The notes under the pieces were generated by a model. It did no database searches. It was given only the letters and a program-made list of their open reading frames with translations, and had not been told where the DNA came from. Positions 1 through 64,000 of a stretch of DNA of 64,000 bases are shown piece by piece; within the stretch, counting starts at the first letter, position 1, and every line of letters starts with the position of its first letter. This stretch comes from Acutalibacteraceae bacterium (lineage in GTDB: Bacteria > Bacillota > Clostridia > Oscillospirales > Acutalibacteraceae), in the NCBI GenBank assembly GCA_045537815.1, contig JAZSQD010000127.1, positions 28,949 to 92,948 on the forward strand, given 5' to 3'. A program made the position numbers and the translations under genes.

Positions 1-3000
1 CAACTTCGCCGTCCTTAGTTTCAGCAACATAGATTGTGTTGCCGTCAATCTTAAGAACTTCTGCGCCTTCAGCTGCAGCCTTAGTATAGTATGTTGTGCC
101 GTAAGCATCTGTAATAGCTACTGCGTCTGCTGCTGCGGGGATGTTGTTACCGTCCTTATCAGTTGCAAGAGCGATAACGGGAACAGTCTTATAAAGCTTG
201 TTACCTTCATCGTCTGAGCCGTCTTCAACCTGCATGGTTGCAAGAAGGTTTGTGCCGTTGTTGAAGTAAGGAGTCTTTGTGCCGTCTTCTGCTTCTGTAT
301 AGTGAACAGTTGCATCATATGCATCGGGAGTGAAGAACTTATTGTATGCAGCTTCCCATGTGTCGCAGCCTGCGAATACAGTATTAAATGTTGCATTCTG
401 CTGCTTGAAGTACTTGAGAGTGAGGTTGACACCGCCGTCAGCACCGCCTGTGAGCTCGTAAACAAGGTCAAGGATTGAGTCAATCTTGTTCTTGCCGAAG
501 AGGTTTACAAGAGCAGTGAAGATTGTGGTAGCAAGGCCTGCCTTATCTTCTGTATCCTTGAAGAGTGAGGTGAGAAGGTTTTCTACAACTGCTTCAACAG
601 TGTCACCCTTAAGGTCGATAGTAAGGTTCACGCCAAGTGCGGGAAGAAGTTCACCTACGAGAGGAAGAACTGCTGTAATAAGGCTGTCAAGCTGAGTGGG
701 AAGGTTATTGAGTTCAGCCTTATTGAGAGGAACGTTATCCCAATCGATTTCGGTATCTTCTGTGATACCTGTCAAGCCTTCGGGAGCGGTACGTGCATCT
801 TCATATACGATGTTATACCATGAAAGAAGGTTGATAAGGAGAGCTTCAATAGCCTGAGGATCGTTGAATACGCCGTAAACGAGTACGCTGAGGAGACCGT
901 TAAGGTTGATTTCGCCTGCTTCGTTCTGGAATTCGTAAGCCTTGAGTGATTCGTCGCTGAAGTCGAACATATCAACAAACTTAGCGAGGAGATCACGTAC
1001 TGCGGGCTGGAATACGATTGTTTCGAGAACTGTGAGGAGAACTGTCTCACGGTCAACAACATATTCTGCTGCAACTACCTTGTTTTCAGTGTAGCTGTCG
1101 TCAAGGTCTGTTGTGTTGAATACGGGGCTCTTGATAGTAACATTACCGTCGCCGGTTACATCGTACCAAGCGCAGGAAGCGATTGTCTTGAAGAGTGTAT
1201 CAGTGATGATATCCTTAAGCCAGATAGCTTCCTTAACACCGTTTTCGTCAGCTTCGCCGACTTCAATCTTAACATTCTTGATGAGATCCCAAACGATATC
1301 CATAAATGTAAGCTTATCGAAGTCAACACCGGTGTTGTTACCGATTTCGGGTGCATCGCCTGTATCGATAACTGCGATGCCTGCAGCTGCGTTTGCGGCC
1401 TGAGCTTCGTTAATCTGCTGCTCAAGATATGCAGCGGCTGTCTGTGCTGCATTTGAGGCTTCCATATCTCTTGCGAGATTATAGAGAAGACCCTTAATGA
1501 GACCCATAAGATCAAGGTCATAGATGTTCTTGATAAGGTCTGTGAGTGCTGTTACGGGTGAAAGAAGGTTGCCGAGGATTGTATCAACACCGTCGCTTTC
1601 AAGGAAGCGTGCAAGGTAGGGAAGTACTGTTGCAAGAGTTGATACGGGACGCTCGCAGAGTGAATCAACGAGAGCGAAGAGTGCATCAGCGATTGACTGA
1701 AGCATCACCTTCTTGCCTGTTACACCTACAGCCATATTATCGGGATCGTCTGAGCCGTAAACTGCTGCCTCAAATGATGCCTGATCTCTGTAGTAGCCTG
1801 CAAGGTAGGGATAACCTTCATTATCCTTGAGTACGGGTACACCGAGAGCCTCAATGATGGGAAGGATTACACCCTGATAGCCTGCAAAGCCCTTAATTGT
1901 GATTTCGTCATAGATTGTGATTGAACCGTTGAGAAGGAAGAGCTCGAGAACCATTGAGAGAGGTGAAACGATATCCCAGAGAACATTTACAAAGTTTTCT
2001 CTTGACTGCATTCTTGCGATAAGGTCTGCATTAGCCTTTTCAGCGTCAGTCATACCGTCTGCGTACTGAGGTTCTGCTACGATGTTCCATTCTGCATCGA
2101 ACTTAATTGCTGTCTTCTGGTTGTCCTCATCGGGAACCATTTCGGGAGCAAGCTGATATTCGATTGCATTGCCTTCTTCGTCGAATTCTGTTGTTGATGT
2201 GTAAGTTGTCTTGCCTGTTTCTTCAAATTCAACGGTGTGCTTGGTTGTTACATCTTCGCCGTCACCATTCTTGGAAACAGTGTTGTAATAATAGGTGTAG
2301 TATGTCTTTTCTACGCCGTCAACTGTATCAGTTCTTGACTGCTGCTTTTCGTTGTAAACTGCGATAAGAGTTACAACATCATCCTTATCGCCGTCATTGT
2401 CAGCGTCAACAGTTACAGTTGTGCCGTCAAGAGCATCGCTCTTATTGAAGTAGGAGGCATAGATAACCTGACCCTTATCATCTGTTGCTGTTTCGAGGGT
2501 TTCACCGTCTTCAGCGAGTGTAAGAGTTGCATACTTGTATTCGTACTGCTTGTTAGCTTCGCCAACTTCCTTCCAGGTCTTAGCGTCGCCGATAAGCTCT
2601 GCAAGTGTATCGTTGTTCTTGAATGCTGAGGGATTGATGTTGAGAACATTACCGTTAGCATCCTTAACGTTGTCAAGAATATCAGCAACGATGCCGAGAA
2701 TGTTGTCAACGTTGTCAGTTGCGAGTAAGCCAACGAGCATACCGAGAAGTTCGTTGAGTATATCGTCTGTGAAGAGATAGCCTTCAAGAAGAGTGTTAAC
2801 AAGGTTGTTGAGAGTAAGGTCTGCATCAGCGTCAACGATACCGTTGAGAAGTGCGCCTTCCTTGGTAAGGTCTGCCTTGAAGAGGTTAAGGATTGTACCA
2901 ACGAGCTTGTCAAGGTTATCAATAGCGTATGATGTCTTTGTACGAGCGATGACTGAGCCGCTGTAACCGTCTGCAGTTACGTCGTCGTATGTGAGGCCTG

Positions 3001-6000
3001 CATCGTCGTAGAAGTCGTAGTGATACTCTTCGATAGCCATAAGCTCAACATTTTCTGTGCCGGCTACTGAGTAATCTGTGAAGAGTGTTACGATAAGGTC
3101 AACAACTTCGTCAGGATTGCGGAATACGCCTGTGAGGATGTTGTCGAGAAGGTCTGCATCTGTACCGTTTTCATCGGTGATGTCATAACCGAGAGCTGAG
3201 CCGAGAACTTCCTTGAGAGTTGTATTTGTGAATACAAAGTCGAGGATGAACATAAGAACGTCAGCCTTTGAAACTGTAAGCTGGCCGTTAACCTCGTCAA
3301 TCTTAACAAGGTCTTTTTCAGCTACATTCTTAGTTGTTTCAGTGATTTCAGCCTTTGTAATCTTACCTGCAACATCCTTTGTTACGGTTACTGATTCGGT
3401 TGTAAGGCTGTATGAAGTTGTATCATTGCCGCCGATGGGATCACCGAGAGCTGCAAGAGATGTGAGCCAATCAGTGAGAGCTACTGAACGGAGCTTTCTT
3501 GCTTCTTCAAGCTTTGCTTCGTCAGTTACACCGTTTGCATCGGTGTTAGCATTGATGATATCCCATGCTGCATTTTCAACATCTGCATCAATAAATGCAG
3601 TGATTGTTCTGTAGTAGGGTTCGTCATAACCGTAGATGCCTGCCATATCAATCTTGATATTTGAAACGAAGGAGATAAGTGCCTCTGTAAGAGAGATGTT
3701 AGCTTCTTCAGCAGGTACGGGAGTTCTGATAATATTGCCGCTTTCGTCATAGGTAATTTCGTCGAAGTACTTGTTGCCGTCCTTACCTTCATAGAACTTG
3801 AAGATTTCCTGGAAGGATGTCCATGTCTTTGTTCCGAGGTAGTCGATGAGACCTGCGCCGAGGTCGTTAACATCAACTGCGAGAACGGGACCGAGTCTTT
3901 CAATAAGTACCATTACGAAGGTGAGAAGGTTGGAAACAACTTCGTTGAGACCGTCACCTACGATGAAATATGCAAGTGTGGGAAGCATATTTGTAAGAGT
4001 AGCGATGGGATATTCAGCAAGAACTTCTACGAAATAGAATACGTAGTTAACAACGATCTGGAGGAATTTTTCCATATCGTAATCTGTGCCTGTTGTGCCC
4101 ATTGCTGCCTGCATGCCTGCGTTATCGCCGATAAGAGTGTTGGGGATTTCAGCGGCGCCGTACTTCTGACCACGCTTTTCATTAAGAGCCTGAAGATATG
4201 TCTTGTCTGTTTCGTTACCTCTTTCATCAAGAACCTTATTGGTGTCAAGATATGTAAGGATAGCGTCAAGACCGAAGCCGCGGAGAAGGGGAAGGATAGT
4301 TTCTGTATATGTATCCTGACCTTCGATATTAAGTGTATCAAATGCCTTGATAGCTGTATTTGTTGTCTTACCGAAGAAGAGACCTACAAGAATGCTTTCA
4401 AGCTGGCTGATGAAATCCCAGAGTGAAGATACGAATGTGTCAAGGTTATTATAGAAGTTTTCGCTGCCCTCTAAGAAACCGAAGGACCATGTAACTTCAG
4501 GATTCTGTGTTTCAGTGTATACGGGAGCAAGGTCGTACTTCTTGTATACGTCCTTCTCTACTTCGATTTCATTGCCCTCTTCGTCCTTTTCTTTAACAGT
4601 TTCAGTGCCTGTTACAACTGCGAAGGACTTGAGGTTTGCGAGTTCTGAAGTGTATTCAACAGTTTCACCGTTTGCATTGGTGTAAGTGTAGACATACTTG
4701 CCTTCAGCATCTGTCTTCTGTGTGTAGAATGCTACGGTTGAATCGTAAACGGGCGCTCCGTCTTCGGACACAGCAAGCTTAGCCTCGCCGTCTTCAATGA
4801 CAACGTTGCCGTTTTCATCATATTCGTAGCCCTGGATTGAGTGAGCCTTCTTGATCATTTCCCAAGTAAGGTCTTCACCGTTAACTGTACCGTCTGCAGC
4901 GATGTTAAGGTTATAATCCATGTAAGCCTTAAGGCCTGCACCGATTGCCTCTTCACCTGTTGCAGTGTAAAGGGTCTTAGCTGTAAAGTCGAAGCCTGCT
5001 TCCTTAGCAACGTCACGGAAGCTACTTACGCCACCACCGAAGACGCCCATAAGAAGGTCGTAAATTGTTGTCATCATCTCATCGTTGAATACAAGGTCAC
5101 CAAGGAGACCTGCAACGATATCGAAGAGACCTGAGCTGCCTGCCTTAAGCTCAACACCGAGCTTTGAAAGGTCAAGAGTACCTGTTGAGGTAAGAATATT
5201 GAGAATGTCGGGAATTGCCTTTGAGAGAACGATATCAAGGCTGTCCATTGTCTGGTTAACCTCAGCTTTTGTGAAGAGAGGATCACCTGTGGGATTGCCG
5301 TCTGCATCCTTAACCTTTGTTACTGAATCCCAATCGTAGCCAACGTGCTCAACAGCGTACTTGTTAACGATAGCTGCTGCGTCGGCAGTGTTACCGTTAA
5401 GAGCTTCACCGAGTGTTTCATAGAACATGGGAACACTTGAGCCGGGCTCATAGTCAGTGAGAAGGTCTACAAGGATGCCAACGATGATATCAACAGCAGT
5501 ACCGTTGTAGTTGCCGTTTGCATCGAGGTTGGGAGTCTTACAACGGTCAACAAGGCCGTTAGCAATGTTTGTAAGCTTAACGATTTCTGCAGGATCCTTA
5601 GCTGTACCGTCGATACCGCCCTTAGCGATGAAGTTCTCATAGAGACTGCTGAAGAGCTTGAGCATATCTTCAGTAAGAACGGAACGTACAAGTGTTACAA
5701 ATGCCTGACCTGCAACGCCCTCTGAGCGATAAATTGTGTTAATTGCGCTGGAGAAGGTCAGTGCATCAGCGTTCGAATTGTATGTCTTCATGTTACCGCC
5801 GAGAGCTGCAAGAGCACCGAAGTCAATGAAGGAGCTGATGTTAATTGCGTTTTCATCCATGCCTTCCTTAGCAAGAGCCTTGGAAATTGCTGCGTTGATT
5901 GTTGTTTCAAGGTCGAGGAAGTCACTGATAAGCTGAGCAACGTCAAGCTCGAGGATCTTTGAAAGAACGGGATCAACGATGTCAAGAATCTTAAGAACAG

Positions 6001-9000
6001 GACCGATAAGGTTCTTAACAGACTGTGCAAGGTTAGATGTTCTGATGGGAAGTCCTGCTTCGTCCTTTTCGCCTGTATCGTATGTATACATAAAGTATGC
6101 GATGTTGGGAATTCTTTCAAGAAGAACTGTAAGAGGACTGTCAAGAAGACCTGTGAAGTTTGTTCCTGTGTCACCAACGAGAAGAGCTCTGATAGCAACA
6201 AAGAGAGGATCGAGAGGTGAGTTTACTGATATCCAGTTTCTGCTGCCGCCCTGGTTAGCCGACGGATCAGATCTGCTGAATACGTATTCCATGAAGTCTG
6301 CTTTGCTCATTGAAGCAGTATATTTCTTGGTTGCGTCGAGCTTGACATTGCCGACACCGAGAGCTTCAATAATCATTACAAGACCTGTGGAGTAACCGTT
6401 ACCGCCTTCAAGTGTAAGCTTGTCGAAATAGGTAAGGTCTTCACCGCAGAGGATGAGTGAGAAAATAACATTAAGGGGTGAAAGAAGGTCTGAAATAATC
6501 TTGAAGAATGCGTCTACCTTCTGTTCGTTTGTTGAGGTTGCGGTAATTGACGGGAACCAATCGTGCTTAACTGTACCGTCAGCGTTACGTGCGGGAGCGT
6601 GTACGGTTGCCCATGTTGTATTCTGGTTGTTTGCGCCCTGACCGGCAAGCCATGATGAAAGACCTGCATTGCTGAAGTTGCCGGTTGTGTTGGACCAGAA
6701 CTTATAAGGTCTGATATCAATACCGAGATCGGTGAATACGGGAAGGAACTTGCCGATATCATCACCGCCGAGGATGCCGCCGAGAAGACCGCTGTCAACA
6801 ACTGTTGATACAGTGCCGTCGTCGTTTTCAACCTGTGATTGAGCACCTGTACCGAAGAGGAGCTCAATGAGAACCTGTACAAGCTCGTCTGAGGTTACAA
6901 GGTTAGCAACGATGGTTGAAAGATCCCACTTGTTTGCAACTGCCTCGTCAAGGATATCCTTAACAAAGCCAAGATCAAGCTCATTGCCGAGAAGGTTGAG
7001 AGGCTTGCCGAGGAAGCCGTCAATTGTATCTCCGAGGAGATTGAGAATTGTGGGAATAAGTGTGGGAATAAGATTATCTACATTCTTAAGAGCAGCATTG
7101 ATCTTATCAACGCCTGTCTTGCCTTCATAAGCGGCAGATGTTGATTCAGTGAGGTATTCACCGAGAACGAAGGATTTTACGTCGTATTCATCCTTGAGCA
7201 CCCATGACATCTTGTCGTTGCTTGCGTCGTTGTCAAGAGTTGTGGAATATGTGTCAAGGTAAGTATAAAGGTCAACATTATATGTGTTAAGAAGTGATAC
7301 GAGGATACCTGCGATATTATCTGCCTGACCTGTAAGGGCACCGAGAATAGTACCGAGTGTACCTTCTGCACCGAGGAGATTACCTACGGTTGTAAGAACA
7401 CCGTCGTTCATAAGCCAACGGAGAAGTACAAGAAGTACATCTGCGGGCTCAGCGTTAAGGTGGTAAACATGGTGTGTATAGTCAACACCGGCGGCTGTTT
7501 TATATGAAGCATCGCACATTGCCATTATGCGGTTTATGGGTATAACCAATCTCAATGTTCCCACACCGTTTTTCCAAGTGAACGCTTCTTGGATTCCTTC
7601 ACCTGCAAGATCGAACAATATCTGTGAAAGAACACCGTTTGCAAGGTAGAAGTTTCCGCTTTCGTCCTTATATGCAACCTTTTTGGTTACTTTTGAATTA
7701 TCCTCATTCTGTTTTGTTGTCGGATTAGTATACTTTGCATCATAATTTGAGGCATTCTCATTATAGTCATAATAGAGAACTTCACCCTTGTTGTTTTTCT
7801 CATCCTCCAACAAATAGTTCGTATAATAGTTTGATGGCGCTGAACCGTCAGAATTCAGATTATATGCGGGTTGATCTTTTGTTCTTGTAGTTTTGGTAAG
7901 GCTGTCAAGAAGACCTTCTATACCCTTTGTAAGAGTAAGGTTGTTATCTGTAAGAAGACCTGAAATCATATCCTTGTAAAGGTCCATAGACTGGTCATCC
8001 TTAGCGATGCCGCCAAGAACGTCGTAGAAATAACGAAGCTGGAGACCTTCGATCTTGGGAAGAATCTGGTTGTATTCAAGTGCTGCAAGAAGGTTGGGGA
8101 GAAGGCTAAGGATTGTTTCTACAGGATTTGCAAATAATGTACCTTCGAGCCAATTGAAGAGGGGATCAAGAAGAAGTGACCAAAGGTTATAACCATAGTT
8201 GGGAAGACATTTAACGTCGCCACGCTGACCGCCGCCGTTAACGTCACCGGCAGTAGCAATTTCAGAGGCGGGTGCATAGTCTGTAATTCCAAGAAGCTCA
8301 TAAAGAGGAATAAGGAGCATGTCATAAAGACAGTCATTCTTTGCTGTGAAAGTAATATCACCGTCAATAGGTACGTCACCTATAAGTATAATGTTAATAG
8401 CAACTTTCAGAATATAGGGTGTTTCGGAGCCGGAAATGAGACCGCCGAGAATAGGCTGATAACCGCAAACTGCAGCGGAAAGAGCCTTGTAGAATTCGTC
8501 TTTATTTTCAATGTTCCAAGCAGCCTTGCTGTCTAAGTTATCCCATGCAGACTGAGGAATACCGGCAAGGGGGTTATCTGCAGAGTTGGAAACTTCTGTG
8601 TAGTTAGGAAGAACTGTCTCTGTCTTCCAGTAAGATCTGGTCCAGAATCCGTCTGCGCCCTGAGTACGGGAATCTTCCTTGAAGCGGGGAGCCTGATTAC
8701 AAACTTCGAGAATCTTTTCGTAATGCTGATCACTCCAGATAGCACCGGTAAACCAATCACTGAATCTTACACCGTTCTGGCCAAGATTATAGCTGTTGCC
8801 TGACCAACCTTCTGTGTACCACTGAGGCATAGTGGCAAGAGCAGTACGAAGGAAAGAGGGGAACATCTTAGCATTTGAACCCTGTACTCTTGCAACATAG
8901 TAGTTCATATCTATTTTACCTTCAAGGTTATAGATAAGCTCACCGACCATCTCGTTAAGAAGCTTAAAGAGCATGGTGTGTAATTCACCGCTGTAAAGAT

Positions 9001-11884
9001 AGTTCATGATAAGTGCAATCAGGAACTCTTTAAGGTCTTTACATTTATCACCCTTACTTACAGAAATGGTGCCACCCTTTCCATCAGGATAGGTGTAATC
9101 GATTTCCCAATAATCAAGGGCATTGTCTCTTTTGATAACCTTTGTGAAATACTTGCTCTGACCCTTAATTGTGATATATTGAGCTGATTCAGAAGCAAGA
9201 TTTTCATTTTCGTGGTAGAAGAAGGTAATATCATCACCGTTGTAACCGATATAACCATATGTTACTTTACCGGTGTTTTTGTCGGTCTTTGTCTTCTGCT
9301 TATTACCCATAATGAGAGCACCGAGGAGTGAACCCATATCTTCTGAGATGAGCATTGCGTCAATAGAATCAACAGCGGCCGCCATGAGCTGTCTTGCTGT
9401 CTGGTTTGTCACAACGCCAACAGCATCAAGGATTTCCTGAATAAAGCCATAGTCAAGAGTGTCGAACCCTTCATCAAAGATATACTTATACATTGTTGCA
9501 TCGGTATATGACTCGCTATTGTATTTATCAAAAAGCATATGACGAATTATTAAATCAGCATCGCCGCTTGCACCGTCTCTGAGCTGCTTGAGCATATCAC
9601 GGTATGTTTCAGCCTGTGCTACAATTGAAGTCTGACCGTTCTGGTCTGCTGTAACGCTGTCGTAGTAATCGGAAACAACTGAGAACTCTCTTGCATAGTT
9701 GGGATCCTGAGCCTTGTTGTCTGCAAACTGCTCTGCGTTTTCATCATAAGCAGGAGCAGCGTTGAGGAACTTAAGAAGCACGCCGGGAAGAGCCTCACCG
9801 GCAACTGCACTGTAAGCACCGAGGATAGCTTCAAAGTTATGGTAAGCAACGACACCCTTGCCATCGTTTATGTTGCCGTCGCCTTCGTTGTAGTAGTAAT
9901 AAACCTGATCTATAAGGTCATAAATACGGTTAACTGCACGACGCTTAAGGTCGTTGATGAATTCATCGTAGGGCTTCATGCCTTCATCGCCGAAAATCTT
10001 AGCGAAAAGGTCTTTGGTACCTGCGTTTGTTGAAAGATCCTTACAGGACTTATAACCCATAGCGAGCATGTCGTCAACCATACCGGAAATCTGAGCATAT
10101 GTCATGCTACCGGTAAGAATTGCAGAACTCATATAGGCATCCATCTGTGCCTTGTATTCCTTGTATGTAGCACCGTTAACATCAAGGTTAACTACACCGG
10201 CTGCGTTGTAATACTTGAGCCAGTTTTCTTCGTTAAGTGTGATGAAAGTAGATGTACCTGCAAGTGAGCTGTCCTTACCAACGTTAGTGAGATAACCCCA
10301 CTGAACATTGCCTGCAGCATCTGTAATGTAGGGGAATACATTCTGCTCAAAAACTGCAACAACGTCAGCTACACCGACCTTGTCGCCAGTGCCGAAATAT
10401 AAATCTTCTGCGTAGTTATAGTTGTCGTGAACACAGTGCTCACCAAGCTGAGTACATGTGTACTCAACGTCATTGCCGTTTTCATCCTTTGCAGTGTAGG
10501 TGAAGCCTATGATTGTTCCGTCAGCAGCCTCAGTTACCTTGCCGCTGGCAGGGCACTTCTCGCTGCAGTTACCGTCACAGGAAACTTCCCACTTATGACC
10601 CATAGCTAAAGCTTCAGCTGATGTAACATAAGTGTGGGTTGTTGTAGCAGTGTCAACCATAGCCATAAACTGCTCAACGAAAGCTTCAAACTGCTCATTT
10701 GCAAAAGCTTCTGCAAGCTTGTGGCCGAGTGACTCGTGGCGAGCGACAACATCTTTATAATACTTAAAGCCTGAAAGACCATCTCTTCCGGCAAATGCCT
10801 CGATGATCAAATCTGTAATATTAACTGTTTCGTCACCGTTATAAGCGGTCTGCTCGTCCATATTATCAAATTCAAGCTGAATAAGCTTATATGTTTCAAG
10901 AAGATCTGCACCTGCAGTCTGCGTGCCCGCTGTTGTAAAGAGAGCTTCAAGGGCAGACTGATACTGGGTAGCATAAGCATCTGCTATATAGCCAACGATG
11001 TTGGTCTTATACCACTGCTTAACCTCTGCCCATTTTCTGTTACCTGTGATAGCAGGAGCAACGTATGCGTCCCATACTTCTTCATAGTTACCGACGGTAA
11101 CTGCAAGCTCATATGTAACGATATCTTCTGAAATGCTCCTAACTGTTTCGTTAAGTGTAGCAATATCCAGAGCTGAATAGTCTGTATTGAACCAAGTGTC
11201 GGCCTTTGTCTTAAAGTCAGCGATAGCTTCCTTTACCATAGCCATATTGGCAGCAAGTGACTCTGAGTCCTGCTGCTCATTCTTGAATTCAACGCCTGTA
11301 ACCTTACCGCCTGTTACGCTAAAGGTTGCAGTAGCACTGTAAAGCTGAAGATCGTTTTCACTTTCAGGGATAGCGTCAGCATCGGGAGCCCACTGAAGAA
11401 TATCAAAGCCTTCACCGATATAAAGGGTTGTGCTTGTGGTGGGAGCACCTAAAGCAAAGTAATCGAGAACCTCGTTATACTGAGCTTCGGTGAGAACCAT
11501 TGCACCGCTGTTCTTTACATCAGTTTTAACGGCATCATTGATTTCCTTTATGGACTTTGAACCGTCTGCATAGAACTCGGCTAAAGCCATGTATGCAGCG
11601 GTAACCCAGTGCCATGATGATGTGGATGAGTCAAGCTCAACTTCCCACACACCTGTAGTACTGGATTTGGGGACCTTCTTCAGATCGTCAGCCGTAGCGC
11701 CGCTCGCCTTGGCTGCAAGAATATAGTCCGCCAGTGTACCGTGGTGTAATTCGATACGTGTCATAAGGTTCTGGATAAGGGTAGGCTTATCAGCAGCACC
11801 TAAAACACCGAAGCACACCGACATGCTCGATACGATCATAACGACTGCGAGCACGATACTAAGTACTTTCTTTCCAACTTTCAT
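1..11884 (-). CDS. Giant secreted repeat protein. The 5' end is complete and the 3' end runs off the window (at least 3961 codons in the window). It is not listed in the supplied ORF track.
   Basis: ATG at 11884-11882 follows AAGGAGG (complement of 11893-11899). Hand translation gives MKVGKKVLSIVLAVVMIVSSMSVCFGVLGAADKPTL..., a Sec-type signal peptide. I checked this frame (first codon base = 1 mod 3) by hand and found it open at 11884-10030, 8520-8042, 6540-6122, 4500-4202, 2040-1802 and 800-2. Every short minus-strand ORF the track lists here lies in another frame and is S/L/T-rich shadow sequence. No stop-bounded ORF is listed in this frame, as expected for an ORF that leaves the window. 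Confidence 0.85.
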   Translation of the reverse strand, partial: MKVGKKVLSIVLAVVMIVSSMSVCFGVLGAADKPTLIQNLMTRIELHHGTLADYILAAKASGATADDLKKVPKSSTTGVWEVELDSSTSSWHWVTAAYMALAEFYADGSKSIKEINDAVKTDVKNSGAMVLTEAQYNEVLDYFALGAPTTSTTLYIGEGFDILQWAPDADAIPESENDLQLYSATATFSVTGGKVTGVEFKNEQQDSESLAANMAMVKEAIADFKTKADTWFNTDYSALDIATLNETVRSISEDIVTYELAVTVGNYEEVWDAYVAPAITGNRKWAEVKQWYKTNIVGYIADAYATQYQSALEALFTTAGTQTAGADLLETYKLIQLEFDNMDEQTAYNGDETVNITDLIIEAFAGRDGLSGFKYYKDVVARHESLGHKLAEAFANEQFEAFVEQFMAMVDTATTTHTYVTSAEALAMGHKWEVSCDGNCSEKCPASGKVTEAADGTIIGFTYTAKDENGNDVEYTCTQLGEHCVHDNYNYAEDLYFGTGDKVGVADVVAVFEQNVFPYITDAAGNVQWGYLTNVGKDSSLAGTSTFITLNEENWLKYYNAAGVVNLDVNGATYKEYKAQMDAYMSSAILTGSMTYAQISGMVDDMLAMGYKSCKDLSTNAGTKDLFAKIFGDEGMKPYDEFINDLKRRAVNRIYDLIDQVYYYYNEGDGNINDGKGVVAYHNFEAILGAYSAVAGEALPGVLLKFLNAAPAYDENAEQFADNKAQDPNYAREFSVVSDYYDSVTADQNGQTSIVAQAETYRDMLKQLRDGASGDADLIIRHMLFDKYNSESYTDATMYKYIFDEGFDTLDYGFIQEILDAVGVVTNQTARQLMAAAVDSIDAMLISEDMGSLLGALIMGNKQKTKTDKNTGKVTYGYIGYNGDDITFFYHENENLASESAQYITIKGQSKYFTKVIKRDNALDYWEIDYTYPDGKGGTISVSKGDKCKDLKEFLIALIMNYLYSGELHTMLFKLLNEMVGELIYNLEGKIDMNYYVARVQGSNAKMFPSFLRTALATMPQWYTEGWSGNSYNLGQNGVRFSDWFTGAIWSDQHYEKILEVCNQAPRFKEDSRTQGADGFWTRSYWKTETVLPNYTEVSNSADNPLAGIPQSAWDNLDSKAAWNIENKDEFYKALSAAVCGYQPILGGLISGSETPYILKVAINIILIGDVPIDGDITFTAKNDCLYDMLLIPLYELLGITDYAPASEIATAGDVNGGGQRGDVKCLPNYGYNLWSLLLDPLFNWLEGTLFANPVETILSLLPNLLAALEYNQILPKIEGLQLRYFYDVLGGIAKDDQSMDLYKDMISGLLTDNNLTLTKGIEGLLDSLTKTTRTKDQPAYNLNSDGSAPSNYYTNYLLEDEKNNKGEVLYYDYNENASNYDAKYTNPTTKQNEDNSKVTKKVAYKDESGNFYLANGVLSQILFDLAGEGIQEAFTWKNGVGTLRLVIPINRIMAMCDASYKTAAGVDYTHHVYHLNAEPADVLLVLLRWLMNDGVLTTVGNLLGAEGTLGTILGALTGQADNIAGILVSLLNTYNVDLYTYLDTYSTTLDNDASNDKMSWVLKDEYDVKSFVLGEYLTESTSAAYEGKTGVDKINAALKNVDNLIPTLIPTILNLLGDTIDGFLGKPLNLLGNELDLGFVKDILDEAVANKWDLSTIVANLVTSDELVQVLIELLFGTGAQSQVENDDGTVSTVVDSGLLGGILGGDDIGKFLPVFTDLGIDIRPYKFWSNTTGNFSNAGLSSWLAGQGANNQNTTWATVHAPARNADGTVKHDWFPSITATSTNEQKVDAFFKIISDLLSPLNVIFSLILCGEDLTYFDKLTLEGGNGYSTGLVMIIEALGVGNVKLDATKKYTASMSKADFMEYVFSRSDPSANQGGSRNWISVNSPLDPLFVAIRALLVGDTGTNFTGLLDSPLTVLLERIPNIAYFMYTYDTGEKDEAGLPIRTSNLAQSVKNLIGPVLKILDIVDPVLSKILELDVAQLISDFLDLETTINAAISKALAKEGMDENAINISSFIDFGALAALGGNMKTYNSNADALTFSSAINTIYRSEGVAGQAFVTLVRSVLTEDMLKLFSSLYENFIAKGGIDGTAKDPAEIVKLTNIANGLVDRCKTPNLDANGNYNGTAVDIIVGILVDLLTDYEPGSSVPMFYETLGEALNGNTADAAAIVNKYAVEHVGYDWDSVTKVKDADGNPTGDPLFTKAEVNQTMDSLDIVLSKAIPDILNILTSTGTLDLSKLGVELKAGSSGLFDIVAGLLGDLVFNDEMMTTIYDLLMGVFGGGVSSFRDVAKEAGFDFTAKTLYTATGEEAIGAGLKAYMDYNLNIAADGTVNGEDLTWEMIKKAHSIQGYEYDENGNVVIEDGEAKLAVSEDGAPVYDSTVAFYTQKTDAEGKYVYTYTNANGETVEYTSELANLKSFAVVTGTETVKEKDEEGNEIEVEKDVYKKYDLAPVYTETQNPEVTWSFGFLEGSENFYNNLDTFVSSLWDFISQLESILVGLFFGKTTNTAIKAFDTLNIEGQDTYTETILPLLRGFGLDAILTYLDTNKVLDERGNETDKTYLQALNEKRGQKYGAAEIPNTLIGDNAGMQAAMGTTGTDYDMEKFLQIVVNYVFYFVEVLAEYPIATLTNMLPTLAYFIVGDGLNEVVSNLLTFVMVLIERLGPVLAVDVNDLGAGLIDYLGTKTWTSFQEIFKFYEGKDGNKYFDEITYDESGNIIRTPVPAEEANISLTEALISFVSNIKIDMAGIYGYDEPYYRTITAFIDADVENAAWDIINANTDANGVTDEAKLEEARKLRSVALTDWLTSLAALGDPIGGNDTTSYSLTTESVTVTKDVAGKITKAEITETTKNVAEKDLVKIDEVNGQLTVSKADVLMFILDFVFTNTTLKEVLGSALGYDITDENGTDADLLDNILTGVFRNPDEVVDLIVTLFTDYSVAGTENVELMAIEEYHYDFYDDAGLTYDDVTADGYSGSVIARTKTSYAIDNLDKLVGTILNLFKADLTKEGALLNGIVDADADLTLNNLVNTLLEGYLFTDDILNELLGMLVGLLATDNVDNILGIVADILDNVKDANGNVLNINPSAFKNNDTLAELIGDAKTWKEVGEANKQYEYKYATLTLAEDGETLETATDDKGQVIYASYFNKSDALDGTTVTVDADNDGDKDDVVTLIAVYNEKQQSRTDTVDGVEKTYYTYYYNTVSKNGDGEDVTTKHTVEFEETGKTTYTSTTEFDEEGNAIEYQLAPEMVPDEDNQKTAIKFDAEWNIVAEPQYADGMTDAEKANADLIARMQSRENFVNVLWDIVSPLSMVLELFLLNGSITIYDEITIKGFAGYQGVILPIIEALGVPVLKDNEGYPYLAGYYRDQASFEAAVYGSDDPDNMAVGVTGKKVMLQSIADALFALVDSLCERPVSTLATVLPYLARFLESDGVDTILGNLLSPVTALTDLIKNIYDLDLMGLIKGLLYNLARDMEASNAAQTAAAYLEQQINEAQAANAAAGIAVIDTGDAPEIGNNTGVDFDKLTFMDIVWDLIKNVKIEVGEADENGVKEAIWLKDIITDTLFKTIASCAWYDVTGDGNVTIKSPVFNTTDLDDSYTENKVVAAEYVVDRETVLLTVLETIVFQPAVRDLLAKFVDMFDFSDESLKAYEFQNEAGEINLNGLLSVLVYGVFNDPQAIEALLINLLSWYNIVYEDARTAPEGLTGITEDTEIDWDNVPLNKAELNNLPTQLDSLITAVLPLVGELLPALGVNLTIDLKGDTVEAVVENLLTSLFKDTEDKAGLATTIFTALVNLFGKNKIDSILDLVYELTGGADGGVNLTLKYFKQQNATFNTVFAGCDTWEAAYNKFFTPDAYDATVHYTEAEDGTKTPYFNNGTNLLATMQVEDGSDDEGNKLYKTVPVIALATDKDGNNIPAAADAVAITDAYGTTYYTKAAAEGAEVLKIDGNTIYVAETKDGEV

Positions 11885-12288
11885 AAAATTTTCCTCCTTA
11901 AATGAAAGAATTATATATTACAAATAGGATTCCCTATAATAATACCGAGGCCTCAGACCCTAAAAAAGGGTGCAATATGCCCATAGAGACACCTATAACT
12001 ATAGGTAGTATATCATATGGATTGCAAGTTTTTCAATATATTTTTTAATTTTTTTTCAATTCTACATTTTGCATATATATAAAAAGTTTAATTTGGTAAG
12101 TTTAACAATGGTTTATTTTGGGCTTTTTTTTAGCAAATCTGTATGTTGGATTTGTCTGAAATCAAACCACAATATATTGGATTTTATTCTTTTTGTGTCT
12201 CCTTCTATGTAAAAATTTGTTTTTTCATTCAGGGAGCCTCCGTTTGTATCTGTCATGCTTTCACTTCTGCCAACTTTGCCGGCTTAGC

Positions 12289-12328
12289 AAAAAAACTGTC
12301 GGGTATCCGTGAGGGATACCCGACAGTT
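12289..12328 (-). terminator. Rho-independent terminator of the 2596-aa gene
   Basis: About 15-bp stem aactgtcgggtatcc / gggatacccgacagtt with loop gtga, followed on the minus strand by a T7 run. Confidence 0.8.
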
Positions 12329-12362
12329 GAGCTGTCAGATGTTTATTCTGATATTATATCTG

Positions 12363-15300
12363 TCAGATCCTTGAATCAGGACATGCGCAGCATGAAGGCT
12401 TGCCTGCGAAGAACTTAATGATCTTCTGGATAAGTCTGTAGAGGATACCCCAGAAATTATCCTTATGGCATGAGCACTTACATGATTCGTCAACGGGATT
12501 GTTTTCGGGCTGAGCAGTAATGTCACCGCCTGCAACTGAGCCGTCTTCGTTAACTGTAGTATCGTAATGAGTCTTTGTGCTGGTTACGTATACTCTGTAA
12601 TCACCGGGTTCAAGACCTGAGAAGATTACAACACCGTTAGCATCGGTTTCCTTATGTGTAAGGTATGTGTATGCACCGTCTGCCTGCTTTCTGAGAAGCT
12701 CAACTCTTACGTTTGCTGAAGGATTACCGTTTTCATCCTTAACAGTTGCCTTAACTGTGTAGCTGTCGCCGGGAATTTCTTCAGTCTTTGTTACGCCGCA
12801 GCGTGAACATGTGTATGTCATTACACCGGGAGTCTGAGTCTCATATATGGGAGGTGTTGTAACTACGCCGTTACCCCAAGCGTGACCGAGTGCGGGCTGA
12901 GTTGCGTTCACTGATGCATGATATGCACAGCCTGTACATGTGATGGACTGACCGCCTGCAGTTGTACATGTAGGATCAGTATATGCTGTCTGCTTGTTGT
13001 GATCTTCGAGCTCAAGAACGGGTCTTACAGTTGTGTCGCCCTTAACAACATATGTTGCATCCTTGTCCCATTCGCCGCTGAATACATAGTGTCCGTCTTC
13101 AGTGTAGTTATCCTTATAGTCAGTACCGATAATGGTAATTTCGTCTGTTTTACCAACATAAGCGGGAAGTGTTGCACCGTACTTAACCTCAACTGTGTAA
13201 AGAGCTACATCACCCTTATAGCTGAGATATGATACCTTAAACATCTTGTCTGTTGCAGTGAACTTAGCAACGAATGTGATGTCTGCAGTAGCCTTGCCGA
13301 GAACGGTAACTATTGTCTGAGTGTCGTCACCCTTAACAAACCAACCTGCGAATGTATATGTGCTTGCGTTGTCGTCAGGCTTAACGGGTGTTGTTGTGGG
13401 AGCAACGATATCTTCACCAAGCTGATAGTTCTTTGTGCCGAGGCTGAGGCCGTTGTAGTTTTCGAACTTAACGGTTACAGAAACCTTGTTTCTGCTGAGC
13501 TCTTCGCCGCAAACCGAGCACTTGACTACATAGTATGCAACGCCGTCCTTGTCAGTAACTGTTTCGCCGTTTTCAACCTTTTCGCCGTCTACGAGAACAT
13601 ATGAGCCGTCAGCATTCTTCTTGTATGCATCGTGGCCGAGTGCTGCCTTTGTTTCTACTTCGATTTCATCACCACAAGAGCAAATCTTTGCAGTAATTTC
13701 GGGAAGTACGCAATCAGCCTTCTGAATGATACCGTCCTTAACTTCCGGGTTAGCCTCGTCAACAACTGTACCAACCTTGGTATTTACAGCATATGTGTGA
13801 GCTGTAGCTGTAAAGCCTGCATAAAGTCTGGTCTTTTCTGTGATAGCACCTGACTTGATTGAGCCGTCAGCATTGAACTCGACTACGTATTCTTTTTCAC
13901 ATGCTGCATCGGTATACCACTTACCGCTGAATGCATAGTGGTATTCAGCATCATATGCCTTTCCAGGAAGAATGAGAACGTCGTCAGCTTCATCCTCTGT
14001 GCCCTTATTATCGATGTTAGCATATTCTACTACAGCACCGCCGTCAACCTTTGTTGTCCAGATAACCTCTGAGCCGTTGTAGAAGATTACTTCATACTCA
14101 ACAGGCACTGCAACGAAGTATGCTGTAAATGTTGCACTGTCTTCAACTGTGAAGTCTGTAACAAGAACACCTGCTGCATTCTTCCAGCCTCTGAATTCGA
14201 AGGTGTAAAGCTTCTTAAGTCTTGCATCTTCATTTGCATCCTTGTGCTTGAATACGGGAGTACCTGCAGGTACTCTTTCATCACCGTAAGCACCGACAAG
14301 GGTTGCATATACTGTTGTGTCTGATGTGCCGTCTGCAAGAGTCTCAGTCCATGTTGTGGGAACAACAAACTGATGTGTGTAGAGAATCTTGGTTGCCTTA
14401 TAGCTTGCCTTGAGGGTCATATCCTTTGTAACCTCAAGAGGAAGCTTGTATGTAGCACCTGCAGTCTCTTTACCGTCTTCGCCCTTGATTACTTCTACCC
14501 AACCTGCAAAGCTGTATCTGTTTTCCTTAGTTGCAGCCTTTTCGGGAGCGGTAACGTCGGTGTTAGCGATGTATTCGCCTTCGTCCTTTGTAATCTTTGC
14601 AAGCTCAGTGCCGTCTTCCTTAAGGAATGTAACTGTGAATGCTTCTACCTTATCAAGGTCCTTCTTACCGGTCCAGGGACATCCCTCAGTCTTACAAGCA
14701 TACTTAACATAGCCCTGAGTACCGGGAACTGAGTCAACCTTTTCTGTTACATACTTAACGTGTTCACCTGTTGCGGGAACAAGATAATACTTATAATATG
14801 TCTTGCCGTCAATTTCTTCTGTAACCTTAACTTCGGTTTCGTTTTCTTCGCCTTCGTTTTCAATTCTGGTTACATATGTGTAGTTTGCATCTGCATCCTC
14901 TGTGTAGCCGTATGCAGTTTCTGCAGTGGTGATAGCTGTACATACTGTACACTTTTCAACCATTGTGCCGGGCTGATAGCAGTTAGCTTCCTTAACAACT
15001 TCCCATGCCTTTTCGCCGTGACCCTTAGCTGCATAAATTTCGGGATCTGTTTCGTGGTCCTTATGCTCAATAGTTACACCGCAGGAGCAAGCCTTTGTAT
15101 AATAACCGTTGTTTACACAGTCTGCCTCTACCTCGGTAACTGTTACATCTTCATGATTTTTGTCATCAAGTTCAAGCTCCTTGGTAAGATAGCCGCCTTC
15201 GAGCTCGCCGTTACATTCGGTACAGTAAGCCTCGGCAAGACCGTTAGTCTTACAGGTTGATGCTGTTACTGTTGTGTAAATGATTTCGTCGTTATCGTCC

Positions 15301-18300
15301 TTTGCAAATACGTGACCGAGTGCGGGAATTGCGGGTGTTACGCCGTCTTCCTCAAACTCTGTGATAACTTCTTCACCGCAGTTTTCACACTTAACAACTA
15401 CATAACCGTTATTCACACAGTCTGCAGGAGTAACCTGAGGCTGACCCCATACGTGGTCAAGTGCGGGATATACATCGTCTGTCTTTACATCGCCGCAGAT
15501 GATACATACTTCCTTCTTGTAGCCGGCTGCACCACAGGTTGATGCCTGCTCGGTAAGGAGATATGAGTGATCAGCAACCTTAATCTTCTTTGAATACTTG
15601 TTGCCTGACTTATCTGTTGCAGTGATGATTACGTTGTCGATGCCTTCTGCATATTCGATTTCGTATGTGCCGGTTGTTGCATCTGCTTCGTATTCAACCT
15701 CTACAACTTCACCGTTAACGGTAAGAACAACGTCCTTTTCAATACCTGTTACAGTTGCAACACCGCAATAGGTGGGAACAGCTGCTTCATTTGATTCGCC
15801 CTCAACTGTGAAAGCAGGAGCATCATTATCATAGATGAACTTAGCGGTTCTTACCTTTCTGTTAAGCTGGTTACCGGCCTTATCTGTTACATAGTAGTAA
15901 ATGATATAGGCTTCGCCGCTTTCAAGGCTCTTGTATTTGATGTTGCCTTCTTCATCATACTGAACTTCGCCGTTTTCATCAAGGTCAGCAACAATGATAT
16001 CACCGAGCTTAACTGCAAAGTTGGCGTTATTTGTGAGAGCCTCTGACTCATCAACATAAACGTCGAGTGTGAGCTGCTGAGCTGCGCCGTAGTTTTCAGC
16101 TGTAAGAGTATACTTAGCGGGGAATGCAAAGGCTCTGATATACTTAACGCCCATACCGATACCGGAGGGATTGTAGAGAGCATCTACATCACCTGTATCA
16201 TTTGCTGTAATGATAACGTCAGTATTTGCGTTAACAAAAATGCTGATCTCATCGTTATCTGTAATGTTTGCAGCTTCACCCTCTGAGCTCCAGAACTTGC
16301 CGCCGAGATACATGGTACCTGTGCGGATCTCTTCATCGGTAAGCTTATCAATAGACTCAGTCTTGCTTGTCTTAGTCTTATCACATGAGCACCACTTAGT
16401 CATTTCACCCTCTGCATAGTAGGTGGGAGCTGTCTTAAGTTCACTGTTCTCTTTCGGGAAGACGTGATCGCCTTCTGTAAACTTAGCATAAATCTTAGTG
16501 TCTGCTGTGATAACTGTATCTGCTTCAAATGCTGTTGTGCAATCTGCGTCTGTGTACCAGCCGTCAAATGCGTCGTGCTTTTCTGCATCAACATAGCCTG
16601 CCTGAGGATCGGGAATTTCTGCAGTAGCACCGGAAGCAACGGTATATCTGGTTTCGTCGCCCTTGACAACTGTTGTTACTGTATAAACCTTATTTGTAAG
16701 AGTATAGGTTGCATAGAATTCCATTTCTGCAGTAACAATAATGCCTCTTTCATACTTAACTGCGTTGCCTTCTGCATCGTTGTAGTACCAGCCTGCGAAT
16801 ACGTAGTTCTGGCCCTCGGGAGCAGCTTCAAGGCAGGTGAGGTTATCAACTGCAGGTGTATAGAGCTTGCTGTTATAGGTATGATGTGTAGTTGCAAGAA
16901 GATTTGTTTCAACTTCCTTGCCGTTTTCATCTTCGCCGATAGTCTTGTCAGCAACCCATTCGTCGTTTACAAGTCTTGAGTTATACCACTTAACATTGTA
17001 ATACTTATAAACAGGCTTATACTGAGCGATGAAGGTTACATCGTAGCCTTCGCAGAAGGTGGGAACGGGCTTATCCCAACCGAGGAATACATAGTCGTAT
17101 GTTTCATCGGATGCTCTGCTCTGAGCTCCCACTGTAGCTCTGGCAACAAGTGCTTCAATGTTCTGACCCTTCTGATATTCACCTGCACCAAGCTGAACAG
17201 TGCCGTCGTGGTTCATAAATTTAACGGTAAATGTATCGGGAACGAACTTGAACTGTGAATAAAGTGTAAGATTGCCTGCTACCTTATCGGCAGTTGTAAT
17301 CTTGTTACCGTTTGTTGCGTCGGTATTTACCTGCTTCTGGTCATACCAACCCTGGAATTCATATGTACCGCCTTCACCTTCGTAGTCAGCGGGAACATAT
17401 TCTTCGTTTGTCTCTTCTATTATCCATGCAGGAACATTTGAGCCTTGAAGGATTCTTTCTGAATAGGTGTTTGCACCGTCAATATATGTTACGGTGAAGA
17501 AGGGAACAGGATTAGCATAAACAGCCTTGAAGGTTACGTTTGATGTGGGAGTAAAGCCTGTAAGCTCTGAAGTATAGAGCTTGTCGCCTACCTTCTTCTC
17601 TGCACCGCCGACACCCATAGCACCGGCACCTTCAATGATTTCCCACTGGTCTGCATAGGTGTAAAGCTGATCTTCGTGGTCCCAGTTTTCAGCGGGAGTA
17701 AGAGTCTCTACTGTAGAAGGAAGAATGAGCTCCTCATTCTTAACGGTTGCCTGCTTTGAAACATCTGCGCCCTTACCGTCTACATAATTGAATGTAACTG
17801 TGTAGGGAGTTGCAACAGGTGCACCGTAGGTTGCAGTAAGTGTAATGGGTTCAAGGTCTGCATTGCCGTCAAGGGCTGCTTCCTGAATTGAGATGTATTC
17901 GTTTGTGAAGGGGATGGTTGCTGCATAGCCAAGCTTTGCATCGCCGTCCTTGTTTGTGTATGTCCAACCGTCAAAGGTGTAGCCGAAGCCGCCTGTAACA
18001 TATGTATAAGGAACATAGTCTGTGGGAGGTACAAGGCTTGCACCGTACTTAACCTTGAGCTGTCTTGTTGCGTCAGCGCCTGTAGCGTCCTTATAGTTGA
18101 AGTTTACAACATAGGTCTTGGTGTGTCTTCTGTAAACTGCATAGTAGGTTGCATCGTTTCTTACAACCCAGTCGCTGTTAAGACCGATAGCAGTACCGTT
18201 TACGTCAAAGTCTGCATCCTCAAGAAGCACGTGGTAGTTCTTGCCTGTTGTGGGAACTACGCTTGACCAGCCGAGAAGCTCATAACTGAACTGAAGGTCG

Positions 18301-20153
18301 CCGTCAACATCACTGGGAGTTGCCGCAATCTTATCCTTTGCCTCATTCGCACGGTCTGTTATATTCTGACGGTAATCATAAATACCGCCTTCTGTACCAA
18401 CTAAAACAGAATTACCGTTGTTGGGGTTTGTAAACTTAACGTCATACTTATCAACAAAGCCACCGTCAGCAAGCACGATTTCAGGAGTAAGAATAAGAGT
18501 ATCCTTTGTGAAGGTATAGTTGTTGTTTGCTACCTTTTCACCGGTACCGTTATCAATCCATACATTGCGGTTAACATTATATGTGAAAGCACCGCTGGTA
18601 TAAGTTGTATAAGCAGATACAGGCCATTCGATGTCTGCCTGTGTCTGACCGTACTTAACAACCTTCTGGCCGAGGAACTTACCGTCAACATCATAGAACT
18701 TAACGCTGAGATCCTTTGAACACCACCAGCCGTACCATACCTTGTCTGCGCTAATGGTCTTTTCGTTTGCGTCATATTTCGTTCCTGCGTTATAATACTT
18801 TTCAACTGCGCCGTCACCGTCGGAATCTACGGTAACTACCTTGTCGCTTTCTGAAACAACGGCACCTGACATAGCCTTATATGATGTAAAGTCATCATTT
18901 GAACAAGGCTGAGCAAAGTCAGCTGTCTTGTTATAGAACCAGCCTGAGCCTGATGTGGGCTGAGGAGCTGACCAGAATCCGTAGAAGGTATAGCCTTCAG
19001 CTGATGCCTTCTCGTTTGAAGGAGCTGTAAAGCTCTTGCCGTAATATCCTTCTGCTACATATTTGCCTGTGCCGGCAGCACTGAGAGTGTTGCCGCTGCT
19101 ATCCTTAACAGCAGGGTCAAAGGTTGCATCGTTAACGGTACCCTTACCGTCAAAGGTTACTTCATACACAGGATATTTAACGTTGATTGCAGCTGAAGCC
19201 TTTGAAGACTGTGAACCGCCGAAGCCGTCAGATAAGGTATAGGTTCTTACAAGATAGTAATTAGCTGTACCGTTATTGCCGTTAGGCTTACTTGCCTGAA
19301 GGTTAGCCTTAACGATTACATTGTCCTTATCGTTGCCTTCTGCATAGATATCTGCTGCATCATCACCCTCAAGTGCAGAACCGTTGTCAGTAGCTGAAAC
19401 ATGAGTGGTTGTGCTGTCTATGGTGCAATACTTACCGTTATTGATTATATAACTGCTTGCCGCAACACCGTAGTTATCATAAAGTGTATATTTTGAAATA
19501 TCGTAGGTAGTGCCTTTTTTTACATCTGCACCGCCAATCTTGTTAATTTCAACATTGATGGCAGGGTTCTTTCCGCCGGCAGCTGATGCCGTATTGTCAG
19601 TAAAACCGTAGATGTGAGGTCTCGGCCAGGTATAAGTACCCGACCAGTTACCTGATGTGCCTAAATCAGGCTTTTCACCGGTGTTGTAATTAGGATAAAT
19701 TTCACCCTTGTTTGCACCGTTCCAACCTGCATCACCTGTCCAAACCTGTTTACCGTTAATTTTTATCCAGTTAACATCACAGCGGGCCTGGTTATTACCG
19801 CTGCCGCCACCGGTTGTTTCAAGATAAATATAAGTAGGGAAGGCTGATGTTGTAAAGCTTTTGGTATACTCACCCTGTTTGTTGCAGCCCTCTGTTGAGA
19901 AAGAGTTTATGGCAATTTGATTTGCGCTTTGATTTCCTTCCCAACCGTTACCTGTGGTTCTGTACTGAAGGTTACCACTGTTATAGTCATTGTTTGAGAT
20001 GGTAAAGTGAACTTCAACAGTATACTGTGTCTTAACCTCAACATTAGCAGCCTCTGCCTCAGGTGCAAGCCACACCCAACAGGACATAAGCATAAGCACT
20101 GCTAAAAACAGTGACACAGATTTCTTTGCTTGCAATTTTAAATAGTTTTTCAT
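12363..20153 (-). CDS. 2596-aa secreted surface protein with Listeria-Bacteroides-type repeats, Cys-rich modules, a prealbumin-like beta-sandwich and a Cys-flanked amphipathic C-terminal tail
   Basis: Complete ORF with SD AAGGAGG and signal peptide MKNYLKLQAKKSVSLFLAVLMLMSCWVWLAPEAEA. There are many Y-x-F-x-G-W motifs (YTFYGFW, YTFDGWT, YEFQGWY, YVFLGWD, YVFAGWY, YSFAGWV, FEFRGWK, YTFAGWF), typical of Listeria-Bacteroides repeat (Flg_new) domains. H..C...G.....C..C modules lie at about 14930-15580, 13490-13720 and 12790-13010. The segment YTVKATVKDENGNPSANVRVELL...GDYRVYV resembles a carboxypeptidase-regulatory fold. Confidence 0.9.
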   Translation of the reverse strand: MKNYLKLQAKKSVSLFLAVLMLMSCWVWLAPEAEAANVEVKTQYTVEVHFTISNNDYNSGNLQYRTTGNGWEGNQSANQIAINSFSTEGCNKQGEYTKSFTTSAFPTYIYLETTGGGSGNNQARCDVNWIKINGKQVWTGDAGWNGANKGEIYPNYNTGEKPDLGTSGNWSGTYTWPRPHIYGFTDNTASAAGGKNPAINVEINKIGGADVKKGTTYDISKYTLYDNYGVAASSYIINNGKYCTIDSTTTHVSATDNGSALEGDDAADIYAEGNDKDNVIVKANLQASKPNGNNGTANYYLVRTYTLSDGFGGSQSSKASAAINVKYPVYEVTFDGKGTVNDATFDPAVKDSSGNTLSAAGTGKYVAEGYYGKSFTAPSNEKASAEGYTFYGFWSAPQPTSGSGWFYNKTADFAQPCSNDDFTSYKAMSGAVVSESDKVVTVDSDGDGAVEKYYNAGTKYDANEKTISADKVWYGWWCSKDLSVKFYDVDGKFLGQKVVKYGQTQADIEWPVSAYTTYTSGAFTYNVNRNVWIDNGTGEKVANNNYTFTKDTLILTPEIVLADGGFVDKYDVKFTNPNNGNSVLVGTEGGIYDYRQNITDRANEAKDKIAATPSDVDGDLQFSYELLGWSSVVPTTGKNYHVLLEDADFDVNGTAIGLNSDWVVRNDATYYAVYRRHTKTYVVNFNYKDATGADATRQLKVKYGASLVPPTDYVPYTYVTGGFGYTFDGWTYTNKDGDAKLGYAATIPFTNEYISIQEAALDGNADLEPITLTATYGAPVATPYTVTFNYVDGKGADVSKQATVKNEELILPSTVETLTPAENWDHEDQLYTYADQWEIIEGAGAMGVGGAEKKVGDKLYTSELTGFTPTSNVTFKAVYANPVPFFTVTYIDGANTYSERILQGSNVPAWIIEETNEEYVPADYEGEGGTYEFQGWYDQKQVNTDATNGNKITTADKVAGNLTLYSQFKFVPDTFTVKFMNHDGTVQLGAGEYQKGQNIEALVARATVGAQSRASDETYDYVFLGWDKPVPTFCEGYDVTFIAQYKPVYKYYNVKWYNSRLVNDEWVADKTIGEDENGKEVETNLLATTHHTYNSKLYTPAVDNLTCLEAAPEGQNYVFAGWYYNDAEGNAVKYERGIIVTAEMEFYATYTLTNKVYTVTTVVKGDETRYTVASGATAEIPDPQAGYVDAEKHDAFDGWYTDADCTTAFEADTVITADTKIYAKFTEGDHVFPKENSELKTAPTYYAEGEMTKWCSCDKTKTSKTESIDKLTDEEIRTGTMYLGGKFWSSEGEAANITDNDEISIFVNANTDVIITANDTGDVDALYNPSGIGMGVKYIRAFAFPAKYTLTAENYGAAQQLTLDVYVDESEALTNNANFAVKLGDIIVADLDENGEVQYDEEGNIKYKSLESGEAYIIYYYVTDKAGNQLNRKVRTAKFIYDNDAPAFTVEGESNEAAVPTYCGVATVTGIEKDVVLTVNGEVVEVEYEADATTGTYEIEYAEGIDNVIITATDKSGNKYSKKIKVADHSYLLTEQASTCGAAGYKKEVCIICGDVKTDDVYPALDHVWGQPQVTPADCVNNGYVVVKCENCGEEVITEFEEDGVTPAIPALGHVFAKDDNDEIIYTTVTASTCKTNGLAEAYCTECNGELEGGYLTKELELDDKNHEDVTVTEVEADCVNNGYYTKACSCGVTIEHKDHETDPEIYAAKGHGEKAWEVVKEANCYQPGTMVEKCTVCTAITTAETAYGYTEDADANYTYVTRIENEGEENETEVKVTEEIDGKTYYKYYLVPATGEHVKYVTEKVDSVPGTQGYVKYACKTEGCPWTGKKDLDKVEAFTVTFLKEDGTELAKITKDEGEYIANTDVTAPEKAATKENRYSFAGWVEVIKGEDGKETAGATYKLPLEVTKDMTLKASYKATKILYTHQFVVPTTWTETLADGTSDTTVYATLVGAYGDERVPAGTPVFKHKDANEDARLKKLYTFEFRGWKNAAGVLVTDFTVEDSATFTAYFVAVPVEYEVIFYNGSEVIWTTKVDGGAVVEYANIDNKGTEDEADDVLILPGKAYDAEYHYAFSGKWYTDAACEKEYVVEFNADGSIKSGAITEKTRLYAGFTATAHTYAVNTKVGTVVDEANPEVKDGIIQKADCVLPEITAKICSCGDEIEVETKAALGHDAYKKNADGSYVLVDGEKVENGETVTDKDGVAYYVVKCSVCGEELSRNKVSVTVKFENYNGLSLGTKNYQLGEDIVAPTTTPVKPDDNASTYTFAGWFVKGDDTQTIVTVLGKATADITFVAKFTATDKMFKVSYLSYKGDVALYTVEVKYGATLPAYVGKTDEITIIGTDYKDNYTEDGHYVFSGEWDKDATYVVKGDTTVRPVLELEDHNKQTAYTDPTCTTAGGQSITCTGCAYHASVNATQPALGHAWGNGVVTTPPIYETQTPGVMTYTCSRCGVTKTEEIPGDSYTVKATVKDENGNPSANVRVELLRKQADGAYTYLTHKETDANGVVIFSGLEPGDYRVYVTSTKTHYDTTVNEDGSVAGGDITAQPENNPVDESCKCSCHKDNFWGILYRLIQKIIKFFAGKPSCCACPDSRI

Positions 20154-20316
20154 TAAGATTTTCCTCCTTAATAAAAATTAACCGATTGTTTTATATAAAA
20201 ACAATATTATGTGGCTTCTCATACCTTTTAAACTCAGATTTCACCCAACCCCTGACCTGATTGTTAACGGCAAAAAGGGCGCAAAAGGGTATAGAAGGAC
20301 ACTATTAGTCAGTAGC

Positions 20317-20346
20317 ATTATAGCATTGTGAAATCAATAAAGTCAA
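20317..20346 (-). promoter_or_regulatory. Putative sigma-A promoter of the 2596-aa gene
   Basis: On the minus strand: TTGACT (20346-20341), an 18-nt spacer, then TATAAT (20322-17). This leaves a leader of roughly 160 nt before the SD. Confidence 0.5.
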
Positions 20347-20436
20347 TAACGGAATATGAAAACTTTTATAATTATTAAAAATTTGTGTCATTTTACAAAA
20401 AAGGCAGAGGCTCTTTGTTTATTTTGATGTAACCTT

Positions 20437-20465
20437 AAAAATCCCGATTGTAGTCGGGATTTTTT
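20437..20465. terminator. Bidirectional hairpin terminator downstream of the HAD gene
   Basis: Sequence aaaa-atcccga-ttgtag-tcgggat-ttttt. Confidence 0.75.
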
Positions 20466-20527
20466 CATACACAATATATGGTTTTTAAGCTGTATCTATG
20501 GTAGGCGTAACCGATATTTTTATCTTA

Positions 20528-21196
20528 TTACCGGATGTCACGGGCACCGTCACATAAAATGATATTCAATACAGCCTGCGCATCCCCGGCAATATAATCT
20601 GCCCCGGCCTCAATAAGCTCTGCCCTGTCGCGGAAGCCCCAGGTGACACCGATGCAGGGAATTCCTGCATTTTTTGCCGTCTGAACATCAACCTCACTGT
20701 CCCCTATATATATAGTATAGGGTTTTTCACTACCGAGAGCCTCAATAGACCTGAAAGCATTCCTCGGCGAAGGCTTTCTTTCACTCTCATCGCTGACACC
20801 GAGTGCGCAGTCAATAAGTCCCTTAAAATAATCGTCGCATAAGCCCTCAACCGCTGAGTGAAGCTTGTTTGAAACTACTGCAGTTTTAACTCCCCTTATC
20901 CGAAGCTCTGTAAGAAGGCCCGGTATCCCCTCATAGGGTGCAGTGCTGTCTGACATATGCTCAAGATAGTGAGCTCTGAAAGCATCAAGACATTTCTTTT
21001 CCGTTTCTCTGTCCGTTCCCTCAGGCACGGAGCGTTCTATGAGCTTTACGACACCGTTACCTATAAACCGGCGTATTTCCTCAAGAGACCTTTCGGGGAA
21101 GGAAAACTCCCTGAGAGCAAAATTAACCGATGCGTGAAGGTCGGCGAGAGTATCAAGAAGGGTGCCGTCAAGGTCGAATATTGCCGTGTTATACAT
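20528..21196 (-). CDS. HAD-IA family phosphatase (phosphoglycolate phosphatase / PpaX-like)
   Basis: DLDGTLLDT motif I, SNK motif and GDSEVD motif. The track ORF starts at 21223, but the ATG at 21196 (MYNTAIFDLDGT) has an AGGAA SD and matches the usual family N-terminus. Confidence 0.85.
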   Translation of the reverse strand: MYNTAIFDLDGTLLDTLADLHASVNFALREFSFPERSLEEIRRFIGNGVVKLIERSVPEGTDRETEKKCLDAFRAHYLEHMSDSTAPYEGIPGLLTELRIRGVKTAVVSNKLHSAVEGLCDDYFKGLIDCALGVSDESERKPSPRNAFRSIEALGSEKPYTIYIGDSEVDVQTAKNAGIPCIGVTWGFRDRAELIEAGADYIAGDAQAVLNIILCDGARDIR

Positions 21197-21215
21197 TTTA
21201 TCATTCCTTTTATAT

Positions 21216-21737
21216 TCATTCACAGTAAAAGCAATCCGCTTCCCATTTCTGTGCTTTGTGTTCTATATATTCCCATATTTTCAGGTAATCCTTTTCGTCG
21301 CGAATAACGTGGTCGTGAAAAGACCGTTGCCAAACAGGAATATTCCCCATTTTTTCTCTGATCTGTTTTGACGAATTCATTTTAATATAACCCATGACCT
21401 TTGATATCACGGACCGTTTCTGTAGGGGCGATTCACGAATCGCCCGCAATGCCTCTGAATCCTCAATAACAACTATCATATGAAAATGATTTGGCATTAT
21501 TATATATTTCTCGATTTTTACACCCAGTCTTTCCGGCAGGTTTTTTATTACACGGTCGAGAAATTCACCTGCACCCGTCATCACTGTTTCGGGCGATTGG
21601 TGAATCGCCCCTACGGATTTAACGTGACACAACAGCTTTCTCTTGTTATGTGTGCATACTGTTATAAATTATGCGCCGGGGGAGCTGTAATCGTAATTTT
21701 TCAGTCTGTTGGGCTTGCGCTCGGGTAAATCAGTCAC
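21216..21737 (-). pseudogene. RayT-like REP-associated tyrosine (HUH/Y1) transposase, interrupted by an in-frame TAA
   Basis: Hand translation from GTG 21737 gives MTDLPERKPNRLKNYDYSSPGA*FITVCTHNKRKLLCHVKSVGAIHQSP...IIMPNHFHMIVVIE...WQRSFHDHVIRDEKDYLKIWEYI. TAA at 21671-21669 sits where the family has the Tyr of the GAYF motif. The track reports only the downstream 138-aa part (21216-21632). Confidence 0.7.
21422..21614. repeat. Inverted pair of REP-like hairpins (GTAG plus palindrome) inside the RayT-like coding sequence
   Basis: GTAGGGGCGATTCACGAATCGCCC lies on the plus strand at 21422-21445. GTAGGGGCGATTCACCAATCGCCC lies on the minus strand at 21614-21591. They encode RAIRESPLQ and VGAIHQSP respectively and bracket the HUH segment. 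Confidence 0.8.
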
Positions 21738-21930
21738 TTCTACACCTTCTCGATTTCGGCCTTGCGATATATTATACATCAGCCGGCCTTTATTTTCAAT
21801 AAAACCCTATACATATTATATATGGTATTTACAGGTATATCACAGACAGCCGTGAATCGCCCTCCGGTTTCTGCCGCATCACTCCGATTTGCGCGGGCAA
21901 TGCCTTGCTTCTTCCTCCCGCATCGGTACA

Positions 21931-22019
21931 TGACTACTTACTACTTGCTACTGACTACTCGGACGGCCAATGGCCGCCCCTACTCCCTATTCCCTAATCC
22001 CTAATCCCTGATCCCTGAT
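21931..22019 (-). repeat. Composite repeat: (TGACTAC-like)x4, a REP hairpin, then (CCCTNNT)x6
   Basis: Heptamers tgactac ttactac ttgctac tgactac at 21931-21958. REP at 21960-21983 (reverse complement GTAGGGGCGGCCATTGGCCGTCCG). Heptamers ccctact ccctatt ccctaat ccctaat ccctgat ccctgat at 21978-22019. This is the inverted partner of 24574-24663. Confidence 0.9.
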
Positions 22020-22022
22020 AAG

Positions 22023-22050
22023 AAAAAGGACGGCATCAGCCGTCCTTTTT
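22023..22050. terminator. glgP terminator (bidirectional hairpin)
   Basis: Sequence aaaaa-ggacggc-atca-gccgtcc-ttttt, directly abutting the glgP stop at 22052. Confidence 0.85.
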
Positions 22051-22051
22051 C

Positions 22052-24457
22052 TTATCTGATTGTTCCTGTATGCCAGATATCTCTTGCGTAATCGTTGATT
22101 GCACGGTCAGCTGCGAAGCGGCCTGCGCCTGCAATATTCATAAGAGACATTCTGTTCCAGCGGTCTCTGTCCTTCCATACGGTGTCGATATACTTCTGCT
22201 TCTTTCTGTAATCGGCGAAGTCTGCAAGCACCATATAAGGATCGTGATGAATAATTGTGTTTCCGATTTCGGGGAACTGCTTGCCGTTTATACCCTTCTG
22301 AATGAAGTCGATAACCTTGCGAAGCTCAGCGTTGTTGTTATAGTAATTCATGGGCTGATAGCCTCTGTTCTTAAGGTCAACTGCTTCGGGAGTAGTCATA
22401 CCGAAAAGGAACATATTGTCATCACCCACAGCCTCGTGGATTTCTACGTTTGCACCGTCAAGAGTACCGAGAGTGAGTGCGCCGTTTATCATAAACTTCA
22501 TATTACCTGTACCGCTTGCTTCGGTACCTGCAAGAGAAATCTGCTCACTGATGTCTGCGGCGGGCATAAGGGTTTCAGCCATTGATACGTTGTAGTCCTC
22601 GAGATAAACAACCTTGAGTCTGCCTCTCATATCGGGATCGTTGTTGATAAGGTTGCTGAGAGCACAGATCATTTCGATAATCTTCTTTGCAACGAAGTAG
22701 CCTGAAGCAGCCTTTGCGCCGAAGATATATGTGTGAGGTACATAGTCGCCGTCGGGATTTTCCTTGATTTCGAGATATCTTGCGATAATCTGAAGTGCGT
22801 TGAGGTGCTGACGCTTATACTCGTGAAGTCTCTTTACCTGAACGTCAAAAATTGAGTTGGGGTCAAGCTCGATGCCTGTCTTAGCCTTAACGAGCTTGAT
22901 AAGCTTCTTTTTGTTGCTGAGCTTGATTGCTTCAAGCTTGTCAAGTACCTTCTTATCGTCTGCAAACTTCTGTAATTTAAGAAGCTCATCTGCCTTATAA
23001 ACAAAGCCGTCACCGATAAGCTCTGTGATAAGAGCGGTAAGCTCGGGGTTTGACTGACAGAGCCAGCGTCTGTGAGCGATACCGTTTGTAACATTCTTAA
23101 ACTTGTCGGGTGTGAGCTGATAGTAATCGTTGAATACTGTATCCTTAAGAATCTGACTGTGAAGAGCAGATACGCCGTTAACGCTGTGGCAGGCAGCAAC
23201 ACAGAGGTTTGCCATTCTGATAACACCGTTTGAGGTAACTGCCATATTCTCAACCTTACCTGCATCGTGAGTCATTTCCCAGACGTGTGAACGGTAGCGG
23301 TTGTCGATTTCCTTAACAATCTGATGAATTCTGGGAAGAAGGCTCTTGAAGAGGTCCTCGGGCCAGCATTCAAGTGCTTCCTTCATAACGGTGTGGTTGG
23401 TGTAAGCGCAAGCCTTTGATACAATGTTCCATGCATCGTCCCAGCCGTAGCCGCATTCGTCAAGAAGGATTCTCATAAGCTCAGGAATTGCAAGTGTGGG
23501 ATGAGTATCGTTGATGTGTACTGCATTCTTCTCTGCAAAGTTTTCCATTGTGCCGAAGTGGCGAAGATGTCTTGCAACGATATCCTGCACTGAAGCGGAA
23601 ACAAGGAAGTACTGCTGCTTGAGACGAAGGCTCTTACCCTCGTAGTGTCCGTCGGAGGGGTAGAGAATCTTGCTGATAACCTCAGCCATAGCCTGCTGCT
23701 CCATAGCCTTCATATACTGACCCTGGTCAAAGAGTCTCATATCAAGGGCAGGTGCAACGCTCTTCCAGAGACGGAGGATTGAAATACCCTTGCCGTCCTT
23801 ACCGCTGACATACATATCATAGGGAACAGCAACGATTGTCTGTGCATTTCTGTGCTCAACGCCGTGGTAGTGGTTATCCCAGGTGTCAACGATTTCACCG
23901 CCGAACTTAACCTCAACGGTATCCTTTTCTCTTGCCTTGAGCCATACCTCGCCGCCGGGAAGCCAGAAGTCGGGAAGCTCTGTCTGCCAACCGTCTATAA
24001 GCTTCTGCTTGAAGATACCGCATTCGTAAAGAATACTGTAGCCCATACCGTAGTAGCCCTGAGTTGCAAGACCGTCAAGATAGCAGGCTGCAAGTCTTCC
24101 GAGACCGCCCTTGCCAAGACCTGCATCAGGCTCGCACTCATAAAGCTTTTCAAGGCTGATGCCCATATCCTTGAGAGCGGCAGTAAAGGTCTTTGTAAGA
24201 TTAAGATTATAAAGATTATTCTTGAGAGAACGGCCCATAAGGAATTCCATTGAAAGATAATAAATCTTCTTCTGAGTCTGATTGCCCTTTTCTTTTCTGA
24301 ATTCACGAAGACCGTCGTTCATAAGCTCTCTGACAATGAGAGAAACAGCCTTGTAGTACTGCTCGTCGGTAGCCTCGTTGGAATCAACACCGAAATAGTG
24401 TGAAAGCTTACCCTCGATAAGCTCCTTCGCTTGTTTCTTTGTAAGGGAATAATTCAT
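22052..24457 (-). CDS. glgP: Glycogen/alpha-glucan phosphorylase
   Basis: 801 aa with the LSMEFLMGR motif, the PLP-lysine motif EASGTGNMKFMINGALTLGTLDGANVEI, and an SD GGAGG. Confidence 0.95.
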   Translation of the reverse strand: MNYSLTKKQAKELIEGKLSHYFGVDSNEATDEQYYKAVSLIVRELMNDGLREFRKEKGNQTQKKIYYLSMEFLMGRSLKNNLYNLNLTKTFTAALKDMGISLEKLYECEPDAGLGKGGLGRLAACYLDGLATQGYYGMGYSILYECGIFKQKLIDGWQTELPDFWLPGGEVWLKAREKDTVEVKFGGEIVDTWDNHYHGVEHRNAQTIVAVPYDMYVSGKDGKGISILRLWKSVAPALDMRLFDQGQYMKAMEQQAMAEVISKILYPSDGHYEGKSLRLKQQYFLVSASVQDIVARHLRHFGTMENFAEKNAVHINDTHPTLAIPELMRILLDECGYGWDDAWNIVSKACAYTNHTVMKEALECWPEDLFKSLLPRIHQIVKEIDNRYRSHVWEMTHDAGKVENMAVTSNGVIRMANLCVAACHSVNGVSALHSQILKDTVFNDYYQLTPDKFKNVTNGIAHRRWLCQSNPELTALITELIGDGFVYKADELLKLQKFADDKKVLDKLEAIKLSNKKKLIKLVKAKTGIELDPNSIFDVQVKRLHEYKRQHLNALQIIARYLEIKENPDGDYVPHTYIFGAKAASGYFVAKKIIEMICALSNLINNDPDMRGRLKVVYLEDYNVSMAETLMPAADISEQISLAGTEASGTGNMKFMINGALTLGTLDGANVEIHEAVGDDNMFLFGMTTPEAVDLKNRGYQPMNYYNNNAELRKVIDFIQKGINGKQFPEIGNTIIHHDPYMVLADFADYRKKQKYIDTVWKDRDRWNRMSLMNIAGAGRFAADRAINDYARDIWHTGTIR

Positions 24458-24573
24458 AAAAAACCTCCAAAATTGTCTATGAAAAAGTGCTTGTTTTTCA
24501 ATTTATATGGTTATTTTATACTAAAATTGAAGAAAAATCAACAGTAAGAGAGAAAAAAGTTAAGACTTTATGA

Positions 24574-24950
24574 ATTAGGGACCAGGGATTAGAGATTAGT
24601 TGTAAGGGTCAAGGGAGTAGGGGCGGCCATTGGCCGTCCGAGTAGTCAGTAGTCAGTAGTCAGGGAAACGCCCGTTGGGCGTTTAATGGTGTGAGCCGAT
24701 TTATGCACTTAAAATAAAACCTCTCCCGTAGGGGAGGGCCTGTGTGCCCTCCCGGACAACTTGACGGGTAGGTGTATTTAACGGTTAACTCGGACGGTCG
24801 CCGTGGGCGTCGACCGCTACAATCTACCACTTAGATGCTGCACAAAACTTACCTCTGCGGAAAGAAACATAAATCGGTCAACGTAGTTACCCCGCGACCG
24901 CACCTATTCCCTAGTCCCTAATCCCTAGTCCCTAGTCCCAAGCCCCTGAC
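24574..24950. mobile_element. 377-bp non-coding composite element bounded by inverted G-rich/C-rich heptamer arrays (MITE/BIME-like)
   Basis: Left end: attaggg-type heptamers (24574-24623), REP GTAGGGGCGGCCATTGGCCGTCCG (24617-24640) and (AGTAGTC)x3 (24641-24663). The interior carries hairpin aacgccc-gtt-gggcgtt (24667-83), REP GTAGGGGAGGGCctgtgtGCCCTCCC (24728-53) and an inverted REP (24791-24820). Right end: ccctagt ccctaat ccctagt ccctagt (24909-24950). No ORF is present. Confidence 0.75.
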
Positions 24951-24952
24951 TA

Positions 24953-24983
24953 ACAAAAAAATTGCACCCGAAGGTGCAATTTT
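24953..24983. terminator. glgA terminator
   Basis: Sequence aaaaaaa-attgcacc-cgaa-ggtgcaat-ttttt, abutting the glgA stop at 24984. Confidence 0.85.
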
Positions 24984-26411
24984 TTATTCAGCAATAACCT
25001 GCTTATACATCTTGATATATTCACTTGCGCTCTTGCCCCAGCTGTAATCGCATTCGATTGCACGGACAACAAGAGTATCCCAGTATTCTCTGTTCCAATA
25101 AGCGTCAAGACCGCGTCTTATTGCACCGAGCATATCGTGGGCGTTGTAGGTCTTGAAGGTGAAGCCGTTACCCTCGCCGTCGCCGCTGTCTGTGATTGAG
25201 TCACGAAGACCGCCTGTCTCACGGACGATGGGTACAGTGCCGTAACGGAGAGCTACCATCTGCGAAAGTCCGCAGGGCTCACTCTTGGAGGGCATGAGGA
25301 AGAGGTCTGCACCTGCATAAATCTTTCTTGCAAGAGAGGGAACAAAGCCAATCTTCACGCCCATCTTGTCGGGATACTTAGCAGCCATTTCCTTAAAGAA
25401 ATTCTCATACTGCCAGTCACCTGAGCCGACGATAGCAAACTGCACATCTGTTGTGTAAAGAAGCTCGTCAAGAATACCCTTGATAAGGTCGAGTCCCTTG
25501 TGGGAAACAAGTCTTGAAACAAGGCCGATAACGGGTACGTCTGCTCTTTCGGGAAGACCGAGCTCCTTTTGAAGCTCTGCCTTACAAGCCGCCTTGCCTT
25601 TCTTTACATCCTTTACGGTGTAATTCTTTGCAATAGCCTTATCTGTTTCCGGGTCATAGTTGATAACATCGATACCGTTGAGAATACCCTGCAGCTTCCA
25701 CTGACGCTCACGCAGAATAGTATCAAGACCGTGGCTATACCAGGGGTCGAGAATCTCGTTTGCATAAGAAGGAGAAACTGTTGTGACCTTGTTTGCACAT
25801 TCGATTGCGCCCTTCATAAAGTTAACGTCGCCGTCGTATTCAACAAGACCTGCCGCTTCGGGAGTAAGACCGATAACATCGTTTACAAGCTCCATACCGT
25901 AGGTGCCCTGATACTGAATGTTGTGAATGGTGAATACGGTCTTTATGCCGTGGTACCAGGGGTCCTTACTGTAAAAGGCTGAGTAGAACACGGGTGTAAG
26001 TGCGCTCTGCCAGTCATTACAGTGAATAATGTCGGGCTTGAAATCGATAACGGGAAGAATCTCAAGCACGGCACGGGCAAAGAAGGTGAATCTTTCCGCA
26101 TCGTCATAGTGGCCGTAAATGGTATCTCTCTTGAAATAGTACTGATTATCGATAAAGTAGTAGATGACGCCTTCGTGCTTTGCCTGGAAGATACCGCAGT
26201 ACTGTCTTCTCCATGCAACAGGAACCGAAATGTTTGTGATAAATGTCATCTTATCCTTAAGCTCCTGCTTGATTGTGTCATACATCGGCATAACCACTCT
26301 GCAGCCGATGAGTCTTTTTCTTAATGCCTGGGGGAGTGAGCCTGCAACATCACCCAGACCGCCGCTTGCCATAAAGGGCAGGGCTTCGCTGGTTACGTAT
26401 AATACTTTCAT
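24984..26411 (-). CDS. glgA: Glycogen synthase (ADP-glucose type)
   Basis: 475 aa, starting MKVLYVTSEALPFMASGGLGDVAGSLPQAL, with GT5/GT1 C-terminal motifs. Confidence 0.95.
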   Translation of the reverse strand: MKVLYVTSEALPFMASGGLGDVAGSLPQALRKRLIGCRVVMPMYDTIKQELKDKMTFITNISVPVAWRRQYCGIFQAKHEGVIYYFIDNQYYFKRDTIYGHYDDAERFTFFARAVLEILPVIDFKPDIIHCNDWQSALTPVFYSAFYSKDPWYHGIKTVFTIHNIQYQGTYGMELVNDVIGLTPEAAGLVEYDGDVNFMKGAIECANKVTTVSPSYANEILDPWYSHGLDTILRERQWKLQGILNGIDVINYDPETDKAIAKNYTVKDVKKGKAACKAELQKELGLPERADVPVIGLVSRLVSHKGLDLIKGILDELLYTTDVQFAIVGSGDWQYENFFKEMAAKYPDKMGVKIGFVPSLARKIYAGADLFLMPSKSEPCGLSQMVALRYGTVPIVRETGGLRDSITDSGDGEGNGFTFKTYNAHDMLGAIRRGLDAYWNREYWDTLVVRAIECDYSWGKSASEYIKMYKQVIAE

Positions 26412-26434
26412 TTTATTATTTTCCTTTCAGTGAG

Positions 26435-26899
26435 GAGGAAGAAGTAGTCAGTAGCCAGTAGTCAGTAGTCAGGATTCTAGTTTAACTATAAGTGTGTTGA
26501 GCATTCTCGCAACTTCTTTGCATAAATCAAAAGCTCTATCCGCTTGTTCCTGCGTTATAAAACCCTGCCGTATACAAATTATCAATTGTGTTTCAATCTC
26601 AGCTCTTGAGCTTCTTGCCACAGACAAAAACTGACTGTACTCTTTTTTTGATTTTCTCTCATAGCCTTCTGCAATATTTGACGGGATAGAAACTGCTGCT
26701 CTTCTCATCTGATCGGAAAGAGCGAACATTTCTTCTTTTGGCAAAAGTTTTACAATCTTATAAGTTTCGTCCACTAAATCCATAGACCTCTGCCAGACTA
26801 TCAAGTCTTTGCAACCGTTTATATATCTTCACCTCGTCTCAAAATGCACCGTAGGTGCATCTCTGACTACTGACTACTGACTACTGACTACTCTTCCTC
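26435..26899. mobile_element. Inverted-repeat-flanked cassette carrying a four-helix-bundle gene, inserted in the glgD-glgA spacer
   Basis: IR-L is gaggaagaagtagtcagtagccagtagtcagtagtcag (26435-26471). The reverse complement of IR-R (26863-26899) is agaggaagagtagtcagtagtcagtagtcagtagtcag. By hand alignment the two match apart from one indel and about two substitutions. The cassette lies 15 nt after the glgD stop and about 20 nt before the glgA SD. Confidence 0.8.
26469..26804 (-). CDS. Four-helix-bundle protein (23S rRNA intervening-sequence protein / Avd-like family)
   Basis: Carries the family motifs (DL)IVWQRSMDLV...LPKEE...L.DQMRRAAVSIPSNIAEGYER.SKKEY.QFL.VARSS.AEIETQL. The only available start is a TTG inside the conserved DLIVWQ motif, with no clear SD. 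The N-terminus is therefore shorter than the family norm and the gene may be decaying. Confidence 0.75.
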   Translation of the reverse strand: MIVWQRSMDLVDETYKIVKLLPKEEMFALSDQMRRAAVSIPSNIAEGYERKSKKEYSQFLSVARSSRAEIETQLIICIRQGFITQEQADRAFDLCKEVARMLNTLIVKLES

Positions 26900-26916
26900 T
26901 GCGTTATCTGTAAAGA

Positions 26917-28026
26917 TTAAACCGTAATATTCTTTCCGACGTAAATCGGATAGGTTTCTGCGCCGCTGATTTCACGGGCGGGCTTGATTACAACATTCTT
27001 ATCAAGGATAGCACAGTTTACCTTTGCGTTGGCACTGATATAGCAGTCCTGCATAAGAATTGAGTTTTTGACAACTGCACCCTCGGCAACATATACGCCT
27101 CTCGAGAGGATTGAGTTTTCAACAGTACCCTTGATTATGCAGCCGTCGGAAACGAGTGAGCCTGATGCCTTTGAGCATATGCCGTAAATTGCGGGCATAT
27201 CGTCTCTTTCCTTTGTATAAACCGGCTTGTTTGCAGCAAAGAGATCTCTGTATTCACCTGAAAGAAGCTGCATGCTGATATCATAGTAGCTCTGGAGTGA
27301 ATCAATGGTCTTTGCATAGGAGTCAATTTTGTGGCCTCTTATCTTGAGTGTATTGACCTTAGCGGCAATTATATCTCTTTCAAAGCTCTTATATCCAAAA
27401 ATTACTAACTCACGGATAAGCTGAAGAAGGAGTGCTCTTGACATAACAATTATGTTCAGAGAATAGTCGCAGGCACTGTCTGAAGCCTCGCCTACGCTTA
27501 CTGCCGTGATTCTGTCACCGTCAAGTGTAAAGCTCATAGTGTTGTGAAGCTTGGGAGCAACACCTCTCTTATAAGCAACGGTGATATCTGCACCTGAAGC
27601 GATGTGACCGTCGATAATTTCGGTGTAATCGAGATTGCAGACAACGTTACAGTCAGCCAGAAGCACATAATCCTTACCTGACTTTGATATGTATTCGTTA
27701 ATGCCCTTGAGAGCAGCAAGTCTTCCTATGTATCCGTCAGCATATGTTGTGTTGAAGGGAGGAAGGAAGGTAAGACCGTCTCTTTTTCTTGAAAGGTCCC
27801 AGGGCTTGCCTGAGCCGAGATGGTCCATAAGTGACTGGAAGTTTGCCTTTGTGCTTACACCTACCTTGCCTATACCGCTGTTAACCATATTGGAAAGCAC
27901 AAAGTCGATAAGTCTGTATCTGCCTGCAAAGGGTACAGAGCCCATGGTGCGTACACTTGTGAGCTCACTTAAATATTCATCGTATACATTTGAATATACA
28001 ATACCTAAAACATTTGATGCGTACAT
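26917..28026 (-). CDS. glgD: Glucose-1-phosphate adenylyltransferase regulatory subunit GlgD
   Basis: 369 aa, a GlgC paralogue lacking the GGxGxRL motif and followed by left-handed beta-helix repeats. Its start shares a single nucleotide with the glgC stop codon. Confidence 0.9.
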   Translation of the reverse strand: MYASNVLGIVYSNVYDEYLSELTSVRTMGSVPFAGRYRLIDFVLSNMVNSGIGKVGVSTKANFQSLMDHLGSGKPWDLSRKRDGLTFLPPFNTTYADGYIGRLAALKGINEYISKSGKDYVLLADCNVVCNLDYTEIIDGHIASGADITVAYKRGVAPKLHNTMSFTLDGDRITAVSVGEASDSACDYSLNIIVMSRALLLQLIRELVIFGYKSFERDIIAAKVNTLKIRGHKIDSYAKTIDSLQSYYDISMQLLSGEYRDLFAANKPVYTKERDDMPAIYGICSKASGSLVSDGCIIKGTVENSILSRGVYVAEGAVVKNSILMQDCYISANAKVNCAILDKNVVIKPAREISGAETYPIYVGKNITV

Positions 28027-29240
28027 TATTTAACCCCCTCTACGTCTGTGTCGATCATTTCCTTTGCCTTGACTGCGGCACCCTTGCCGATTGTTACCTT
28101 TTCACCGATAACGGTTACGCCCCAGTTATCAAGATTTTCAATTGCCTCGGGGCTTTCACCGATGTGAGCACCCTCTTCGATAACTGCGTTTTCGGCTACG
28201 ATTGCATATTCAACAACCGCGCCCTTCTTTACTGTTGTGCCGGGCATAATGATTGAATATTTAACTGTTGCACCTTCTTCAACATTTACGTTTGAGAAGA
28301 GAATAGAGTAATCAACATTACCTGCTATGTAACAGCCCTCGCCGATCATTGAATTTTCAACCTTGGCGGTTTTGTCTGTGAAGTGGGGAGGTGCAACGGG
28401 ATTTCTTGAATAGATTCTCCAGCTGTCATCGGAAAGGTCAAGGTCAACCTTGGGATTGAGAAGATCAAGGTTTGCTTCCCAGAGACTTTCGATTGTTCCG
28501 ACGTCCTTCCAGTAGCCGTCAAACTTATATGCAAACATTCTCTCGCCTGCCTGATGCATTGCGGGGATAACGTTGTGACCGAAGTCGTTGTGTGATTCGG
28601 GGTCTGCCTCATCGTCGATAAGGTACTGGCGAAGCTTGCTCCAGGTGAAGATGTAAACGCCCATTGAAGCTTTGTTGCTCTTGGGATTCTTGGGCTTTTC
28701 CTCGAAGGCTGTGATTGAGCCGTCATCGTCTACAAACATAAGACCGAAGCGGGAAGCCTCCTCCCAGGGTACCTCAAGCATAGCGATTGTGCAGGCGGCA
28801 TCCTTTTCCTTGTGATAACGGAGCATCTTGTTGTAATCCATCTTATAGATATGGTCACCTGAAAGAACAGCTACGTATTCGGGATTGTATCTGTCGATGA
28901 AGTTGATATTCTGATAAATTGCGTTTGCTGTGCCCTTATACCATTCTGTGCCCTTAATCTGCTGATAGGGTGAAAGCACGTGAACACCGCCGTAGGAACG
29001 GTCAAGATCCCAGGGCTGACCGTTGCCGATGTAATCGTTAAGCTCGAGGGGCTGATACTGAGTAAGTATACCCACAGTTTCGATACCTGAGTTGATGCAG
29101 TTTGAAAGCGGGAAATCGATTATACGGTATTTACCGCCGTAAGGTACGGCAGGCTTTGCGATATTCTTTGTGAGTATGCCGAGTCTGCTGCCCTGTCCGC
29201 CTGCGAGAAGCATTGCGAGACATTCTGTTTTTTTGACCAT
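28026..29240 (-). CDS. glgC: Glucose-1-phosphate adenylyltransferase
   Basis: 404 aa with [43 protein letters not shown]. Confidence 0.95.
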
Positions 29241-29284
29241 TTGAATTTCCTCCTGTCGTTTTTTTATATTGGTTAATTATAAGT

Positions 29285-29480
29285 TAAGTGAGTTTTTCAG
29301 GGGATTAGGTAACCCTCTCCGTCAGATGCCTTGCATCTGCCACCTCTCCCTGAGGGAGAGGCAAGAGTAAAGCAACTTGGTAAGAAGTATCTATCTTGGC
29401 TCTCCCTTTGGGAGAGCTGTCACGAAGTGACTGAGAGGGTATCCCTTGCTACTTGCTACTTACTACTTGCTACTTGCTAC
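29285..29480. repeat. Composite intergenic element: degenerate gggattagg, a multi-hairpin CTCTCCC/GGGAGAG module, then (TTGCTAC)x5
   Basis: Closing stem accctctc (29312-19) / gagagggt (29433-40) encloses four hairpins at 29323-39, 29343-61, 29399-417 and 29419-31. The heptamer array spans 29446-29480. Confidence 0.8.
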
Positions 29481-31368
29481 TTTTCTTAGGCTTATACTTA
29501 AGCAGAGTGAAGCTGAAGCCGGGCAAATCAAGAGTGATGCTGTTATCGAAGCCGTGCATAGGCACCTTCTTTGAGGTCGCTCTCTTACTGCCCTTGCCCT
29601 CGCCGCCGAATTCCTCGGCATCAGAGGAAAGGATAACCTCGTATACACCCTCTCTTTCCACACCGAAGGAGTATTTCTCCCTCATAACCGGCGTGAGATT
29701 ACATACTGCCACAAGCTCGTTGCCTTTTTTGTCTTTTCTTGCGAATGCGATAACACTGTTCTGATTGTCGTCACTCACAAGCCACTTGAAGCCCTCCCAG
29801 CTGTAATCAATTTCCCAGAAGGCGGGATTTTTAAGATAGATGTGATTGAGCTTCTTTACATAAGCCTTGAGCTGACGGTGCTTTTCATAGCCGAGAAGCA
29901 GCCAGTCAAGCTCACTGTCATACTTCCATTCGATAAACTGACCGAATTCCTGACCCATAAAGGTAAGCTTCTTACCCGGGTGAGCCATAAGGTAGCCGAG
30001 GAATGAACGTATGCCGCTGAATTTTTCCTCATATTCTCCCGGCATCTTGCCGATAAGTGAGCATTTTCCGTGAACAACCTCATCGTGTGAAATGGGAAGG
30101 ATAAAGTTTTCGGAAAAAGCATAGAAGAAGGAGAAGGTGAGAAGATTATGGTTATACTTTCTTGAAAGACCGTCCATCGAGAAATATCTCAGGGCGTCAT
30201 TCATCCAGCCCATATTCCATTTGAAGTTGAAGCCGAGGCCGCCGATATCCGTGGGCTTTGTCACAAGAGGCCAGGCAGTGCTTTCCTCGGCAATCATCAG
30301 GGGATTTTTAAACTCGCGGAAGATACCTGAGTTAAGCTTCCTGAGAAATTCAACAGCCTCAAGATTTTCGTTGCCGCCGTACTTGTTGGCAATCCATTCG
30401 CCGTCCTTTCTGCCGTAGTCAAGATAAAGCATTGAAGCAACTGCGTCAACACGAAGTCCGTCAATGTGATATTTATCCATCCAGAAGGCGGCCGATGAGG
30501 TAAGGAAGGAAATAACCTCGTTTCTGCCGAAGTCGAATATCTTTGTGCCCCAATCCTTATGCTCGCCCTTTTTCGGGTCCTTGTATTCGTAGCAGGCTTC
30601 ACCGTCAAAGTCAGCAAGTCCGTGTTCATCTCTCGGGAAGTGGGCAGGCACCCAGTCGAGAATAACGGAAATACCGTTCTGATGACACTTATCAACAAAG
30701 TACATAAGGTCGTCGGGAGTACCGTAGCGGGAGGTTGCGGCAAAGTAGCCGATTACCTGATATCCCCATGAGCCGTCGAAGGGATATTCGCTAAGGGGCA
30801 TAAGCTCAATGTGAGTGTAGCCCATATCCTTGACGTAGGGTACAAGACTTTCGGCAAGATCTCTGTAAGAATAAGGGTTGCCGTCCTCGTGAATTTTCCA
30901 CGAGCCTGCGTGCACCTCATAGATATTCATCGGAGACTCGTAAACGTTTATATTCGCCTTTTCTTTTTGCCATTTGCTGTCCTTCCACTTGTATGATCCC
31001 AGCTCATAAATCTTTGAGGCGGTCTCAGGCCTTGTCTGTGAGTGGAAGGCATAGGGGTCGCACTTGGCTGTTTTTTTGCCCGAGGGTGCCGTAACGAGGA
31101 ATTTGTAGCAGTCATACTGCTTTACTCCTTCAAGATAGCATTCCCACATTCCCGCATCGTTGATTTTTGTCATGGTGCCCTTTGATTCATCCCAGCCGTT
31201 AAAGTCACCTATAACGCTGACCGCCGCGGCGTGGGGAGCCCATACACGGAAAGAGAAAAGCTTATCGGTAACCCTGTGAGCGCCCATGTATTCGTAGGCC
31301 TTCATATTGTTGCCCTGATGAAACAGATAAAGGGCAACATCGTCACCTTTGGGTTTCTTTTCTGTCAT
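29470..31368 (-). CDS. glgB: 1,4-alpha-glucan branching enzyme
   Basis: 632 aa with a GH13 catalytic core ([28 protein letters not shown]). Its last codons, AGT AGC AAG TAG, lie inside the AGTAGCA heptamer array. Confidence 0.95.
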
Positions 31369-31606
31369 TGTTACACCTCTCTTTAAAAAAAGATAGTTCT
31401 ACACATAGTCCATAATATCACTAATGTATCGGGATTTCAATAGTTTTTTGTTATTCTGTTACAAGTTGATAAATCTTCCCCTAAATCTTTTGTATAATTT
31501 TACCTAATATTTTCCACATGGCAGGGGCTGATTCTTGCAAATGACGATGTTGTGTAATATCTAATGGTTTTTTTCTCTCTACTTTTTAATAAAAGGCAAA
31601 ACTAAA

Positions 31607-31639
31607 GAGCCGGTTATCGGTGTTACCCGATCCGGCTCC
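31607..31639 (-). terminator. Terminator of the TIR-domain gene
   Basis: On the minus strand: ggagccgg-atcgggtaacaccgat-aaccggctc, followed by tttagttttgcctttt. Confidence 0.7.
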
Positions 31640-31667
31640 TTAAGCTTTTTAAGCAGATATTCAACTC

Positions 31668-34151
31668 TTAATCAAAAAACATGCGTCCGTCTTCAGAATG
31701 GTTAAGCGCTTTAAAGAATTCATCCTCTGCAATAAGGCTGAGGAATGCTTGATGATCTCTTTCGATTCTTCCGCCCTGGAAAATACCGTAAATGTAGGGA
31801 TATCCTGTTACAGGCTCGTCGCTTGAATACATATATTCAAAGTTCTTTGCAAAGAAGACTCTTGCTCTCTCGTCGCCCTGCTCATTGATGAAATAAATTG
31901 AAACGGTGTCAAAGAAGCAGTTTTCAAAATCAATTGTCTCATAAAGCTTCTTTGAAGCAGCAACCATGTTCTCAGGAAGCTTTTCGTCAACGGCGAAGTC
32001 TAGACCTATTCTGAGATTTCCGCCGATTTCTTCGATAAATCTTACAGGGTAGGCTTCTTCTATTATCTTGCGGGTTTCTTCCTTAAGGAAAACATCTCCG
32101 AATTCCTTGTCTTCCTCGCTGAAGGTGTAGCCCTCAAGAGTGAGATAAATATCAAGACTGTTTTCATATATCGCCAGAGCAAGAGCAGGAAGCCAGCTGC
32201 TGTTTTCCTCAGCACCCTCAAGACAGGTGAAAACAAAGCTGTCACCCTCAACCGCCTTTGCTCTGAGAATGGGCATTGTCGAGGTTTTATCGACTATATA
32301 GATTTCATCCTTGCCCTCTGCCTGTGCCGCCTTGCAGAGATTTGCAAAAAGAGTCTTGTCACCTTCGGTCATGGCAGTGACCTTAAGTGCGGTAACACCG
32401 TCCGCCTCAGTAAGCTCAACATATTTATCCTTGCTGTAGGATATGGGAACAGAAGCCTGGGTATAGCCTGCGATAAAGGAAATTCCCGTTGAGCAAAGCA
32501 CTGAAAGAACACCGTTGTTGAGCTTGTCGGGTGACATCTTTACAACAATGAGATAGGGATCATTGATTCCGTAGCCGAGGGCGTAGGGCTCACCGAAGGT
32601 ATCAAGTCGGTTTTTAAGGCTTGTTAAGGTGTCAAGCCATTTGCCTTCGGATACGTTACCGTATTCTGAGCCACGGTAGCTCACGGAAATGGTTTCACCC
32701 TTGATTTCACTGTAGTTTTTCTGATTTGCACCGAAAAGTGCGCCCTCTTCAGACTTTTCCCAGTGGGCTGCAATATCTATATTTACTATAAGACTTGCGG
32801 CTGGATGCTCTGTGGTCATGTTGTTGATAAGCACCTCGTTGAGAGTGGGATGTCTGTCATCGTTGAGAATATAATATACGCCCTGCTTGTCTGCCTTGTA
32901 GGTGTCAAAATAGTAATAGCTGTCCGTCATTTCCACCTTATCCTGAGCAAACACAAGCTCATCGCCGAAAATCTCTATTTCTTCTTTGTTTTTCTTAAGG
33001 TAATCTGACTTGAGCACTACCTCTATGTATTCATAATTTTCCTTGTCCTGTACATTGTCTTCGTTAATCTCAGGCTCCCCGGGTATTTTACCCTTGAGAA
33101 GCTTAACCGACTCGATGTTTTCGGGGGCTACCTCTATCTGAGCTACCTCGGGAGCTTCGCTTGACCAACGGTTAGTTGTAAGATAAAGCCTTGCGGCTCT
33201 TGAAACATAGCACTTGATCATATCGGTTGCGGTAAGCTCACCGAAAAGCTCAAAGGGAACGATAAGGTCAACCGTATCACCCTCAACCTTTATTGAATAC
33301 CTCTGCCCGTCAGCAATAATATCCATTCTGTCCTTTACGGTTTCAGAGGCGGTCTTGAATTCTGCGGCGGTCATATTTTCGGGTGCGCTGAGAACGATAT
33401 GATATTTATACTCCATATCTGAGTACCAGAGATAATTATCGAGAGCAACCGCACCTGCAGAAACACCGATAACACCGACGAAGGCAAGGGCAACGATGCC
33501 GCCTGCCGTGGTTTTATTAATTCTAAACCCCTTAAGAGCTTTTTTTCTGAAAACAAACAGAGGGATAAAGCCGATTACAGCCGCAATAACAGCCCCGATA
33601 AGCTTAACCGCCATACCGAAGGACGAAAATACAACAAGATAAGCGGCGGCGGCAGCGCAAAGCCAGAGCCAGATAACAGAAAGAGTAAGCTTAAGACCGT
33701 AAAGCGGTTTTTTCGGCTTCTTATCATCTTCTTCGTCATCCTCATCTTCTCTATCAGGCTTAGGCACAGCCTTTTCAATATCGCTTACAAGCTTTGCCAC
33801 TCTGGAAGCATCGTACTGGAACATGCAGTGAATTGTGGCAAGATAATACTTGATGGTATCGCTGTATTCAGAATCGTCAAGCCTTATGGGGATAACGGGC
33901 ACCTGATTTTCAATAGCAAGCTGGATTTCACGGCTGACCTGACCCGAATGGTTTGAGTTGCCGCTTGAAAGGAAAAGAAAAACCGAGGAGTTCATAATAG
34001 CCTTTGAAATTTCACCCGCCCATTCCTTACCGTAGGGAATATCTCTGGGTGCAATCCAGCATTTCATATCGTTACTTTCAAGAGCGTCACAAATTATGGT
34101 TGCCGTTTTCGAATCCTTGCTCGAATGACTGATAAAAATTCTTTTCTCCAT
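31668..34151 (-). CDS. Membrane-anchored TIR-domain protein: N-terminal TIR, acidic linker, three predicted TM helices and a roughly 590-aa C-terminal ectodomain
   Basis: The N-terminus IFISHSSKDSKTATIICDALESNDMKCWIAPRDIPYGKEWAGEISKAIMNSSVFLFLSSGNSNHSGQVSREIQLAIE fits the bacterial TIR_2 pattern (FISxS...W...G..W...I.....S..S..S.W...E), with the candidate catalytic Glu at residue 75. Hydrophobic segments are LKLTLSVIWLWLCAAAAAYLVVF, MAVKLIGAVIAAVIGFIPLFVF and GGIVALAFVGVIGVSAGAVAL. Confidence 0.8.
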   Translation of the reverse strand: MEKRIFISHSSKDSKTATIICDALESNDMKCWIAPRDIPYGKEWAGEISKAIMNSSVFLFLSSGNSNHSGQVSREIQLAIENQVPVIPIRLDDSEYSDTIKYYLATIHCMFQYDASRVAKLVSDIEKAVPKPDREDEDDEEDDKKPKKPLYGLKLTLSVIWLWLCAAAAAYLVVFSSFGMAVKLIGAVIAAVIGFIPLFVFRKKALKGFRINKTTAGGIVALAFVGVIGVSAGAVALDNYLWYSDMEYKYHIVLSAPENMTAAEFKTASETVKDRMDIIADGQRYSIKVEGDTVDLIVPFELFGELTATDMIKCYVSRAARLYLTTNRWSSEAPEVAQIEVAPENIESVKLLKGKIPGEPEINEDNVQDKENYEYIEVVLKSDYLKKNKEEIEIFGDELVFAQDKVEMTDSYYYFDTYKADKQGVYYILNDDRHPTLNEVLINNMTTEHPAASLIVNIDIAAHWEKSEEGALFGANQKNYSEIKGETISVSYRGSEYGNVSEGKWLDTLTSLKNRLDTFGEPYALGYGINDPYLIVVKMSPDKLNNGVLSVLCSTGISFIAGYTQASVPISYSKDKYVELTEADGVTALKVTAMTEGDKTLFANLCKAAQAEGKDEIYIVDKTSTMPILRAKAVEGDSFVFTCLEGAEENSSWLPALALAIYENSLDIYLTLEGYTFSEEDKEFGDVFLKEETRKIIEEAYPVRFIEEIGGNLRIGLDFAVDEKLPENMVAASKKLYETIDFENCFFDTVSIYFINEQGDERARVFFAKNFEYMYSSDEPVTGYPYIYGIFQGGRIERDHQAFLSLIAEDEFFKALNHSEDGRMFFD

Positions 34152-34185
34152 TTTTACTCTCCGTAAAAGTTATTTGATAAACCCG

Positions 34186-34214
34186 ATTATATCACAGTCC
34201 TTCAGGTTTGACAA
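34186..34214 (-). promoter_or_regulatory. Putative sigma-A promoter of the TIR gene
   Basis: On the minus strand: TTGTCA (34214-09), a 17-nt spacer, then TGtgaTATAAT (extended -10; TATAAT at 34191-86). Confidence 0.55.
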
Positions 34215-34225
34215 GTGCTTGAGGA

Positions 34226-34464
34226 GGGATTAGGGATTAGGGATTAGTAGCAAAGGTAAGGGTTTTGATATTAGTAGTCAGTAGCCAGTAGCCAGTAGTC
34301 AGGGGAACGCCCGTCGGGCGTTTAATGGCGTAAGCCAATTCATGCCTCCGAGCAAAAATGATACGGTAGGGACACGGCTCGCCGTGTCCGCAAACCTGAC
34401 CGATAAATATATTTAATTTAACACGGTAGGGGCGTCCGTTGTGTCGTCCGAGTAGTCAGTAGTA
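34226..34464 (+). repeat. Composite repeat: (GGGATTA)x3, (AGTAGTC/AGTAGCC)x4, a conserved backbone, two REP hairpins and a second AGTAGTC stub
   Basis: Coordinates are gggattagggattagggattag at 34226-50 and the AGTAGTC array at 34273-34300. The backbone 34294-34346 matches 24657-24709 with 7 mismatches in 53 nt (hand alignment). REPs are GTAGGGACACGGCtcGCCGTGTCC (34366-90) and GTAGGGGCGTCCGttgtgtCGTCCG (34426-50). The stub agtagtcagtagta is at 34451-64. Confidence 0.85.
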
Positions 34465-34470
34465 AGGAAC

Positions 34471-34540
34471 TAATGGCGTGAGCCAATTCATGCCATAGGC
34501 AATTCATGACAAGGTCAATTCATGGCGTAGCCAATTCATT
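34471..34540 (+). repeat. Mini-hairpin array A: four 11-12-nt hairpins separated by ATTCA
   Basis: Hairpins are tggc-gtga-gcca (34474-85), tgcc-ata-ggca (34491-501), tgac-aag-gtca (34507-17) and tggc-gta-gcca (34523-33). Each is followed by attca. Confidence 0.9.
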
Positions 34541-34576
34541 CCATACAATATTATTGAGGGACCGGCAGCCAACAAC

Positions 34577-34659
34577 TGACCGCAGGTCAATAACACTATG
34601 CGAAGCGTAATATCACTGCATAGCAATAAAACTGCCGAGTGTCCTTGCGGACACTCGGC
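34577..34659 (-). repeat. Mini-hairpin array C (short copy) ending in the MFS gene terminator hairpin
   Basis: Order on the plus strand: tgacc-gca-ggtca, ATAACACT, atgc-gaa-gcgt, AATATCAC, tgc-ata-gca, ATAAAACT, gccgagtgtcc-ttgc-ggacactcggc (34634-59). This is near-identical to 38691-38788. Confidence 0.9.
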
Positions 34660-34676
34660 TAGCAGGGAGCTGTTTA

Positions 34677-36605
34677 TCAGTCTGCGTTTTCTTCTTCAGC
34701 CTTGTCGATGATTTCCTGAGGTACTGCCTCACCGTGCTTAACAAACATAATGAGAATAATTGCAAGCAGGAACATTACCGGACTGTAATAGAACAGCGAC
34801 ATATAGGTTCCGGCAAACATTCTTATAAAGCCGTAAACGATGGGAGAAGCAATCTGTGCTGAGAAGGTAGCGGTGTAGTAGTAGCCTGTGAAGGTGCCGA
34901 CCTTTTCAATACCGCCGATTTCAAGAACGAGGGGAAGGGTGTTAACGGTGATGAACATATTTGCTGCACCGCCGAGAATAAGAACGGGATAGATAAGAAC
35001 TCTGAGAATTGCGGTAACACTGTTGACCGTGTCAACGATTGCGCCGAGAGCAACCTCAAAGGAGTCTGTTTCTGTGCCGAGGATATTATTTGCAACTGCA
35101 ACAAGGTCAGTATAAACGCCCTCACCCTTGGTTTCGATAAGATAAGCGTCATACTTTTCATATGCGGCAACATTGATTACTGCTGCATCAGCATTTACGT
35201 CTGATTCGGTTACTGCGGCTGCAGATGCTGCAGCGGTGCCTTCGCCGTTCTTATATGCGAGATAGCCTTCGATTGAAAGAACCTCGTCGTCTGAAAGCTT
35301 TGTGCCGTTGAGCTGAGCCTCATTACTTCTGTCTGCATTGTATTCGTTGATATTTTCATCAATAACGATATAAGCATTGTTAACGGTAACATAATCCTTG
35401 ATTGCAAGGCCCTTGCTGCCGAGCATGCCTACGAATACGCCAAAGAATACAACAAAAGCTGCAAGGAAGACCGAAAGGCCGGCAATGATGGTCTTCTTTC
35501 TTCCGATCTTCTTGCCCATTTTACCTGCAGGGATAGCGGCAACACCTGAGCATACTGCAAAGATGAGCATGATGAAGGTTGCCTCTGAGGTAATCATGTG
35601 AAGGATTTCCTGAGCGAAGAGTGAGAAGAAGGTTGTAATTGCATTTGATGCGCAGAAAAGGAAGAAGAGTGTGCCGAGCATAAATGCAAGACTTTTTCTT
35701 TCGCCCTTTGAGAGCTTAATAGCCTTAAGCTCAGCTTTTTTCTGCTTTGCAGCTTCCTTCTGAGCTTTTTTGAGTGCCTTCTGGTCTGCGTACTGATTTG
35801 CATCACCCTTGATTCGAATGCTTGTGTCTTCTTCCTTAACAAAGAAGAGAAGCACGAGCATACCGATGATCATAACAAGTGAACCTACGATGAATACATA
35901 GGGGAATGATACTGTTTCGTCAGCCTTGATTTCTGCCTTGCTGTAGCCTGCAAAAAGAGTACAAAGTGCAATACCTATTGTGCCTGCAACCATACCTACA
36001 GCTGAACCGATACCACCCATAAGGTTGATGATTGCATTACCTTCACTGCGAAGCTCCGGAGGAGTAAGGTCAGGCATAAGAGCAACAACAGGGGCTCTCC
36101 ACAGTGACATTGAGAAAACAAAGAGAATAACCACCAGCATTGTAAGAGGAAGCTGGAGTGCGCCGCTTGTGTTAAGCGCAACAATGGGAATAAGAGCAAA
36201 AAGAAGAGCCGAAATCGGAGCGCAGGCAACAATGAAAGGACGGCGCTTACCGAGCTTTGAATGGCAATTATCTGAAAGCTTACCGAAAGTGGGCTGGAAA
36301 ATAACACCGAAGATGTTATCGAAGGTCATAATGATACCGATGAAAAGAGGTACCAGTGAGAAGCCGCCTGATGCGGTAATTGTACTCTGACCCTGAGCCT
36401 CTGCAAACTCGCCTATCCAGGGAACAGCACTTGCAAGCTTGGCACTGAGGTTTGTAACCAGGTCACTTTCCGAAAGTATCTTGTTGAGAATTTTTGTAAT
36501 ATAGGGGTCATAAATTGCCCATGCGATTGATGTTGCCAGGAAACCAAAACCTGTAAGTATGGTCTTTGGCACATTCAGCTTCTGAACATTCTGTTGTTTT
36601 GCCAT
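34677..36605 (-). CDS. MFS-type transporter (glycoside/cation symporter-like) with a charged central loop and a roughly 145-aa soluble insert
   Basis: 642 aa with multiple hydrophobic helices. The central loop is KKAQKEAAKQKKAELKAIKLSKGERK. A non-hydrophobic insert, KDYVTVNNAYIVIDEN...DSFEVALGAIVDTV, lies between late TM helices at about 34973-35402. Confidence 0.7.
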   Translation of the reverse strand: MAKQQNVQKLNVPKTILTGFGFLATSIAWAIYDPYITKILNKILSESDLVTNLSAKLASAVPWIGEFAEAQGQSTITASGGFSLVPLFIGIIMTFDNIFGVIFQPTFGKLSDNCHSKLGKRRPFIVACAPISALLFALIPIVALNTSGALQLPLTMLVVILFVFSMSLWRAPVVALMPDLTPPELRSEGNAIINLMGGIGSAVGMVAGTIGIALCTLFAGYSKAEIKADETVSFPYVFIVGSLVMIIGMLVLLFFVKEEDTSIRIKGDANQYADQKALKKAQKEAAKQKKAELKAIKLSKGERKSLAFMLGTLFFLFCASNAITTFFSLFAQEILHMITSEATFIMLIFAVCSGVAAIPAGKMGKKIGRKKTIIAGLSVFLAAFVVFFGVFVGMLGSKGLAIKDYVTVNNAYIVIDENINEYNADRSNEAQLNGTKLSDDEVLSIEGYLAYKNGEGTAAASAAAVTESDVNADAAVINVAAYEKYDAYLIETKGEGVYTDLVAVANNILGTETDSFEVALGAIVDTVNSVTAILRVLIYPVLILGGAANMFITVNTLPLVLEIGGIEKVGTFTGYYYTATFSAQIASPIVYGFIRMFAGTYMSLFYYSPVMFLLAIILIMFVKHGEAVPQEIIDKAEEENAD

Positions 36606-36829
36606 GTCAAAAGCTCCTTTCTTTTGAAAAAATTGCTGTCATTCAGCAACTTATATTATAGCTTTTAAATCAGTCAAATGCAACCTGAAAAAACAAATTC
36701 GTCAAAGTGTACATTTAAACGCCCTGAAATTATGCAATAAGCCTAACAGTTATATTTTATATTTCTGTTGACGATGAAAAATCTTTGTGATAGAATTTAA
36801 CTGTATATTAATGAAAAGGAGAATTATTT

Positions 36830-38461
36830 ATGAAATTCTTAAAAAAAGTACTTACTCCCCTCATAGCGGTACTCCTTGTTTTTGCTATGACATTTTCAGT
36901 TTTCGCTTCTGTAGGCACTCAGGTAAATGCCCGTGACCTTTTTGTTGCAAACAAAGCAGAACGAGTTTTCTTCGATGCTCTCGATGTTGCCGCCAACGCT
37001 CTTGTCAAAGCAATTGCAAGCTTCTTCCCTACACCCAGATATTGGTTTGACAAAGAAGATGTTCCCGGCTTTATGGAAGGCACTGCCGAATTTCTTGACA
37101 AATCTCAGGCAGGCGCAACATGGTCACTGGGCTATGACTCAAGAAGTCTTCTGCCCGAAAACAAAGAAGATGTTATCGGCAAATATTATGTTGCAGGCTC
37201 AATCGGCATCGACGGCAAGCTCGCTACAGGTGTTGAAGATGACCTTCTTGTAAGAACCGTTGCCCTTAACGATTCAACAGGCAGAGGCACTGCAGTTTTC
37301 ACCGTTCTTGACTCCTACGGTCTTTCACTTGCAGATGTGCGCGAAATCAGAACACGTCTTGCTGACTGGTCAAAGGAAAACGGCATCAACTCCATCACCG
37401 TTTCCGTTCTTCATCAGCACAGCGCAATTGACACCTTCGGTATGAACGGCAATATTTTCCGTATGGTATTTCTCAACCCTGCGCGCACCTTCTTCGGCAT
37501 TGAAACAGAAAACGGCAAAAATGATGAATACATGGAAAATCTCTTCAACAAAACTGTTGACTCAATCAAAGCCGCCTTTGCCGATATGACAGAGGGCGAC
37601 CTTTTCTACGGTACCGCAGATGCACAAAAATATATCTACGACAAGCGTCAGCCCTATATAAATGACCCCAACTTCAACCGTTTCCGTTTTGTACCCGATG
37701 ACGGCTCAGAGGAAACCTGGATTGTTTCCTCACAGATTCACTGCGTAGGCAACGGTGCAGCAGGAACTCTCGTAACAGGCGACTATCCTTACTATGCAGA
37801 GCAGGAAATCAATGCTCACGGCGCAAATGTACTTTTCATTATGGGCGCAGAACAGTCTAACACCCAGGAAAAAGACAAGACCACAGTTATCGACTACACT
37901 CCCAACGAGACAGGCATTGAAAACACAGTTGGCTACGGCAAATCAATTGCAAGAGATTTAATTGCAATCACCGAGGAAACAGAGGTTACTCCCCTTCTCA
38001 ACATCAGATATAAGGAAACTCTCCTTCCCCTGACAAACTCAATTCTTATGCTTGCAGGTAAAGCAAGTCTCTTTGAAAATATCATAAGAATCCAGAAGAC
38101 AGACTACTTCATTCTCACAGAAATCGGTTATATGGAAATGGGCGATAACCTTGCCTTTGCCATTGTACCCGGCGAGATTGCTCCCGAGCTTGCATACGGC
38201 GGTTGCCTGGGCGCTGACTACTCATGGTCAGGCGAAGACTGGCAGTACCCCTCAATGCAGGAAATCGTAACTGCCTCAGGCAACGACAGAGACCTTCACG
38301 TTATCGGCCTTGCCAATGACCAGATAGGCTACATCGTACCCGACAACGACTATATGTCAATGCTTCACGAAGACAGCAAGAGCATCGAGTTTGTTTCTCT
38401 GGGCAAAAACACTGCTTCAAAGCTTATTATGGCATTTGAAGATGTAGTTAATAACAAATAA
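36830..38461 (+). CDS. Secreted hydrolase, possibly related to the neutral/alkaline ceramidase N-terminal domain
   Basis: Has a signal peptide, MKFLKKVLTPLIAVLLVFAMTFSVFA. DDLLVRTVALNDSTGRGTAVFTVLDSYG...ITVSVLHQHSAIDTFG resembles the ceramidase-type L.VRA..l.d..g.r.a.v..D / ..tHtHs.p pattern. The family assignment is tentative. Confidence 0.4.
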   Translation: MKFLKKVLTPLIAVLLVFAMTFSVFASVGTQVNARDLFVANKAERVFFDALDVAANALVKAIASFFPTPRYWFDKEDVPGFMEGTAEFLDKSQAGATWSLGYDSRSLLPENKEDVIGKYYVAGSIGIDGKLATGVEDDLLVRTVALNDSTGRGTAVFTVLDSYGLSLADVREIRTRLADWSKENGINSITVSVLHQHSAIDTFGMNGNIFRMVFLNPARTFFGIETENGKNDEYMENLFNKTVDSIKAAFADMTEGDLFYGTADAQKYIYDKRQPYINDPNFNRFRFVPDDGSEETWIVSSQIHCVGNGAAGTLVTGDYPYYAEQEINAHGANVLFIMGAEQSNTQEKDKTTVIDYTPNETGIENTVGYGKSIARDLIAITEETEVTPLLNIRYKETLLPLTNSILMLAGKASLFENIIRIQKTDYFILTEIGYMEMGDNLAFAIVPGEIAPELAYGGCLGADYSWSGEDWQYPSMQEIVTASGNDRDLHVIGLANDQIGYIVPDNDYMSMLHEDSKSIEFVSLGKNTASKLIMAFEDVVNNK

Positions 38462-38519
38462 TATCACTTAAATGATAAACGCACCCGCCTAAATCGGGCA
38501 AGGTTGCTAAGGACAGAAA

Positions 38520-38559
38520 AGGGGTAATACGGTTAAAAACGTATTACCTCTGTTTTTTT
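38520..38559 (+). terminator. Terminator of the 36830-38461 gene
   Basis: ggtaatacg-gttaaaaa-cgtattacc followed by tctgttttttt. Confidence 0.8.
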
Positions 38560-38590
38560 CTTCTGTGGTAAAAAATGATTATGATAGTTT

Positions 38591-38788
38591 AAGTGATATT
38601 CCGACTGTGTCGGAGTGGTATTATTGCCACAGGCAATAGTAATATTGAAACTTTCAGTTTCAGTTTTATTTTATTCGCAAAAAACTTGCGAAGCAAATAA
38701 CACTATGCGAAGCATAATATCACTGCAAAGCAATAAAACTCGCCGCAAGGCGAATAAAACTGCCGAGTGTCCCGTAAGGACACTCGGC
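38591..38788. repeat. Mini-hairpin array C: eight small hairpins with AGTNNTATT-type spacers, mirrored between convergent genes
   Basis: The left arm reads on the plus strand: ccgac-tgt-gtcgg, gcc-aca-ggc and gaa-act-ttc, each followed by AGTGGTATTATT / AATAGTAATATT / AGTTTCAGTTTTATTTTATT. The centre is cgcaa-aaaac-ttgcg. The right arm reads on the minus strand: atgc-gaa-gcat, tgc-aaa-gca, cgcc-gcaa-ggcg and the 11-bp hairpin at 38762-88, each followed on the minus strand by AGTGTTATT / GTGATATT / AGTTTTAT / AGTTTTATT. Confidence 0.9.
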
Positions 38789-38811
38789 TAAGCGGTTGCG
38801 TATTATTTTGA

Positions 38812-39234
38812 TTATGAGACTACCGGCATTGTTTCCTGAGGCAGAATGTTATAAACGGTGCCGTCAGTAGCCGCCATACTTATAGGCACATCCGGCAAAA
38901 TCAGATGAATGGTGCTTATAAAGTTATTGCTGTTTTCACCGGGAAAACCGGTTACAAGAGTAATAGGCTTTATTTTTGCAGTATGGGCGCTGACCGTGAG
39001 AATGGGATCGTCACTGAAATAAATAGCCATTTCTCCGCCGTTGTTTTTAGCTGTCTGCCATAGGTTTTCCAATATATCCGGTTCGATTTTATATTCCCCC
39101 TGCTCAAAGGGCAGGACTGATATTACTTCCAATTCTGCGCCGTGTTTTACGGCAATTGCTTTACCTGCTTTCACAAGCTGCTTTGAAGACTCCTGCGGTG
39201 TTATACAAACAAGTACAGTTTTAGCCTTTTTCAT
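38812..39234 (-). CDS. Universal stress protein (Usp/KdpD-Usp-like) domain protein
   Basis: 140 aa with the alpha/beta pattern VLVCITPQESSKQLVKAGKAIAVKHGAELEVISV...ITLVTGFPG. Confidence 0.6.
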   Translation of the reverse strand: MKKAKTVLVCITPQESSKQLVKAGKAIAVKHGAELEVISVLPFEQGEYKIEPDILENLWQTAKNNGGEMAIYFSDDPILTVSAHTAKIKPITLVTGFPGENSNNFISTIHLILPDVPISMAATDGTVYNILPQETMPVVS

Positions 39235-39474
39235 GGAAAATTTACCTCCTTTTCCATCTGTAGTATATACCCTCTGCCTAAAGCAGACTTAAAAGCCCCG
39301 GAATTTACCCTCTATACATTTATATTCACACCTCATGGGAATATTAACCCGCACCGCACTTTAAATAAAAAAGCAAGCCACAAAATCTGTGACCTGCTCA
39401 GACTGTCGATAAAGGCACAAGAACACACAAAAGTCATAAAAATAAAAAAAGATGTGACCTGCTCAACTTAATTC

Positions 39475-40017
39475 TTACATAAATTTATATTTGCCGTAGT
39501 ATTCTTTATATCTCTCTATAGCTTCAGCAATAATTCTTATTGCTTCTTCTCTGCCCTTGGCTTCATCTATAACCGTTGTTTTGTTTTCAAGGGTTTTATA
39601 AACAGAAAAGAAATGGGTCATTTCATCGAATATATGCTTGGGAAGCTGTGATATATCAGTGTAACCGTTATATGTTGGGTCACCTGCATGAATTGCAATA
39701 ATCTTATCATCGGCAGCGCCGCCGTCAAGCATGGTGATTACACCTATGGGATAGCACTCCGCAAGCACAAGAGGGTCAATTCTCTCAGAGCAAAGCACCA
39801 ACACATCAAGAGGGTCATCGTCGGCGGCAAAGGTCAGAGGGATAAATCCGTAGTTGGCGGGATAATGAGTTGATGTGTGCAAAACCCTGTCCAGACGCAG
39901 AAGACCTGTTTTCTTATCAAATTCATATTTCATCTTACTGCCCTTGCTGATTTCAATAACAGCATCAAAGCAGGTGGTTGATATTCTGTCAGAGCCAATG
40001 TCATGCCATATGTTCAT
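39475..40017 (-). CDS. ppa: Inorganic pyrophosphatase, family I
   Basis: 180 aa with IEISKGSKMKYEFDKKTGLLRLDRVL...YPANYGFIP.T...DDDPLDVLVL. Confidence 0.95.
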   Translation of the reverse strand: MNIWHDIGSDRISTTCFDAVIEISKGSKMKYEFDKKTGLLRLDRVLHTSTHYPANYGFIPLTFAADDDPLDVLVLCSERIDPLVLAECYPIGVITMLDGGAADDKIIAIHAGDPTYNGYTDISQLPKHIFDEMTHFFSVYKTLENKTTVIDEAKGREEAIRIIAEAIERYKEYYGKYKFM

Positions 40018-40110
40018 ATAAATTTACCTCCATATTCATTATAGTATAATGATATCACAAACCGATAAAAAAATCAGCCCTTCAGTCTAAAAAATATTTT
40101 TCCAAAACTA

Positions 40111-40139
40111 TTGATTATGAACGCTCTTTTGAGTATAAT
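40111..40139 (+). promoter_or_regulatory. Putative promoter of tRNA-Thr
   Basis: TTGATT (40111-16), a 17-nt spacer, then TATAAT (40134-39), 13 nt upstream of the tRNA 5' end. Confidence 0.6.
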
Positions 40140-40152
40140 AATATTCACATCT

Positions 40153-40228
40153 GCTGGAATAGCTCAGTTGGTAGAGCAGCGCATTCGTAATGCGCAGGTC
40201 GCGTGTTCGAGTCACGTTTCCAGCTCCA
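40153..40228 (+). tRNA. tRNA-Thr (anticodon CGT), CCA encoded
   Basis: Cloverleaf folded by hand: acceptor GCTGGAA/TTCCAGC, D arm GCTC/GAGC, anticodon stem GCGCA/TGCGC with loop TTCGTAA, T arm GCGTG/CACGT with TTCGAGT, discriminator T plus CCA. Confidence 0.9.
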
Positions 40229-40231
40229 GAT

Positions 40232-40259
40232 AAGCCGTCCTTAAAGGGCGGCTTTTTTA
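40232..40259 (+). terminator. Terminator after tRNA-Thr
   Basis: aagccgtcc-ttaaa-gggcggctt followed by tttt. Confidence 0.7.
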
Positions 40260-40335
40260 ACATATCAAAACTATTGTAAAAAAGAAAAAACCGTGATATA
40301 ATAACTTTATCTATGAGTTTCAGGAGGTGCAGAGC

Positions 40336-41184
40336 TTGTCACTGAAGGTTAAAGCAGTCGGTGCTTATACCGAAAAGTTTATGAAATACCGCCACCTTTT
40401 GCGTGAGCTTGTTATAAAAAAAATAAAGCTGCAATACAGAAATTCCGTTCTCGGTGTTTTCTGGACTTTTCTGCAGCCTCTTCTTACAATGATAGTTCTC
40501 ACCGTTGTTTTCAGCAACCTTTTCGGCAGAGATTCAAAAGAGGTTGTGAACTATCCCGTTTATCTGCTTGCAGGCAGACTGCTCTATGAATTTTTCACCC
40601 ATAGTACAAAGAAGGCTATGAAATCAATAAGAGGCAGTGCCTCAATTATCAAGAAGGTCTATGTGCCGAAATATATCTATCCCCTGTCGGTTGTGCTTTC
40701 CACCTTTGTTACCTTCCTGATTTCACTTTCCGTGCTGGTACTGGTTATAATTTTCTTCAACCTGACAGGCAAAGACCCTATCCCCATGACCCCTTATGTT
40801 GCCTTCGCAGTGGTACCCATAATAATTCTCTTTGTTATGTGCCTGGGTATCGGTATGCTTCTTGCAACCCTTGATGTTTTCTTCAAGGATATAGAAAATC
40901 TCTATGATGTTTTCACAATGCTTCTTTTCTATGTTACACCTATTGTTTACACTATAGATAAGCTTGGCTTTGCCGCAGGCTCATGGCAGGCTATGATTCT
41001 GAGGCTCAACCCTCTTTGCGGAATAATTGATATGTTCCGCGCGGCAGTGCTTCACAGCGCAGAGTTTACGGCATATTTTGACCCGTTTGCTCTGGCCTAC
41101 TGTAGCGGCTTTGCCATAGTTATGCTTCTTGTGGGTACTGCTCTTTTCTATAAGCTGCAGGATAAGTTCATTCTTCACATTTAA
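40336..41184 (+). CDS. ABC-2 type polysaccharide/teichoic-acid export permease (TagG/Wzm-like)
   Basis: Has the LRELVIKKIKLQYRNSVLGVFWTFLQPLL signature and six hydrophobic helices. The track start, GTG 40327, lies inside the SD AGGAGG (40322-27), so TTG 40336 is the better-spaced start. Confidence 0.85.
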   Translation: MSLKVKAVGAYTEKFMKYRHLLRELVIKKIKLQYRNSVLGVFWTFLQPLLTMIVLTVVFSNLFGRDSKEVVNYPVYLLAGRLLYEFFTHSTKKAMKSIRGSASIIKKVYVPKYIYPLSVVLSTFVTFLISLSVLVLVIIFFNLTGKDPIPMTPYVAFAVVPIIILFVMCLGIGMLLATLDVFFKDIENLYDVFTMLLFYVTPIVYTIDKLGFAAGSWQAMILRLNPLCGIIDMFRAAVLHSAEFTAYFDPFALAYCSGFAIVMLLVGTALFYKLQDKFILHI

Positions 41185-41201
41185 GAAAGGCGGCTGATTT
41201 T

Positions 41202-41945
41202 TTGAAAGAATATGCAATTGAAGTAAATCATGTCAGCATGCTTTTCCGTCTTAACCGTGAAAGAGTTGACAGTGTAAAAGAATATTTCATAAGACTGCTC
41301 ACGAGAAAGCTCACCTATACTGAATTCTGGGCGCTGAAGGATGTTTCCTTCAAGGTTGAAAAAGGTGACCGTGTAGGTGTTATGGGCTTTAACGGTGCAG
41401 GCAAAAGCACCCTGCTCAAAACAATTGCCGGGGTACTCAAGCCCACAATGGGCAACTGCAAGGTTGTGGGTACGGTTGCACCTATGCTTGAGCTTGGCGC
41501 AGGCTTTGACCCCAACTATTCAGGCAAAGAGAACATCTATCTTTACGGTACAACAATGGGCTTTTCAAGAAAGTTCATCGATGAAAAATTTGACGAGATA
41601 GTTGAGTTTTCCGAACTCGAGGAATTCATCAACGCCCCCCTCAAGAGCTATTCATCGGGTATGAAGTCAAGACTTGGCTTTGCAATTGCAACAGCCGTCA
41701 AGCCTGATGTGCTTATTCTTGACGAGGTTCTCAGCGTAGGCGATGCTGCCTTCAAGGAAAAGAGTGAGCAGAGAATCCTCGATATGATGGATGACGGTGT
41801 TACGGTGCTTTTTGTTTCTCACAGCACCGACAGAGTAAAGAAGCTCTGCAATAAGGCTATAATTCTCACCAAGGGTCAGGTTGTGGCTCACGGCGAGGTT
41901 AACGAAATCTGCGATATGTACACCGAAATGGTCAACAGCAAATAA
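41202..41945 (+). CDS. ABC transporter ATP-binding protein (TagH/Wzt-like)
   Basis: Walker A GFNGAGKST, signature YSSGMKSRL, Walker B VLILDE. Confidence 0.9.
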   Translation: MKEYAIEVNHVSMLFRLNRERVDSVKEYFIRLLTRKLTYTEFWALKDVSFKVEKGDRVGVMGFNGAGKSTLLKTIAGVLKPTMGNCKVVGTVAPMLELGAGFDPNYSGKENIYLYGTTMGFSRKFIDEKFDEIVEFSELEEFINAPLKSYSSGMKSRLGFAIATAVKPDVLILDEVLSVGDAAFKEKSEQRILDMMDDGVTVLFVSHSTDRVKKLCNKAIILTKGQVVAHGEVNEICDMYTEMVNSK

Positions 41946-42071
41946 AAATTCAGTTGAAAGGAAGACAGAAAAAAATGACATTATGGACATACCGTTACTA
42001 TGAAAACAATAAGAAAATTTCTGTTCCGACATGCTGATTGAAACTGATTTTTTATAAATAAAAATCTTTTA

Positions 42072-42102
42072 TCCGTCGGAATATCTCCGACGGAATTTTT
42101 TT
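42072..42102 (+). terminator. Terminator after the TagGH-like pair
   Basis: Perfect 9-bp stem tccgtcgga-atatc-tccgacgga followed by attttttt. Confidence 0.8.
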
Positions 42103-42115
42103 GGAGGTGATTATT

Positions 42116-43942
42116 TTGTGGAGACCGCCAAGGGACCCCAATGTGAAGGTCCCTGTGTTTAAAAATATCGTTTACGCTCTGAAACTTGTCTGGCAGTGTG
42201 ATAAAAGACTGCTCATAGGATACATAATCAATGGCTTTTCAGCTAATATTTTCACTTTGTTTGTTCAGAATATACTTTTCCTTAAGGTGCTTCTGAGCGT
42301 ACTGGACAAGGGCAGCAGCTTTGAAAGCTATTTTTCTACTCTTGTAACATTCCTTGTTCTTTCCCTTGTGCTTCTTGCCGTAAGCTGGGGTTCACACTAC
42401 ATTGTCAGTGCCTCAACGAAAAATGTACTCAAGGTACTCAACAACAAAATATTCAACAAGGCTATAACCCTGGATGTGGAATGTTATGAAAATCCCGAAT
42501 TTTATGACAAATATCAGAGAGCCACAAATGTCCTTGCATGGTCATATTTTGACTTTGTGTGTCACGCAGTTGCAAGCATTATAACCTGCATTATATCTCT
42601 GGGACTTGTTATAGGCACGGTGACCACCATTAACCCAACTTATCTTCTGTTTCTTTTGCCTGTTGTTTTTGTTTTTCTTATTGAAACGGCAAAGAGTAAG
42701 CTTGTCTATAAGCGTGATATGGAAATGACAAAAAACAACAGAATAAAGGCATATATTCAGCGCACTGTTTTCCTCAAGGATTTTTCCAAGGATATGCGCA
42801 CATCAAATATTTTTGCCGTACTTATGCACCGCTTCAGGGCGGCAATTGACGGTAATGTTGAAATACTCAGAAGCTACGGTGTAAAGCTCTTTATTTACAG
42901 CACCGTCAGCTCACTTTTCAGCGAGTTCATCCCCATTATCGGCACCTATGCCTTTGCTACATATCAGTTTGTCTATACAAACGCCCTGACTGTTTCAGGC
43001 TTTTCCGTTGTGCTTTCCTCGATTAATGCTGTAAGGGAATCCACTCTGAGCATTGCAAGAAACTTTGACAGCCTTGTGAGTATGGCACTTTATTTTCAGA
43101 ATCTCAGAGAATTTTTCGACTATGAGCCGAAAATCACTTCAGGTGAAAAAATGCCGGAAGGGCTTGAAAGTCTTGAATTCAGAAATGTGAGCTTCAAGTA
43201 CCCCTCGGCAGAAAAGTTTGCCCTTAAGGATATTTCCTTCACAATAAACAAGGGAGAAACTCTTGCCCTCGTAGGCGTAAACGGTGCAGGCAAATCTACT
43301 CTCGTGAAGCTTCTGCTTCGTTTCTATGATGTGACGGAAGGCGAAATTCTCTATAACGGCATCAATATCAAGGAATATGACCTGAATGCTTATCGCAATG
43401 TTTTCGGCGCAGTTTTTCAGGATTACAAAAACTTTGCCGTTTCCGTTTATGAAAATGTTATCTGCCACGAATGCAGTGACGAAGAAAAGGCTAAGGCCGA
43501 GGACGCGCTTAAAAGAAGCGGTATCTGGGAAAAAATCTCCGCCTTCCAAAAGGGCGGCGACACTGTGCTGACAAAGGAATTTGACAAAAACGGTGCAGGT
43601 CTTTCAGGCGGTGAAAATCAGAAGGTTTCAGCGGCAAGGCTTTTTGCAAAGGACTTTCAGTTTGCTGTCCTTGACGAGCCTTCCTCTGCCCTTGACCCTA
43701 TAGCCGAATATAAAATGTATGAAAACCTTATTGACGTAACCAAGGATAAGACCGTTATGTATATATCTCACCGTCTGTCAAGCGCAGTGCTTTCAGACAG
43801 GATTATCGTTATAGGCGGCGGCAGGGTACTGCAGCAGGGAAGCCATAAGGAGCTTATGGAATGTGAGGGCAACTATAAAGAGATGTTTACTCTGCAGGCT
43901 TCAAGCTACAACGGTGAAAAGGAGGTAAGTGACAATGACTGA
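42116..43942 (+). CDS. ABC exporter, fused permease/ATPase (first half of a heterodimer)
   Basis: Six-TM ABC_membrane region followed by Walker A GVNGAGKST, signature LSGGENQK and Walker B AVLDEPSSALD. The track start at 42101 lies in the terminator T-run. TTG 42116 follows the SD GGAGGTGA. Confidence 0.85.
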   Translation: MWRPPRDPNVKVPVFKNIVYALKLVWQCDKRLLIGYIINGFSANIFTLFVQNILFLKVLLSVLDKGSSFESYFSTLVTFLVLSLVLLAVSWGSHYIVSASTKNVLKVLNNKIFNKAITLDVECYENPEFYDKYQRATNVLAWSYFDFVCHAVASIITCIISLGLVIGTVTTINPTYLLFLLPVVFVFLIETAKSKLVYKRDMEMTKNNRIKAYIQRTVFLKDFSKDMRTSNIFAVLMHRFRAAIDGNVEILRSYGVKLFIYSTVSSLFSEFIPIIGTYAFATYQFVYTNALTVSGFSVVLSSINAVRESTLSIARNFDSLVSMALYFQNLREFFDYEPKITSGEKMPEGLESLEFRNVSFKYPSAEKFALKDISFTINKGETLALVGVNGAGKSTLVKLLLRFYDVTEGEILYNGINIKEYDLNAYRNVFGAVFQDYKNFAVSVYENVICHECSDEEKAKAEDALKRSGIWEKISAFQKGGDTVLTKEFDKNGAGLSGGENQKVSAARLFAKDFQFAVLDEPSSALDPIAEYKMYENLIDVTKDKTVMYISHRLSSAVLSDRIIVIGGGRVLQQGSHKELMECEGNYKEMFTLQASSYNGEKEVSDND

Positions 43943-45722
43943 AAAGAAAAAGCACCACTCCACCTTTTCTAATATATTCTTTTTTATCCGTCTGCTGTTT
44001 AAGATTTCACCCACATTGGTTATAGGCGAATTTATAATGGGCATTCTCACCACACTGCCTACAAGACTTGTAAGCGTTGTGGGTCTTAAGTATATAATTG
44101 ATGTTGTGACCGAAGGCGAAAATGTAAAGCGCATTTTCTATGCCGTAGCAATTATTGCGGCAGTGCTTATTTTCAGCAAGCTTTTCGCATGGATTTTTCA
44201 GGAGTTTTTCTGGAATATGGCAAGGGAAAGAGTTTACTACGGACTTAACAGCATTCTCTATGAAAAGGCGAGACAGCTTGACCTTGAAAGCTATGACAAC
44301 CCCGAATTCTACAACAGCTTCATCCTCACCATTGAGTCCTCGTCGGATAATATCACAAACCTTTTAGGTCTTGTGAGAAACTATGTGGGCAATCTCATTT
44401 CATTTTTCACTATTGCAGGTGTACTGCTGACAATTGACCCCATTTGTCTTGTTATTATTCTTGTGTTTATAGGTGTCTTTCTGCCTCTTAGCAACAAAAG
44501 AGGCGATCTGCAGATGGCAAGACGCAGAGATAACACGGAGTACCACAGACGAAGCGACTACTTCCAGAGAATTTTCTATCTGCAGGACTATGCCAAGGAA
44601 GTGCGTATGAACAATATTCACCCTCTGCTTATGGCAAGGTACAACGACGCGGCTGACGATGTTATAGCAAACCAGAAAAGATATTGGAAGAAAATTTCTG
44701 CAGTGTCATTTCTGCAGGAGGCAGGTGTGCAGAGCCTCGGCTTTATGTTTGTGCTGCCTCTTTATCTCGGTTACTGTGTACTTGTGAAGGAAACTCTGTC
44801 GGCAGGCGATTTCGTTGCCGCCTTCAACGGTGCTTCATCTATTGCCATGTCTATTAACTTCCTGACGGTATGGGCAGTTGCAGTTTTCTCCGAAAGAGGC
44901 AAAATGATTGAGAAGTACCGCGAGTTTTTAGCTTGCGACTTTAAAATAAAAGACGGCGAAAAAACCGCCGCAGTAACTGAGCCTAAGGAAATCACCGTGA
45001 AGGATATGAGCTTCACCTATCCCGGTAACAGTGAGCCGACACTTAAAAACATAAATCTCACCATAAAGCCCTATGAAAAAATTGCCCTTGTAGGCTATAA
45101 CGGTGCAGGCAAGACAACCCTTACAAATCTGCTTATGCGCCTTTACGATGTGAGTGACGGAGCAATTCTCATTGACGGTGAAGATATAAGAGATTTCACG
45201 GTTTCATCTCACCGTGACCGCTTTGCAGCAGTTTTTCAGGATTTTCAGCTTTTTGCCTGTACGGCAAGAGAAAATGTTGCTCTGTCAGATGACGGCGACG
45301 AAGAAAGAGTAGAACAGGCACTGCGAAACAGCGGCTTTGACAAGAAGCTCAAGCACGGCGTGGATACGGAAATGCTCCGTGAATTTGACGATGAGGGCAG
45401 AATGCTATCCGGCGGTGAAAGTCAGAAAATTGCCATAGCAAGAGCCTTCTATAAGAATTGTCCCTATGTTATTCTCGATGAGCCTTCTGCAAACCTTGAC
45501 CCCATAGCCGAATATAATCTCAATCAGGCTATGATTGAAGCTGCAAAGCATAAGACGGTTATATTTATTTCTCACAGACTTTCCACCACTGTTGGTGCAG
45601 ACAGAATTTATGTAATGGAAAAGGGAGAGATAATAGAAAGCGGCAGCCATGAAGAGTTGATGAAGATGAAGGGTACATATGCATATATGTTTAATCTTCA
45701 GGCAGAAAAGTATAAGGAATAA
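43935..45722 (+). CDS. ABC exporter, fused permease/ATPase (second half of the heterodimer)
   Basis: Walker A GYNGAGKTT, signature LSGGESQK, Walker B VILDEPSANLD. ATG 43935 lies 9 nt after GGAGG and overlaps the upstream stop. Confidence 0.85.
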   Translation: MTEKKKHHSTFSNIFFFIRLLFKISPTLVIGEFIMGILTTLPTRLVSVVGLKYIIDVVTEGENVKRIFYAVAIIAAVLIFSKLFAWIFQEFFWNMARERVYYGLNSILYEKARQLDLESYDNPEFYNSFILTIESSSDNITNLLGLVRNYVGNLISFFTIAGVLLTIDPICLVIILVFIGVFLPLSNKRGDLQMARRRDNTEYHRRSDYFQRIFYLQDYAKEVRMNNIHPLLMARYNDAADDVIANQKRYWKKISAVSFLQEAGVQSLGFMFVLPLYLGYCVLVKETLSAGDFVAAFNGASSIAMSINFLTVWAVAVFSERGKMIEKYREFLACDFKIKDGEKTAAVTEPKEITVKDMSFTYPGNSEPTLKNINLTIKPYEKIALVGYNGAGKTTLTNLLMRLYDVSDGAILIDGEDIRDFTVSSHRDRFAAVFQDFQLFACTARENVALSDDGDEERVEQALRNSGFDKKLKHGVDTEMLREFDDEGRMLSGGESQKIAIARAFYKNCPYVILDEPSANLDPIAEYNLNQAMIEAAKHKTVIFISHRLSTTVGADRIYVMEKGEIIESGSHEELMKMKGTYAYMFNLQAEKYKE

Positions 45723-45788
45723 TTTGACACCTGAAAAAAATTGCTATATAATTTTTAAAAAATATTTATCAAATGTGAGGAGATTCAT

Positions 45789-47222
45789 ATGAAAAAAACA
45801 ACAACCGTAATTTTTTCTTTTGTTTTAGCTTTTTTAATGTTCTGCTCGTGTTGCAGTGTTTCCGTCTTTGCACAAGAGGATGCTTTCAAACCGGTGCTTC
45901 GCTTTATCGCATCAAGCGATACACATATACAGACCTCATCAAATAAAAATGAACAGCGTATCGCCGCAATGATGGATTTAGGCTATGCCGTTGCCGAAGA
46001 GGACCCGCATTATAAGGCACTTGATGCTCTCCTTGTTTGCGGTGATCTTACCGAAAGCGGAACAACCAAGCAGTTTGACAAATTTCAGAGTGCAATAGAT
46101 AGCTCATTGCGGGACGGCACCCGTTTTCTCGGCGTTGTTGCCCACGGACACGACGGCAAAACAATGACTCATGCACAAACTAGAGAATATTATTCCCAAA
46201 TCAGCGGTAATACCCCTGATTTTCATACAGTCATAAACGGTTTTCACTTTATCGGCATCTCCGTTTCTCCCAATCAGACAGGCCCTTGGAATGATGAAAA
46301 TCAGGTTCGTTGGCTTGACACACAGCTTGCTCAGGCTGCTGCAGACGATCCGGACAAACCGATTTTTGTTATTCATCACGAACATGTTCTCGGCACGGTT
46401 TACGGCAGCAACGAGGGCTGGGGCCTTTCCTGTTTCGCTGATGTTCTCAGCAAATATCCGCAGGTTGTTGATTTTTCCGGACATTCACACTACCCCCTTA
46501 ATGACCCCCGTTCACTTTGGCAAGGCGAATTTACGGCAATCGGTACCGGCGCACTCCACTATGCCGAATTCTTCATTGACGGCGAAACCGTTCATCCTTC
46601 GGGATACAAAGATGTTGCTACCTGCTGGATTGTAGAGGTAGACGCACAAAACAAAATCAGACTCAGAGGTATGGACATCCTTTCGGAGGAATGTTTGTGC
46701 GAATATATTCTGGATAATCCTGCAAAAGCCGAAAACAGACCCTACACACCGGAAAAGAGAGCCGAAGCCTCAAAAGCTCCCGTCTTTTCCCCCGATGCCG
46801 GAATTAAGATTTCTTCTCAGGATAACAATGCCGAGTTGACCGTTTCTGCCGCACAGTCAACAGACGGAATGCCCGTTGTTCTTTATCGGGCTTTTGCCAT
46901 AGATAAGCAGGGCAGAACTGTCTCGTCTGCATGGACACTTCCCCAATATTATGTTGCAGGGGAGCAAAAGGAGATAACTCTGAATTTAACCGGTCTTGAT
47001 AACGGTATATATACTGTCCGCGTAATTGCGCAAACGGCTTATGACGTTAGCTCCGCACCTCTGGATGCTACCTTGATTGTCGGCAACGTCAGCGAAGATG
47101 CGCCGCAGGATAAAGAGGATGACACAGAGGATAACGGCAACGAAAATGCCTTTACGGAGTTCTTCCGCCGCATTGGCGATTGGTTCCGCAGCATCTTTGA
47201 ATGGTTCAAAAACCTGTTCTGA
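45789..47222 (+). CDS. Secreted calcineurin-like metallophosphoesterase with an aromatic amphipathic C-terminal tail
   Basis: Signal peptide MKKTTTVIFSFVLAFLMFCSCCSVSVFA. Metallophosphoesterase motifs SDTH, GDLTE, HHEH and GHSH. The tail is ENAFTEFFRRIGDWFRSIFEWFKNLF. Confidence 0.8.
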   Translation: MKKTTTVIFSFVLAFLMFCSCCSVSVFAQEDAFKPVLRFIASSDTHIQTSSNKNEQRIAAMMDLGYAVAEEDPHYKALDALLVCGDLTESGTTKQFDKFQSAIDSSLRDGTRFLGVVAHGHDGKTMTHAQTREYYSQISGNTPDFHTVINGFHFIGISVSPNQTGPWNDENQVRWLDTQLAQAAADDPDKPIFVIHHEHVLGTVYGSNEGWGLSCFADVLSKYPQVVDFSGHSHYPLNDPRSLWQGEFTAIGTGALHYAEFFIDGETVHPSGYKDVATCWIVEVDAQNKIRLRGMDILSEECLCEYILDNPAKAENRPYTPEKRAEASKAPVFSPDAGIKISSQDNNAELTVSAAQSTDGMPVVLYRAFAIDKQGRTVSSAWTLPQYYVAGEQKEITLNLTGLDNGIYTVRVIAQTAYDVSSAPLDATLIVGNVSEDAPQDKEDDTEDNGNENAFTEFFRRIGDWFRSIFEWFKNLF

Positions 47223-47282
47223 GCTAAAGAAAATAACCTCCGCATAAAACCAAAAAAAGACATAGAAACAGTGTAACTGAAG

Positions 47283-47326
47283 GGGACAGGTTCAACCGAG
47301 CAGCCATGCTCGGTTGAACCTGTCCC
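47283..47326. terminator. 19-bp perfect hairpin between convergent genes
   Basis: gggacaggttcaaccgagc-agccat-gctcggttgaacctgtccc. The U-tract is only modest (ttgacttttg on the plus strand). Confidence 0.6.
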
Positions 47327-47365
47327 TTGACTTTTGCGTAAAATGCAGAAAAACTCTGTATGAAC

Positions 47366-48688
47366 TCATCTTCTGAGCATTTTTATTGCTTTTATCTTCG
47401 CCTTCTTTGCCGTGGGCATAAGCTTGGCATAGGAATAATACTTCAGAGCATTTCCCACAAGTATATATTCACCTATAAACTCATGATAGTCTGCAGAGAA
47501 GCTCTTTTTGAAATCGAAAATTCCCTTGAAATTATCCTGGGGAATAAGCTCGCCGAGAGTGCCGTCACCCTGAAGCTCGGGAGTTTTTACAATAATATAG
47601 CCAAGGTCGTGCACCTTACAACCGCGCTTTACGCTTTCACAAAGTCTGAGATAGTTGAGGTAGTGGCTTGAACGGGTGTTGTTTCTTATTACATTTCTTG
47701 TTCCGCCGAAAAGGCATGAACCCATGCCTGCATAATAAATTGAAAGACCGCCTGCAACGCAAATGCGTCTGTCTTTTGTGAACTCCTCAGCCTCAGACAT
47801 TCTCTTTTCGTAATGCTCTGTCTGCTTGTCCACGCTGTCAATAATTTCACGAAGCTGTCTTGCCTTCTTTTCGTGAGCAGTGGCAAGCTCAGCCAGAGCC
47901 TTTTCTTTCTTTTCGAGACGCTCCGCCTGAAGCTTCTCGTCAATATCCTTATCGTAATAAACAAGCTTCAGGTCACTGTTGTCTTTAAATTCACGAAGAA
48001 GCTTTGTGCAGTAATCACCGTTTCTTTCAACAAAGCTGTCTCTTTCACTTGTGTCACGCATAACCGCCATAAAGTCATCCATAAGTGCCGGATTTTTCTC
48101 TATATCCTCATATGTATAGCTTTCAGCCACAAGACCGCGCTGTTCGCCTATACGGATACTGTATCTGACACCCTTATCGCACTTTTTGAGAATTTTATCG
48201 GCAGTGAGCTGCACATCGCCCTCATAAAGAGGAATGAAAAGCTGTACCGGCTGCTTGTAGGTGTAATTTTCAATTGAGGGGTTCAGCTCATAGCCCATAT
48301 CTGTGAACACCTTGTGCATTCTGTGACCCTCATCCTTTTCTTCGCCGTTAATGCGAAGGGATACGGGCGGGTCCATAATAAGGCAGGTAGCGCCGCCTTT
48401 TTTCATTTCAGTCTTCATAAAATCGGTGAACTCTCTGAGAAGCTCTCTGTTACCGTAGTCGCAGACTGCACCGCCCGATGCGTACCAGATTTTGCCTGCA
48501 ACGGGAAGCGAACGCTCCATAATGAGTACGGCAAGAACTCTCTTTTCACCCTCGAAGCCGCAATAGTAGGTGCATTTCCATGTGGTTTTTACATTCTGCC
48601 ATGCACTGCACTGAATATACTGTCCGCCGTTTTCCTCTATAAATTTATCATATGCCTTCAGGTCGGTTTCCACTCTGAATGTATACAT
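47366..48688 (-). CDS. FemAB-family peptidoglycan interpeptide aminoacyltransferase (FemX/MurM-like)
   Basis: 440 aa with two GNAT-like halves separated by a coiled-coil insert (EKLQAERLEKKEKALAELATAHEKKARQLREI). The start codon directly abuts the murE stop. Confidence 0.85.
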   Translation of the reverse strand: MYTFRVETDLKAYDKFIEENGGQYIQCSAWQNVKTTWKCTYYCGFEGEKRVLAVLIMERSLPVAGKIWYASGGAVCDYGNRELLREFTDFMKTEMKKGGATCLIMDPPVSLRINGEEKDEGHRMHKVFTDMGYELNPSIENYTYKQPVQLFIPLYEGDVQLTADKILKKCDKGVRYSIRIGEQRGLVAESYTYEDIEKNPALMDDFMAVMRDTSERDSFVERNGDYCTKLLREFKDNSDLKLVYYDKDIDEKLQAERLEKKEKALAELATAHEKKARQLREIIDSVDKQTEHYEKRMSEAEEFTKDRRICVAGGLSIYYAGMGSCLFGGTRNVIRNNTRSSHYLNYLRLCESVKRGCKVHDLGYIIVKTPELQGDGTLGELIPQDNFKGIFDFKKSFSADYHEFIGEYILVGNALKYYSYAKLMPTAKKAKIKAIKMLRR

Positions 48689-50158
48689 TTATATACCTTC
48701 TTTCTTTTCTTTCAATGCTCTGAGTACCTCTGCCTTTTCGTTGAAGGGTACTTTTTCGCCCTTGATTTTCATATATTGCTCGTGACCCTTACCTGCAAGG
48801 ATAAGAATGTCACCTTTTTCTGCCTTTTTCACTGCGAAACCCACAGCCTCGGCTCTGTCGGGGATAATCACATATTCGCCCCCTGCCTTTTCGCAGTAGG
48901 ATGCAATTTCCTCGCAGATGCTTCTCGGGTCTTCAAAGTCAGGATCGTCACTTGTTATGACGGTGAAATCACTCATATGCCCCGAAACGGTACCCAGCTC
49001 TTCACGGCGACATTCTGTGCGTCCACCAACGCTGCCGAAAAGGGTTATGATTTTATTATGCTCATATTCCTTTGCAGTGTCAATTATACTCTTAAGGCTT
49101 ATGCCGTTGTGGGCATAGTCGATGATAACTGTCACATCCTCGCTTTCGCGTACCAGCTCGCCTCTGCCTCTGACGAAAACATCTCTGAGACCCTTAGCGA
49201 TATCATTATCCTTTACGCCGAAGCCTTCTGCAAGAGCTACTGCAATAAGAGCATTATGGGCATTAAACTCACCGGGCATTGCAATAGTGAAGCTTTTGTT
49301 TTTGCCCTTGGACTTCATATCGAAAGCAACTGCAAGCAGGTTGCCGTCTTTTTTCTTTTCTGCGTTTTCCAGCACATAGTCTGCATTGTTGTCATAGCCG
49401 TAGGTGATGACTTCGCCCTTGCAATATTTCAGCACTTCCTCACTGAATGGGTCGTCAATGTTTATGATAGCCTTGTCACACATAGGAAAAAGCTGAGTTT
49501 TCCAATAGGCGTATTCCTCGAAGCTGTCGTGCTCGTTGGTACCGATATGGTCGGGATAAAGATTTATAAACACGCCGTAGCCAAAGTGTATGCCCTCAAC
49601 ACGGTGATGCTTAAGCCCGAGGGATGAAACCTCCATGGCAACTGCCTTGCAGCCTCCCTCAACCATCTGACGCAGCATTTTCTGCAGCTCATAGCTTTCA
49701 GGAGTAGTGTTGACAGTGGGCAGCTGTGTGTTGCCGTAAAATGCACCTACAGTGCCGATTATGCCCGTTTTTATACCGCCTGCTTCAAGTGCAAACTTCA
49801 CAAGGTGTGCCGAGGTGGTTTTTCCCTTTGTGCCGGTGATGCCGATAACACACAGCTCCTCAGAGGGATTGCTAAAGAAATTACAGCTTATCTTTGCAAG
49901 GGCGCTTCGGGTGTTTTCGGTTATTATAACAAGTGCATCGTCGGGAAGCTCAACCTTTTTTTCGCAAAGGAAGACACGGCTGCCCTTTTCGTAGGCGCTC
50001 AAGGCGTACTTGTGACCGTCTGTGAAAGCACCCACAAGGCACACAAAAAGTATGCCCTCACCGCTTTTTCTTGAATCGTAGGCTATATCTTTTATTTCCA
50101 CATCGCAGAAATTTTCCGCAGTGTAGTCAAGACCTTTTAATATTTCGGAAAGTTTCAT
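48689..50158 (-). CDS. murE: UDP-MurNAc-L-Ala-D-Glu : diamino-acid ligase
   Basis: 489 aa with GITGTKGKTT, the DYAHN motif and a C-terminal Mur ligase domain. The specificity motif reads DDPD (48938-48949) rather than DNPR. Confidence 0.9.
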   Translation of the reverse strand: MKLSEILKGLDYTAENFCDVEIKDIAYDSRKSGEGILFVCLVGAFTDGHKYALSAYEKGSRVFLCEKKVELPDDALVIITENTRSALAKISCNFFSNPSEELCVIGITGTKGKTTSAHLVKFALEAGGIKTGIIGTVGAFYGNTQLPTVNTTPESYELQKMLRQMVEGGCKAVAMEVSSLGLKHHRVEGIHFGYGVFINLYPDHIGTNEHDSFEEYAYWKTQLFPMCDKAIINIDDPFSEEVLKYCKGEVITYGYDNNADYVLENAEKKKDGNLLAVAFDMKSKGKNKSFTIAMPGEFNAHNALIAVALAEGFGVKDNDIAKGLRDVFVRGRGELVRESEDVTVIIDYAHNGISLKSIIDTAKEYEHNKIITLFGSVGGRTECRREELGTVSGHMSDFTVITSDDPDFEDPRSICEEIASYCEKAGGEYVIIPDRAEAVGFAVKKAEKGDILILAGKGHEQYMKIKGEKVPFNEKAEVLRALKEKKEGI

Positions 50159-50883
50159 TTTGTCTCTCCTGACTGCTCCTCAAGAGCCTTTAAACGCATT
50201 TTTTCTTTTTTGACTTCTGCACGCTGAGCAAGATATGCCGCACGCTTTTCGTGGCGGTCTTTTCCGCCGATGATGCCTACTCTGCGGAAGGCTTCAATAA
50301 ACATAGCTGCCAGTGCGCCGCCCGTACCCAGCATAATGTCTGCCATTGTGTCTGTCAGACCGTGACTGTAAGGGGTCTGACCGTGCTGCATGGTAAAGCC
50401 GTAAAGCCTGTCCATAGTGAACTCGTAATACTCCCAGCCCACAAGTATGGAAACAGCGAAGCCCAGAGAAAAAAGAGCCTGAACAGAAATTTTGATAGGA
50501 TGCTTGTCACCCTGCATTATCTCGGAAAGCACATAGGCTCCCGTGCAGGCAAGGTACCCTGCAAAAATATGCTCGGGGATGTCAACTCCCGTAAAGTCGG
50601 TGCGGGTGTTGAGGGTAGTGCCTACAACACAGCCGAAGCAGATAAAAACATTCAGCAGAGTCTGCATATAGGCAGGCATTTTTGTTATGAAGCTCCTGCC
50701 GCCGAAAAGCTGAAACATATCCCACAGGTGGGTGAAGATAATTGCAAAGGTTGCCTGCACAAATTCTGATGTGTAGCCGTGGAGCATACCCCACACACCC
50801 CATATAAAGAGAAGCCCTCTGCAAACCCACCAGATTATTTTATGCCATTTCCCGATAGCGGGAATTCTGTTGAGCTTTTTCAT
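50155..50883 (-). CDS. Integral membrane protein of unknown function, translationally coupled to murE
   Basis: 242 aa with about six hydrophobic helices and a charged C-terminal tail. An ATGA overlap joins it to the murE start. Confidence 0.6.
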   Translation of the reverse strand: MKKLNRIPAIGKWHKIIWWVCRGLLFIWGVWGMLHGYTSEFVQATFAIIFTHLWDMFQLFGGRSFITKMPAYMQTLLNVFICFGCVVGTTLNTRTDFTGVDIPEHIFAGYLACTGAYVLSEIMQGDKHPIKISVQALFSLGFAVSILVGWEYYEFTMDRLYGFTMQHGQTPYSHGLTDTMADIMLGTGGALAAMFIEAFRRVGIIGGKDRHEKRAAYLAQRAEVKKEKMRLKALEEQSGETK

Positions 50884-51142
50884 TTATATATACTGTATCC
50901 TTTCACGGTTATTATACATAATAAATTATTATAGCACATTATTAAGATTTTTACCATATGTAAGCGGAATTTCTTGAAAAAACCTTTCATTTGAGTTTTA
51001 CATGAAAAATATCTTAAAAAAAACTTAAAAAAATCTGAAATATTTATATTTTAATACTTGAAGAATGGAATAAAATGTACTATAATGATAAAAAATTATG
51101 CGTTCATATATCTGCGCGCAAAAAAGGAAAGGAAATCAGGTC

Positions 51143-52057
51143 ATGGAAAACAATTCAAATAACTCATGGAGCTTCTTAAAAGATGATGTTATGAAGGGCC
51201 TTGCAATTGCTCTTGTTGTCGTCTTTCTCTTCTCAACAGGTAACATTCTCGGTTCTCTTATGAATGTTAAGACAACAAGCACAGACGTTGATGCAGAGGT
51301 TACAACAACTGCACCTACAACTGCTCCCACAACAGCTCCTACAACCGCTCCCACAACAGCGCCTACACAGGCTCCCACAGACGCTCCCTCAGGCGGCGAC
51401 ACAACAGCTCCCACACAGGCTCCCACAGATGCTCCCTCAACAGGCGCACCTCAGTCAAAGGCTGAAATCATTGCTTACTTCAATGAAAGCGCAGACAAGG
51501 TTAAGACAGATGCAACAAAGGTTGTAAGAAACTACGAAGACCTTCGTCACAATGCTGATAAGCTTGTTCTTCCCAAAGCTCTTCAGTCAATCGGTGAAGG
51601 CCTTATCTCAAGCTTCCTCAAGAAGAACGAAACTCCCGTTGAATATGCAACAAACGCTGATATCGTTGCTTCATATCCCGTTGCAGGTCAAACATGGTCA
51701 AGTAAGCTCACAGAAGCTGATGTTGCTGAAGCTACCTGCAATGACAACGGCACTGAATATGAAATCATGATTAAGCTCAACACATCAACAGACCCCGCTG
51801 CAGGCACAGGCGCAGCAGCAGCTTTATCAACAATTAAGACTGAAGATGTTATGGATGCAGCAGGCTTCGTTGTTCAGAGCTTCTCCGCTGAATATTATGA
51901 TTCTGTAATCAAGTGCAAGATTGACAAGGCTACAGGCCGCACCACATGGTCAAACTACACACTTCCCATCCTTCTCAGAGTTGAAGCTAAGCTCTTCGGC
52001 ACACTCCATGCAGAAGTTGGTATGACCTTTGAACACGACTACACAATTACATACTAA
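51143..52057 (+). CDS. Membrane-anchored extracellular protein with a (T/Q)APT-rich linker
   Basis: ATG 51143 follows AAAGGAAAGGAAA. The N-terminal anchor is GLAIALVVVFLFSTGNILGSL. The linker is TTAPTTAPTTAPTTAPTTAPTQAPTDAP..TTAPTQAPTDAP, then a globular domain of unknown family. Confidence 0.65.
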   Translation: MENNSNNSWSFLKDDVMKGLAIALVVVFLFSTGNILGSLMNVKTTSTDVDAEVTTTAPTTAPTTAPTTAPTTAPTQAPTDAPSGGDTTAPTQAPTDAPSTGAPQSKAEIIAYFNESADKVKTDATKVVRNYEDLRHNADKLVLPKALQSIGEGLISSFLKKNETPVEYATNADIVASYPVAGQTWSSKLTEADVAEATCNDNGTEYEIMIKLNTSTDPAAGTGAAAALSTIKTEDVMDAAGFVVQSFSAEYYDSVIKCKIDKATGRTTWSNYTLPILLRVEAKLFGTLHAEVGMTFEHDYTITY

Positions 52058-52191
52058 GATTAATATAACCCATACGGCACTGCTCAGGCAGTGCCGTTAT
52101 ATTTTCATCAAATATAACCTTACATCTTGATTTTTAAGTCTTATTTGTTGTATTATTATATGGTAAGATTTTTAACAAAAGGAGAAAGATT

Positions 52192-53679
52192 ATGATAAGC
52201 AAAAGTGTAAAGAAACTTGTTAATTACGGCCTTGCAACGGAGCTTATTTCCAAAGCTGATGAAATTTATGCAAGAAACCGCATACTTGAGATATTGCATA
52301 TTGACGAGTACAAAGAAAGTGAAGATAAGTGTGCAGGCACCAACCTTGAAGAAATACTTTCAGAGCTTCTGAGTTATGCAGTGGAAAAGGGTATCATTGA
52401 TGACAATATCACTGACAGAGATTTATTTGACACCAAGCTCATGAGTGCATTGGTACCAAGACCTAGTGAAGTAATAAATAAGTTCTATTCAATTTATAAG
52501 ACTTCACCCAAAGAAGCAACGGAATATTACTACAAGCTCAGCAGGGACACAGACTACATAAGACGCTACCGTATAGCTAAGGACCTTAAGTGGACAACGG
52601 ACACAGACTACGGCGTAATTGACATCACCGTAAATCTTTCCAAACCCGAAAAAGACCCAAAGGCTATTGAAGCGGCAAAGAATGCTCCCCAGAGCGCATA
52701 TCCCAAATGTATGCTCTGTGTTGAAAATGAAGGCTACGCCGGCAGAGGCAATCACCCTGCAAGACAGAACCACAGAATTATCCCCGTTCAGATTGACGGC
52801 GGAAAGTGGGGCTTCCAGTATTCACCTTATGTTTACTATAATGAGCATTGCATAGTTTTCAACTCACAGCACACGCCTATGGTAATCAACAAGGGTGCTT
52901 TCAAAAAGCTATTTGATTTTGTCAAGCTCTTCCCTCACTATTTTGTGGGTTCAAATGCTGACCTTCCTATCGTTGGCGGCTCCATTCTTGCTCACGAGCA
53001 TTTCCAGGGCGGCAACTATGAATTTGCCATGGCGAAGGCACCTTGCGAAGAGTGTTTCACCGTAGAAGGCTTTGAAGATGTAAACGTCGGCATAGTCAAA
53101 TGGCCTATGTCAGTTATCAGACTCAGCAGCGCAGACACAGACCGTCTTGTTGAGTTGGGCGATAAAATTCTCACAAAGTGGCGAGCTTACACTGATGAAG
53201 ATGCCTTCATTTTTGCCGAGACCAAGGGTACACCCCACAACACCATAACACCTATTGCAAGAAAGCGCGGCGACAAATATGAGCTTGACCTTGTGCTTCG
53301 CAACAACATCTGCACCGAGGAGCATCCCTTAGGTGTCTACCATCCTCACGAGGAGCTGCACAACATCAAAAAGGAAAACATCGGTCTTATAGAGGTTATG
53401 GGTCTTGCCGTACTGCCCTCAAGACTTAAGTCAGAGCTGAAAATGGTTTGCGACTGCCTTGTTTCAGGTGAAGACCTGACGAAAAACGAAGCCACTGCAA
53501 AGCATGCTGACTGGGTTGCAACCTTCAAGGACAATTACACCTTCACCGAAGAAAATGCTGATGCCATTATCAAAAATGAGACCGGCAAGGTCTTCCTGAA
53601 GTGCCTTGAACACGCAGGTGTTTACAAGCGTGACGAAAAGGGTATGGCAGCATTCAGAAAGTTTATTGCAACAATATAA
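52192..53679 (+). CDS. galT: Galactose-1-phosphate uridylyltransferase, type 2
   Basis: 495 aa with the HEHFQGG motif and the long Firmicutes-type GalT architecture. Confidence 0.9.
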   Translation: MISKSVKKLVNYGLATELISKADEIYARNRILEILHIDEYKESEDKCAGTNLEEILSELLSYAVEKGIIDDNITDRDLFDTKLMSALVPRPSEVINKFYSIYKTSPKEATEYYYKLSRDTDYIRRYRIAKDLKWTTDTDYGVIDITVNLSKPEKDPKAIEAAKNAPQSAYPKCMLCVENEGYAGRGNHPARQNHRIIPVQIDGGKWGFQYSPYVYYNEHCIVFNSQHTPMVINKGAFKKLFDFVKLFPHYFVGSNADLPIVGGSILAHEHFQGGNYEFAMAKAPCEECFTVEGFEDVNVGIVKWPMSVIRLSSADTDRLVELGDKILTKWRAYTDEDAFIFAETKGTPHNTITPIARKRGDKYELDLVLRNNICTEEHPLGVYHPHEELHNIKKENIGLIEVMGLAVLPSRLKSELKMVCDCLVSGEDLTKNEATAKHADWVATFKDNYTFTEENADAIIKNETGKVFLKCLEHAGVYKRDEKGMAAFRKFIATI

Positions 53680-53680
53680 T

Positions 53681-53959
53681 ACAAGCTTTGCAGAAGCTTG
53701 TATATCATATTTGCCCACGGCAAATATATCATTGGGCATCAGCCCTATATCATGTCGCGTCAGCGATACATCATTAATTCTTTTGCATTACAATTATGCA
53801 AAAAGGAGCAGACTCAGAGTCTGCTCCTTTGATTTTATTCTGACTTGCAGATTTTTTTGAATGATATATCGCCTTAGGCGATATGATATACAGCTAAAGC
53901 TGTATGATATATTTCCAATGCGCGAAATATGATATACGGAGCTGCCCACGACAGCTCCG
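53681..53959. repeat. Mini-hairpin array B: two mirrored arms of hairpins spaced by TATATCAT around a central bidirectional terminator
   Basis: Left arm (plus strand): acaagctt-tgcag-aagcttgt, ttgcc-cac-ggcaa, gggc-atca-gccc and tcgc-gtca-gcga, each followed by TATATCAT(A/T), ATATATCAT, TATATCAT or TACATCATT. Centre: ggagcagact-cag-agtctgctcc (about 53804-53830). Right arm: tcgcc-tta-ggcga, cagc-taaa-gctg, tttc..gaaa and cggagctg-cccacga-cagctccg, each preceded on the plus strand by (A/T)ATGATATA, the reverse complement of TATATCAT. Confidence 0.9.
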
Positions 53960-53970
53960 TATCTTATTTA

Positions 53971-55185
53971 TTAAAGACTGTTAATCATACTCAGATGCTC
54001 AACATACAATGTTTTGACATCATTCATCTTTGTCATACCGCCCTGAAGTGACATATGGTCAGCGCAATAAACAGGCATTACATTCCAGATGCCGGGATTT
54101 ACGCTTCCTTCAACATAATCTGTCCAGGGTGCGCTTGAGGGAGCCATAGCTGAAATTGTGTTTACGAGACCGTCATTTTCAAGCCATGTTTCGTCGATTA
54201 CATATCCGCCCTTTGTTACACCTGTGTATGCGCCCATTGCTGCTGAGGATGAAACAAAGAGTGATTCCATCTTGCTCTTTATGGGAGCATAGGTGCCGTC
54301 TGCCTGCTTTTCTGTTGCTGAGCATGGAATTGCAAAATAATATGTATCCTTATAGGTGATAATTGTCTTGTTAAGCTCAAGGGCATTATCTATATACATA
54401 TCATAGGACGCGTAGTCGCTTTCGATTCTGCCGTCTTTCTCACCGCCGGTGAAGGTACTCATAAGCTCATTCATTACCGAGCTGAGCTTATCCTTTATGG
54501 GGTTGCTCTTTTCAGGTTCTTCTTCGGGTGCTTCTTCAGGCTTTTCTTCGTGTTCATCCACATTATATGTTGAAGTGCCGTTACTGGGTGCTGCAAGAGC
54601 GGTTACGGAATAAATCCAATCTCCCTTGCCTCCCTTGAAGTAATCTGAAAGCTCACCCTTAGGTGTAGCCGCAATTTCTTCGGCACTGCCCTTTTCCATT
54701 ATGCTTGCAAAAAGTCTGACTGTTGCACCGCCGAAGGAGTGTCCTAAAAGGTTGATTTTATCCTTTTCGCTGAAAGAATCGATAAGGGCTCTGCCTGTGA
54801 AGTCCTCGCCGTATCTTTCGTGGTTGCATCTTTCGCTGTGTGCCTTGCCGTAGTCTGTCTTTGTACCTGTCAGCTGTGCATAAAGCTCGCAGGCTCTGTC
54901 CCAGGCGCTGTTTGTGGGGGCAACGGAAGCAGCCGCCACATCAAAACCCTTATCTCTGAGATATTCCATAAGGTCGCCGCCGAACATACCCCAATAAGGC
55001 ATAATCTTATAGATGTCATCATACTCGCCCCAACCCGAAAGGCCGTGAACGAAAACATAGGTGTAATTTGTGTTCCAATTAGTGTCATCAGCTTTGAGCA
55101 GTTCAAGGTTTATGCCGAAAAGCATAGCCACTGACATTACAAGGCTTGTAAGTTTGTAGATAATCTGATGAAGGATAGCTGCCAT
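53971..55185 (-). CDS. Secreted triacylglycerol lipase/esterase (alpha/beta hydrolase, family I.5/I.6-like)
   Basis: Has VFVHGLSGWGE, SAWDRACELYAQLTG, KTDYGKAHSE and the nucleophile elbow GHSFGG. Confidence 0.8.
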   Translation of the reverse strand: MAAILHQIIYKLTSLVMSVAMLFGINLELLKADDTNWNTNYTYVFVHGLSGWGEYDDIYKIMPYWGMFGGDLMEYLRDKGFDVAAASVAPTNSAWDRACELYAQLTGTKTDYGKAHSERCNHERYGEDFTGRALIDSFSEKDKINLLGHSFGGATVRLFASIMEKGSAEEIAATPKGELSDYFKGGKGDWIYSVTALAAPSNGTSTYNVDEHEEKPEEAPEEEPEKSNPIKDKLSSVMNELMSTFTGGEKDGRIESDYASYDMYIDNALELNKTIITYKDTYYFAIPCSATEKQADGTYAPIKSKMESLFVSSSAAMGAYTGVTKGGYVIDETWLENDGLVNTISAMAPSSAPWTDYVEGSVNPGIWNVMPVYCADHMSLQGGMTKMNDVKTLYVEHLSMINSL

Positions 55186-55355
55186 AATGTTTCCTCGTTT
55201 CTTAATATGATATTTTCATTCTATCATAAAGAAAAAAGAAAAACAATAAGGTATATAATTTTTAATGAGAAAGACGCAATATTTTTTGCCGGATAATGTA
55301 TATAACATCTCATTTCAGCCAAAACTTCAAACAGTAAAAATAAGGAGGAAAAAAT

Positions 55356-55787
55356 ATGAACAAAGATACCACCGAACTTCTCAAGGAATGTGATGCCGGC
55401 ACAAAAACAGCCGTCAACTCCATTAAAGAGGTGCTGGACAATGTTCAGTCACAGGAACTGATGAACCTTCTGCAGGAAAGTCTTCAGGAGCATCAGAGCA
55501 TAGGCGACGAGCTTCACGCAATTTTAGACAGTGAGGGTGAAAGCGGTAAGGATCCTAATCCCATGGCAAGAGCAATGTCCTGGATGAAAATCAATTTCAA
55601 AATGATGGAAAAGCCCAACGACAAAACCATAGCAAACCTGATGTTTGACGGCTGCTCAATGGGCGTAAAGCAATTAAGCGAATATCTCAATGAGTACTCT
55701 GCTGCTGATGAAAGGGCTGTAACACTTGCCAAAAGGCTCATAAAAGAGGAAGAAAAGCTGGGAAAAGACCTGAAAAATTATCTATAA
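55356..55787 (+). CDS. Helical cytoplasmic protein of unknown function
   Basis: 143 aa with a strong SD AAGGAGG and no signal peptide. I recognise no motif. Confidence 0.6.
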   Translation: MNKDTTELLKECDAGTKTAVNSIKEVLDNVQSQELMNLLQESLQEHQSIGDELHAILDSEGESGKDPNPMARAMSWMKINFKMMEKPNDKTIANLMFDGCSMGVKQLSEYLNEYSAADERAVTLAKRLIKEEEKLGKDLKNYL

Positions 55788-55809
55788 TTAATTTTTTGTA
55801 CATTTTTGC

Positions 55810-55837
55810 TTGACAAAAAATTAAAAATAATTATAAT
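55810..55837 (+). promoter_or_regulatory. Near-consensus sigma-A promoter of the 50-codon ORF
   Basis: TTGACA (55810-15), a 16-nt spacer, then TATAAT (55832-37). Confidence 0.65.
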
Positions 55838-55872
55838 GAGGTAACAAACAAAATTTCAGGAGGTATATATCA

Positions 55873-56025
55873 ATGGAAAACTTCGATATCGATAAGTTCG
55901 AATCAGATGTAACAGGATTATTCGCAAAGGTTAAGGAAATCATCGCTTTAATTCACAACCTTGTTGGTGGCATCATGGGTACTCTTGATAAGGAATGTGC
56001 TTTCTGCGGAGAAATCCACGAATAA
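55873..56025 (+). CDS. 50-aa small protein (below the ORF-track cutoff)
   Basis: ATG lies 10 nt after AGGAGG. The product is MENFDIDKFESDVTGLFAKVKEIIALIHNLVGGIMGTLDKECAFCGEIHE. A terminator follows at 56048-56080. Confidence 0.6.
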   Translation: MENFDIDKFESDVTGLFAKVKEIIALIHNLVGGIMGTLDKECAFCGEIHE

Positions 56026-56047
56026 TTAACCCACACAAAAAAATGAA

Positions 56048-56080
56048 GGACACTGCAAAATCTGCAGTGTCCCGTTTTTT
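56048..56080. terminator. Bidirectional terminator shared by the small ORF and the histidine kinase gene
   Basis: ggacactgca-aaatc-tgcagtgtcc followed by cgtttttt on the plus strand and by ttcattttttt on the minus strand. Confidence 0.85.
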
Positions 56081-56100
56081 ATTTCCGAGAAGAAAAAGGA

Positions 56101-58839
56101 TTATTTTTTCTCAAGCTCAACCTTAGCTATAAACAAATCTCCCACAATATCAATATCAAGCTTGCCACCCTGAAGCAGACAGAGATTTTCCGCTATACTA
56201 AGACCGAGTCCGTTGCCCTCTGTTGTTCTTGAGGCGTCGCCTCTGACGAAACGCTGCTTAAGCTCTTCGGGAGTAATATTAAGAGGTGCTGCCGAAATAT
56301 TCTTGAAGGTGATAATACCCTTGCCCTCTTTTTCTTCAGCTGAGATATAAACTCTCGTAGCGGGCATAGCGTATTTATTGATGTTGCCTGTCAGATTTTC
56401 AAGCACTCTGTAAAGGAGCTTGCTGTCTGCTCTGACGATAATGTCATTTTCGGGTATGTCGCAGACTATAGTCAGCTGCTTTTTATCGAAGGTATCGCTT
56501 TGTTCACCTGTTATCTGTGCAATAATTTCTTTAAGGCTCACATCTACAATATTCACATCTATGTTGCCCGTTGCCGCTTTTGAAGCTTCAACTAAATCGG
56601 AAATGAGATATTTAAGTCTGTCGCTCTTTTCGCCGAGTACATCAAGATATGAAAGGGCAGTTTCATTCTGAATGTCACAGTGCTTGAGAAGCTCCACATA
56701 GTTGATGATGCTTGTCAGGGGAGTTTTCAGGTCATGGGAGATATTCGTGATAAGCTCCGTCTTTGTGGTTTCCTGCTTTACTGCCTCTTCAACTGCAAGG
56801 CGGATACCGTCGCCAAGCTCTTCTAAATCCTCTGCGGCAGGGATGAGATAATCGGGCAGAGCCGCGCGGTTGATATAGGTGTCAAGGTTGCCTTTACGGT
56901 ACGCGTTAAGGACCTCCAGGAGTCTGTCAACACCGCCCACCAGCCTGAGTCCTCTGAGGATTGCAAACACATCTGCAAAAACTGCAGGTGCAGCAAAAAT
57001 GAGCAGCAGGAAAAATTCTCCAAAATGGTCAACACCGCCCCACCACTGAAGTGAACCGGCACACCAAAAGACGGAAATAACATTAAGTGCAACAAGTATA
57101 GAGGTTTTTATAACAACAATTTTCTTTATATTTCTTGTATAAGTGTATTTTTCCTTTATGTCTTTATAGAGGCTGACCAGTGCTTTTATGGGTGCAGCAA
57201 GCAAAGAGAAAAGCTTCCTTATCATTTTAACAATAAATTTAACAGGCTTTTTCATAAGCCAGACAATAAACAGACTTTTTATAAATCTCTTTGCCTTTAT
57301 GATTTTTGTCACACTCAGGATGAACTCCATGAGTATGCCTGCCACAACAGAAGCTAAAACCGGCAGACAGCCAAGGAAGAACTGAGCGAGGGAATAGCTG
57401 ATATGGCGATATTCGTCTATAATCAATATTACAGCGCCAAAAGCAAGTGTAATAAGGCCTGCACTTATAAGAAGCTTGATTTCAATGAAAATTTTATCTG
57501 TCGGCAGAAGATAAACTGTGTCGTCATCACTCTTTCGTCTGCCTGCAAGAACACATAAAATCACAAGCGCAACAAGATAAATTCCAAGACCTAAAGCCAC
57601 ATTCACTATTGCCTCTCGTGCGAAAGCGCCTGCGTTAAGAATAGTTGTCTGCATTTCGGCGACACTCTTTTCACCAAAGAAAACAGCATCCCTATTGAAA
57701 TAAACAGCAAGGTCATAGCTGTCTGCGGTGTTAGTAGAGCTGTTTGTGCGCGAGGAAGCATGATAGGTTGTTTCCTGGGTGGGATGAGTAACCTCCGGCA
57801 TGGTTGTCATCACCGTTACATTCTGCACCTGATTGGTTGCAGGACGGTGCTCAACTCTCATATAAAAGTCCTGATATCCGTTATAAAATCTTGAGCCTTC
57901 GTCATAATAGACTGAGCCTTTGTTGGAAACATATCTTCCGTCTGAGCCAACTATATTAAAGTAGTAGTCCGAAACGGGAACAGTCTGCTTTTTATCGTTG
58001 GTTATAACGGTGCCGTCAGCTGAAGTAACCCTGTAATAAATATTTTTATAGGCTGTTCTGAAGTTATCTTCCCTAAGAGCCTCTTTATATTCCTCATAGG
58101 TGCCAAAATAGCCTGTGAGACCGTAGTCTATAAGCACCTGCTTCATAAGTTCTTCGTTTACTGAGAGAATGTATATACCTGCCTCAAAAGAGATCTTGTG
58201 ATTACTTTGTTCAATTTCTAACTTAGGCAGCTTGACAACAAGCTCACCGCCGAGATTCTTTGCCTTTTTAGCATTAGCTTCAAAATTGATTTTGTTATAT
58301 TTGCTGCTTTCGTCTTCACAATAGGAATAAAGTTCCCATTCTTCGTTAGTATCAAACAGATGCACATAAACCTCTTCATCTTCCTCTTCCGGCAGTGCTT
58401 TCTCGTGAAGCTTAAAGTCAACAACTCCCATGCTGACAAGACTGAGCATAGATTCCGAATAGACTTCGTTTTCAACTATTTCGCGGTAAAGGTTTGTCAG
58501 CAGATTATGCTTGTAGGTCTCATATTTGGCTTTGTTTTCCGCGTTGCGCTTTTCAAAGCTCGCCTTAGTGCCGTCGCCGTAAACAGTCAGATATCTGTTA
58601 AGATCATAGAAATAGTTTCTCATGCACGAATCAAAAACATCCGAGGTGAAAAAATCTCTGTCCTCCTTAACGAAAATTCCTTCTAAATAGTATTCGGCGT
58701 CAATATCCTCCTGATTAACTATATAGAGAAAATCGTTAAGTGCGCCCTTTGCCGTCAGTCCTACAACCGTCAGAGCTAAAATGACTGCTATTATTTTGAC
58801 AATAAGTCTCCCTTTAAATTTTGTCGACTTTGTATCCAA
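56101..58839 (-). CDS. Sensor histidine kinase with a roughly 370-aa extracytoplasmic domain and a multi-TM block
   Basis: 912 aa. It has an N-terminal TM helix, a large ectodomain and about six TM helices. The HisKA H-box is ITNISHDLKTPLTSI, and the HATPase N and G boxes are NINKYA and GNGLGLSI. Confidence 0.9.
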   Translation of the reverse strand: MDTKSTKFKGRLIVKIIAVILALTVVGLTAKGALNDFLYIVNQEDIDAEYYLEGIFVKEDRDFFTSDVFDSCMRNYFYDLNRYLTVYGDGTKASFEKRNAENKAKYETYKHNLLTNLYREIVENEVYSESMLSLVSMGVVDFKLHEKALPEEEDEEVYVHLFDTNEEWELYSYCEDESSKYNKINFEANAKKAKNLGGELVVKLPKLEIEQSNHKISFEAGIYILSVNEELMKQVLIDYGLTGYFGTYEEYKEALREDNFRTAYKNIYYRVTSADGTVITNDKKQTVPVSDYYFNIVGSDGRYVSNKGSVYYDEGSRFYNGYQDFYMRVEHRPATNQVQNVTVMTTMPEVTHPTQETTYHASSRTNSSTNTADSYDLAVYFNRDAVFFGEKSVAEMQTTILNAGAFAREAIVNVALGLGIYLVALVILCVLAGRRKSDDDTVYLLPTDKIFIEIKLLISAGLITLAFGAVILIIDEYRHISYSLAQFFLGCLPVLASVVAGILMEFILSVTKIIKAKRFIKSLFIVWLMKKPVKFIVKMIRKLFSLLAAPIKALVSLYKDIKEKYTYTRNIKKIVVIKTSILVALNVISVFWCAGSLQWWGGVDHFGEFFLLLIFAAPAVFADVFAILRGLRLVGGVDRLLEVLNAYRKGNLDTYINRAALPDYLIPAAEDLEELGDGIRLAVEEAVKQETTKTELITNISHDLKTPLTSIINYVELLKHCDIQNETALSYLDVLGEKSDRLKYLISDLVEASKAATGNIDVNIVDVSLKEIIAQITGEQSDTFDKKQLTIVCDIPENDIIVRADSKLLYRVLENLTGNINKYAMPATRVYISAEEKEGKGIITFKNISAAPLNITPEELKQRFVRGDASRTTEGNGLGLSIAENLCLLQGGKLDIDIVGDLFIAKVELEKK

Positions 58840-59506
58840 TGCCCCACACCACCTTTATATATTTTGGGTTTTTAGTGTCGATTTCGATTTTCTCTCGAAT
58901 TCGTCTGATGTGAACGGTTATGATTTTATCTGAGCCTATTGCAACCTCGTTCCACACATTTTCATAAATCTGTGTTGAAGAGAGAGTTCTGCCCATATTG
59001 AGCATGAGATATTCCAATATTCGGTACTCCGTGGCGGTAAGTCTCACCTCATCGCCGTCGAGAGTGACAGCCCTTGCCTCAATATCCAGCTCCAGTCCGC
59101 CGGTTCTCAGTACCTTGCCATTACCTGAGGGCGCAGTGCCTAAGGCAGTGTAGCGTCTTATCTGTGATTTTACTCTTGCCGTCAGCTCAAGAGGGTTGAA
59201 GGGCTTTGTAACATAGTCGTCACCGCCTATGCCAAGACCTGCAATTTTATCTGCATCTTCGCTTTTTGCCGATAGGAAGATTATGGGGACGTTGCTTCGC
59301 TCTCTGATTTTCAGTGTAGCGGAAATACCGTCCATATGCGGCATCATAATATCCATAATAATGCAGTGGATTTCATTTTCCATAAGGATGTTCACAGCCT
59401 CAACACCGTCATAGGCTAAAAAGGTATTGTAGCCGTCAGCCTTCAGGTAAATTTCAATTGAGCGCACAATAGCTGTATCGTCATCACAGACCAGAACATT
59501 GTACAT
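58814..59506 (-). CDS. OmpR-family response regulator
   Basis: Receiver domain VLVCDDD...DIMMP and a winged-helix C-terminus ending IKVVWGIGYKV. ATG 59506 is better spaced from the SD GAGAGG than the track GTG at 59515. Confidence 0.9.
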   Translation of the reverse strand: MYNVLVCDDDTAIVRSIEIYLKADGYNTFLAYDGVEAVNILMENEIHCIIMDIMMPHMDGISATLKIRERSNVPIIFLSAKSEDADKIAGLGIGGDDYVTKPFNPLELTARVKSQIRRYTALGTAPSGNGKVLRTGGLELDIEARAVTLDGDEVRLTATEYRILEYLMLNMGRTLSSTQIYENVWNEVAIGSDKIITVHIRRIREKIEIDTKNPKYIKVVWGIGYKVDKI

Positions 59507-59685
59507 AATATACACCTCTCTCTTTCATAACCGATTCACGTGACAGTGACGACACTTCCCACTGTCACCTATAGTGTAAGGGCAAAAAATTACAACTTTC
59601 TTTAGAAATTATAACAAATGAATTACATTTTGAAAAGGTTGAATATCTTAAAAAATTGTGATATTATCGAAAGCGGTGATTTATT

Positions 59686-60702
59686 ATGATTTTGCGTATG
59701 CCAACTTATTGCAGAAACTTTAAATGCAGTGCCGACAAATGCTCAGATAACTGCTGCATCGGCTGGGAAATCGACATCGATACCTCTTCGGCAGAGTACT
59801 ATAAAAATGTGAAGGGCGACTTCGGAATGCGCCTTCGTGAAAACATAAACTTCGGCGAGGTCTGCTCATTTAAAATGAACGGGGAAAGGTGCGCCTTTCT
59901 GGGTGAAAACAACCTTTGCGATATAATAATCAATCTTGGCGAAGATGCACTTTGCCAGATCTGCCGTGATCATCCGCGCTATTTTGAGTGGTATGAAAAT
60001 GTGAAGGAAGGCGGTGTAGGTCTTTGCTGTGAGGAGGGCGCAAGGCTTATTCTTTCGCAGACTGAGGCTTTTGATACTTACGATACACCCTGCGACGATG
60101 AGGGGGATGACGACTATGACAAGGAATTGTATGATTATCTCCTTTGGGCGAGGGAAGAGATAATATCTCTGCTTGAAAATGAGAGTACTCCTCTCGACAG
60201 AAAGCTTTTTTCTGCGCTGTTTTTTGCACTCAGAGTTCAATATAATGCGGAAAAGGCTCAATATGAAAAATTTGAACCTGACATAGTCCCTGTAAAAATA
60301 ACATTGGATATGGAAAAAATCATCCGCGACTTCAAATCCCTTGAAATCATAGATGAAAAATGGGGCGACTACATAAACAGACTTTCGGATAACGCTTCAA
60401 GAACCGAAATATTTGTAAGGCGCTGCAAAGAAGAATACGGGGCAGTCGACTTATACCTTAAGAATATTGCCGTCTATTTTATATGGCGCTATTTTATGAA
60501 AAGTGTTTTTGATTATGAGGTTTATGAGAAGGTGTGGCTTGCTGTTGTCAGCACCTTATTTATTGAAAGAATGTTTACCTTGGCATCTCTTGACGGTAAG
60601 CCTCTTACCCTGCACAGGTGCAGTATTCTTGCAAAAAACTACTCAAAAGAAATAGAATACAGCGAGGATAATCTCTCAGCTGTTATGAATTACAAATTAT
60701 AA
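59686..60702 (+). CDS. FliB-like / YkgJ-type Cys-cluster protein (flagellin lysine-N-methylase family)
   Basis: The N-terminus CRNFKCSADKCSDNCCIGWEIDID...CAFL...NLCDI...CQICRDHPR matches the CxxxCxxCC zinc/iron-chelating cluster pattern. Confidence 0.6.
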   Translation: MILRMPTYCRNFKCSADKCSDNCCIGWEIDIDTSSAEYYKNVKGDFGMRLRENINFGEVCSFKMNGERCAFLGENNLCDIIINLGEDALCQICRDHPRYFEWYENVKEGGVGLCCEEGARLILSQTEAFDTYDTPCDDEGDDDYDKELYDYLLWAREEIISLLENESTPLDRKLFSALFFALRVQYNAEKAQYEKFEPDIVPVKITLDMEKIIRDFKSLEIIDEKWGDYINRLSDNASRTEIFVRRCKEEYGAVDLYLKNIAVYFIWRYFMKSVFDYEVYEKVWLAVVSTLFIERMFTLASLDGKPLTLHRCSILAKNYSKEIEYSEDNLSAVMNYKL

Positions 60703-60797
60703 ATTCTTTCTCTGACTATATCTTGTGGTCGCTGAATTTTGCGCCACAACTCAGAAGAAATAAACTGCCGTGAGAAAAGAAAAAACATTAAAAATCA

Positions 60798-60827
60798 TTG
60801 ACAAATTAAAGAGGTTTGATATATAAT
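60798..60827 (+). promoter_or_regulatory. Putative promoter of the rpmH operon
   Basis: TTGACA (60798-803), an 18-nt spacer, then TATAAT (60822-27). This gives a leader of roughly 140 nt with a long hairpin, ctgcaag...cttgcag, at about 60834-60872. Confidence 0.55.
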
Positions 60828-60971
60828 GGTTTTCTGCAAGTTATGGCTTGCTTTATATAGCTATGCCTTGCAGGCGATTAAGAAAGCGTCGGACAACCTA
60901 TTGCGTCACTTCAACTACTCCTTGCAATATGTCCCGTTTTAATAGAAAATTTATAAAGGAGGTTAATCGCA

Positions 60972-61106
60972 ATGAAAAGAACTTATCAACCCAAGAAGCG
61001 CCACAGAAAGATGGAACACGGTTTCCGCAAGAGAATGGCAACAAAGAACGGCCGTAAGGTTCTCGCACGCAGACGTGCAAAGGGCAGAAAGCAGCTCACA
61101 TACTAA
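60972..61106 (+). CDS. rpmH: 50S ribosomal protein L34 (below the ORF-track cutoff)
   Basis: The product is [44 protein letters not shown], following the SD AAGGAGG. Confidence 0.97.
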
Positions 61107-61224
61107 TAATAACAATTAAACAATTCTTTGACACGAATCGTTCAATTGTTATGCTTTGAAAAACTTCTGTGACTGCTTTTTTGCGGTGCATGACTGACCG
61201 CGAAGTGCAGTCAACCACGCTATA

Positions 61225-61590
61225 TTGCCACGGGATTTGATTTATTTGCAGAAATACCTATCTTTAAATCAGAATACGGACTTTCAGCGTACTTATCATC
61301 GCGGCAAGTCCTGTGCGAGACCTGCACTGGTTGTTTACGCTATGAAAAACCGTGTGGGTATTTGTCGTGTAGGCATTACTACAAGTAAAAAAATCGGCAA
61401 CGCAGTAGAGCGCAATCGCTCCCGTAGGATTATTAGAGCTGCTTATCAGTCAGTTTTTTCACAGTACAGCCTTAAGGGCAACTACGATATTATTTTTGTT
61501 GCGCGCACAAAGACCAAATATCTTAAAAGCACAGACATAGAAAAAGCTATGCTCTCATGCCTTAAAGAGGTAGGTGTTTTAGAGCAATGA
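61225..61590 (+). CDS. rnpA: Ribonuclease P protein component
   Basis: Has [10 protein letters not shown]...[26 protein letters not shown]. The start is uncertain, with in-frame TTG candidates at 61225, 61237 and 61246. Confidence 0.9.
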
Positions 61591-61823
61591 AAAAAATACT
61601 TCTGGCAGTTATCCGCTTTTACAGACGGCATATCTCGCCTCATCTGCCCCCTATGTGCAAGTACTATCCAACTTGTTCCTGTTATGCAATTGAAGCTATT
61701 GAAATACACGGAGCTTTTAAAGGCTCGGTGCTTGCTGCTTTGCGCATTTTAAGGTGCAACCCTCTTTTTCCGGGTGGATACGACCCCGTGCCGCCTAAAA
61801 AAGACCGAACTAATAAGTCATAA
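61587..61823 (+). CDS. yidD: Membrane protein insertion efficiency factor YidD
   Basis: Has [51 protein letters not shown], with an ATGA overlap with rnpA. Confidence 0.95.
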
Positions 61824-61867
61824 GCAACCTTTAATAGAAACGGAATAATTTTACGGAGGAACATTAA

Positions 61868-62866
61868 ATGAACACTTTTTTCGAATACCTTTATGTCCCC
61901 TTCGGTTTTCTGTTCAGAATTCTTTTTGACTTTGTTGGAAATTACGGACTTGCTCTTGTAATTTTCACACTCTTTTTCCGTGTAATTCTCCTTCCCTCTG
62001 CTGTTAAACAGCAGAAGAGTTCAGCTAAGACAGTGCGTCTTCAGCCCAAGCTCAAGCGTATCCGTGAAAAGTATCAGGACTACGCTCCCCAGGAAAGACA
62101 GCAGAGAATACAGGCGGAAACCAGTGAGCTTTATCAGAAGGAAGGCTACAGCGCCATGGGCGGCGGCTGTGCACCTCTTCTTTTCCAGCTCCCCATTCTC
62201 TGGGGTCTTTACGGCATTATCCGTATGCCCCTGACACACGTTCTCAACATTTCAAAAGAAGCAGTAACAGCTCTCACAGGCGCTCTTCAGTCTCTTCCCG
62301 AGTTTGCTGAACAGTCAGCAAGAAGCGTTGCCTATGCAGAAAGCTATGTCATCACATTCATCGACAAAATTGTTGCTGCAAACCCCGAAATCGCTGCAAC
62401 TTATGCAGACGCTGTTGCTAAAATTGAAGGCTTTGACTTCACAATTTTCGGCATCAACCTGGGTACAATCCCCGATATTGGTGTATTCAAGGCATGGGCA
62501 GCTTCAACAACAGAAGCAAAGCTTCTTGTTTTTATTCCCATAATTTCAGCTCTTACTTCTCTTCTTACAAGTGTACTTACACAGTACAGACAGAAGAAGG
62601 CTAACCCCAATATGGAAAATCAGCAGATGATGGGCTGCATGATGCTTTCAATGCCCCTTATGTCATTATGGTTTACATTCCAATTCCCTGCAGGTATGGG
62701 TATGTATTGGATTCTTTCAAACCTTCTCGCTTTCTTCCAGACTCTTATCGTGGGCCACTTCTATGCTCCGAGAAAGACTATTGCAAAGCTTATGGTTGAT
62801 GAAACAATCTACAGACGCAGCTACGAGAACACAAAGAAGGTCCGCGCTGATATAGCCGAAGACTAA
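61868..62866 (+). CDS. yidC: YidC/Oxa1-family membrane insertase
   Basis: 332 aa with LPILWGLY, the PAGMGMYW motif and five TM segments. Confidence 0.9.
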   Translation: MNTFFEYLYVPFGFLFRILFDFVGNYGLALVIFTLFFRVILLPSAVKQQKSSAKTVRLQPKLKRIREKYQDYAPQERQQRIQAETSELYQKEGYSAMGGGCAPLLFQLPILWGLYGIIRMPLTHVLNISKEAVTALTGALQSLPEFAEQSARSVAYAESYVITFIDKIVAANPEIAATYADAVAKIEGFDFTIFGINLGTIPDIGVFKAWAASTTEAKLLVFIPIISALTSLLTSVLTQYRQKKANPNMENQQMMGCMMLSMPLMSLWFTFQFPAGMGMYWILSNLLAFFQTLIVGHFYAPRKTIAKLMVDETIYRRSYENTKKVRADIAED

Positions 62867-62926
62867 ACAAAAAGAACACATCAGAAACCACGAAACTTAT
62901 ATTTATAATAAACGGTGGTGAAACTA

Positions 62927-63922
62927 ATGATACATGAAGCTATTGCAACAGGCGCTACAATAGACGAAGCTCTTGCAAATGCAAAGAAAGAGCTTGGCGC
63001 ACCTGCTGATGCCGATGTCCGCACTGAGATCATTGCTATGCCTCAGAAGAAGATTCTCGGTCTTTTCGGCGGTTCACCTGCAAAAGCAAAGGCATGGTAT
63101 GAAACACCCGATGCTCCTGCTAAGAAGCCTGCCCCCGAAAAGAAGGCTCCCAAGGCAGAAAAAGCTCCCGCACCCAAGGCCGAAAAGCCTCAGGCTGCAG
63201 AAAAGAGCTGCGATGCGCCAGAGGTTGTTACAGTACCCGCTGACGACAGACAGCCTGTTGATATAAAGAGCAGTGCTTCACTTACAAGTGCTGCAGATTA
63301 TCTTGCATCCGTTCTCAAAGGAATGGGTGTAGCAAGTCTTACTATTGATGCTTTCCGCACAGCAGAAGACGAAATTATTTTTGAGCTTGACTGCGGTGAT
63401 GACTACGGTGTTGTTATCGGCAGACGCGGCGACACTCTTGATTCAATTCAATATCTGACAAGACTTGTTGCCAACAAGCAGAAAAAAGAAAACGAGTATC
63501 TGAGAATTTCCATTAATGTAGGCAACTACAGAGAAAAGAGAAAGAATACTCTCAGAGAGCTTGCAAAGAAAAATTCCGAAAAGGTACTCAAGTACGGAAG
63601 AAACGTTACTTTTGAGCCGATGAATCCCTATGAGCGCCGTATTATCCATACAGCAGTTCAGGAAATTGAAGGCGTAACATCATATTCCGTTGGCGCAGAT
63701 GCCGGCAGACGTGTTGTTATCTCTCTTGCTGAAGGCGTAAAGCCTACACATCCCTCAAAGGGCAGCTACGGCCGTGGCAGAGGCGGTAAGGGTGGCTACA
63801 ACAAAGGCGGTAAAAACAGAGGAAACAACCGTTCATCAAACACAGTGAACGCTGCTCCCACAAGAGCGCCCAGAACTGATGCAGGTGCTGAAAAGGTTTC
63901 CCTTTACGGCAAAATCAACTAA
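62927..63922 (+). CDS. jag: Jag/KhpB RNA-binding protein (Jag_N, KH and R3H domains)
   Basis: Has MIHEAIATGATIDEALANAKKELG, GRRGDTLDSIQYL (KH) and FEPMNPYERRIIHTAV (R3H). ATG 62927 follows the SD GGTGGTGA. Confidence 0.9.
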   Translation: MIHEAIATGATIDEALANAKKELGAPADADVRTEIIAMPQKKILGLFGGSPAKAKAWYETPDAPAKKPAPEKKAPKAEKAPAPKAEKPQAAEKSCDAPEVVTVPADDRQPVDIKSSASLTSAADYLASVLKGMGVASLTIDAFRTAEDEIIFELDCGDDYGVVIGRRGDTLDSIQYLTRLVANKQKKENEYLRISINVGNYREKRKNTLRELAKKNSEKVLKYGRNVTFEPMNPYERRIIHTAVQEIEGVTSYSVGADAGRRVVISLAEGVKPTHPSKGSYGRGRGGKGGYNKGGKNRGNNRSSNTVNAAPTRAPRTDAGAEKVSLYGKIN

Positions 63923-64000
63923 GTACTGCCGATAAAGGCGCAAGAGCAACAACGCTTAGTTCAAAAAACATGAAATAGAAAAAGGGGCTGTAAAAAACCG

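Follow-up and report, generated by a model that had tools for sequence, protein, structure and literature searches.

A Gut-1-type array of spacers and mini-palindromes in a predicted terminator-loop insertion of gut Clostridia

In a window of 64,000 nucleotides, the whole stretch of DNA analyzed here, eight hairpins and eight 9-nt spacers alternate between two convergent genes. Sequence comparison assigns this array to the Rfam Gut-1 family, with a score just under the curated cut-off, and places it in an inserted block that sits in the loop of a host terminator hairpin and contains two terminator-like hairpins. We consider it probable, at roughly 60%, that the array is the core of a ~290-bp selfish insertion, MITE- or IVS-like in kind, that brings its own terminators, and that such arrays are a cis-acting DNA module.

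The element would land in the loops of terminator hairpins. Its first hairpin and spacer (H0 and S1) would replace the destroyed terminator for one gene and its second terminator-like hairpin would do so for the other, leaving the spacer/mini-hairpin array in a transcriptionally shielded pocket. From there the array may serve the element in cis, in mobilization and/or, as an operator region, in control of its own promoter. It would be maintained as DNA palindromes, probably via DNA hairpins, and not as a small RNA or a row of mini-terminators.

Anatomy of the array and its place in the Gut-1 family

The element is read here on the minus strand, from 38788 down to 38592, an interval in which the hairpins alternate with spacers reading AGTNNTATT or its complement and seven mini-palindromes of 7-15 nt each lie between the eight spacers. 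Spacer pairs 7-15 nt apart number 8 in the window against 0.01 expected from dinucleotide shuffles, which bears out the string of eight mini-hairpins and spacers described in an earlier note on this DNA. All 8 pairs fall at 38592-38761 or 34589-34633. Single 9-mers number 23 in the window against 11 expected, a surplus that the arrays explain. The features of the locus are as follows, L162 and L163 being close relatives introduced in the next section.

38812-39234, minus strand: gene for a 140-aa Usp-like protein, converging with the 543-aa gene
38792-38801, minus strand: ACGCAACCGC, the original host terminator's 5' arm, which now borders the insertion on its left (matches ACGCACCCGA, the corresponding arm in L162; complementary to 38479-38488)
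38762-38788, minus strand: H0, a G+C-rich hairpin of 11-12 bp, GCCGAGTGTCC-TTACG-GGACACTCGGC, starting 23 nt past the stop codon of the 140-aa gene; a component of the repeat (terminator scan)
38753-38761, minus strand: S1, AGTTTTATT, the T-rich tail of H0, with a variable base that pairs with the center (sequence, spacer scan)
38741-38752, minus strand: H1, CGCC-TTGC-GGCG, the first hairpin of Rfam Gut-1
38732-38740, minus strand: S2, AGTTTTATT (spacer scan)
38725-38731, minus strand: H2, GC-TTT-GC (sequence, alignment)
38716-38724, minus strand: S3, AGTGATATT (spacer scan)
38705-38715, minus strand: H3, ATGC-TTC-GCAT, d(GCGAAGC) on the plus strand; 3/3 scored stem pairs covary across species
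38696-38704, minus strand: S4, AGTGTTATT (spacer scan), covarying with S5
38687-38695, minus strand: H4, TGC-TTC-GCA (sequence, alignment, covariation table)
38671-38686, minus strand: center, AGTTTTTTGCGAATAA, which repeats in inverted form the 3' portion of S1 and the 5' arm of H1 and so gives a 12-bp long-range complement (RNAalifold and pair counts)
38592-38670, minus strand: inverted half, S5-S8 with H5-H7 (nhmmer right-half profile, 49.9 bits; stems covary)
38520-38551, plus strand: second terminator-like hairpin, with its T-run on the plus strand, which would serve the 543-aa gene; within the inserted block and absent from L162 and L163 (terminator scan)
38503-38515, minus strand: right-end motif TGTCCTTAGCAAC, resembling the arm and loop of H0; conserved far end of the composite (same motif in six named loci and others)
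38479-38498, minus strand: what is left of the host terminator, namely a duplicate of its loop and 5'-arm end, CCCGATTTAG, and its 3' arm, GCGGGTGCGT, with TTT after it (alignment to L162 and L163)
36830-38461, plus strand: gene for a 543-aa protein, converging with the 140-aa gene
34578-34659, minus strand: shortened copy 3' of an MFS gene, with H0, S1, H2, S3, H3, S4 and a variant of H4 (nhmmer 38 bits, model positions 16-82)
21216-21760: RAYT-like pseudogene (by similarity)

In the inverted half the spacers are S5 AATAAAACT, S6 AATATTACT, S7 AATACCACT and S8 AATATCACT, the last ending at 38592, and the hairpins are H5 GAAACT-GAA-AGTTTC, H6 ATTGCC-TGT-GGCAAT and H7 CCGAC-ACA-GTCGG.

Three consecutive spacers, sought in one genome per species, occur in at least 120 stretches. 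Nearly all of these belong to Clostridia of the gut or rumen, with the labels Acutalibacteraceae, Oscillospiraceae, Ruminococcus or 'Eubacteriales', and among the matches listed the full composite is present in ~100 species-level genomes of gut Clostridia. Its order is fixed: H0, four units of spacer plus mini-palindrome, the center, four inverted units, a further hairpin and an H0-like right-end motif. S1 to S8 span 169-178 nt across family copies, and each unit joins a 9-nt spacer AGTNNTATT to a perfect mini-palindrome of 7-16 nt. Across the ~100 species among the matches listed the spacers are nearly invariant and the intervening segments variable. Copies were compared with nhmmer profiles built from 35 copies (175 nt) instead of a covariance model, because MAFFT misaligns hairpins that differ in stem length; 84 of the 120 sources, among the matches listed, span the entire 175-nt profile. 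In flanking sequence an extra copy turns up about every 69 kb, for an estimated density of one per 60-70 kb, and some copies are syntenic between species. The earlier note had named a lack of recurrence elsewhere in the genome as part of what would refute it; the arrays do recur, within the window and in ~100 other genomes among the matches listed.

The window element matches the Gut-1 model (RF01706) at 38692-38762 on the minus strand with 48.3 bits (E 8.1e-9, model positions 1-77), a score 1.7 bits under the curated cut-off of 50 bits, and the model covers S1-S4. Homologous copies in eight other loci score 51-74 bits, above that cut-off, and the cmscan alignment finds the Gut-1 hallmark in the window, three consecutive short hairpins with a conserved GUGAWAU(U) linker. 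Conversely, the flanks of Gut-1 seed sequences, for example BAAZ01000095.1, contain the same H0 terminator hairpin, center and inverted half outside the published model. These matches support the window array as a Gut-1 family member. Gut-1 was reported in 2010 from 43 human-gut metagenome sequences and was rated by its authors as certainly RNA and not cis-regulatory, with no organism, context or function given (PMC2864571); in the searchable literature after 2010 we found nothing further on it.

The second copy in the window lies behind the MFS gene. Its H0 is the same as that of the array and, with S1, again scans as an intrinsic terminator. Three units follow, and the copy is without the H1 and S2 unit and without the inverted half; the recurrence that the earlier note described there is real. 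The two window copies do not carry the compensatory changes that had been read from them. They differ in one loop, by a substitution (aaa/ata), and on a single side of one stem (gcat/gcgt, a T.G wobble on the plus strand only); genuinely compensatory changes are seen only in other genomes. A search of the flanks of this copy for a split-arm partner found none.

Insertion site, flanks and gene context

Close relatives were reached through homologues of the 140-aa Usp-like protein. In L162 (97% protein identity) and L163 (91%) the same convergent gene pair is separated by a gap of 48-49 nt holding one simple bidirectional terminator, intact in L162 as AAAAAACGCACCCGA-TTTAG-TCGGGTGCGTTT, whereas the gap is 350 nt in the window and in four strain contigs (98% identical). 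At the nucleotide level, in one filled/empty pair, the additional block comprises ~290-300 nt (~38499-38791) and lies between the terminator arms ACGCAACCGC ... GCGGGTGCGT. Because the same gene pair has only the simple terminator in L162 and L163, the alignment identifies the window block as an insertion in a terminator loop and not as a gene-specific 3' UTR cassette. The target duplication in the window is imperfect, 9-10 nt long (ACCGCTTAG / CCCGATTTAG, arm end plus loop), and other copies have only 2-5 A/T-rich bases on each side and no obvious target duplication. H0 and the right-end motif share ~13 nt (TGTCCTTAnnAAC), whose orientation is ambiguous because H0 is palindromic. At the same site L164 (87%) has a mini-hairpin array of a different family, with the spacer ATGATGTA; in more distant relatives the element is absent behind the 140-aa gene and synteny differs.

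Elsewhere in the family the composite runs 70-250 nt past S8, via another hairpin, to the conserved H0-like motif TGTCCTTAGCAACCC. Whole composites are bracketed by an A-run plus arm on one side and a complementary arm plus T-run on the other, as in AAAACCTCCGAT/ATCGGAGGTTTT and AAAACCCCGTCGTTCA/TGAACGACGGGGTT. An exact inverted flank match of at least 10 nt is found for 20 of 61 elements, as compared with 4 of 61 in a control region, and the remaining 41 have no exact flanking match of that length. Copies linked to tRNA genes lie behind a whole, unsplit terminator.

Comparison of strains revealed six changes inside the element and five in an equal length of flank, and the changes in the window copy include the loss of 6 nt from H5 and two substitutions that break stems. 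This pattern supports neutral drift of the window copy, on which host-level constraint would be weak or nil. Several observations count against a selfish reading. Besides the tRNA-linked copies and the 41 elements with no exact flanking match, clean terminal repeats and target duplications are lacking, and the extreme conservation of spacers and architecture, together with synteny, implies selection, which could act at the level of the host.

The gene context of the family is asymmetric. An upstream gene (ORF of at least 200 aa) is co-directional with the H0/S1 side in 22 of 25 loci, its stop codon lying ~45-55 nt ahead of S1, and ~15 elements sit after tRNA genes or operons. The gene past S8 is co-directional in 18 loci and convergent in 11, and the S8 side often opens with a promoter fused to the last spacer. 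In different species, subfamilies of H0 follow genes that have nothing in common, among them ones with groEL-, tsf-, cysS- and ppdk-like C-termini, so H0 belongs to the element and is not a private terminator of the 140-aa gene. The earlier note had correctly seen that each arm lies past a terminator-like hairpin, but the one it took for the 140-aa gene's own is part of the repeat.

At both window loci H0 and S1, with 12 pairs (8 of them G-C) followed by AGTTTTATT, are predicted to form an intrinsic terminator, and the window array lies between two outward-facing terminator-like hairpins. S1 begins 0-1 nt past the terminator hairpin and, in tRNA-linked copies, past the full T-run. With outward-facing terminators on either side and strong terminators before S1 in the tRNA-linked copies, most transcripts should stop short of the array.

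Larger relatives of the element include a gene. At nine loci, behind unrelated upstream genes, a gene for a 114-118-aa four-helix-bundle protein of the 23S-rRNA-IVS family (PF05635, E 1e-28) lies directly past S8, and at no fewer than eight loci (at least 8) the -35 box of its promoter is fused to S8 in fixed register. Four of the gene-carrying composites (794-1249 nt) are enclosed by split terminator arms, behind groEL-like, cysS-like and other genes. The window copy contains no ORF and would be a non-coding derivative of the gene-carrying form. Our search for a transposase or recombinase of the element identified none, the four-helix-bundle gene being the only conserved associated gene; a transposase is adjacent only as a RAYT-like gene in 3 of 120 loci among the matches listed.

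A broader proposal, which we put forward tentatively and hold to be less likely than not, is that Gut-1-type arrays are non-coding forms of an unrecognized class of mobile elements that targets hairpin loops and is related to 23S rRNA intervening sequences. Such a class would have a single conserved gene, the one for the Avd-like four-helix-bundle protein. The convergent arrays of 9-mers and d(C-GNA-G) hairpins might then be a recognition or assembly platform, probably as single-stranded DNA, and the element's own terminators would allow a life inside host terminators at little cost.

Palindromes, strand signature and competing readings

The segments between spacers are palindromes far beyond expectation. 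With a stem of 4 bp or more required, 67% of 348 distinct inter-spacer segments are perfectly palindromic, as compared with 0.6% in shuffles. In an alignment of 35 sequences the paired share of cells is 96.5%; shuffling the partners lowers it to 73% and sliding them to 35-43%. Double-sided changes are found at 24 of 32 pairs. S1 always reads AGTT[T/A/C]TATT, with a variable position that is complementary to the center in 36 of 37 elements. S1 and the 5' arm of H1 together form the 12-bp complement to the center, in which the variable pair is UA in 18 cases, AU in 11 and CG in 5 and hence covaries. S4 covaries with S5 across elements (24 observed, 15 expected). A rod made by pairing all left with all right spacers was ruled out, since only S4 and S5 covary, as was kissing of left TNC loops with right GNA loops, for which there is no within-element complementarity.

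A structured RNA would be expected to have just such strong covariation and a 12-bp long-range helix, and both count against the selfish-DNA reading. In the reading that follows Rfam and Weinberg, the forward strand of a free-standing structured non-coding RNA would be transcribed, the helix between S1 and the center would close a domain of H2-H4, H5-H7 would form a tail, and the 9-mers would be protein- or RNA-binding linkers. The Gut-1 covariance model, its authors' firm rating and a fold z-score of -8.5 all favor such an RNA, but we regard it as unlikely. Both strands fold equally well, there is no space for a promoter where S1 adjoins the terminator hairpin or T-run, and the array is flanked by two outward-facing terminators. 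In the same 35-sequence alignment 240 changes are double-sided and ~15 single-sided, so that single-sided changes are ~16 times rarer. Enclosed mismatches are G.T in 14 cases and A.C in 10, both together ~2% of pairs; G.U, at ~1% of pairs, is not commoner than A.C, and the asymmetry by which a transcribed strand might have been picked is absent. The window copy, moreover, drifts neutrally among strains and is missing from close relatives. A promoter in the center (TANAAT) was also considered and ruled out, the distance to any -35-like hexamer being inconstant (17-20 nt) and the scan empty on that strand.

The loops have a strand signature of their own. With the spacer in its AGTNNTATT orientation they are C(TNC)G or C(TNNC)G, and on the opposite strand C(GNA)G or C(GNNA)G, and the favored strand switches between the left and right halves at the center. 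Given that loop bias and unit polarity flip there together, no single strand holds all of the favored loops, which again speaks against a single RNA. GNA loops closed by C-G are classic hyper-stable DNA mini-hairpins, and H2/H3 on the C(GNA)G strand read d(GCGAAGC). Stems that are almost purely Watson-Crick without a G·U excess, the polarity flip and neutral drift argue together against a small RNA or a series of mini-terminators.

The latter had been the proposal of the earlier note, in which each arm is a 3'-UTR cassette of the incoming gene that acts in back-up termination, pausing or protection from 3' exonucleases. The polarity is indeed inward on both sides, so that RNA from either side would meet AGUNNUAUU-hairpin units; the mostly co-directional upstream genes fit as well, S1 and S2 are the most T-rich spacers, and H1 and H7 pass a terminator scan, weakly, with flanking spacer bases (ATT/AGT) counted as stem. 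We nevertheless find this cassette quite improbable. H1 and H7 are the only units to pass (5 or more stem pairs, then 5 or more T among 8 bases), and a typical unit, with a stem of 2-6 bp and the tail AGTGATATT, makes a poor terminator. Strong terminators ahead of both arms should let little RNA arrive, what lies beyond the far arm is a co-directional gene or a promoter in 18 of 29 loci, and the same gene pair in relatives has a single 48-nt terminator. G.U is tolerated no more than A.C. The opposite polarity of the two arms stands, and the earlier note's reading is in that part right, but the converging genes do not set it: the 4+4 mirror is a fixed property of the element.

Alternatively, the 9-mers could be binding sites in duplex DNA, operator- or iteron-like, four direct and four inverted, for the four-helix-bundle protein or a host factor, with the palindromes incidental or structural. 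Near-invariant 9-mers amid variable sequence, the fixed register of S8 with the -35 box and the co-variation of the inner pair S4/S5, like that of two half-sites, would all be accounted for. The palindromes themselves, the strand-specific loop bias and the complementarity between S1 and the center would not, and the spacing of the sites varies from 16 to 25 bp; on this balance we give such duplex sites, too, only a slim chance.

Least probable is a REP/BIME-type repeat moved by a RAYT (Y1 HUH) transposase on single-stranded DNA hairpins: a RAYT-like gene lies 17 kb from the element in the window and within 8 kb of it in three other loci, and the extragenic 3'-end location, the mosaic of palindromes and conserved linkers and the d(C-GNA-G) loops, generally known for their stability in DNA mini-hairpins, would suit it, but the units have no GTAG motif, the window gene is interrupted and sits amid different GTAG-plus-hairpin REPs of its own, and GTAG-hairpins and heptamer arrays are not enriched near elements (11.3% in 11.8% of sequence). 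Proximity statistics, with three further RAYT-like cases in 759 kb, give the RAYT/REP linkage no support.

Relation to known systems

Listed in Rfam since 2010 as an orphan sRNA of uncultured gut bacteria, Gut-1 now gains hosts among the Acutalibacteraceae, the Oscillospiraceae and their relatives in the gut Clostridia, a complete anatomy that exceeds the model more than twofold in size and an apparent genomic behavior, namely insertion in terminator loops with built-in replacement terminators. The orphan motif thereby becomes a testable mobile-element system, and filled sites could now be compared with empty ones by the hundred in metagenome-assembled genomes. The link to a four-helix-bundle protein bears on an old question, the nature and movement of IVS/S23p elements. 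For annotators, Gut-1-type loci should not be counted as sRNA genes without expression data, and the H0 hairpins could supply portable terminators for Clostridia.

Several other identities were ruled out. The only CRISPR match is a 20-bit chance match to a repeat model, and a phage or plasmid origin has one weak phage match and zero plasmid matches to its name. Among pattern matches in viral contigs, 33 of 34 are without hairpins and represent chance in A+T-rich contigs. A cyanobacterial STRR/SDR origin, suggested by heptamer repeats, was dismissed because the proteins and related loci are those of Clostridia. Small dispersed repeats and heptamer repeats of Nostoc were reportedly described by Elhai et al. 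in 2008; they share with the present element tiny intergenic hairpin-forming repeats in a genome with tandem heptamer arrays. This is a resemblance only, since the organism is unrelated and the conserved part here is the linker and not the hairpin.

The element shares with REP/BIME/REPIN sequences and their RAYT proteins (PMC3116915) an extragenic mosaic of palindromes and linkers at 3' ends, with direct and inverted units, and a RAYT-like gene in the window. REP/BIME palindromes, however, are imperfect, 20-40 nt long and marked by a 5' GTAG, whereas those here are perfect, 7-16 nt long, flanked by AGTNNTATT and without GTAG; here, too, the palindromes vary between copies while the linkers are constant, and there is no enrichment of RAYT or GTAG-REPs nearby. 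Likeness to MITEs extends to a size of 0.3 kb, the lack of coding sequence, multiple copies, presence/absence polymorphism in close relatives, longer gene-carrying relatives and ends that share ~13 nt. Unlike MITEs, the element lacks clean terminal inverted repeats, a constant target duplication and a gene for a transposase, and its target is a hairpin loop.

The published Gut-1 model has 77 nt and three hairpins, which here form one half of a composite that measures 285-390 nt or, in long versions, 0.8-1.25 kb; and where Gut-1 was called an sRNA, its hosts here are Oscillospirales-type Clostridia and its behavior is that of an insertion. The 23S rRNA intervening sequences of Coxiella and Leptospira are selfish inserts that replace the tetraloop of a helix, have complementary borders and contain an S23p ORF (PMC4990558). 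Replacement of a small hairpin loop, complementary flanks and sporadic distribution are common to these IVSs and the present element, and its long forms encode a protein of the S23p/PF05635 family as well, the window copy being without an ORF. What is targeted here is the hairpin of an intrinsic terminator that follows protein or tRNA genes and not helix 9, 25 or 45 of 23S rRNA, where IVSs are excised by RNase III, and spacer/mini-hairpin arrays are not known in IVSs. The element is thus a fuller description of known kinds, the Gut-1 motif and IVS-like and MITE-like inserts, and not a new category.

Variation within the element and its associated motif

Four strain contigs of the window locus (L002-L005) differ from the window inside the element, the Gut-1 spacer and mini-hairpin composite. 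A 6-nt indel, AAACTG, is found in spacer S5/hairpin H5 (window 38640-38670), the H1 loop varies as TTGC/TTAC, and substitutions break the stem of H4 in L005 and of H5 in all four contigs.

Stand-alone half-elements were also found, in L070, L077, L078, L106 and L076. The L070 copies (4003-4093 and 5367-5466) possess only the left half and lie downstream of a terminator. Arrays made solely of AATATCACT units occur in L077 (1927-2206), where the array is tandemly duplicated, and in L078 and L106, and L076 terminates in a hairpin holding a perfect DnaA-box-like TGTGGATAA. Among the viral-collection contigs, only L131 (IMG/VR, ~8240-8440) holds a true three-unit piece of the array; a long heptamer array of CCACTGT/CCACTCT borders it where the contig ends.

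One further motif, GGGTWTGGGnnnnnCCC…GCATTTGTAnnTACAAAGGCG, is conserved and lies after the element promoter or after the four-helix-bundle gene that longer relatives of the element carry (L124 ~5940, L075 ~920, L088 ~5650, L028, L072 2966-3010, L032 and L043 ~7715-7760); in L043 it sits between an element and a RAYT-like gene (REP-associated tyrosine transposase). Rfam gave no match to the motif at gathering score; it could represent a small RNA or a structured leader belonging to the element.

Other mini-hairpin array families

A different array family is found at window 53680-53958, between a galT-like gene (52192-53679) and a convergent lipase-like gene (53971-55185). Spacers TATATCAT / ATGATATA and mini-hairpins form two facing arms, each opened by a longer hairpin beside the stop codon, with a bidirectional terminator at the centre. 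In the relative L164 the site of the element holds a family related to this one, with spacer ATGATGTA.

A third family (34320-34345 and 34470-34545, minus strand) consists of four units of ATGAATT and a 3-4-bp hairpin. The MFS gene and a TIR-domain gene (31668-34151) are separated by a 525-nt mosaic, in which this family runs directly into heptamers, GTAG-hairpins and the truncated Gut-1 copy.

A possible cassette and heptamer arrays of the glycogen operon region

Features of the first half of the window
start near 11,900, continuing past the window start, minus: giant ORF, at least 3972 aa
12363-20153, minus: giant ORF, 2596 aa
21216-21760, minus: RAYT-like Y1 transposase gene (PF01797, E 3e-8)
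22052-24457: glycogen phosphorylase
24984-26411: glycogen synthase-like gene
26469-26804, minus: second four-helix-bundle (23S-rRNA-IVS-family) gene (PF05635, E 5e-39)
26917-29240: glgC/D-like
29470-31368: branching enzyme
21933-22016, 24570-24947, 29293-29482, 34225-34302: heptamer arrays and GTAG-hairpins

Both giant ORFs (window 1-20153) presumably encode cell-surface proteins. The RAYT-like gene, whose NCBIfam REP-associated tyrosine transposase match (E 1.5e-16) is under the cut-off, is interrupted by an in-frame TAA (…NYDYSSPGA*FITVCTHN…) and has REP-like units of GTAG plus hairpin within it and nearby (21425, 21610 and 21979). The locus is probably a RAYT in decay, accompanied by REPs of its own.

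The intergenic gaps of the glycogen operon are filled with tandem heptamer arrays (AGTAGTC, AGGGATT/CCCTAAT and CTTGCTA) and GTAG-hairpins. Such heptamer arrays are rare among the 120 related loci listed, with only 2 outside the window. Inverted arrays, (AGTAGTC)x4 and (CTGACTA)x4, stand on either side of the second four-helix-bundle gene, and the whole (26443-26892) resembles one more small cassette that has been inserted between the glycogen genes.

Follow-up and report, generated by a model that had tools for sequence, protein, structure and literature searches.

A mirrored hairpin array between convergent galT and lipase-like genes belongs to a dispersed Gut-1-type repeat family of uncultured Clostridia

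The window, by which we mean the whole 64-kb stretch of Acutalibacteraceae DNA that was analyzed, contains a convergent gene pair formed by galT (52192-53679, plus strand) and a lipase-like gene (53971-55185, minus strand), in agreement with how these genes had been named before. The 291-nt spacer between them houses a row of short palindromes that we refer to as array B. Within 53701-53936, the word TATATCAT occurs between the palindromes in seven exact copies and one copy with a single mismatch, and the palindromes are arranged as mirror images about a 14-bp bidirectional terminator. The parts of array B, together with two related arrays in the same window, are as follows.

53680-53702, plus strand: outer left hairpin (hp0), TACAAGCTT-TGCAG-AAGCTTGTA, which begins 1 base past the galT stop and overlaps the first word with its last 2 bases
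53701-53774, plus strand: left three-hairpin module; the TATATCAT sense is the galT mRNA sense
53701-08, 53725-32 and 53746-53 (TATATCAT) and 53767-74 (TACATCAT, degenerate, one mismatch), plus strand: left-arm words
53707-27 (hp1), 53734-45 (hp2) and 53755-66 (hp3), plus strand: left-arm hairpins
53781-53803: AT-rich hairpin, TTTTGCAT-tacaatt-ATGCAAAA, directly before the terminator
53802-53839: shared bidirectional intrinsic terminator, whose stem (AAAGGAGCAGACTC/GAGTCTGCTCCTTT, 53802-53830) pairs perfectly over 14 bp and is followed on either strand by a T-rich tract
53850-53860, plus strand: T-run GATTTTTTTGA, which leads into the right arm and is the counterpart of the TGAAAA with which the module ends in other genomes
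53861-53936, minus strand: right three-hairpin module; its TATATCAT sense, carried by the minus strand, is that of the lipase mRNA
53861, 53883, 53904 and 53929: right-arm words, ATGATATA on the plus strand, each followed by a palindrome
53866-53884, 53888-53905 and 53909-53930: right-arm hairpins
53934-53962, minus strand: outer right hairpin, ATACGGAGCTG-loop-CAGCTCCGTAT; 8 nt separate it from the lipase stop codon
34474-34538, 34577-34659 and 38593-38788: arrays A and C of the earlier description, modules that resemble the Rfam family Gut-1 and have variant words

The original prediction of spaced palindromes mirrored around a bidirectional terminator was borne out by the coordinates, by shuffling and by folding alike. 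The central element has the GC-rich stem-loop followed by a T-tract that defines an intrinsic terminator, and array B contains 7 terminator-like sites where 0.3 were expected. The 3' UTR strands of galT and lipase each fold into four stem-loops plus the terminator, with z = -8.9 and -9.6 relative to shuffled sequences; the third right-arm palindrome is weak (4-7 pairs with an 8-nt loop). The octamer was counted 9 times in the 64-kb window against an expectation of 2.15 +/- 1.38, a count that none of 100 shuffles reached, and 7 of the 9 copies lie inside array B, which leaves a chance level of 2 copies in the remaining 63.7 kb. The octamer had been described as conserved eight times; seven copies are exact, while the eighth, at the inner end of the left arm, departs by one base. 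The two arms are inverted, as the terminal repeats of a MITE would be, yet their complementarity is only 72% over 54 nt. GC skew across the window gave no discernible direction of replication. Elsewhere in the window, the region at 1-12 kb was considered as recoded or non-coding DNA and this was rejected, since a single giant ORF, which extends past the edge of the window, occupies it.

Comparison of array B with Rfam returned a single meaningful match, Gut-1 (RF01706), a candidate RNA of orphan function that was reported from human gut sequences only and was rated as a likely RNA on the basis of covariation (Weinberg et al. 2010, PMC2864571). The right arm scored 33.9 bits (plus strand, E 2e-4) and the left arm 21.7 bits (minus strand), so that both arms lie below the Gut-1 gathering score of 50 bits. 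The window's other arrays scored 48.3 bits (38692-38762) and 36.3 bits (34570-34634), and the nearest relative (L201, see below) scored 37.6 and 35.0 bits. In total, three loci in the 64-kb window provide five Gut-1-like arms, of which the Rfam model detects four. Weaker Rfam matches (C/D-box snoRNAs, microRNAs, AbsR25 and others) were discarded, since what they match by chance is an AUGAU word or the terminator. The cmscan alignment spans model positions 1-77, keeps hairpins 2 and 3 and has AUGAUAU(A) as the linker, and array B shows the three consecutive short hairpins, each behind a GUGAAAU-like linker, by which Gut-1 is recognized.

The resemblance extends beyond the score. Both consist of at least three short GC-rich hairpins flanked by an A/U-rich heptamer or octamer (GUGAAAU or GUGAUAU in Gut-1, AUGAUAUA in array B), both have the stem UCGC..GCGA in the first hairpin with CAAUGA before it, both lie directly after a terminator and often after a tRNA, and both come from contigs of gut Clostridia type. 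Mirrored arms are seen among the Gut-1 seed sequences as well, where the architecture is that of L017, L035 and L074, namely a tRNA, a terminator, hairpins of one sense and then hairpins of the other sense. The two differ in that the linker word is not the same and array B is below the family threshold, in that the Rfam model describes one arm only, on the strand with U..C loops, whereas the array statistics favor the reverse complement, and in that Gut-1 was described as a stand-alone RNA of the human gut while the arrays form a dispersed repeat common in MAGs from ruminant and other guts. Gut-1 seed sequences with GUGAUAU linkers bridge the Gut-1 and array B words. Arrays A and C have the linkers ATATCAC, ATAACAC, ATAAAAC and ATTCAT, and the reverse complement of the Gut-1 linker is ATTTCAC or ATATCAC; judged by sequence, the linkers of arrays A, B and C and of Gut-1 are variants of a single word. 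The same design had correctly been recognized at 34474-34659 and 38593-38788, but the word of array B had been taken for a third, independent spacer word. Instead, TATATCAT, ATATCAC, ATTCAT and the ATTTCAC of Gut-1 are forms of a single word common to the family, and the same Rfam model matches both array B and array C. We conclude that array B consists of two inverted Gut-1-type three-hairpin modules, each with one outer hairpin added, that flank a shared terminator.

Species-representative genomes were scanned for three words spaced 10-20 nt apart. The scan yielded at least 120 loci, nearly all in Clostridia MAGs (Acutalibacteraceae, Oscillospiraceae, Faecousia and bins labelled 'Eubacteriales' or 'Clostridia') that come from ruminant and other guts. 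Among the matches listed, 87 of 133 arrays are of the distinct GC-rich hairpin type, and some MAGs gave two loci. The recurrent module reads TATATCAT-ATTTGC..GCAAA-TATATCAT-ACGGC..GCCG-TATATCAT-ATCGC..GCGA-TATATCAT-TGAAAA. By blastn, the right arm of array B is 80-87% identical to modules at ~25 loci, and the left arm is 81-84% identical to modules in L017, L044, L072 and others. A custom covariance model (R1), built from 40 modules in an alignment that includes the arms of the window and of L201 themselves, gave 79.9 bits for the left arm and 80.3 bits for the right arm. The stems of array B had been described as all different from one another; the arms are in fact copies of a conserved module whose stems ATTTGC/GCAAA, ACGGC/GCCG and ATCGC/GCGA are common to many species.

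In contigs of more distant Clostridia that total 545 kb, R1 had zero matches, and this model is too word-specific to detect arrays with variant words. A metagenome scan with galT found relatives of at most 68% identity only, all of them without arrays, which served as a negative control. Scans of plasmid and phage collections for the array gave no match, and the matches from a scan of viral contigs were AT-rich plain tandem repeats, mostly in giant-virus bins, with a true module in 1 of 88 arrays (L248). A literature search on the word, on Gut-1 and on hairpin repeats of Clostridia found only the 2010 paper and no later work. In other genomes, identical neighboring units were found in 14 of 215 adjacent pairs and in 11 of 77 pairs at distance two, that is, as two-unit periodic duplications, and the identical neighbors and the two-unit periodicity show that arrays grow in tandem. 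Taken as a family, these elements are dispersed, terminator-associated, structurally constrained, fast-turnover extragenic palindromic repeats of uncultured Clostridia (NCBI order Eubacteriales).

To describe the constraint on the hairpins, pairs in the 40-module alignment were counted on a structure that we supplied, as RNAalifold run on the gappy alignment predicted no pairs. With the supplied structure, 84.3% of cells are paired compared with 65.3% after shuffling, both sides have changed in 12 of 13 pairs, and none of 500 shuffles comes up to these values. Units delimited by the words contain 1052 Watson-Crick pairs and 48 non-Watson-Crick pairs (30 G-T, 10 A-C and 8 other). The 30:10 ratio of G-T to A-C favors folding of the TATATCAT strand. 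Nearest-neighbor energies lean the same way, with the TATATCAT strand being the more stable one in 46 vs 18 cases with RNA parameters and in 57 vs 8 cases with DNA parameters; since this strand wins with both parameter sets, the energies fail to discriminate RNA from DNA. In a set of 173 distinct perfect hairpins, the loop has 3 nt in 91 and 4 nt in 74, the closing pair is C-G in 153, and G..A loops outnumber T..C loops by 85 to 0 (p 5e-26). The G..A tetraloops divide into 19 GNRA and 23 GNYA, which amounts to no purine preference at loop position 3. These sequence patterns point to the TATATCAT strand as the probable folding strand, opposite to the Rfam orientation. Because the Rfam consensus has U..C loops, it is written on the opposite strand, and Gut-1 is apparently annotated on the wrong strand in Rfam.

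The loops c(GNA)g and c(GNNA)g correspond to the mini-hairpin DNA motif GCGNAGC/GCGNNAGC, and the mini-hairpin GCGAAAGC melts at a Tm of 76.5 C as DNA but at 39 C as RNA (PMC13037366). Like these mini-hairpins, which are known at priming sites and single-strand promoters, the family has C-G closing pairs and G..A loops of 3 or 4 nt, and CCGAAGG and similar examples occur verbatim within it; they differ in that the cases described are single hairpins in phage or plasmid origins (PMC13037366). Array B itself follows the rule only in part, with GTCA and T-GCA-G as loops that fit and CAC, ATCA, TTTA and TAA as loops that do not. Overall, the loop signature of the family fits single-stranded DNA mini-hairpins better than RNA tetraloops. 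We know of no DNA mini-hairpin that forms a chromosomal tandem array with a conserved spacer word.

The evolution of the locus was followed through a graded series of galT relatives obtained by protein search, whose contigs were compared. L201, the nearest relative with a galT that is 95% identical, has the same array. Four-fold degenerate sites of window and L201 are identical at a fraction of 0.85 in galT and 0.81 in lipase, while the words are identical at 61 of 62 positions (98%), the center at 81 of 90 and the hairpin segments at 91 of 134. Despite the divergence of these segments, all L201 hairpins still pair. Between the two genomes the outer right hairpin has three base-pair changes, all of them compensated, and the outer left hairpin is replaced in L201 by a different perfect palindrome; L203 has an imperfect homologue of hp0. 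The central terminator stem is identical in L201 and has a homologous terminator in L203. The 8-nt word between the hairpins is held constant in place, and the stems are free to change, even at an accelerated rate, provided that pairing is kept. The units are under selection as stem-loops of one strand, the TATATCAT strand.

Two further relatives, both with 91% identical galT, represent other states of the site. In L208 the lipase gene is present, and a 53-nt spacer holds a plain bidirectional terminator. Its base, ACGG..CCGT-AT..TTATTT, resembles the outer right hairpin of the window, and this hairpin is probably what remains of the plain terminator seen at the same position in L208. Relative to this empty site, the spacer in the window has been replaced, with no recognizable target-site duplication. 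L203 is collapsed: hp0 and a single word are retained along with the central terminator, behind which lies a remnant of one word, the state expected if units are lost between words. The galT locus has no array in L202, L204/L205, L206 or L207, and there is no lipase gene at this position in L202, L204, L205 or L207. Units are gained, lost and duplicated within arrays, and close relatives differ in whether they have an array at all. The comparison of close relatives that had been called for thus finds the arrays to be dynamic, being present, collapsed or absent. The refutation test posed along with it came out half against the element, since away from arrays the octamer shows no enrichment, and at this locus the array is missing from most close relatives; the module is nevertheless widespread in other genomes, and we therefore regard it as a genuine element.

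The genomic context of the family is broader than gene 3' ends. A general mechanism that makes or maintains such arrays at 3' ends had been proposed; the phenomenon is indeed general and no local accident, but the arrays are not bound to 3' ends, and also occur after the terminators of tRNA and rRNA operons and just upstream of promoters, in either orientation. When the loci listed are read in the TATATCAT sense, a terminator lies no more than 45 nt before the start of 23 of 78 arrays, and the opposite sense gives 4 such cases; a mirrored arm follows in 40 of 85, and in 11 of 85 the module end TTGAAA/TTGACA is the -35 box of a downstream promoter (16-18 nt spacing). At least 6 of 85 arrays run into a terminator. 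Orientation is unbiased relative to the flanking ORFs. The arrays adjoin unrelated housekeeping genes (89 flanking ORFs, 105 Pfam families), and a Pfam search of these 89 ORFs found no transposase, nuclease, recombinase or primase, nor any HUH/Y1 enzyme or other candidate 'manufacturer' of the arrays. The sole recurrent neighbor family among them was PF05635, a four-helix-bundle '23S rRNA IVS protein', and PF05635-like ORFs number 15 in 14 array loci (829 kb) compared with 0 in 545 kb of control sequence.

Several known systems were compared with the family. The REP/BIME elements are extragenic, GC-rich, imperfect palindromes that occur in clusters with inverted orientation, favor 3' ends and convergent gene pairs, show compensating changes and vary in presence between strains; they are bound by host proteins, and effects on mRNA stability and termination have been reported for them (PMC3184786). 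Array B likewise is an extragenic cluster in inverted orientation at the 3' ends of a convergent pair. The logic of the two differs. A REP stem is conserved within a genome and carries a 5' GTAG, whereas the stems of the array family are variable and its linker is conserved; the units here are far smaller (11-18 nt); and the host belongs to the Bacillota, whereas REP/BIME elements are those of Enterobacteria and Pseudomonas, which are Proteobacteria. The triad of conserved stem, GTAG-type tetranucleotide and RAYT was not found, the last with respect to the 89 ORFs that flank arrays, where no RAYT/Y1 gene was seen. REP/BIME elements run to hundreds of copies per genome, and arrays of the present family were counted at three loci in the 64-kb window and at two in some MAGs. 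The family matches REP/BIME in genomic behavior, with a differing logic.

The BOX/SPRITE repeats of Streptococcus pneumoniae are also modular and intergenic, with a variable number of internal units and stable predicted folds, and are biased to convergent genes' 3' ends with a terminator-like shape (PMC3184786). They have no sequence similarity to array B, however, and BOX units are 45-59 nt long and conserved in sequence, with mobilization thought to depend on an IS transposase. CsrB and RsmZ resemble the arrays in showing many repeats of a short motif by means of a row of hairpins, but carry the GGA motif in the loops of a single-copy gene with its own promoter, while the arrays have the word as their linker and are multi-copy elements. 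A CRISPR array, which has repeats of 23-55 nt and a leader, was rejected given the 8-nt repeat, the 'spacers' that are palindromes of 11-18 nt and the mirrored arms, and integron attC sites were judged not to fit.

We favor a reading, to which we give about an even chance, in which array B is a REP/BIME-like terminator-zone hairpin repeat that serves as a 3'-end hairpin stack and termination backstop. In each of the convergent mRNAs, the stretch from stop codon to terminator would fold into four stable stem-loops in a row, and a polymerase that reads through would meet four further units of hairpin plus A/U-tract. The stem-loops before the terminator and the hairpin and A/U units beyond it lead us to propose such a stack and backstop, which would insulate the convergent galT and lipase genes from within their shared spacer. 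By analogy and by position, the arms would protect 3' ends and back up termination; insulation and termination of this sort have been reported for BIMEs (PMC3184786), and it is from this analogy that we infer any influence of the arrays on termination or on the stability of mRNAs. As the words are no more than moderately rich in U, a single unit would make a poor intrinsic terminator. That many species share the word implies that its reader is conserved too, and we suppose that a host factor, either a protein or a nucleic-acid enzyme, would read the word displayed between the hairpins, with turnover of units taking place by slippage or by recombination between words. The arrays have no set orientation with respect to transcription, and in neither of the two further arrays of the window does the strand with stable loops have the mRNA sense of the gene closest to it; a role at the level of mRNA alone therefore cannot account for the family as a whole.

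The main rival reading is that of a single-stranded DNA element, in which rows of mini-hairpins with a recognition word serve a DNA enzyme, such as an HUH/Y1 RAYT-like transposase, a recombinase or a primase/polymerase, that spreads, reshuffles or uses the arrays when the strand is exposed in replication or transcription. The loop chemistry described above argues for it, with 153 of 173 closing pairs being C-G, the 85 to 0 excess of G..A loops, loop lengths of 3-4 nt, the lack of a purine preference at loop position 3 and the far higher stability of the mini-hairpin as DNA (PMC13037366). Independence of array orientation from neighboring transcription, presence or absence and unit turnover among close relatives, and the mirrored design, which guarantees that one arm is in the folding sense on either strand, are consistent with it as well. 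Against it, comparison of the filled and empty sites showed no recognizable target-site duplication, and genes for a transposase, a recombinase or a primase are absent from the 89 flanking ORFs. The usual targets of HUH/Y1 enzymes are specific hairpins, whereas the stems here are variable; words conserved in place are unexpected for a spent insertion; and the loops of array B itself are mostly not of the G..A type. On balance we consider this role doubtful.

A specific form of it, which we offer as a rather improbable speculation, is that the arrays are the product of a Bacillota single-stranded DNA system whose enzyme reads the ATATCAY word and inserts, exchanges or deletes hairpin 'cassettes'. 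Exchange of cassettes at the word would explain why the words are conserved and the palindromic spacers hypervariable, and the PF05635 (Avd-like) four-helix-bundle neighbors could be part of the system. If true, it would be a counterpart of REP-RAYT or of integron attC recombination in which the linker is read and the stem is free.

Three other readings are less likely than a role in single-stranded DNA. The arms could be stand-alone non-coding RNAs whose linkers titrate an RNA-binding protein in the way that CsrB and RsmZ titrate CsrA. Gut-1 was rated a likely RNA on covariation (PMC2864571), the hairpins do covary, the linker word is conserved across many species, and multiple sites per molecule are the design of known protein sponges. 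Yet five Gut-1-like arms occur in unrelated contexts within 64 kb, and many loci per clade with variable presence at orthologous sites are the mark of a repeat and not of a gene. Moreover, no conserved promoter was seen for the arms, which begin at the T-tract of a terminator, and the loop bias favors the strand opposite to the Rfam model. We therefore hold a small RNA to be improbable.

The arrays could also be a functionless by-product, generated by slippage at the words and by template-switch 'correction' of quasi-palindromes in terminator zones, where non-coding DNA is safe to change. Identical neighboring units and two-unit periodic duplications would follow from such a process, as would the collapsed arrays of L203, hairpins that outpace silent sites and remain perfect, and a location in spacers behind terminators. 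What it leaves unexplained is the conservation of the same 8-mer and three stems across many species, words that are 98% identical where silent sites are 81-85% identical, and the 85 to 0 strand bias of the loops, which is unexpected of strand-symmetric mutation. This origin appears quite improbable to us. Finally, that the words are iteron- or operator-like sites in double-stranded DNA, which block polymerases or regulate an adjacent promoter, is very improbable despite the ~21-22 bp period of array B, the arms mirrored around a center and the 11 of 85 listed arrays that end in a -35 box TTGAAA/TTGACA, since this reading accounts for neither the covarying palindromes nor the strand-biased loops, no replication (rep) or regulator gene is linked, and a word-to-word spacing of 19 to 26 bp across the family means that helical phasing is not kept, so that iteron and operator arrays were rejected as known systems too.

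Returning to the favored reading of a terminator-zone hairpin repeat, the family was already known in Rfam as Gut-1, without a function, and the finding proves more general than had been supposed. Filled, collapsed and empty alleles are at hand for tests of function, and there is a possible cultured carrier with a complete genome, a candidate being NZ_CP188040.1, deposited as Alloiococcus sp. CFN-8. The array is a potential marker for strain typing, and its hairpins call for caution in the annotation of RNA motifs and terminators in carrier genomes. The results indicate that Gut-1, an orphan since 2010, is one arm of a much larger, fast-evolving family of terminator-zone repeats, whose hosts are a dominant group of gut and rumen Clostridia. 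With a folding strand that is probably the reverse of the annotated one and loops that fit DNA mini-hairpins, this family may be the Bacillota counterpart of REP/BIME.

Genes of PF05635, a four-helix-bundle family (23S rRNA IVS protein, Avd-like), adjoin the composite hairpin array in 14 of the 120 array loci listed from the scan of species-representative genomes; the control contigs from more distant Clostridia, 545 kb in total, have none. Array loci with such a gene include L002, L003, L018, L022, L029, L035, L037, L054, L059, L068, L072, L078 and L120. Often the PF05635 gene is under a predicted promoter that has the TTGAAA end of the module as its -35 box. The window itself has no PF05635 gene.

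Some arrays also contain pairs of complementary segments. In arrays of the second subfamily (L015, L016, L020, L025, L028, L040, L080, L107, L110 and L111) beginning directly behind a terminator, the first hairpin has a 5' half and loop (e.g. CAAGCCGACAG) that are complementary to a copy three hairpins downstream (e.g. CTGTCGGCTTG), and the two copies covary between species. Pairing of the first-hairpin copy with the downstream copy would enclose three hairpins in an alternative, cloverleaf-like fold. The same arrangement is found in the first subfamily, with ATATCCGTTCC followed downstream by GGAACGGATAT.

The window holds further repeats and large genes, as follows.

Repeats and giant open reading frames in the window
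1-11917, minus strand: giant ORF 1, at least 3972 aa, open-ended, extending past the window edge
12363-20153, minus strand: giant ORF 2, 2596 aa
21933-22016: period-7 tandem array
24578-24663: period-7 tandem array
24665-24700: repeated intergenic segment
24903-24947: period-7 tandem array
26443-26472: period-7 tandem array
26863-26892: period-7 tandem array
29445-29482: period-7 tandem array
34225-34302: period-7 tandem array
34305-34345: repeated intergenic segment
34474-34538: hairpin-plus-linker array
34577-34659: hairpin-plus-linker array
38593-38669: hairpin-plus-linker array
38674-38788: hairpin-plus-linker array

The hairpin-plus-linker arrays at 34474-34659 and 38593-38788 are probably arrays A and C of the original prediction. 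Their linker words are ATTCA(T), ATAACAC, ATATCAC and ATAAAAC, with GTGATAT, GTGGTAT and GTAATAT in the opposite sense, and their Gut-1 scores of 48.3 and 36.3 bits fall slightly below the Rfam threshold. The array at 38.6 kb is a mirrored composite between two convergent genes, with the terminator of one gene on either side. In L204, a contig of a galT relative, the orthologous spacer is only 52 nt long and has a plain terminator inside.

Spacers within a run of minus-strand genes are filled by many period-7 tandem arrays, whose units include AGTAGTC, AGTAGCC, CCCTAAT/AGGGATT, CCTAGTC, CTGACTA and CTTGCTA. In many cases these arrays border a small hairpin of conserved sequence (CGGCCAATGGCCG). 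Different heptamers (AACTCCT, TTCTGCG) are repeated in tandem at about 11000-11100 of the relative L203, adjoining its lipase gene. The period-7 arrays look like a second class of dynamic intergenic repeats in the lineage, unrelated to the first. Since the repeated segment AACGCCCG(T)TCGGGCGTTTAATGG(C/T)GT(A/G)AGCC... adjoins heptamer arrays, larger composite repeats are suggested.

The presence of the lipase-like gene itself (window 53971-55185) varies between relatives with galT identities of 89-95%: the window, L201, L203 and L208 have the gene, and L202, L204, L205 and L207 lack it. The two giant ORFs are arranged in tandem.

One composite lies in a complete isolate genome (L074, NZ_CP188040.1) whose record carries the name Alloiococcus sp. 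CFN-8, the Lactobacillales label being the record's own. It is located at about 1300-1700 of the locus, directly 3' of a 5S rRNA, tRNA-Asn and a terminator. This isolate is a candidate experimental host.
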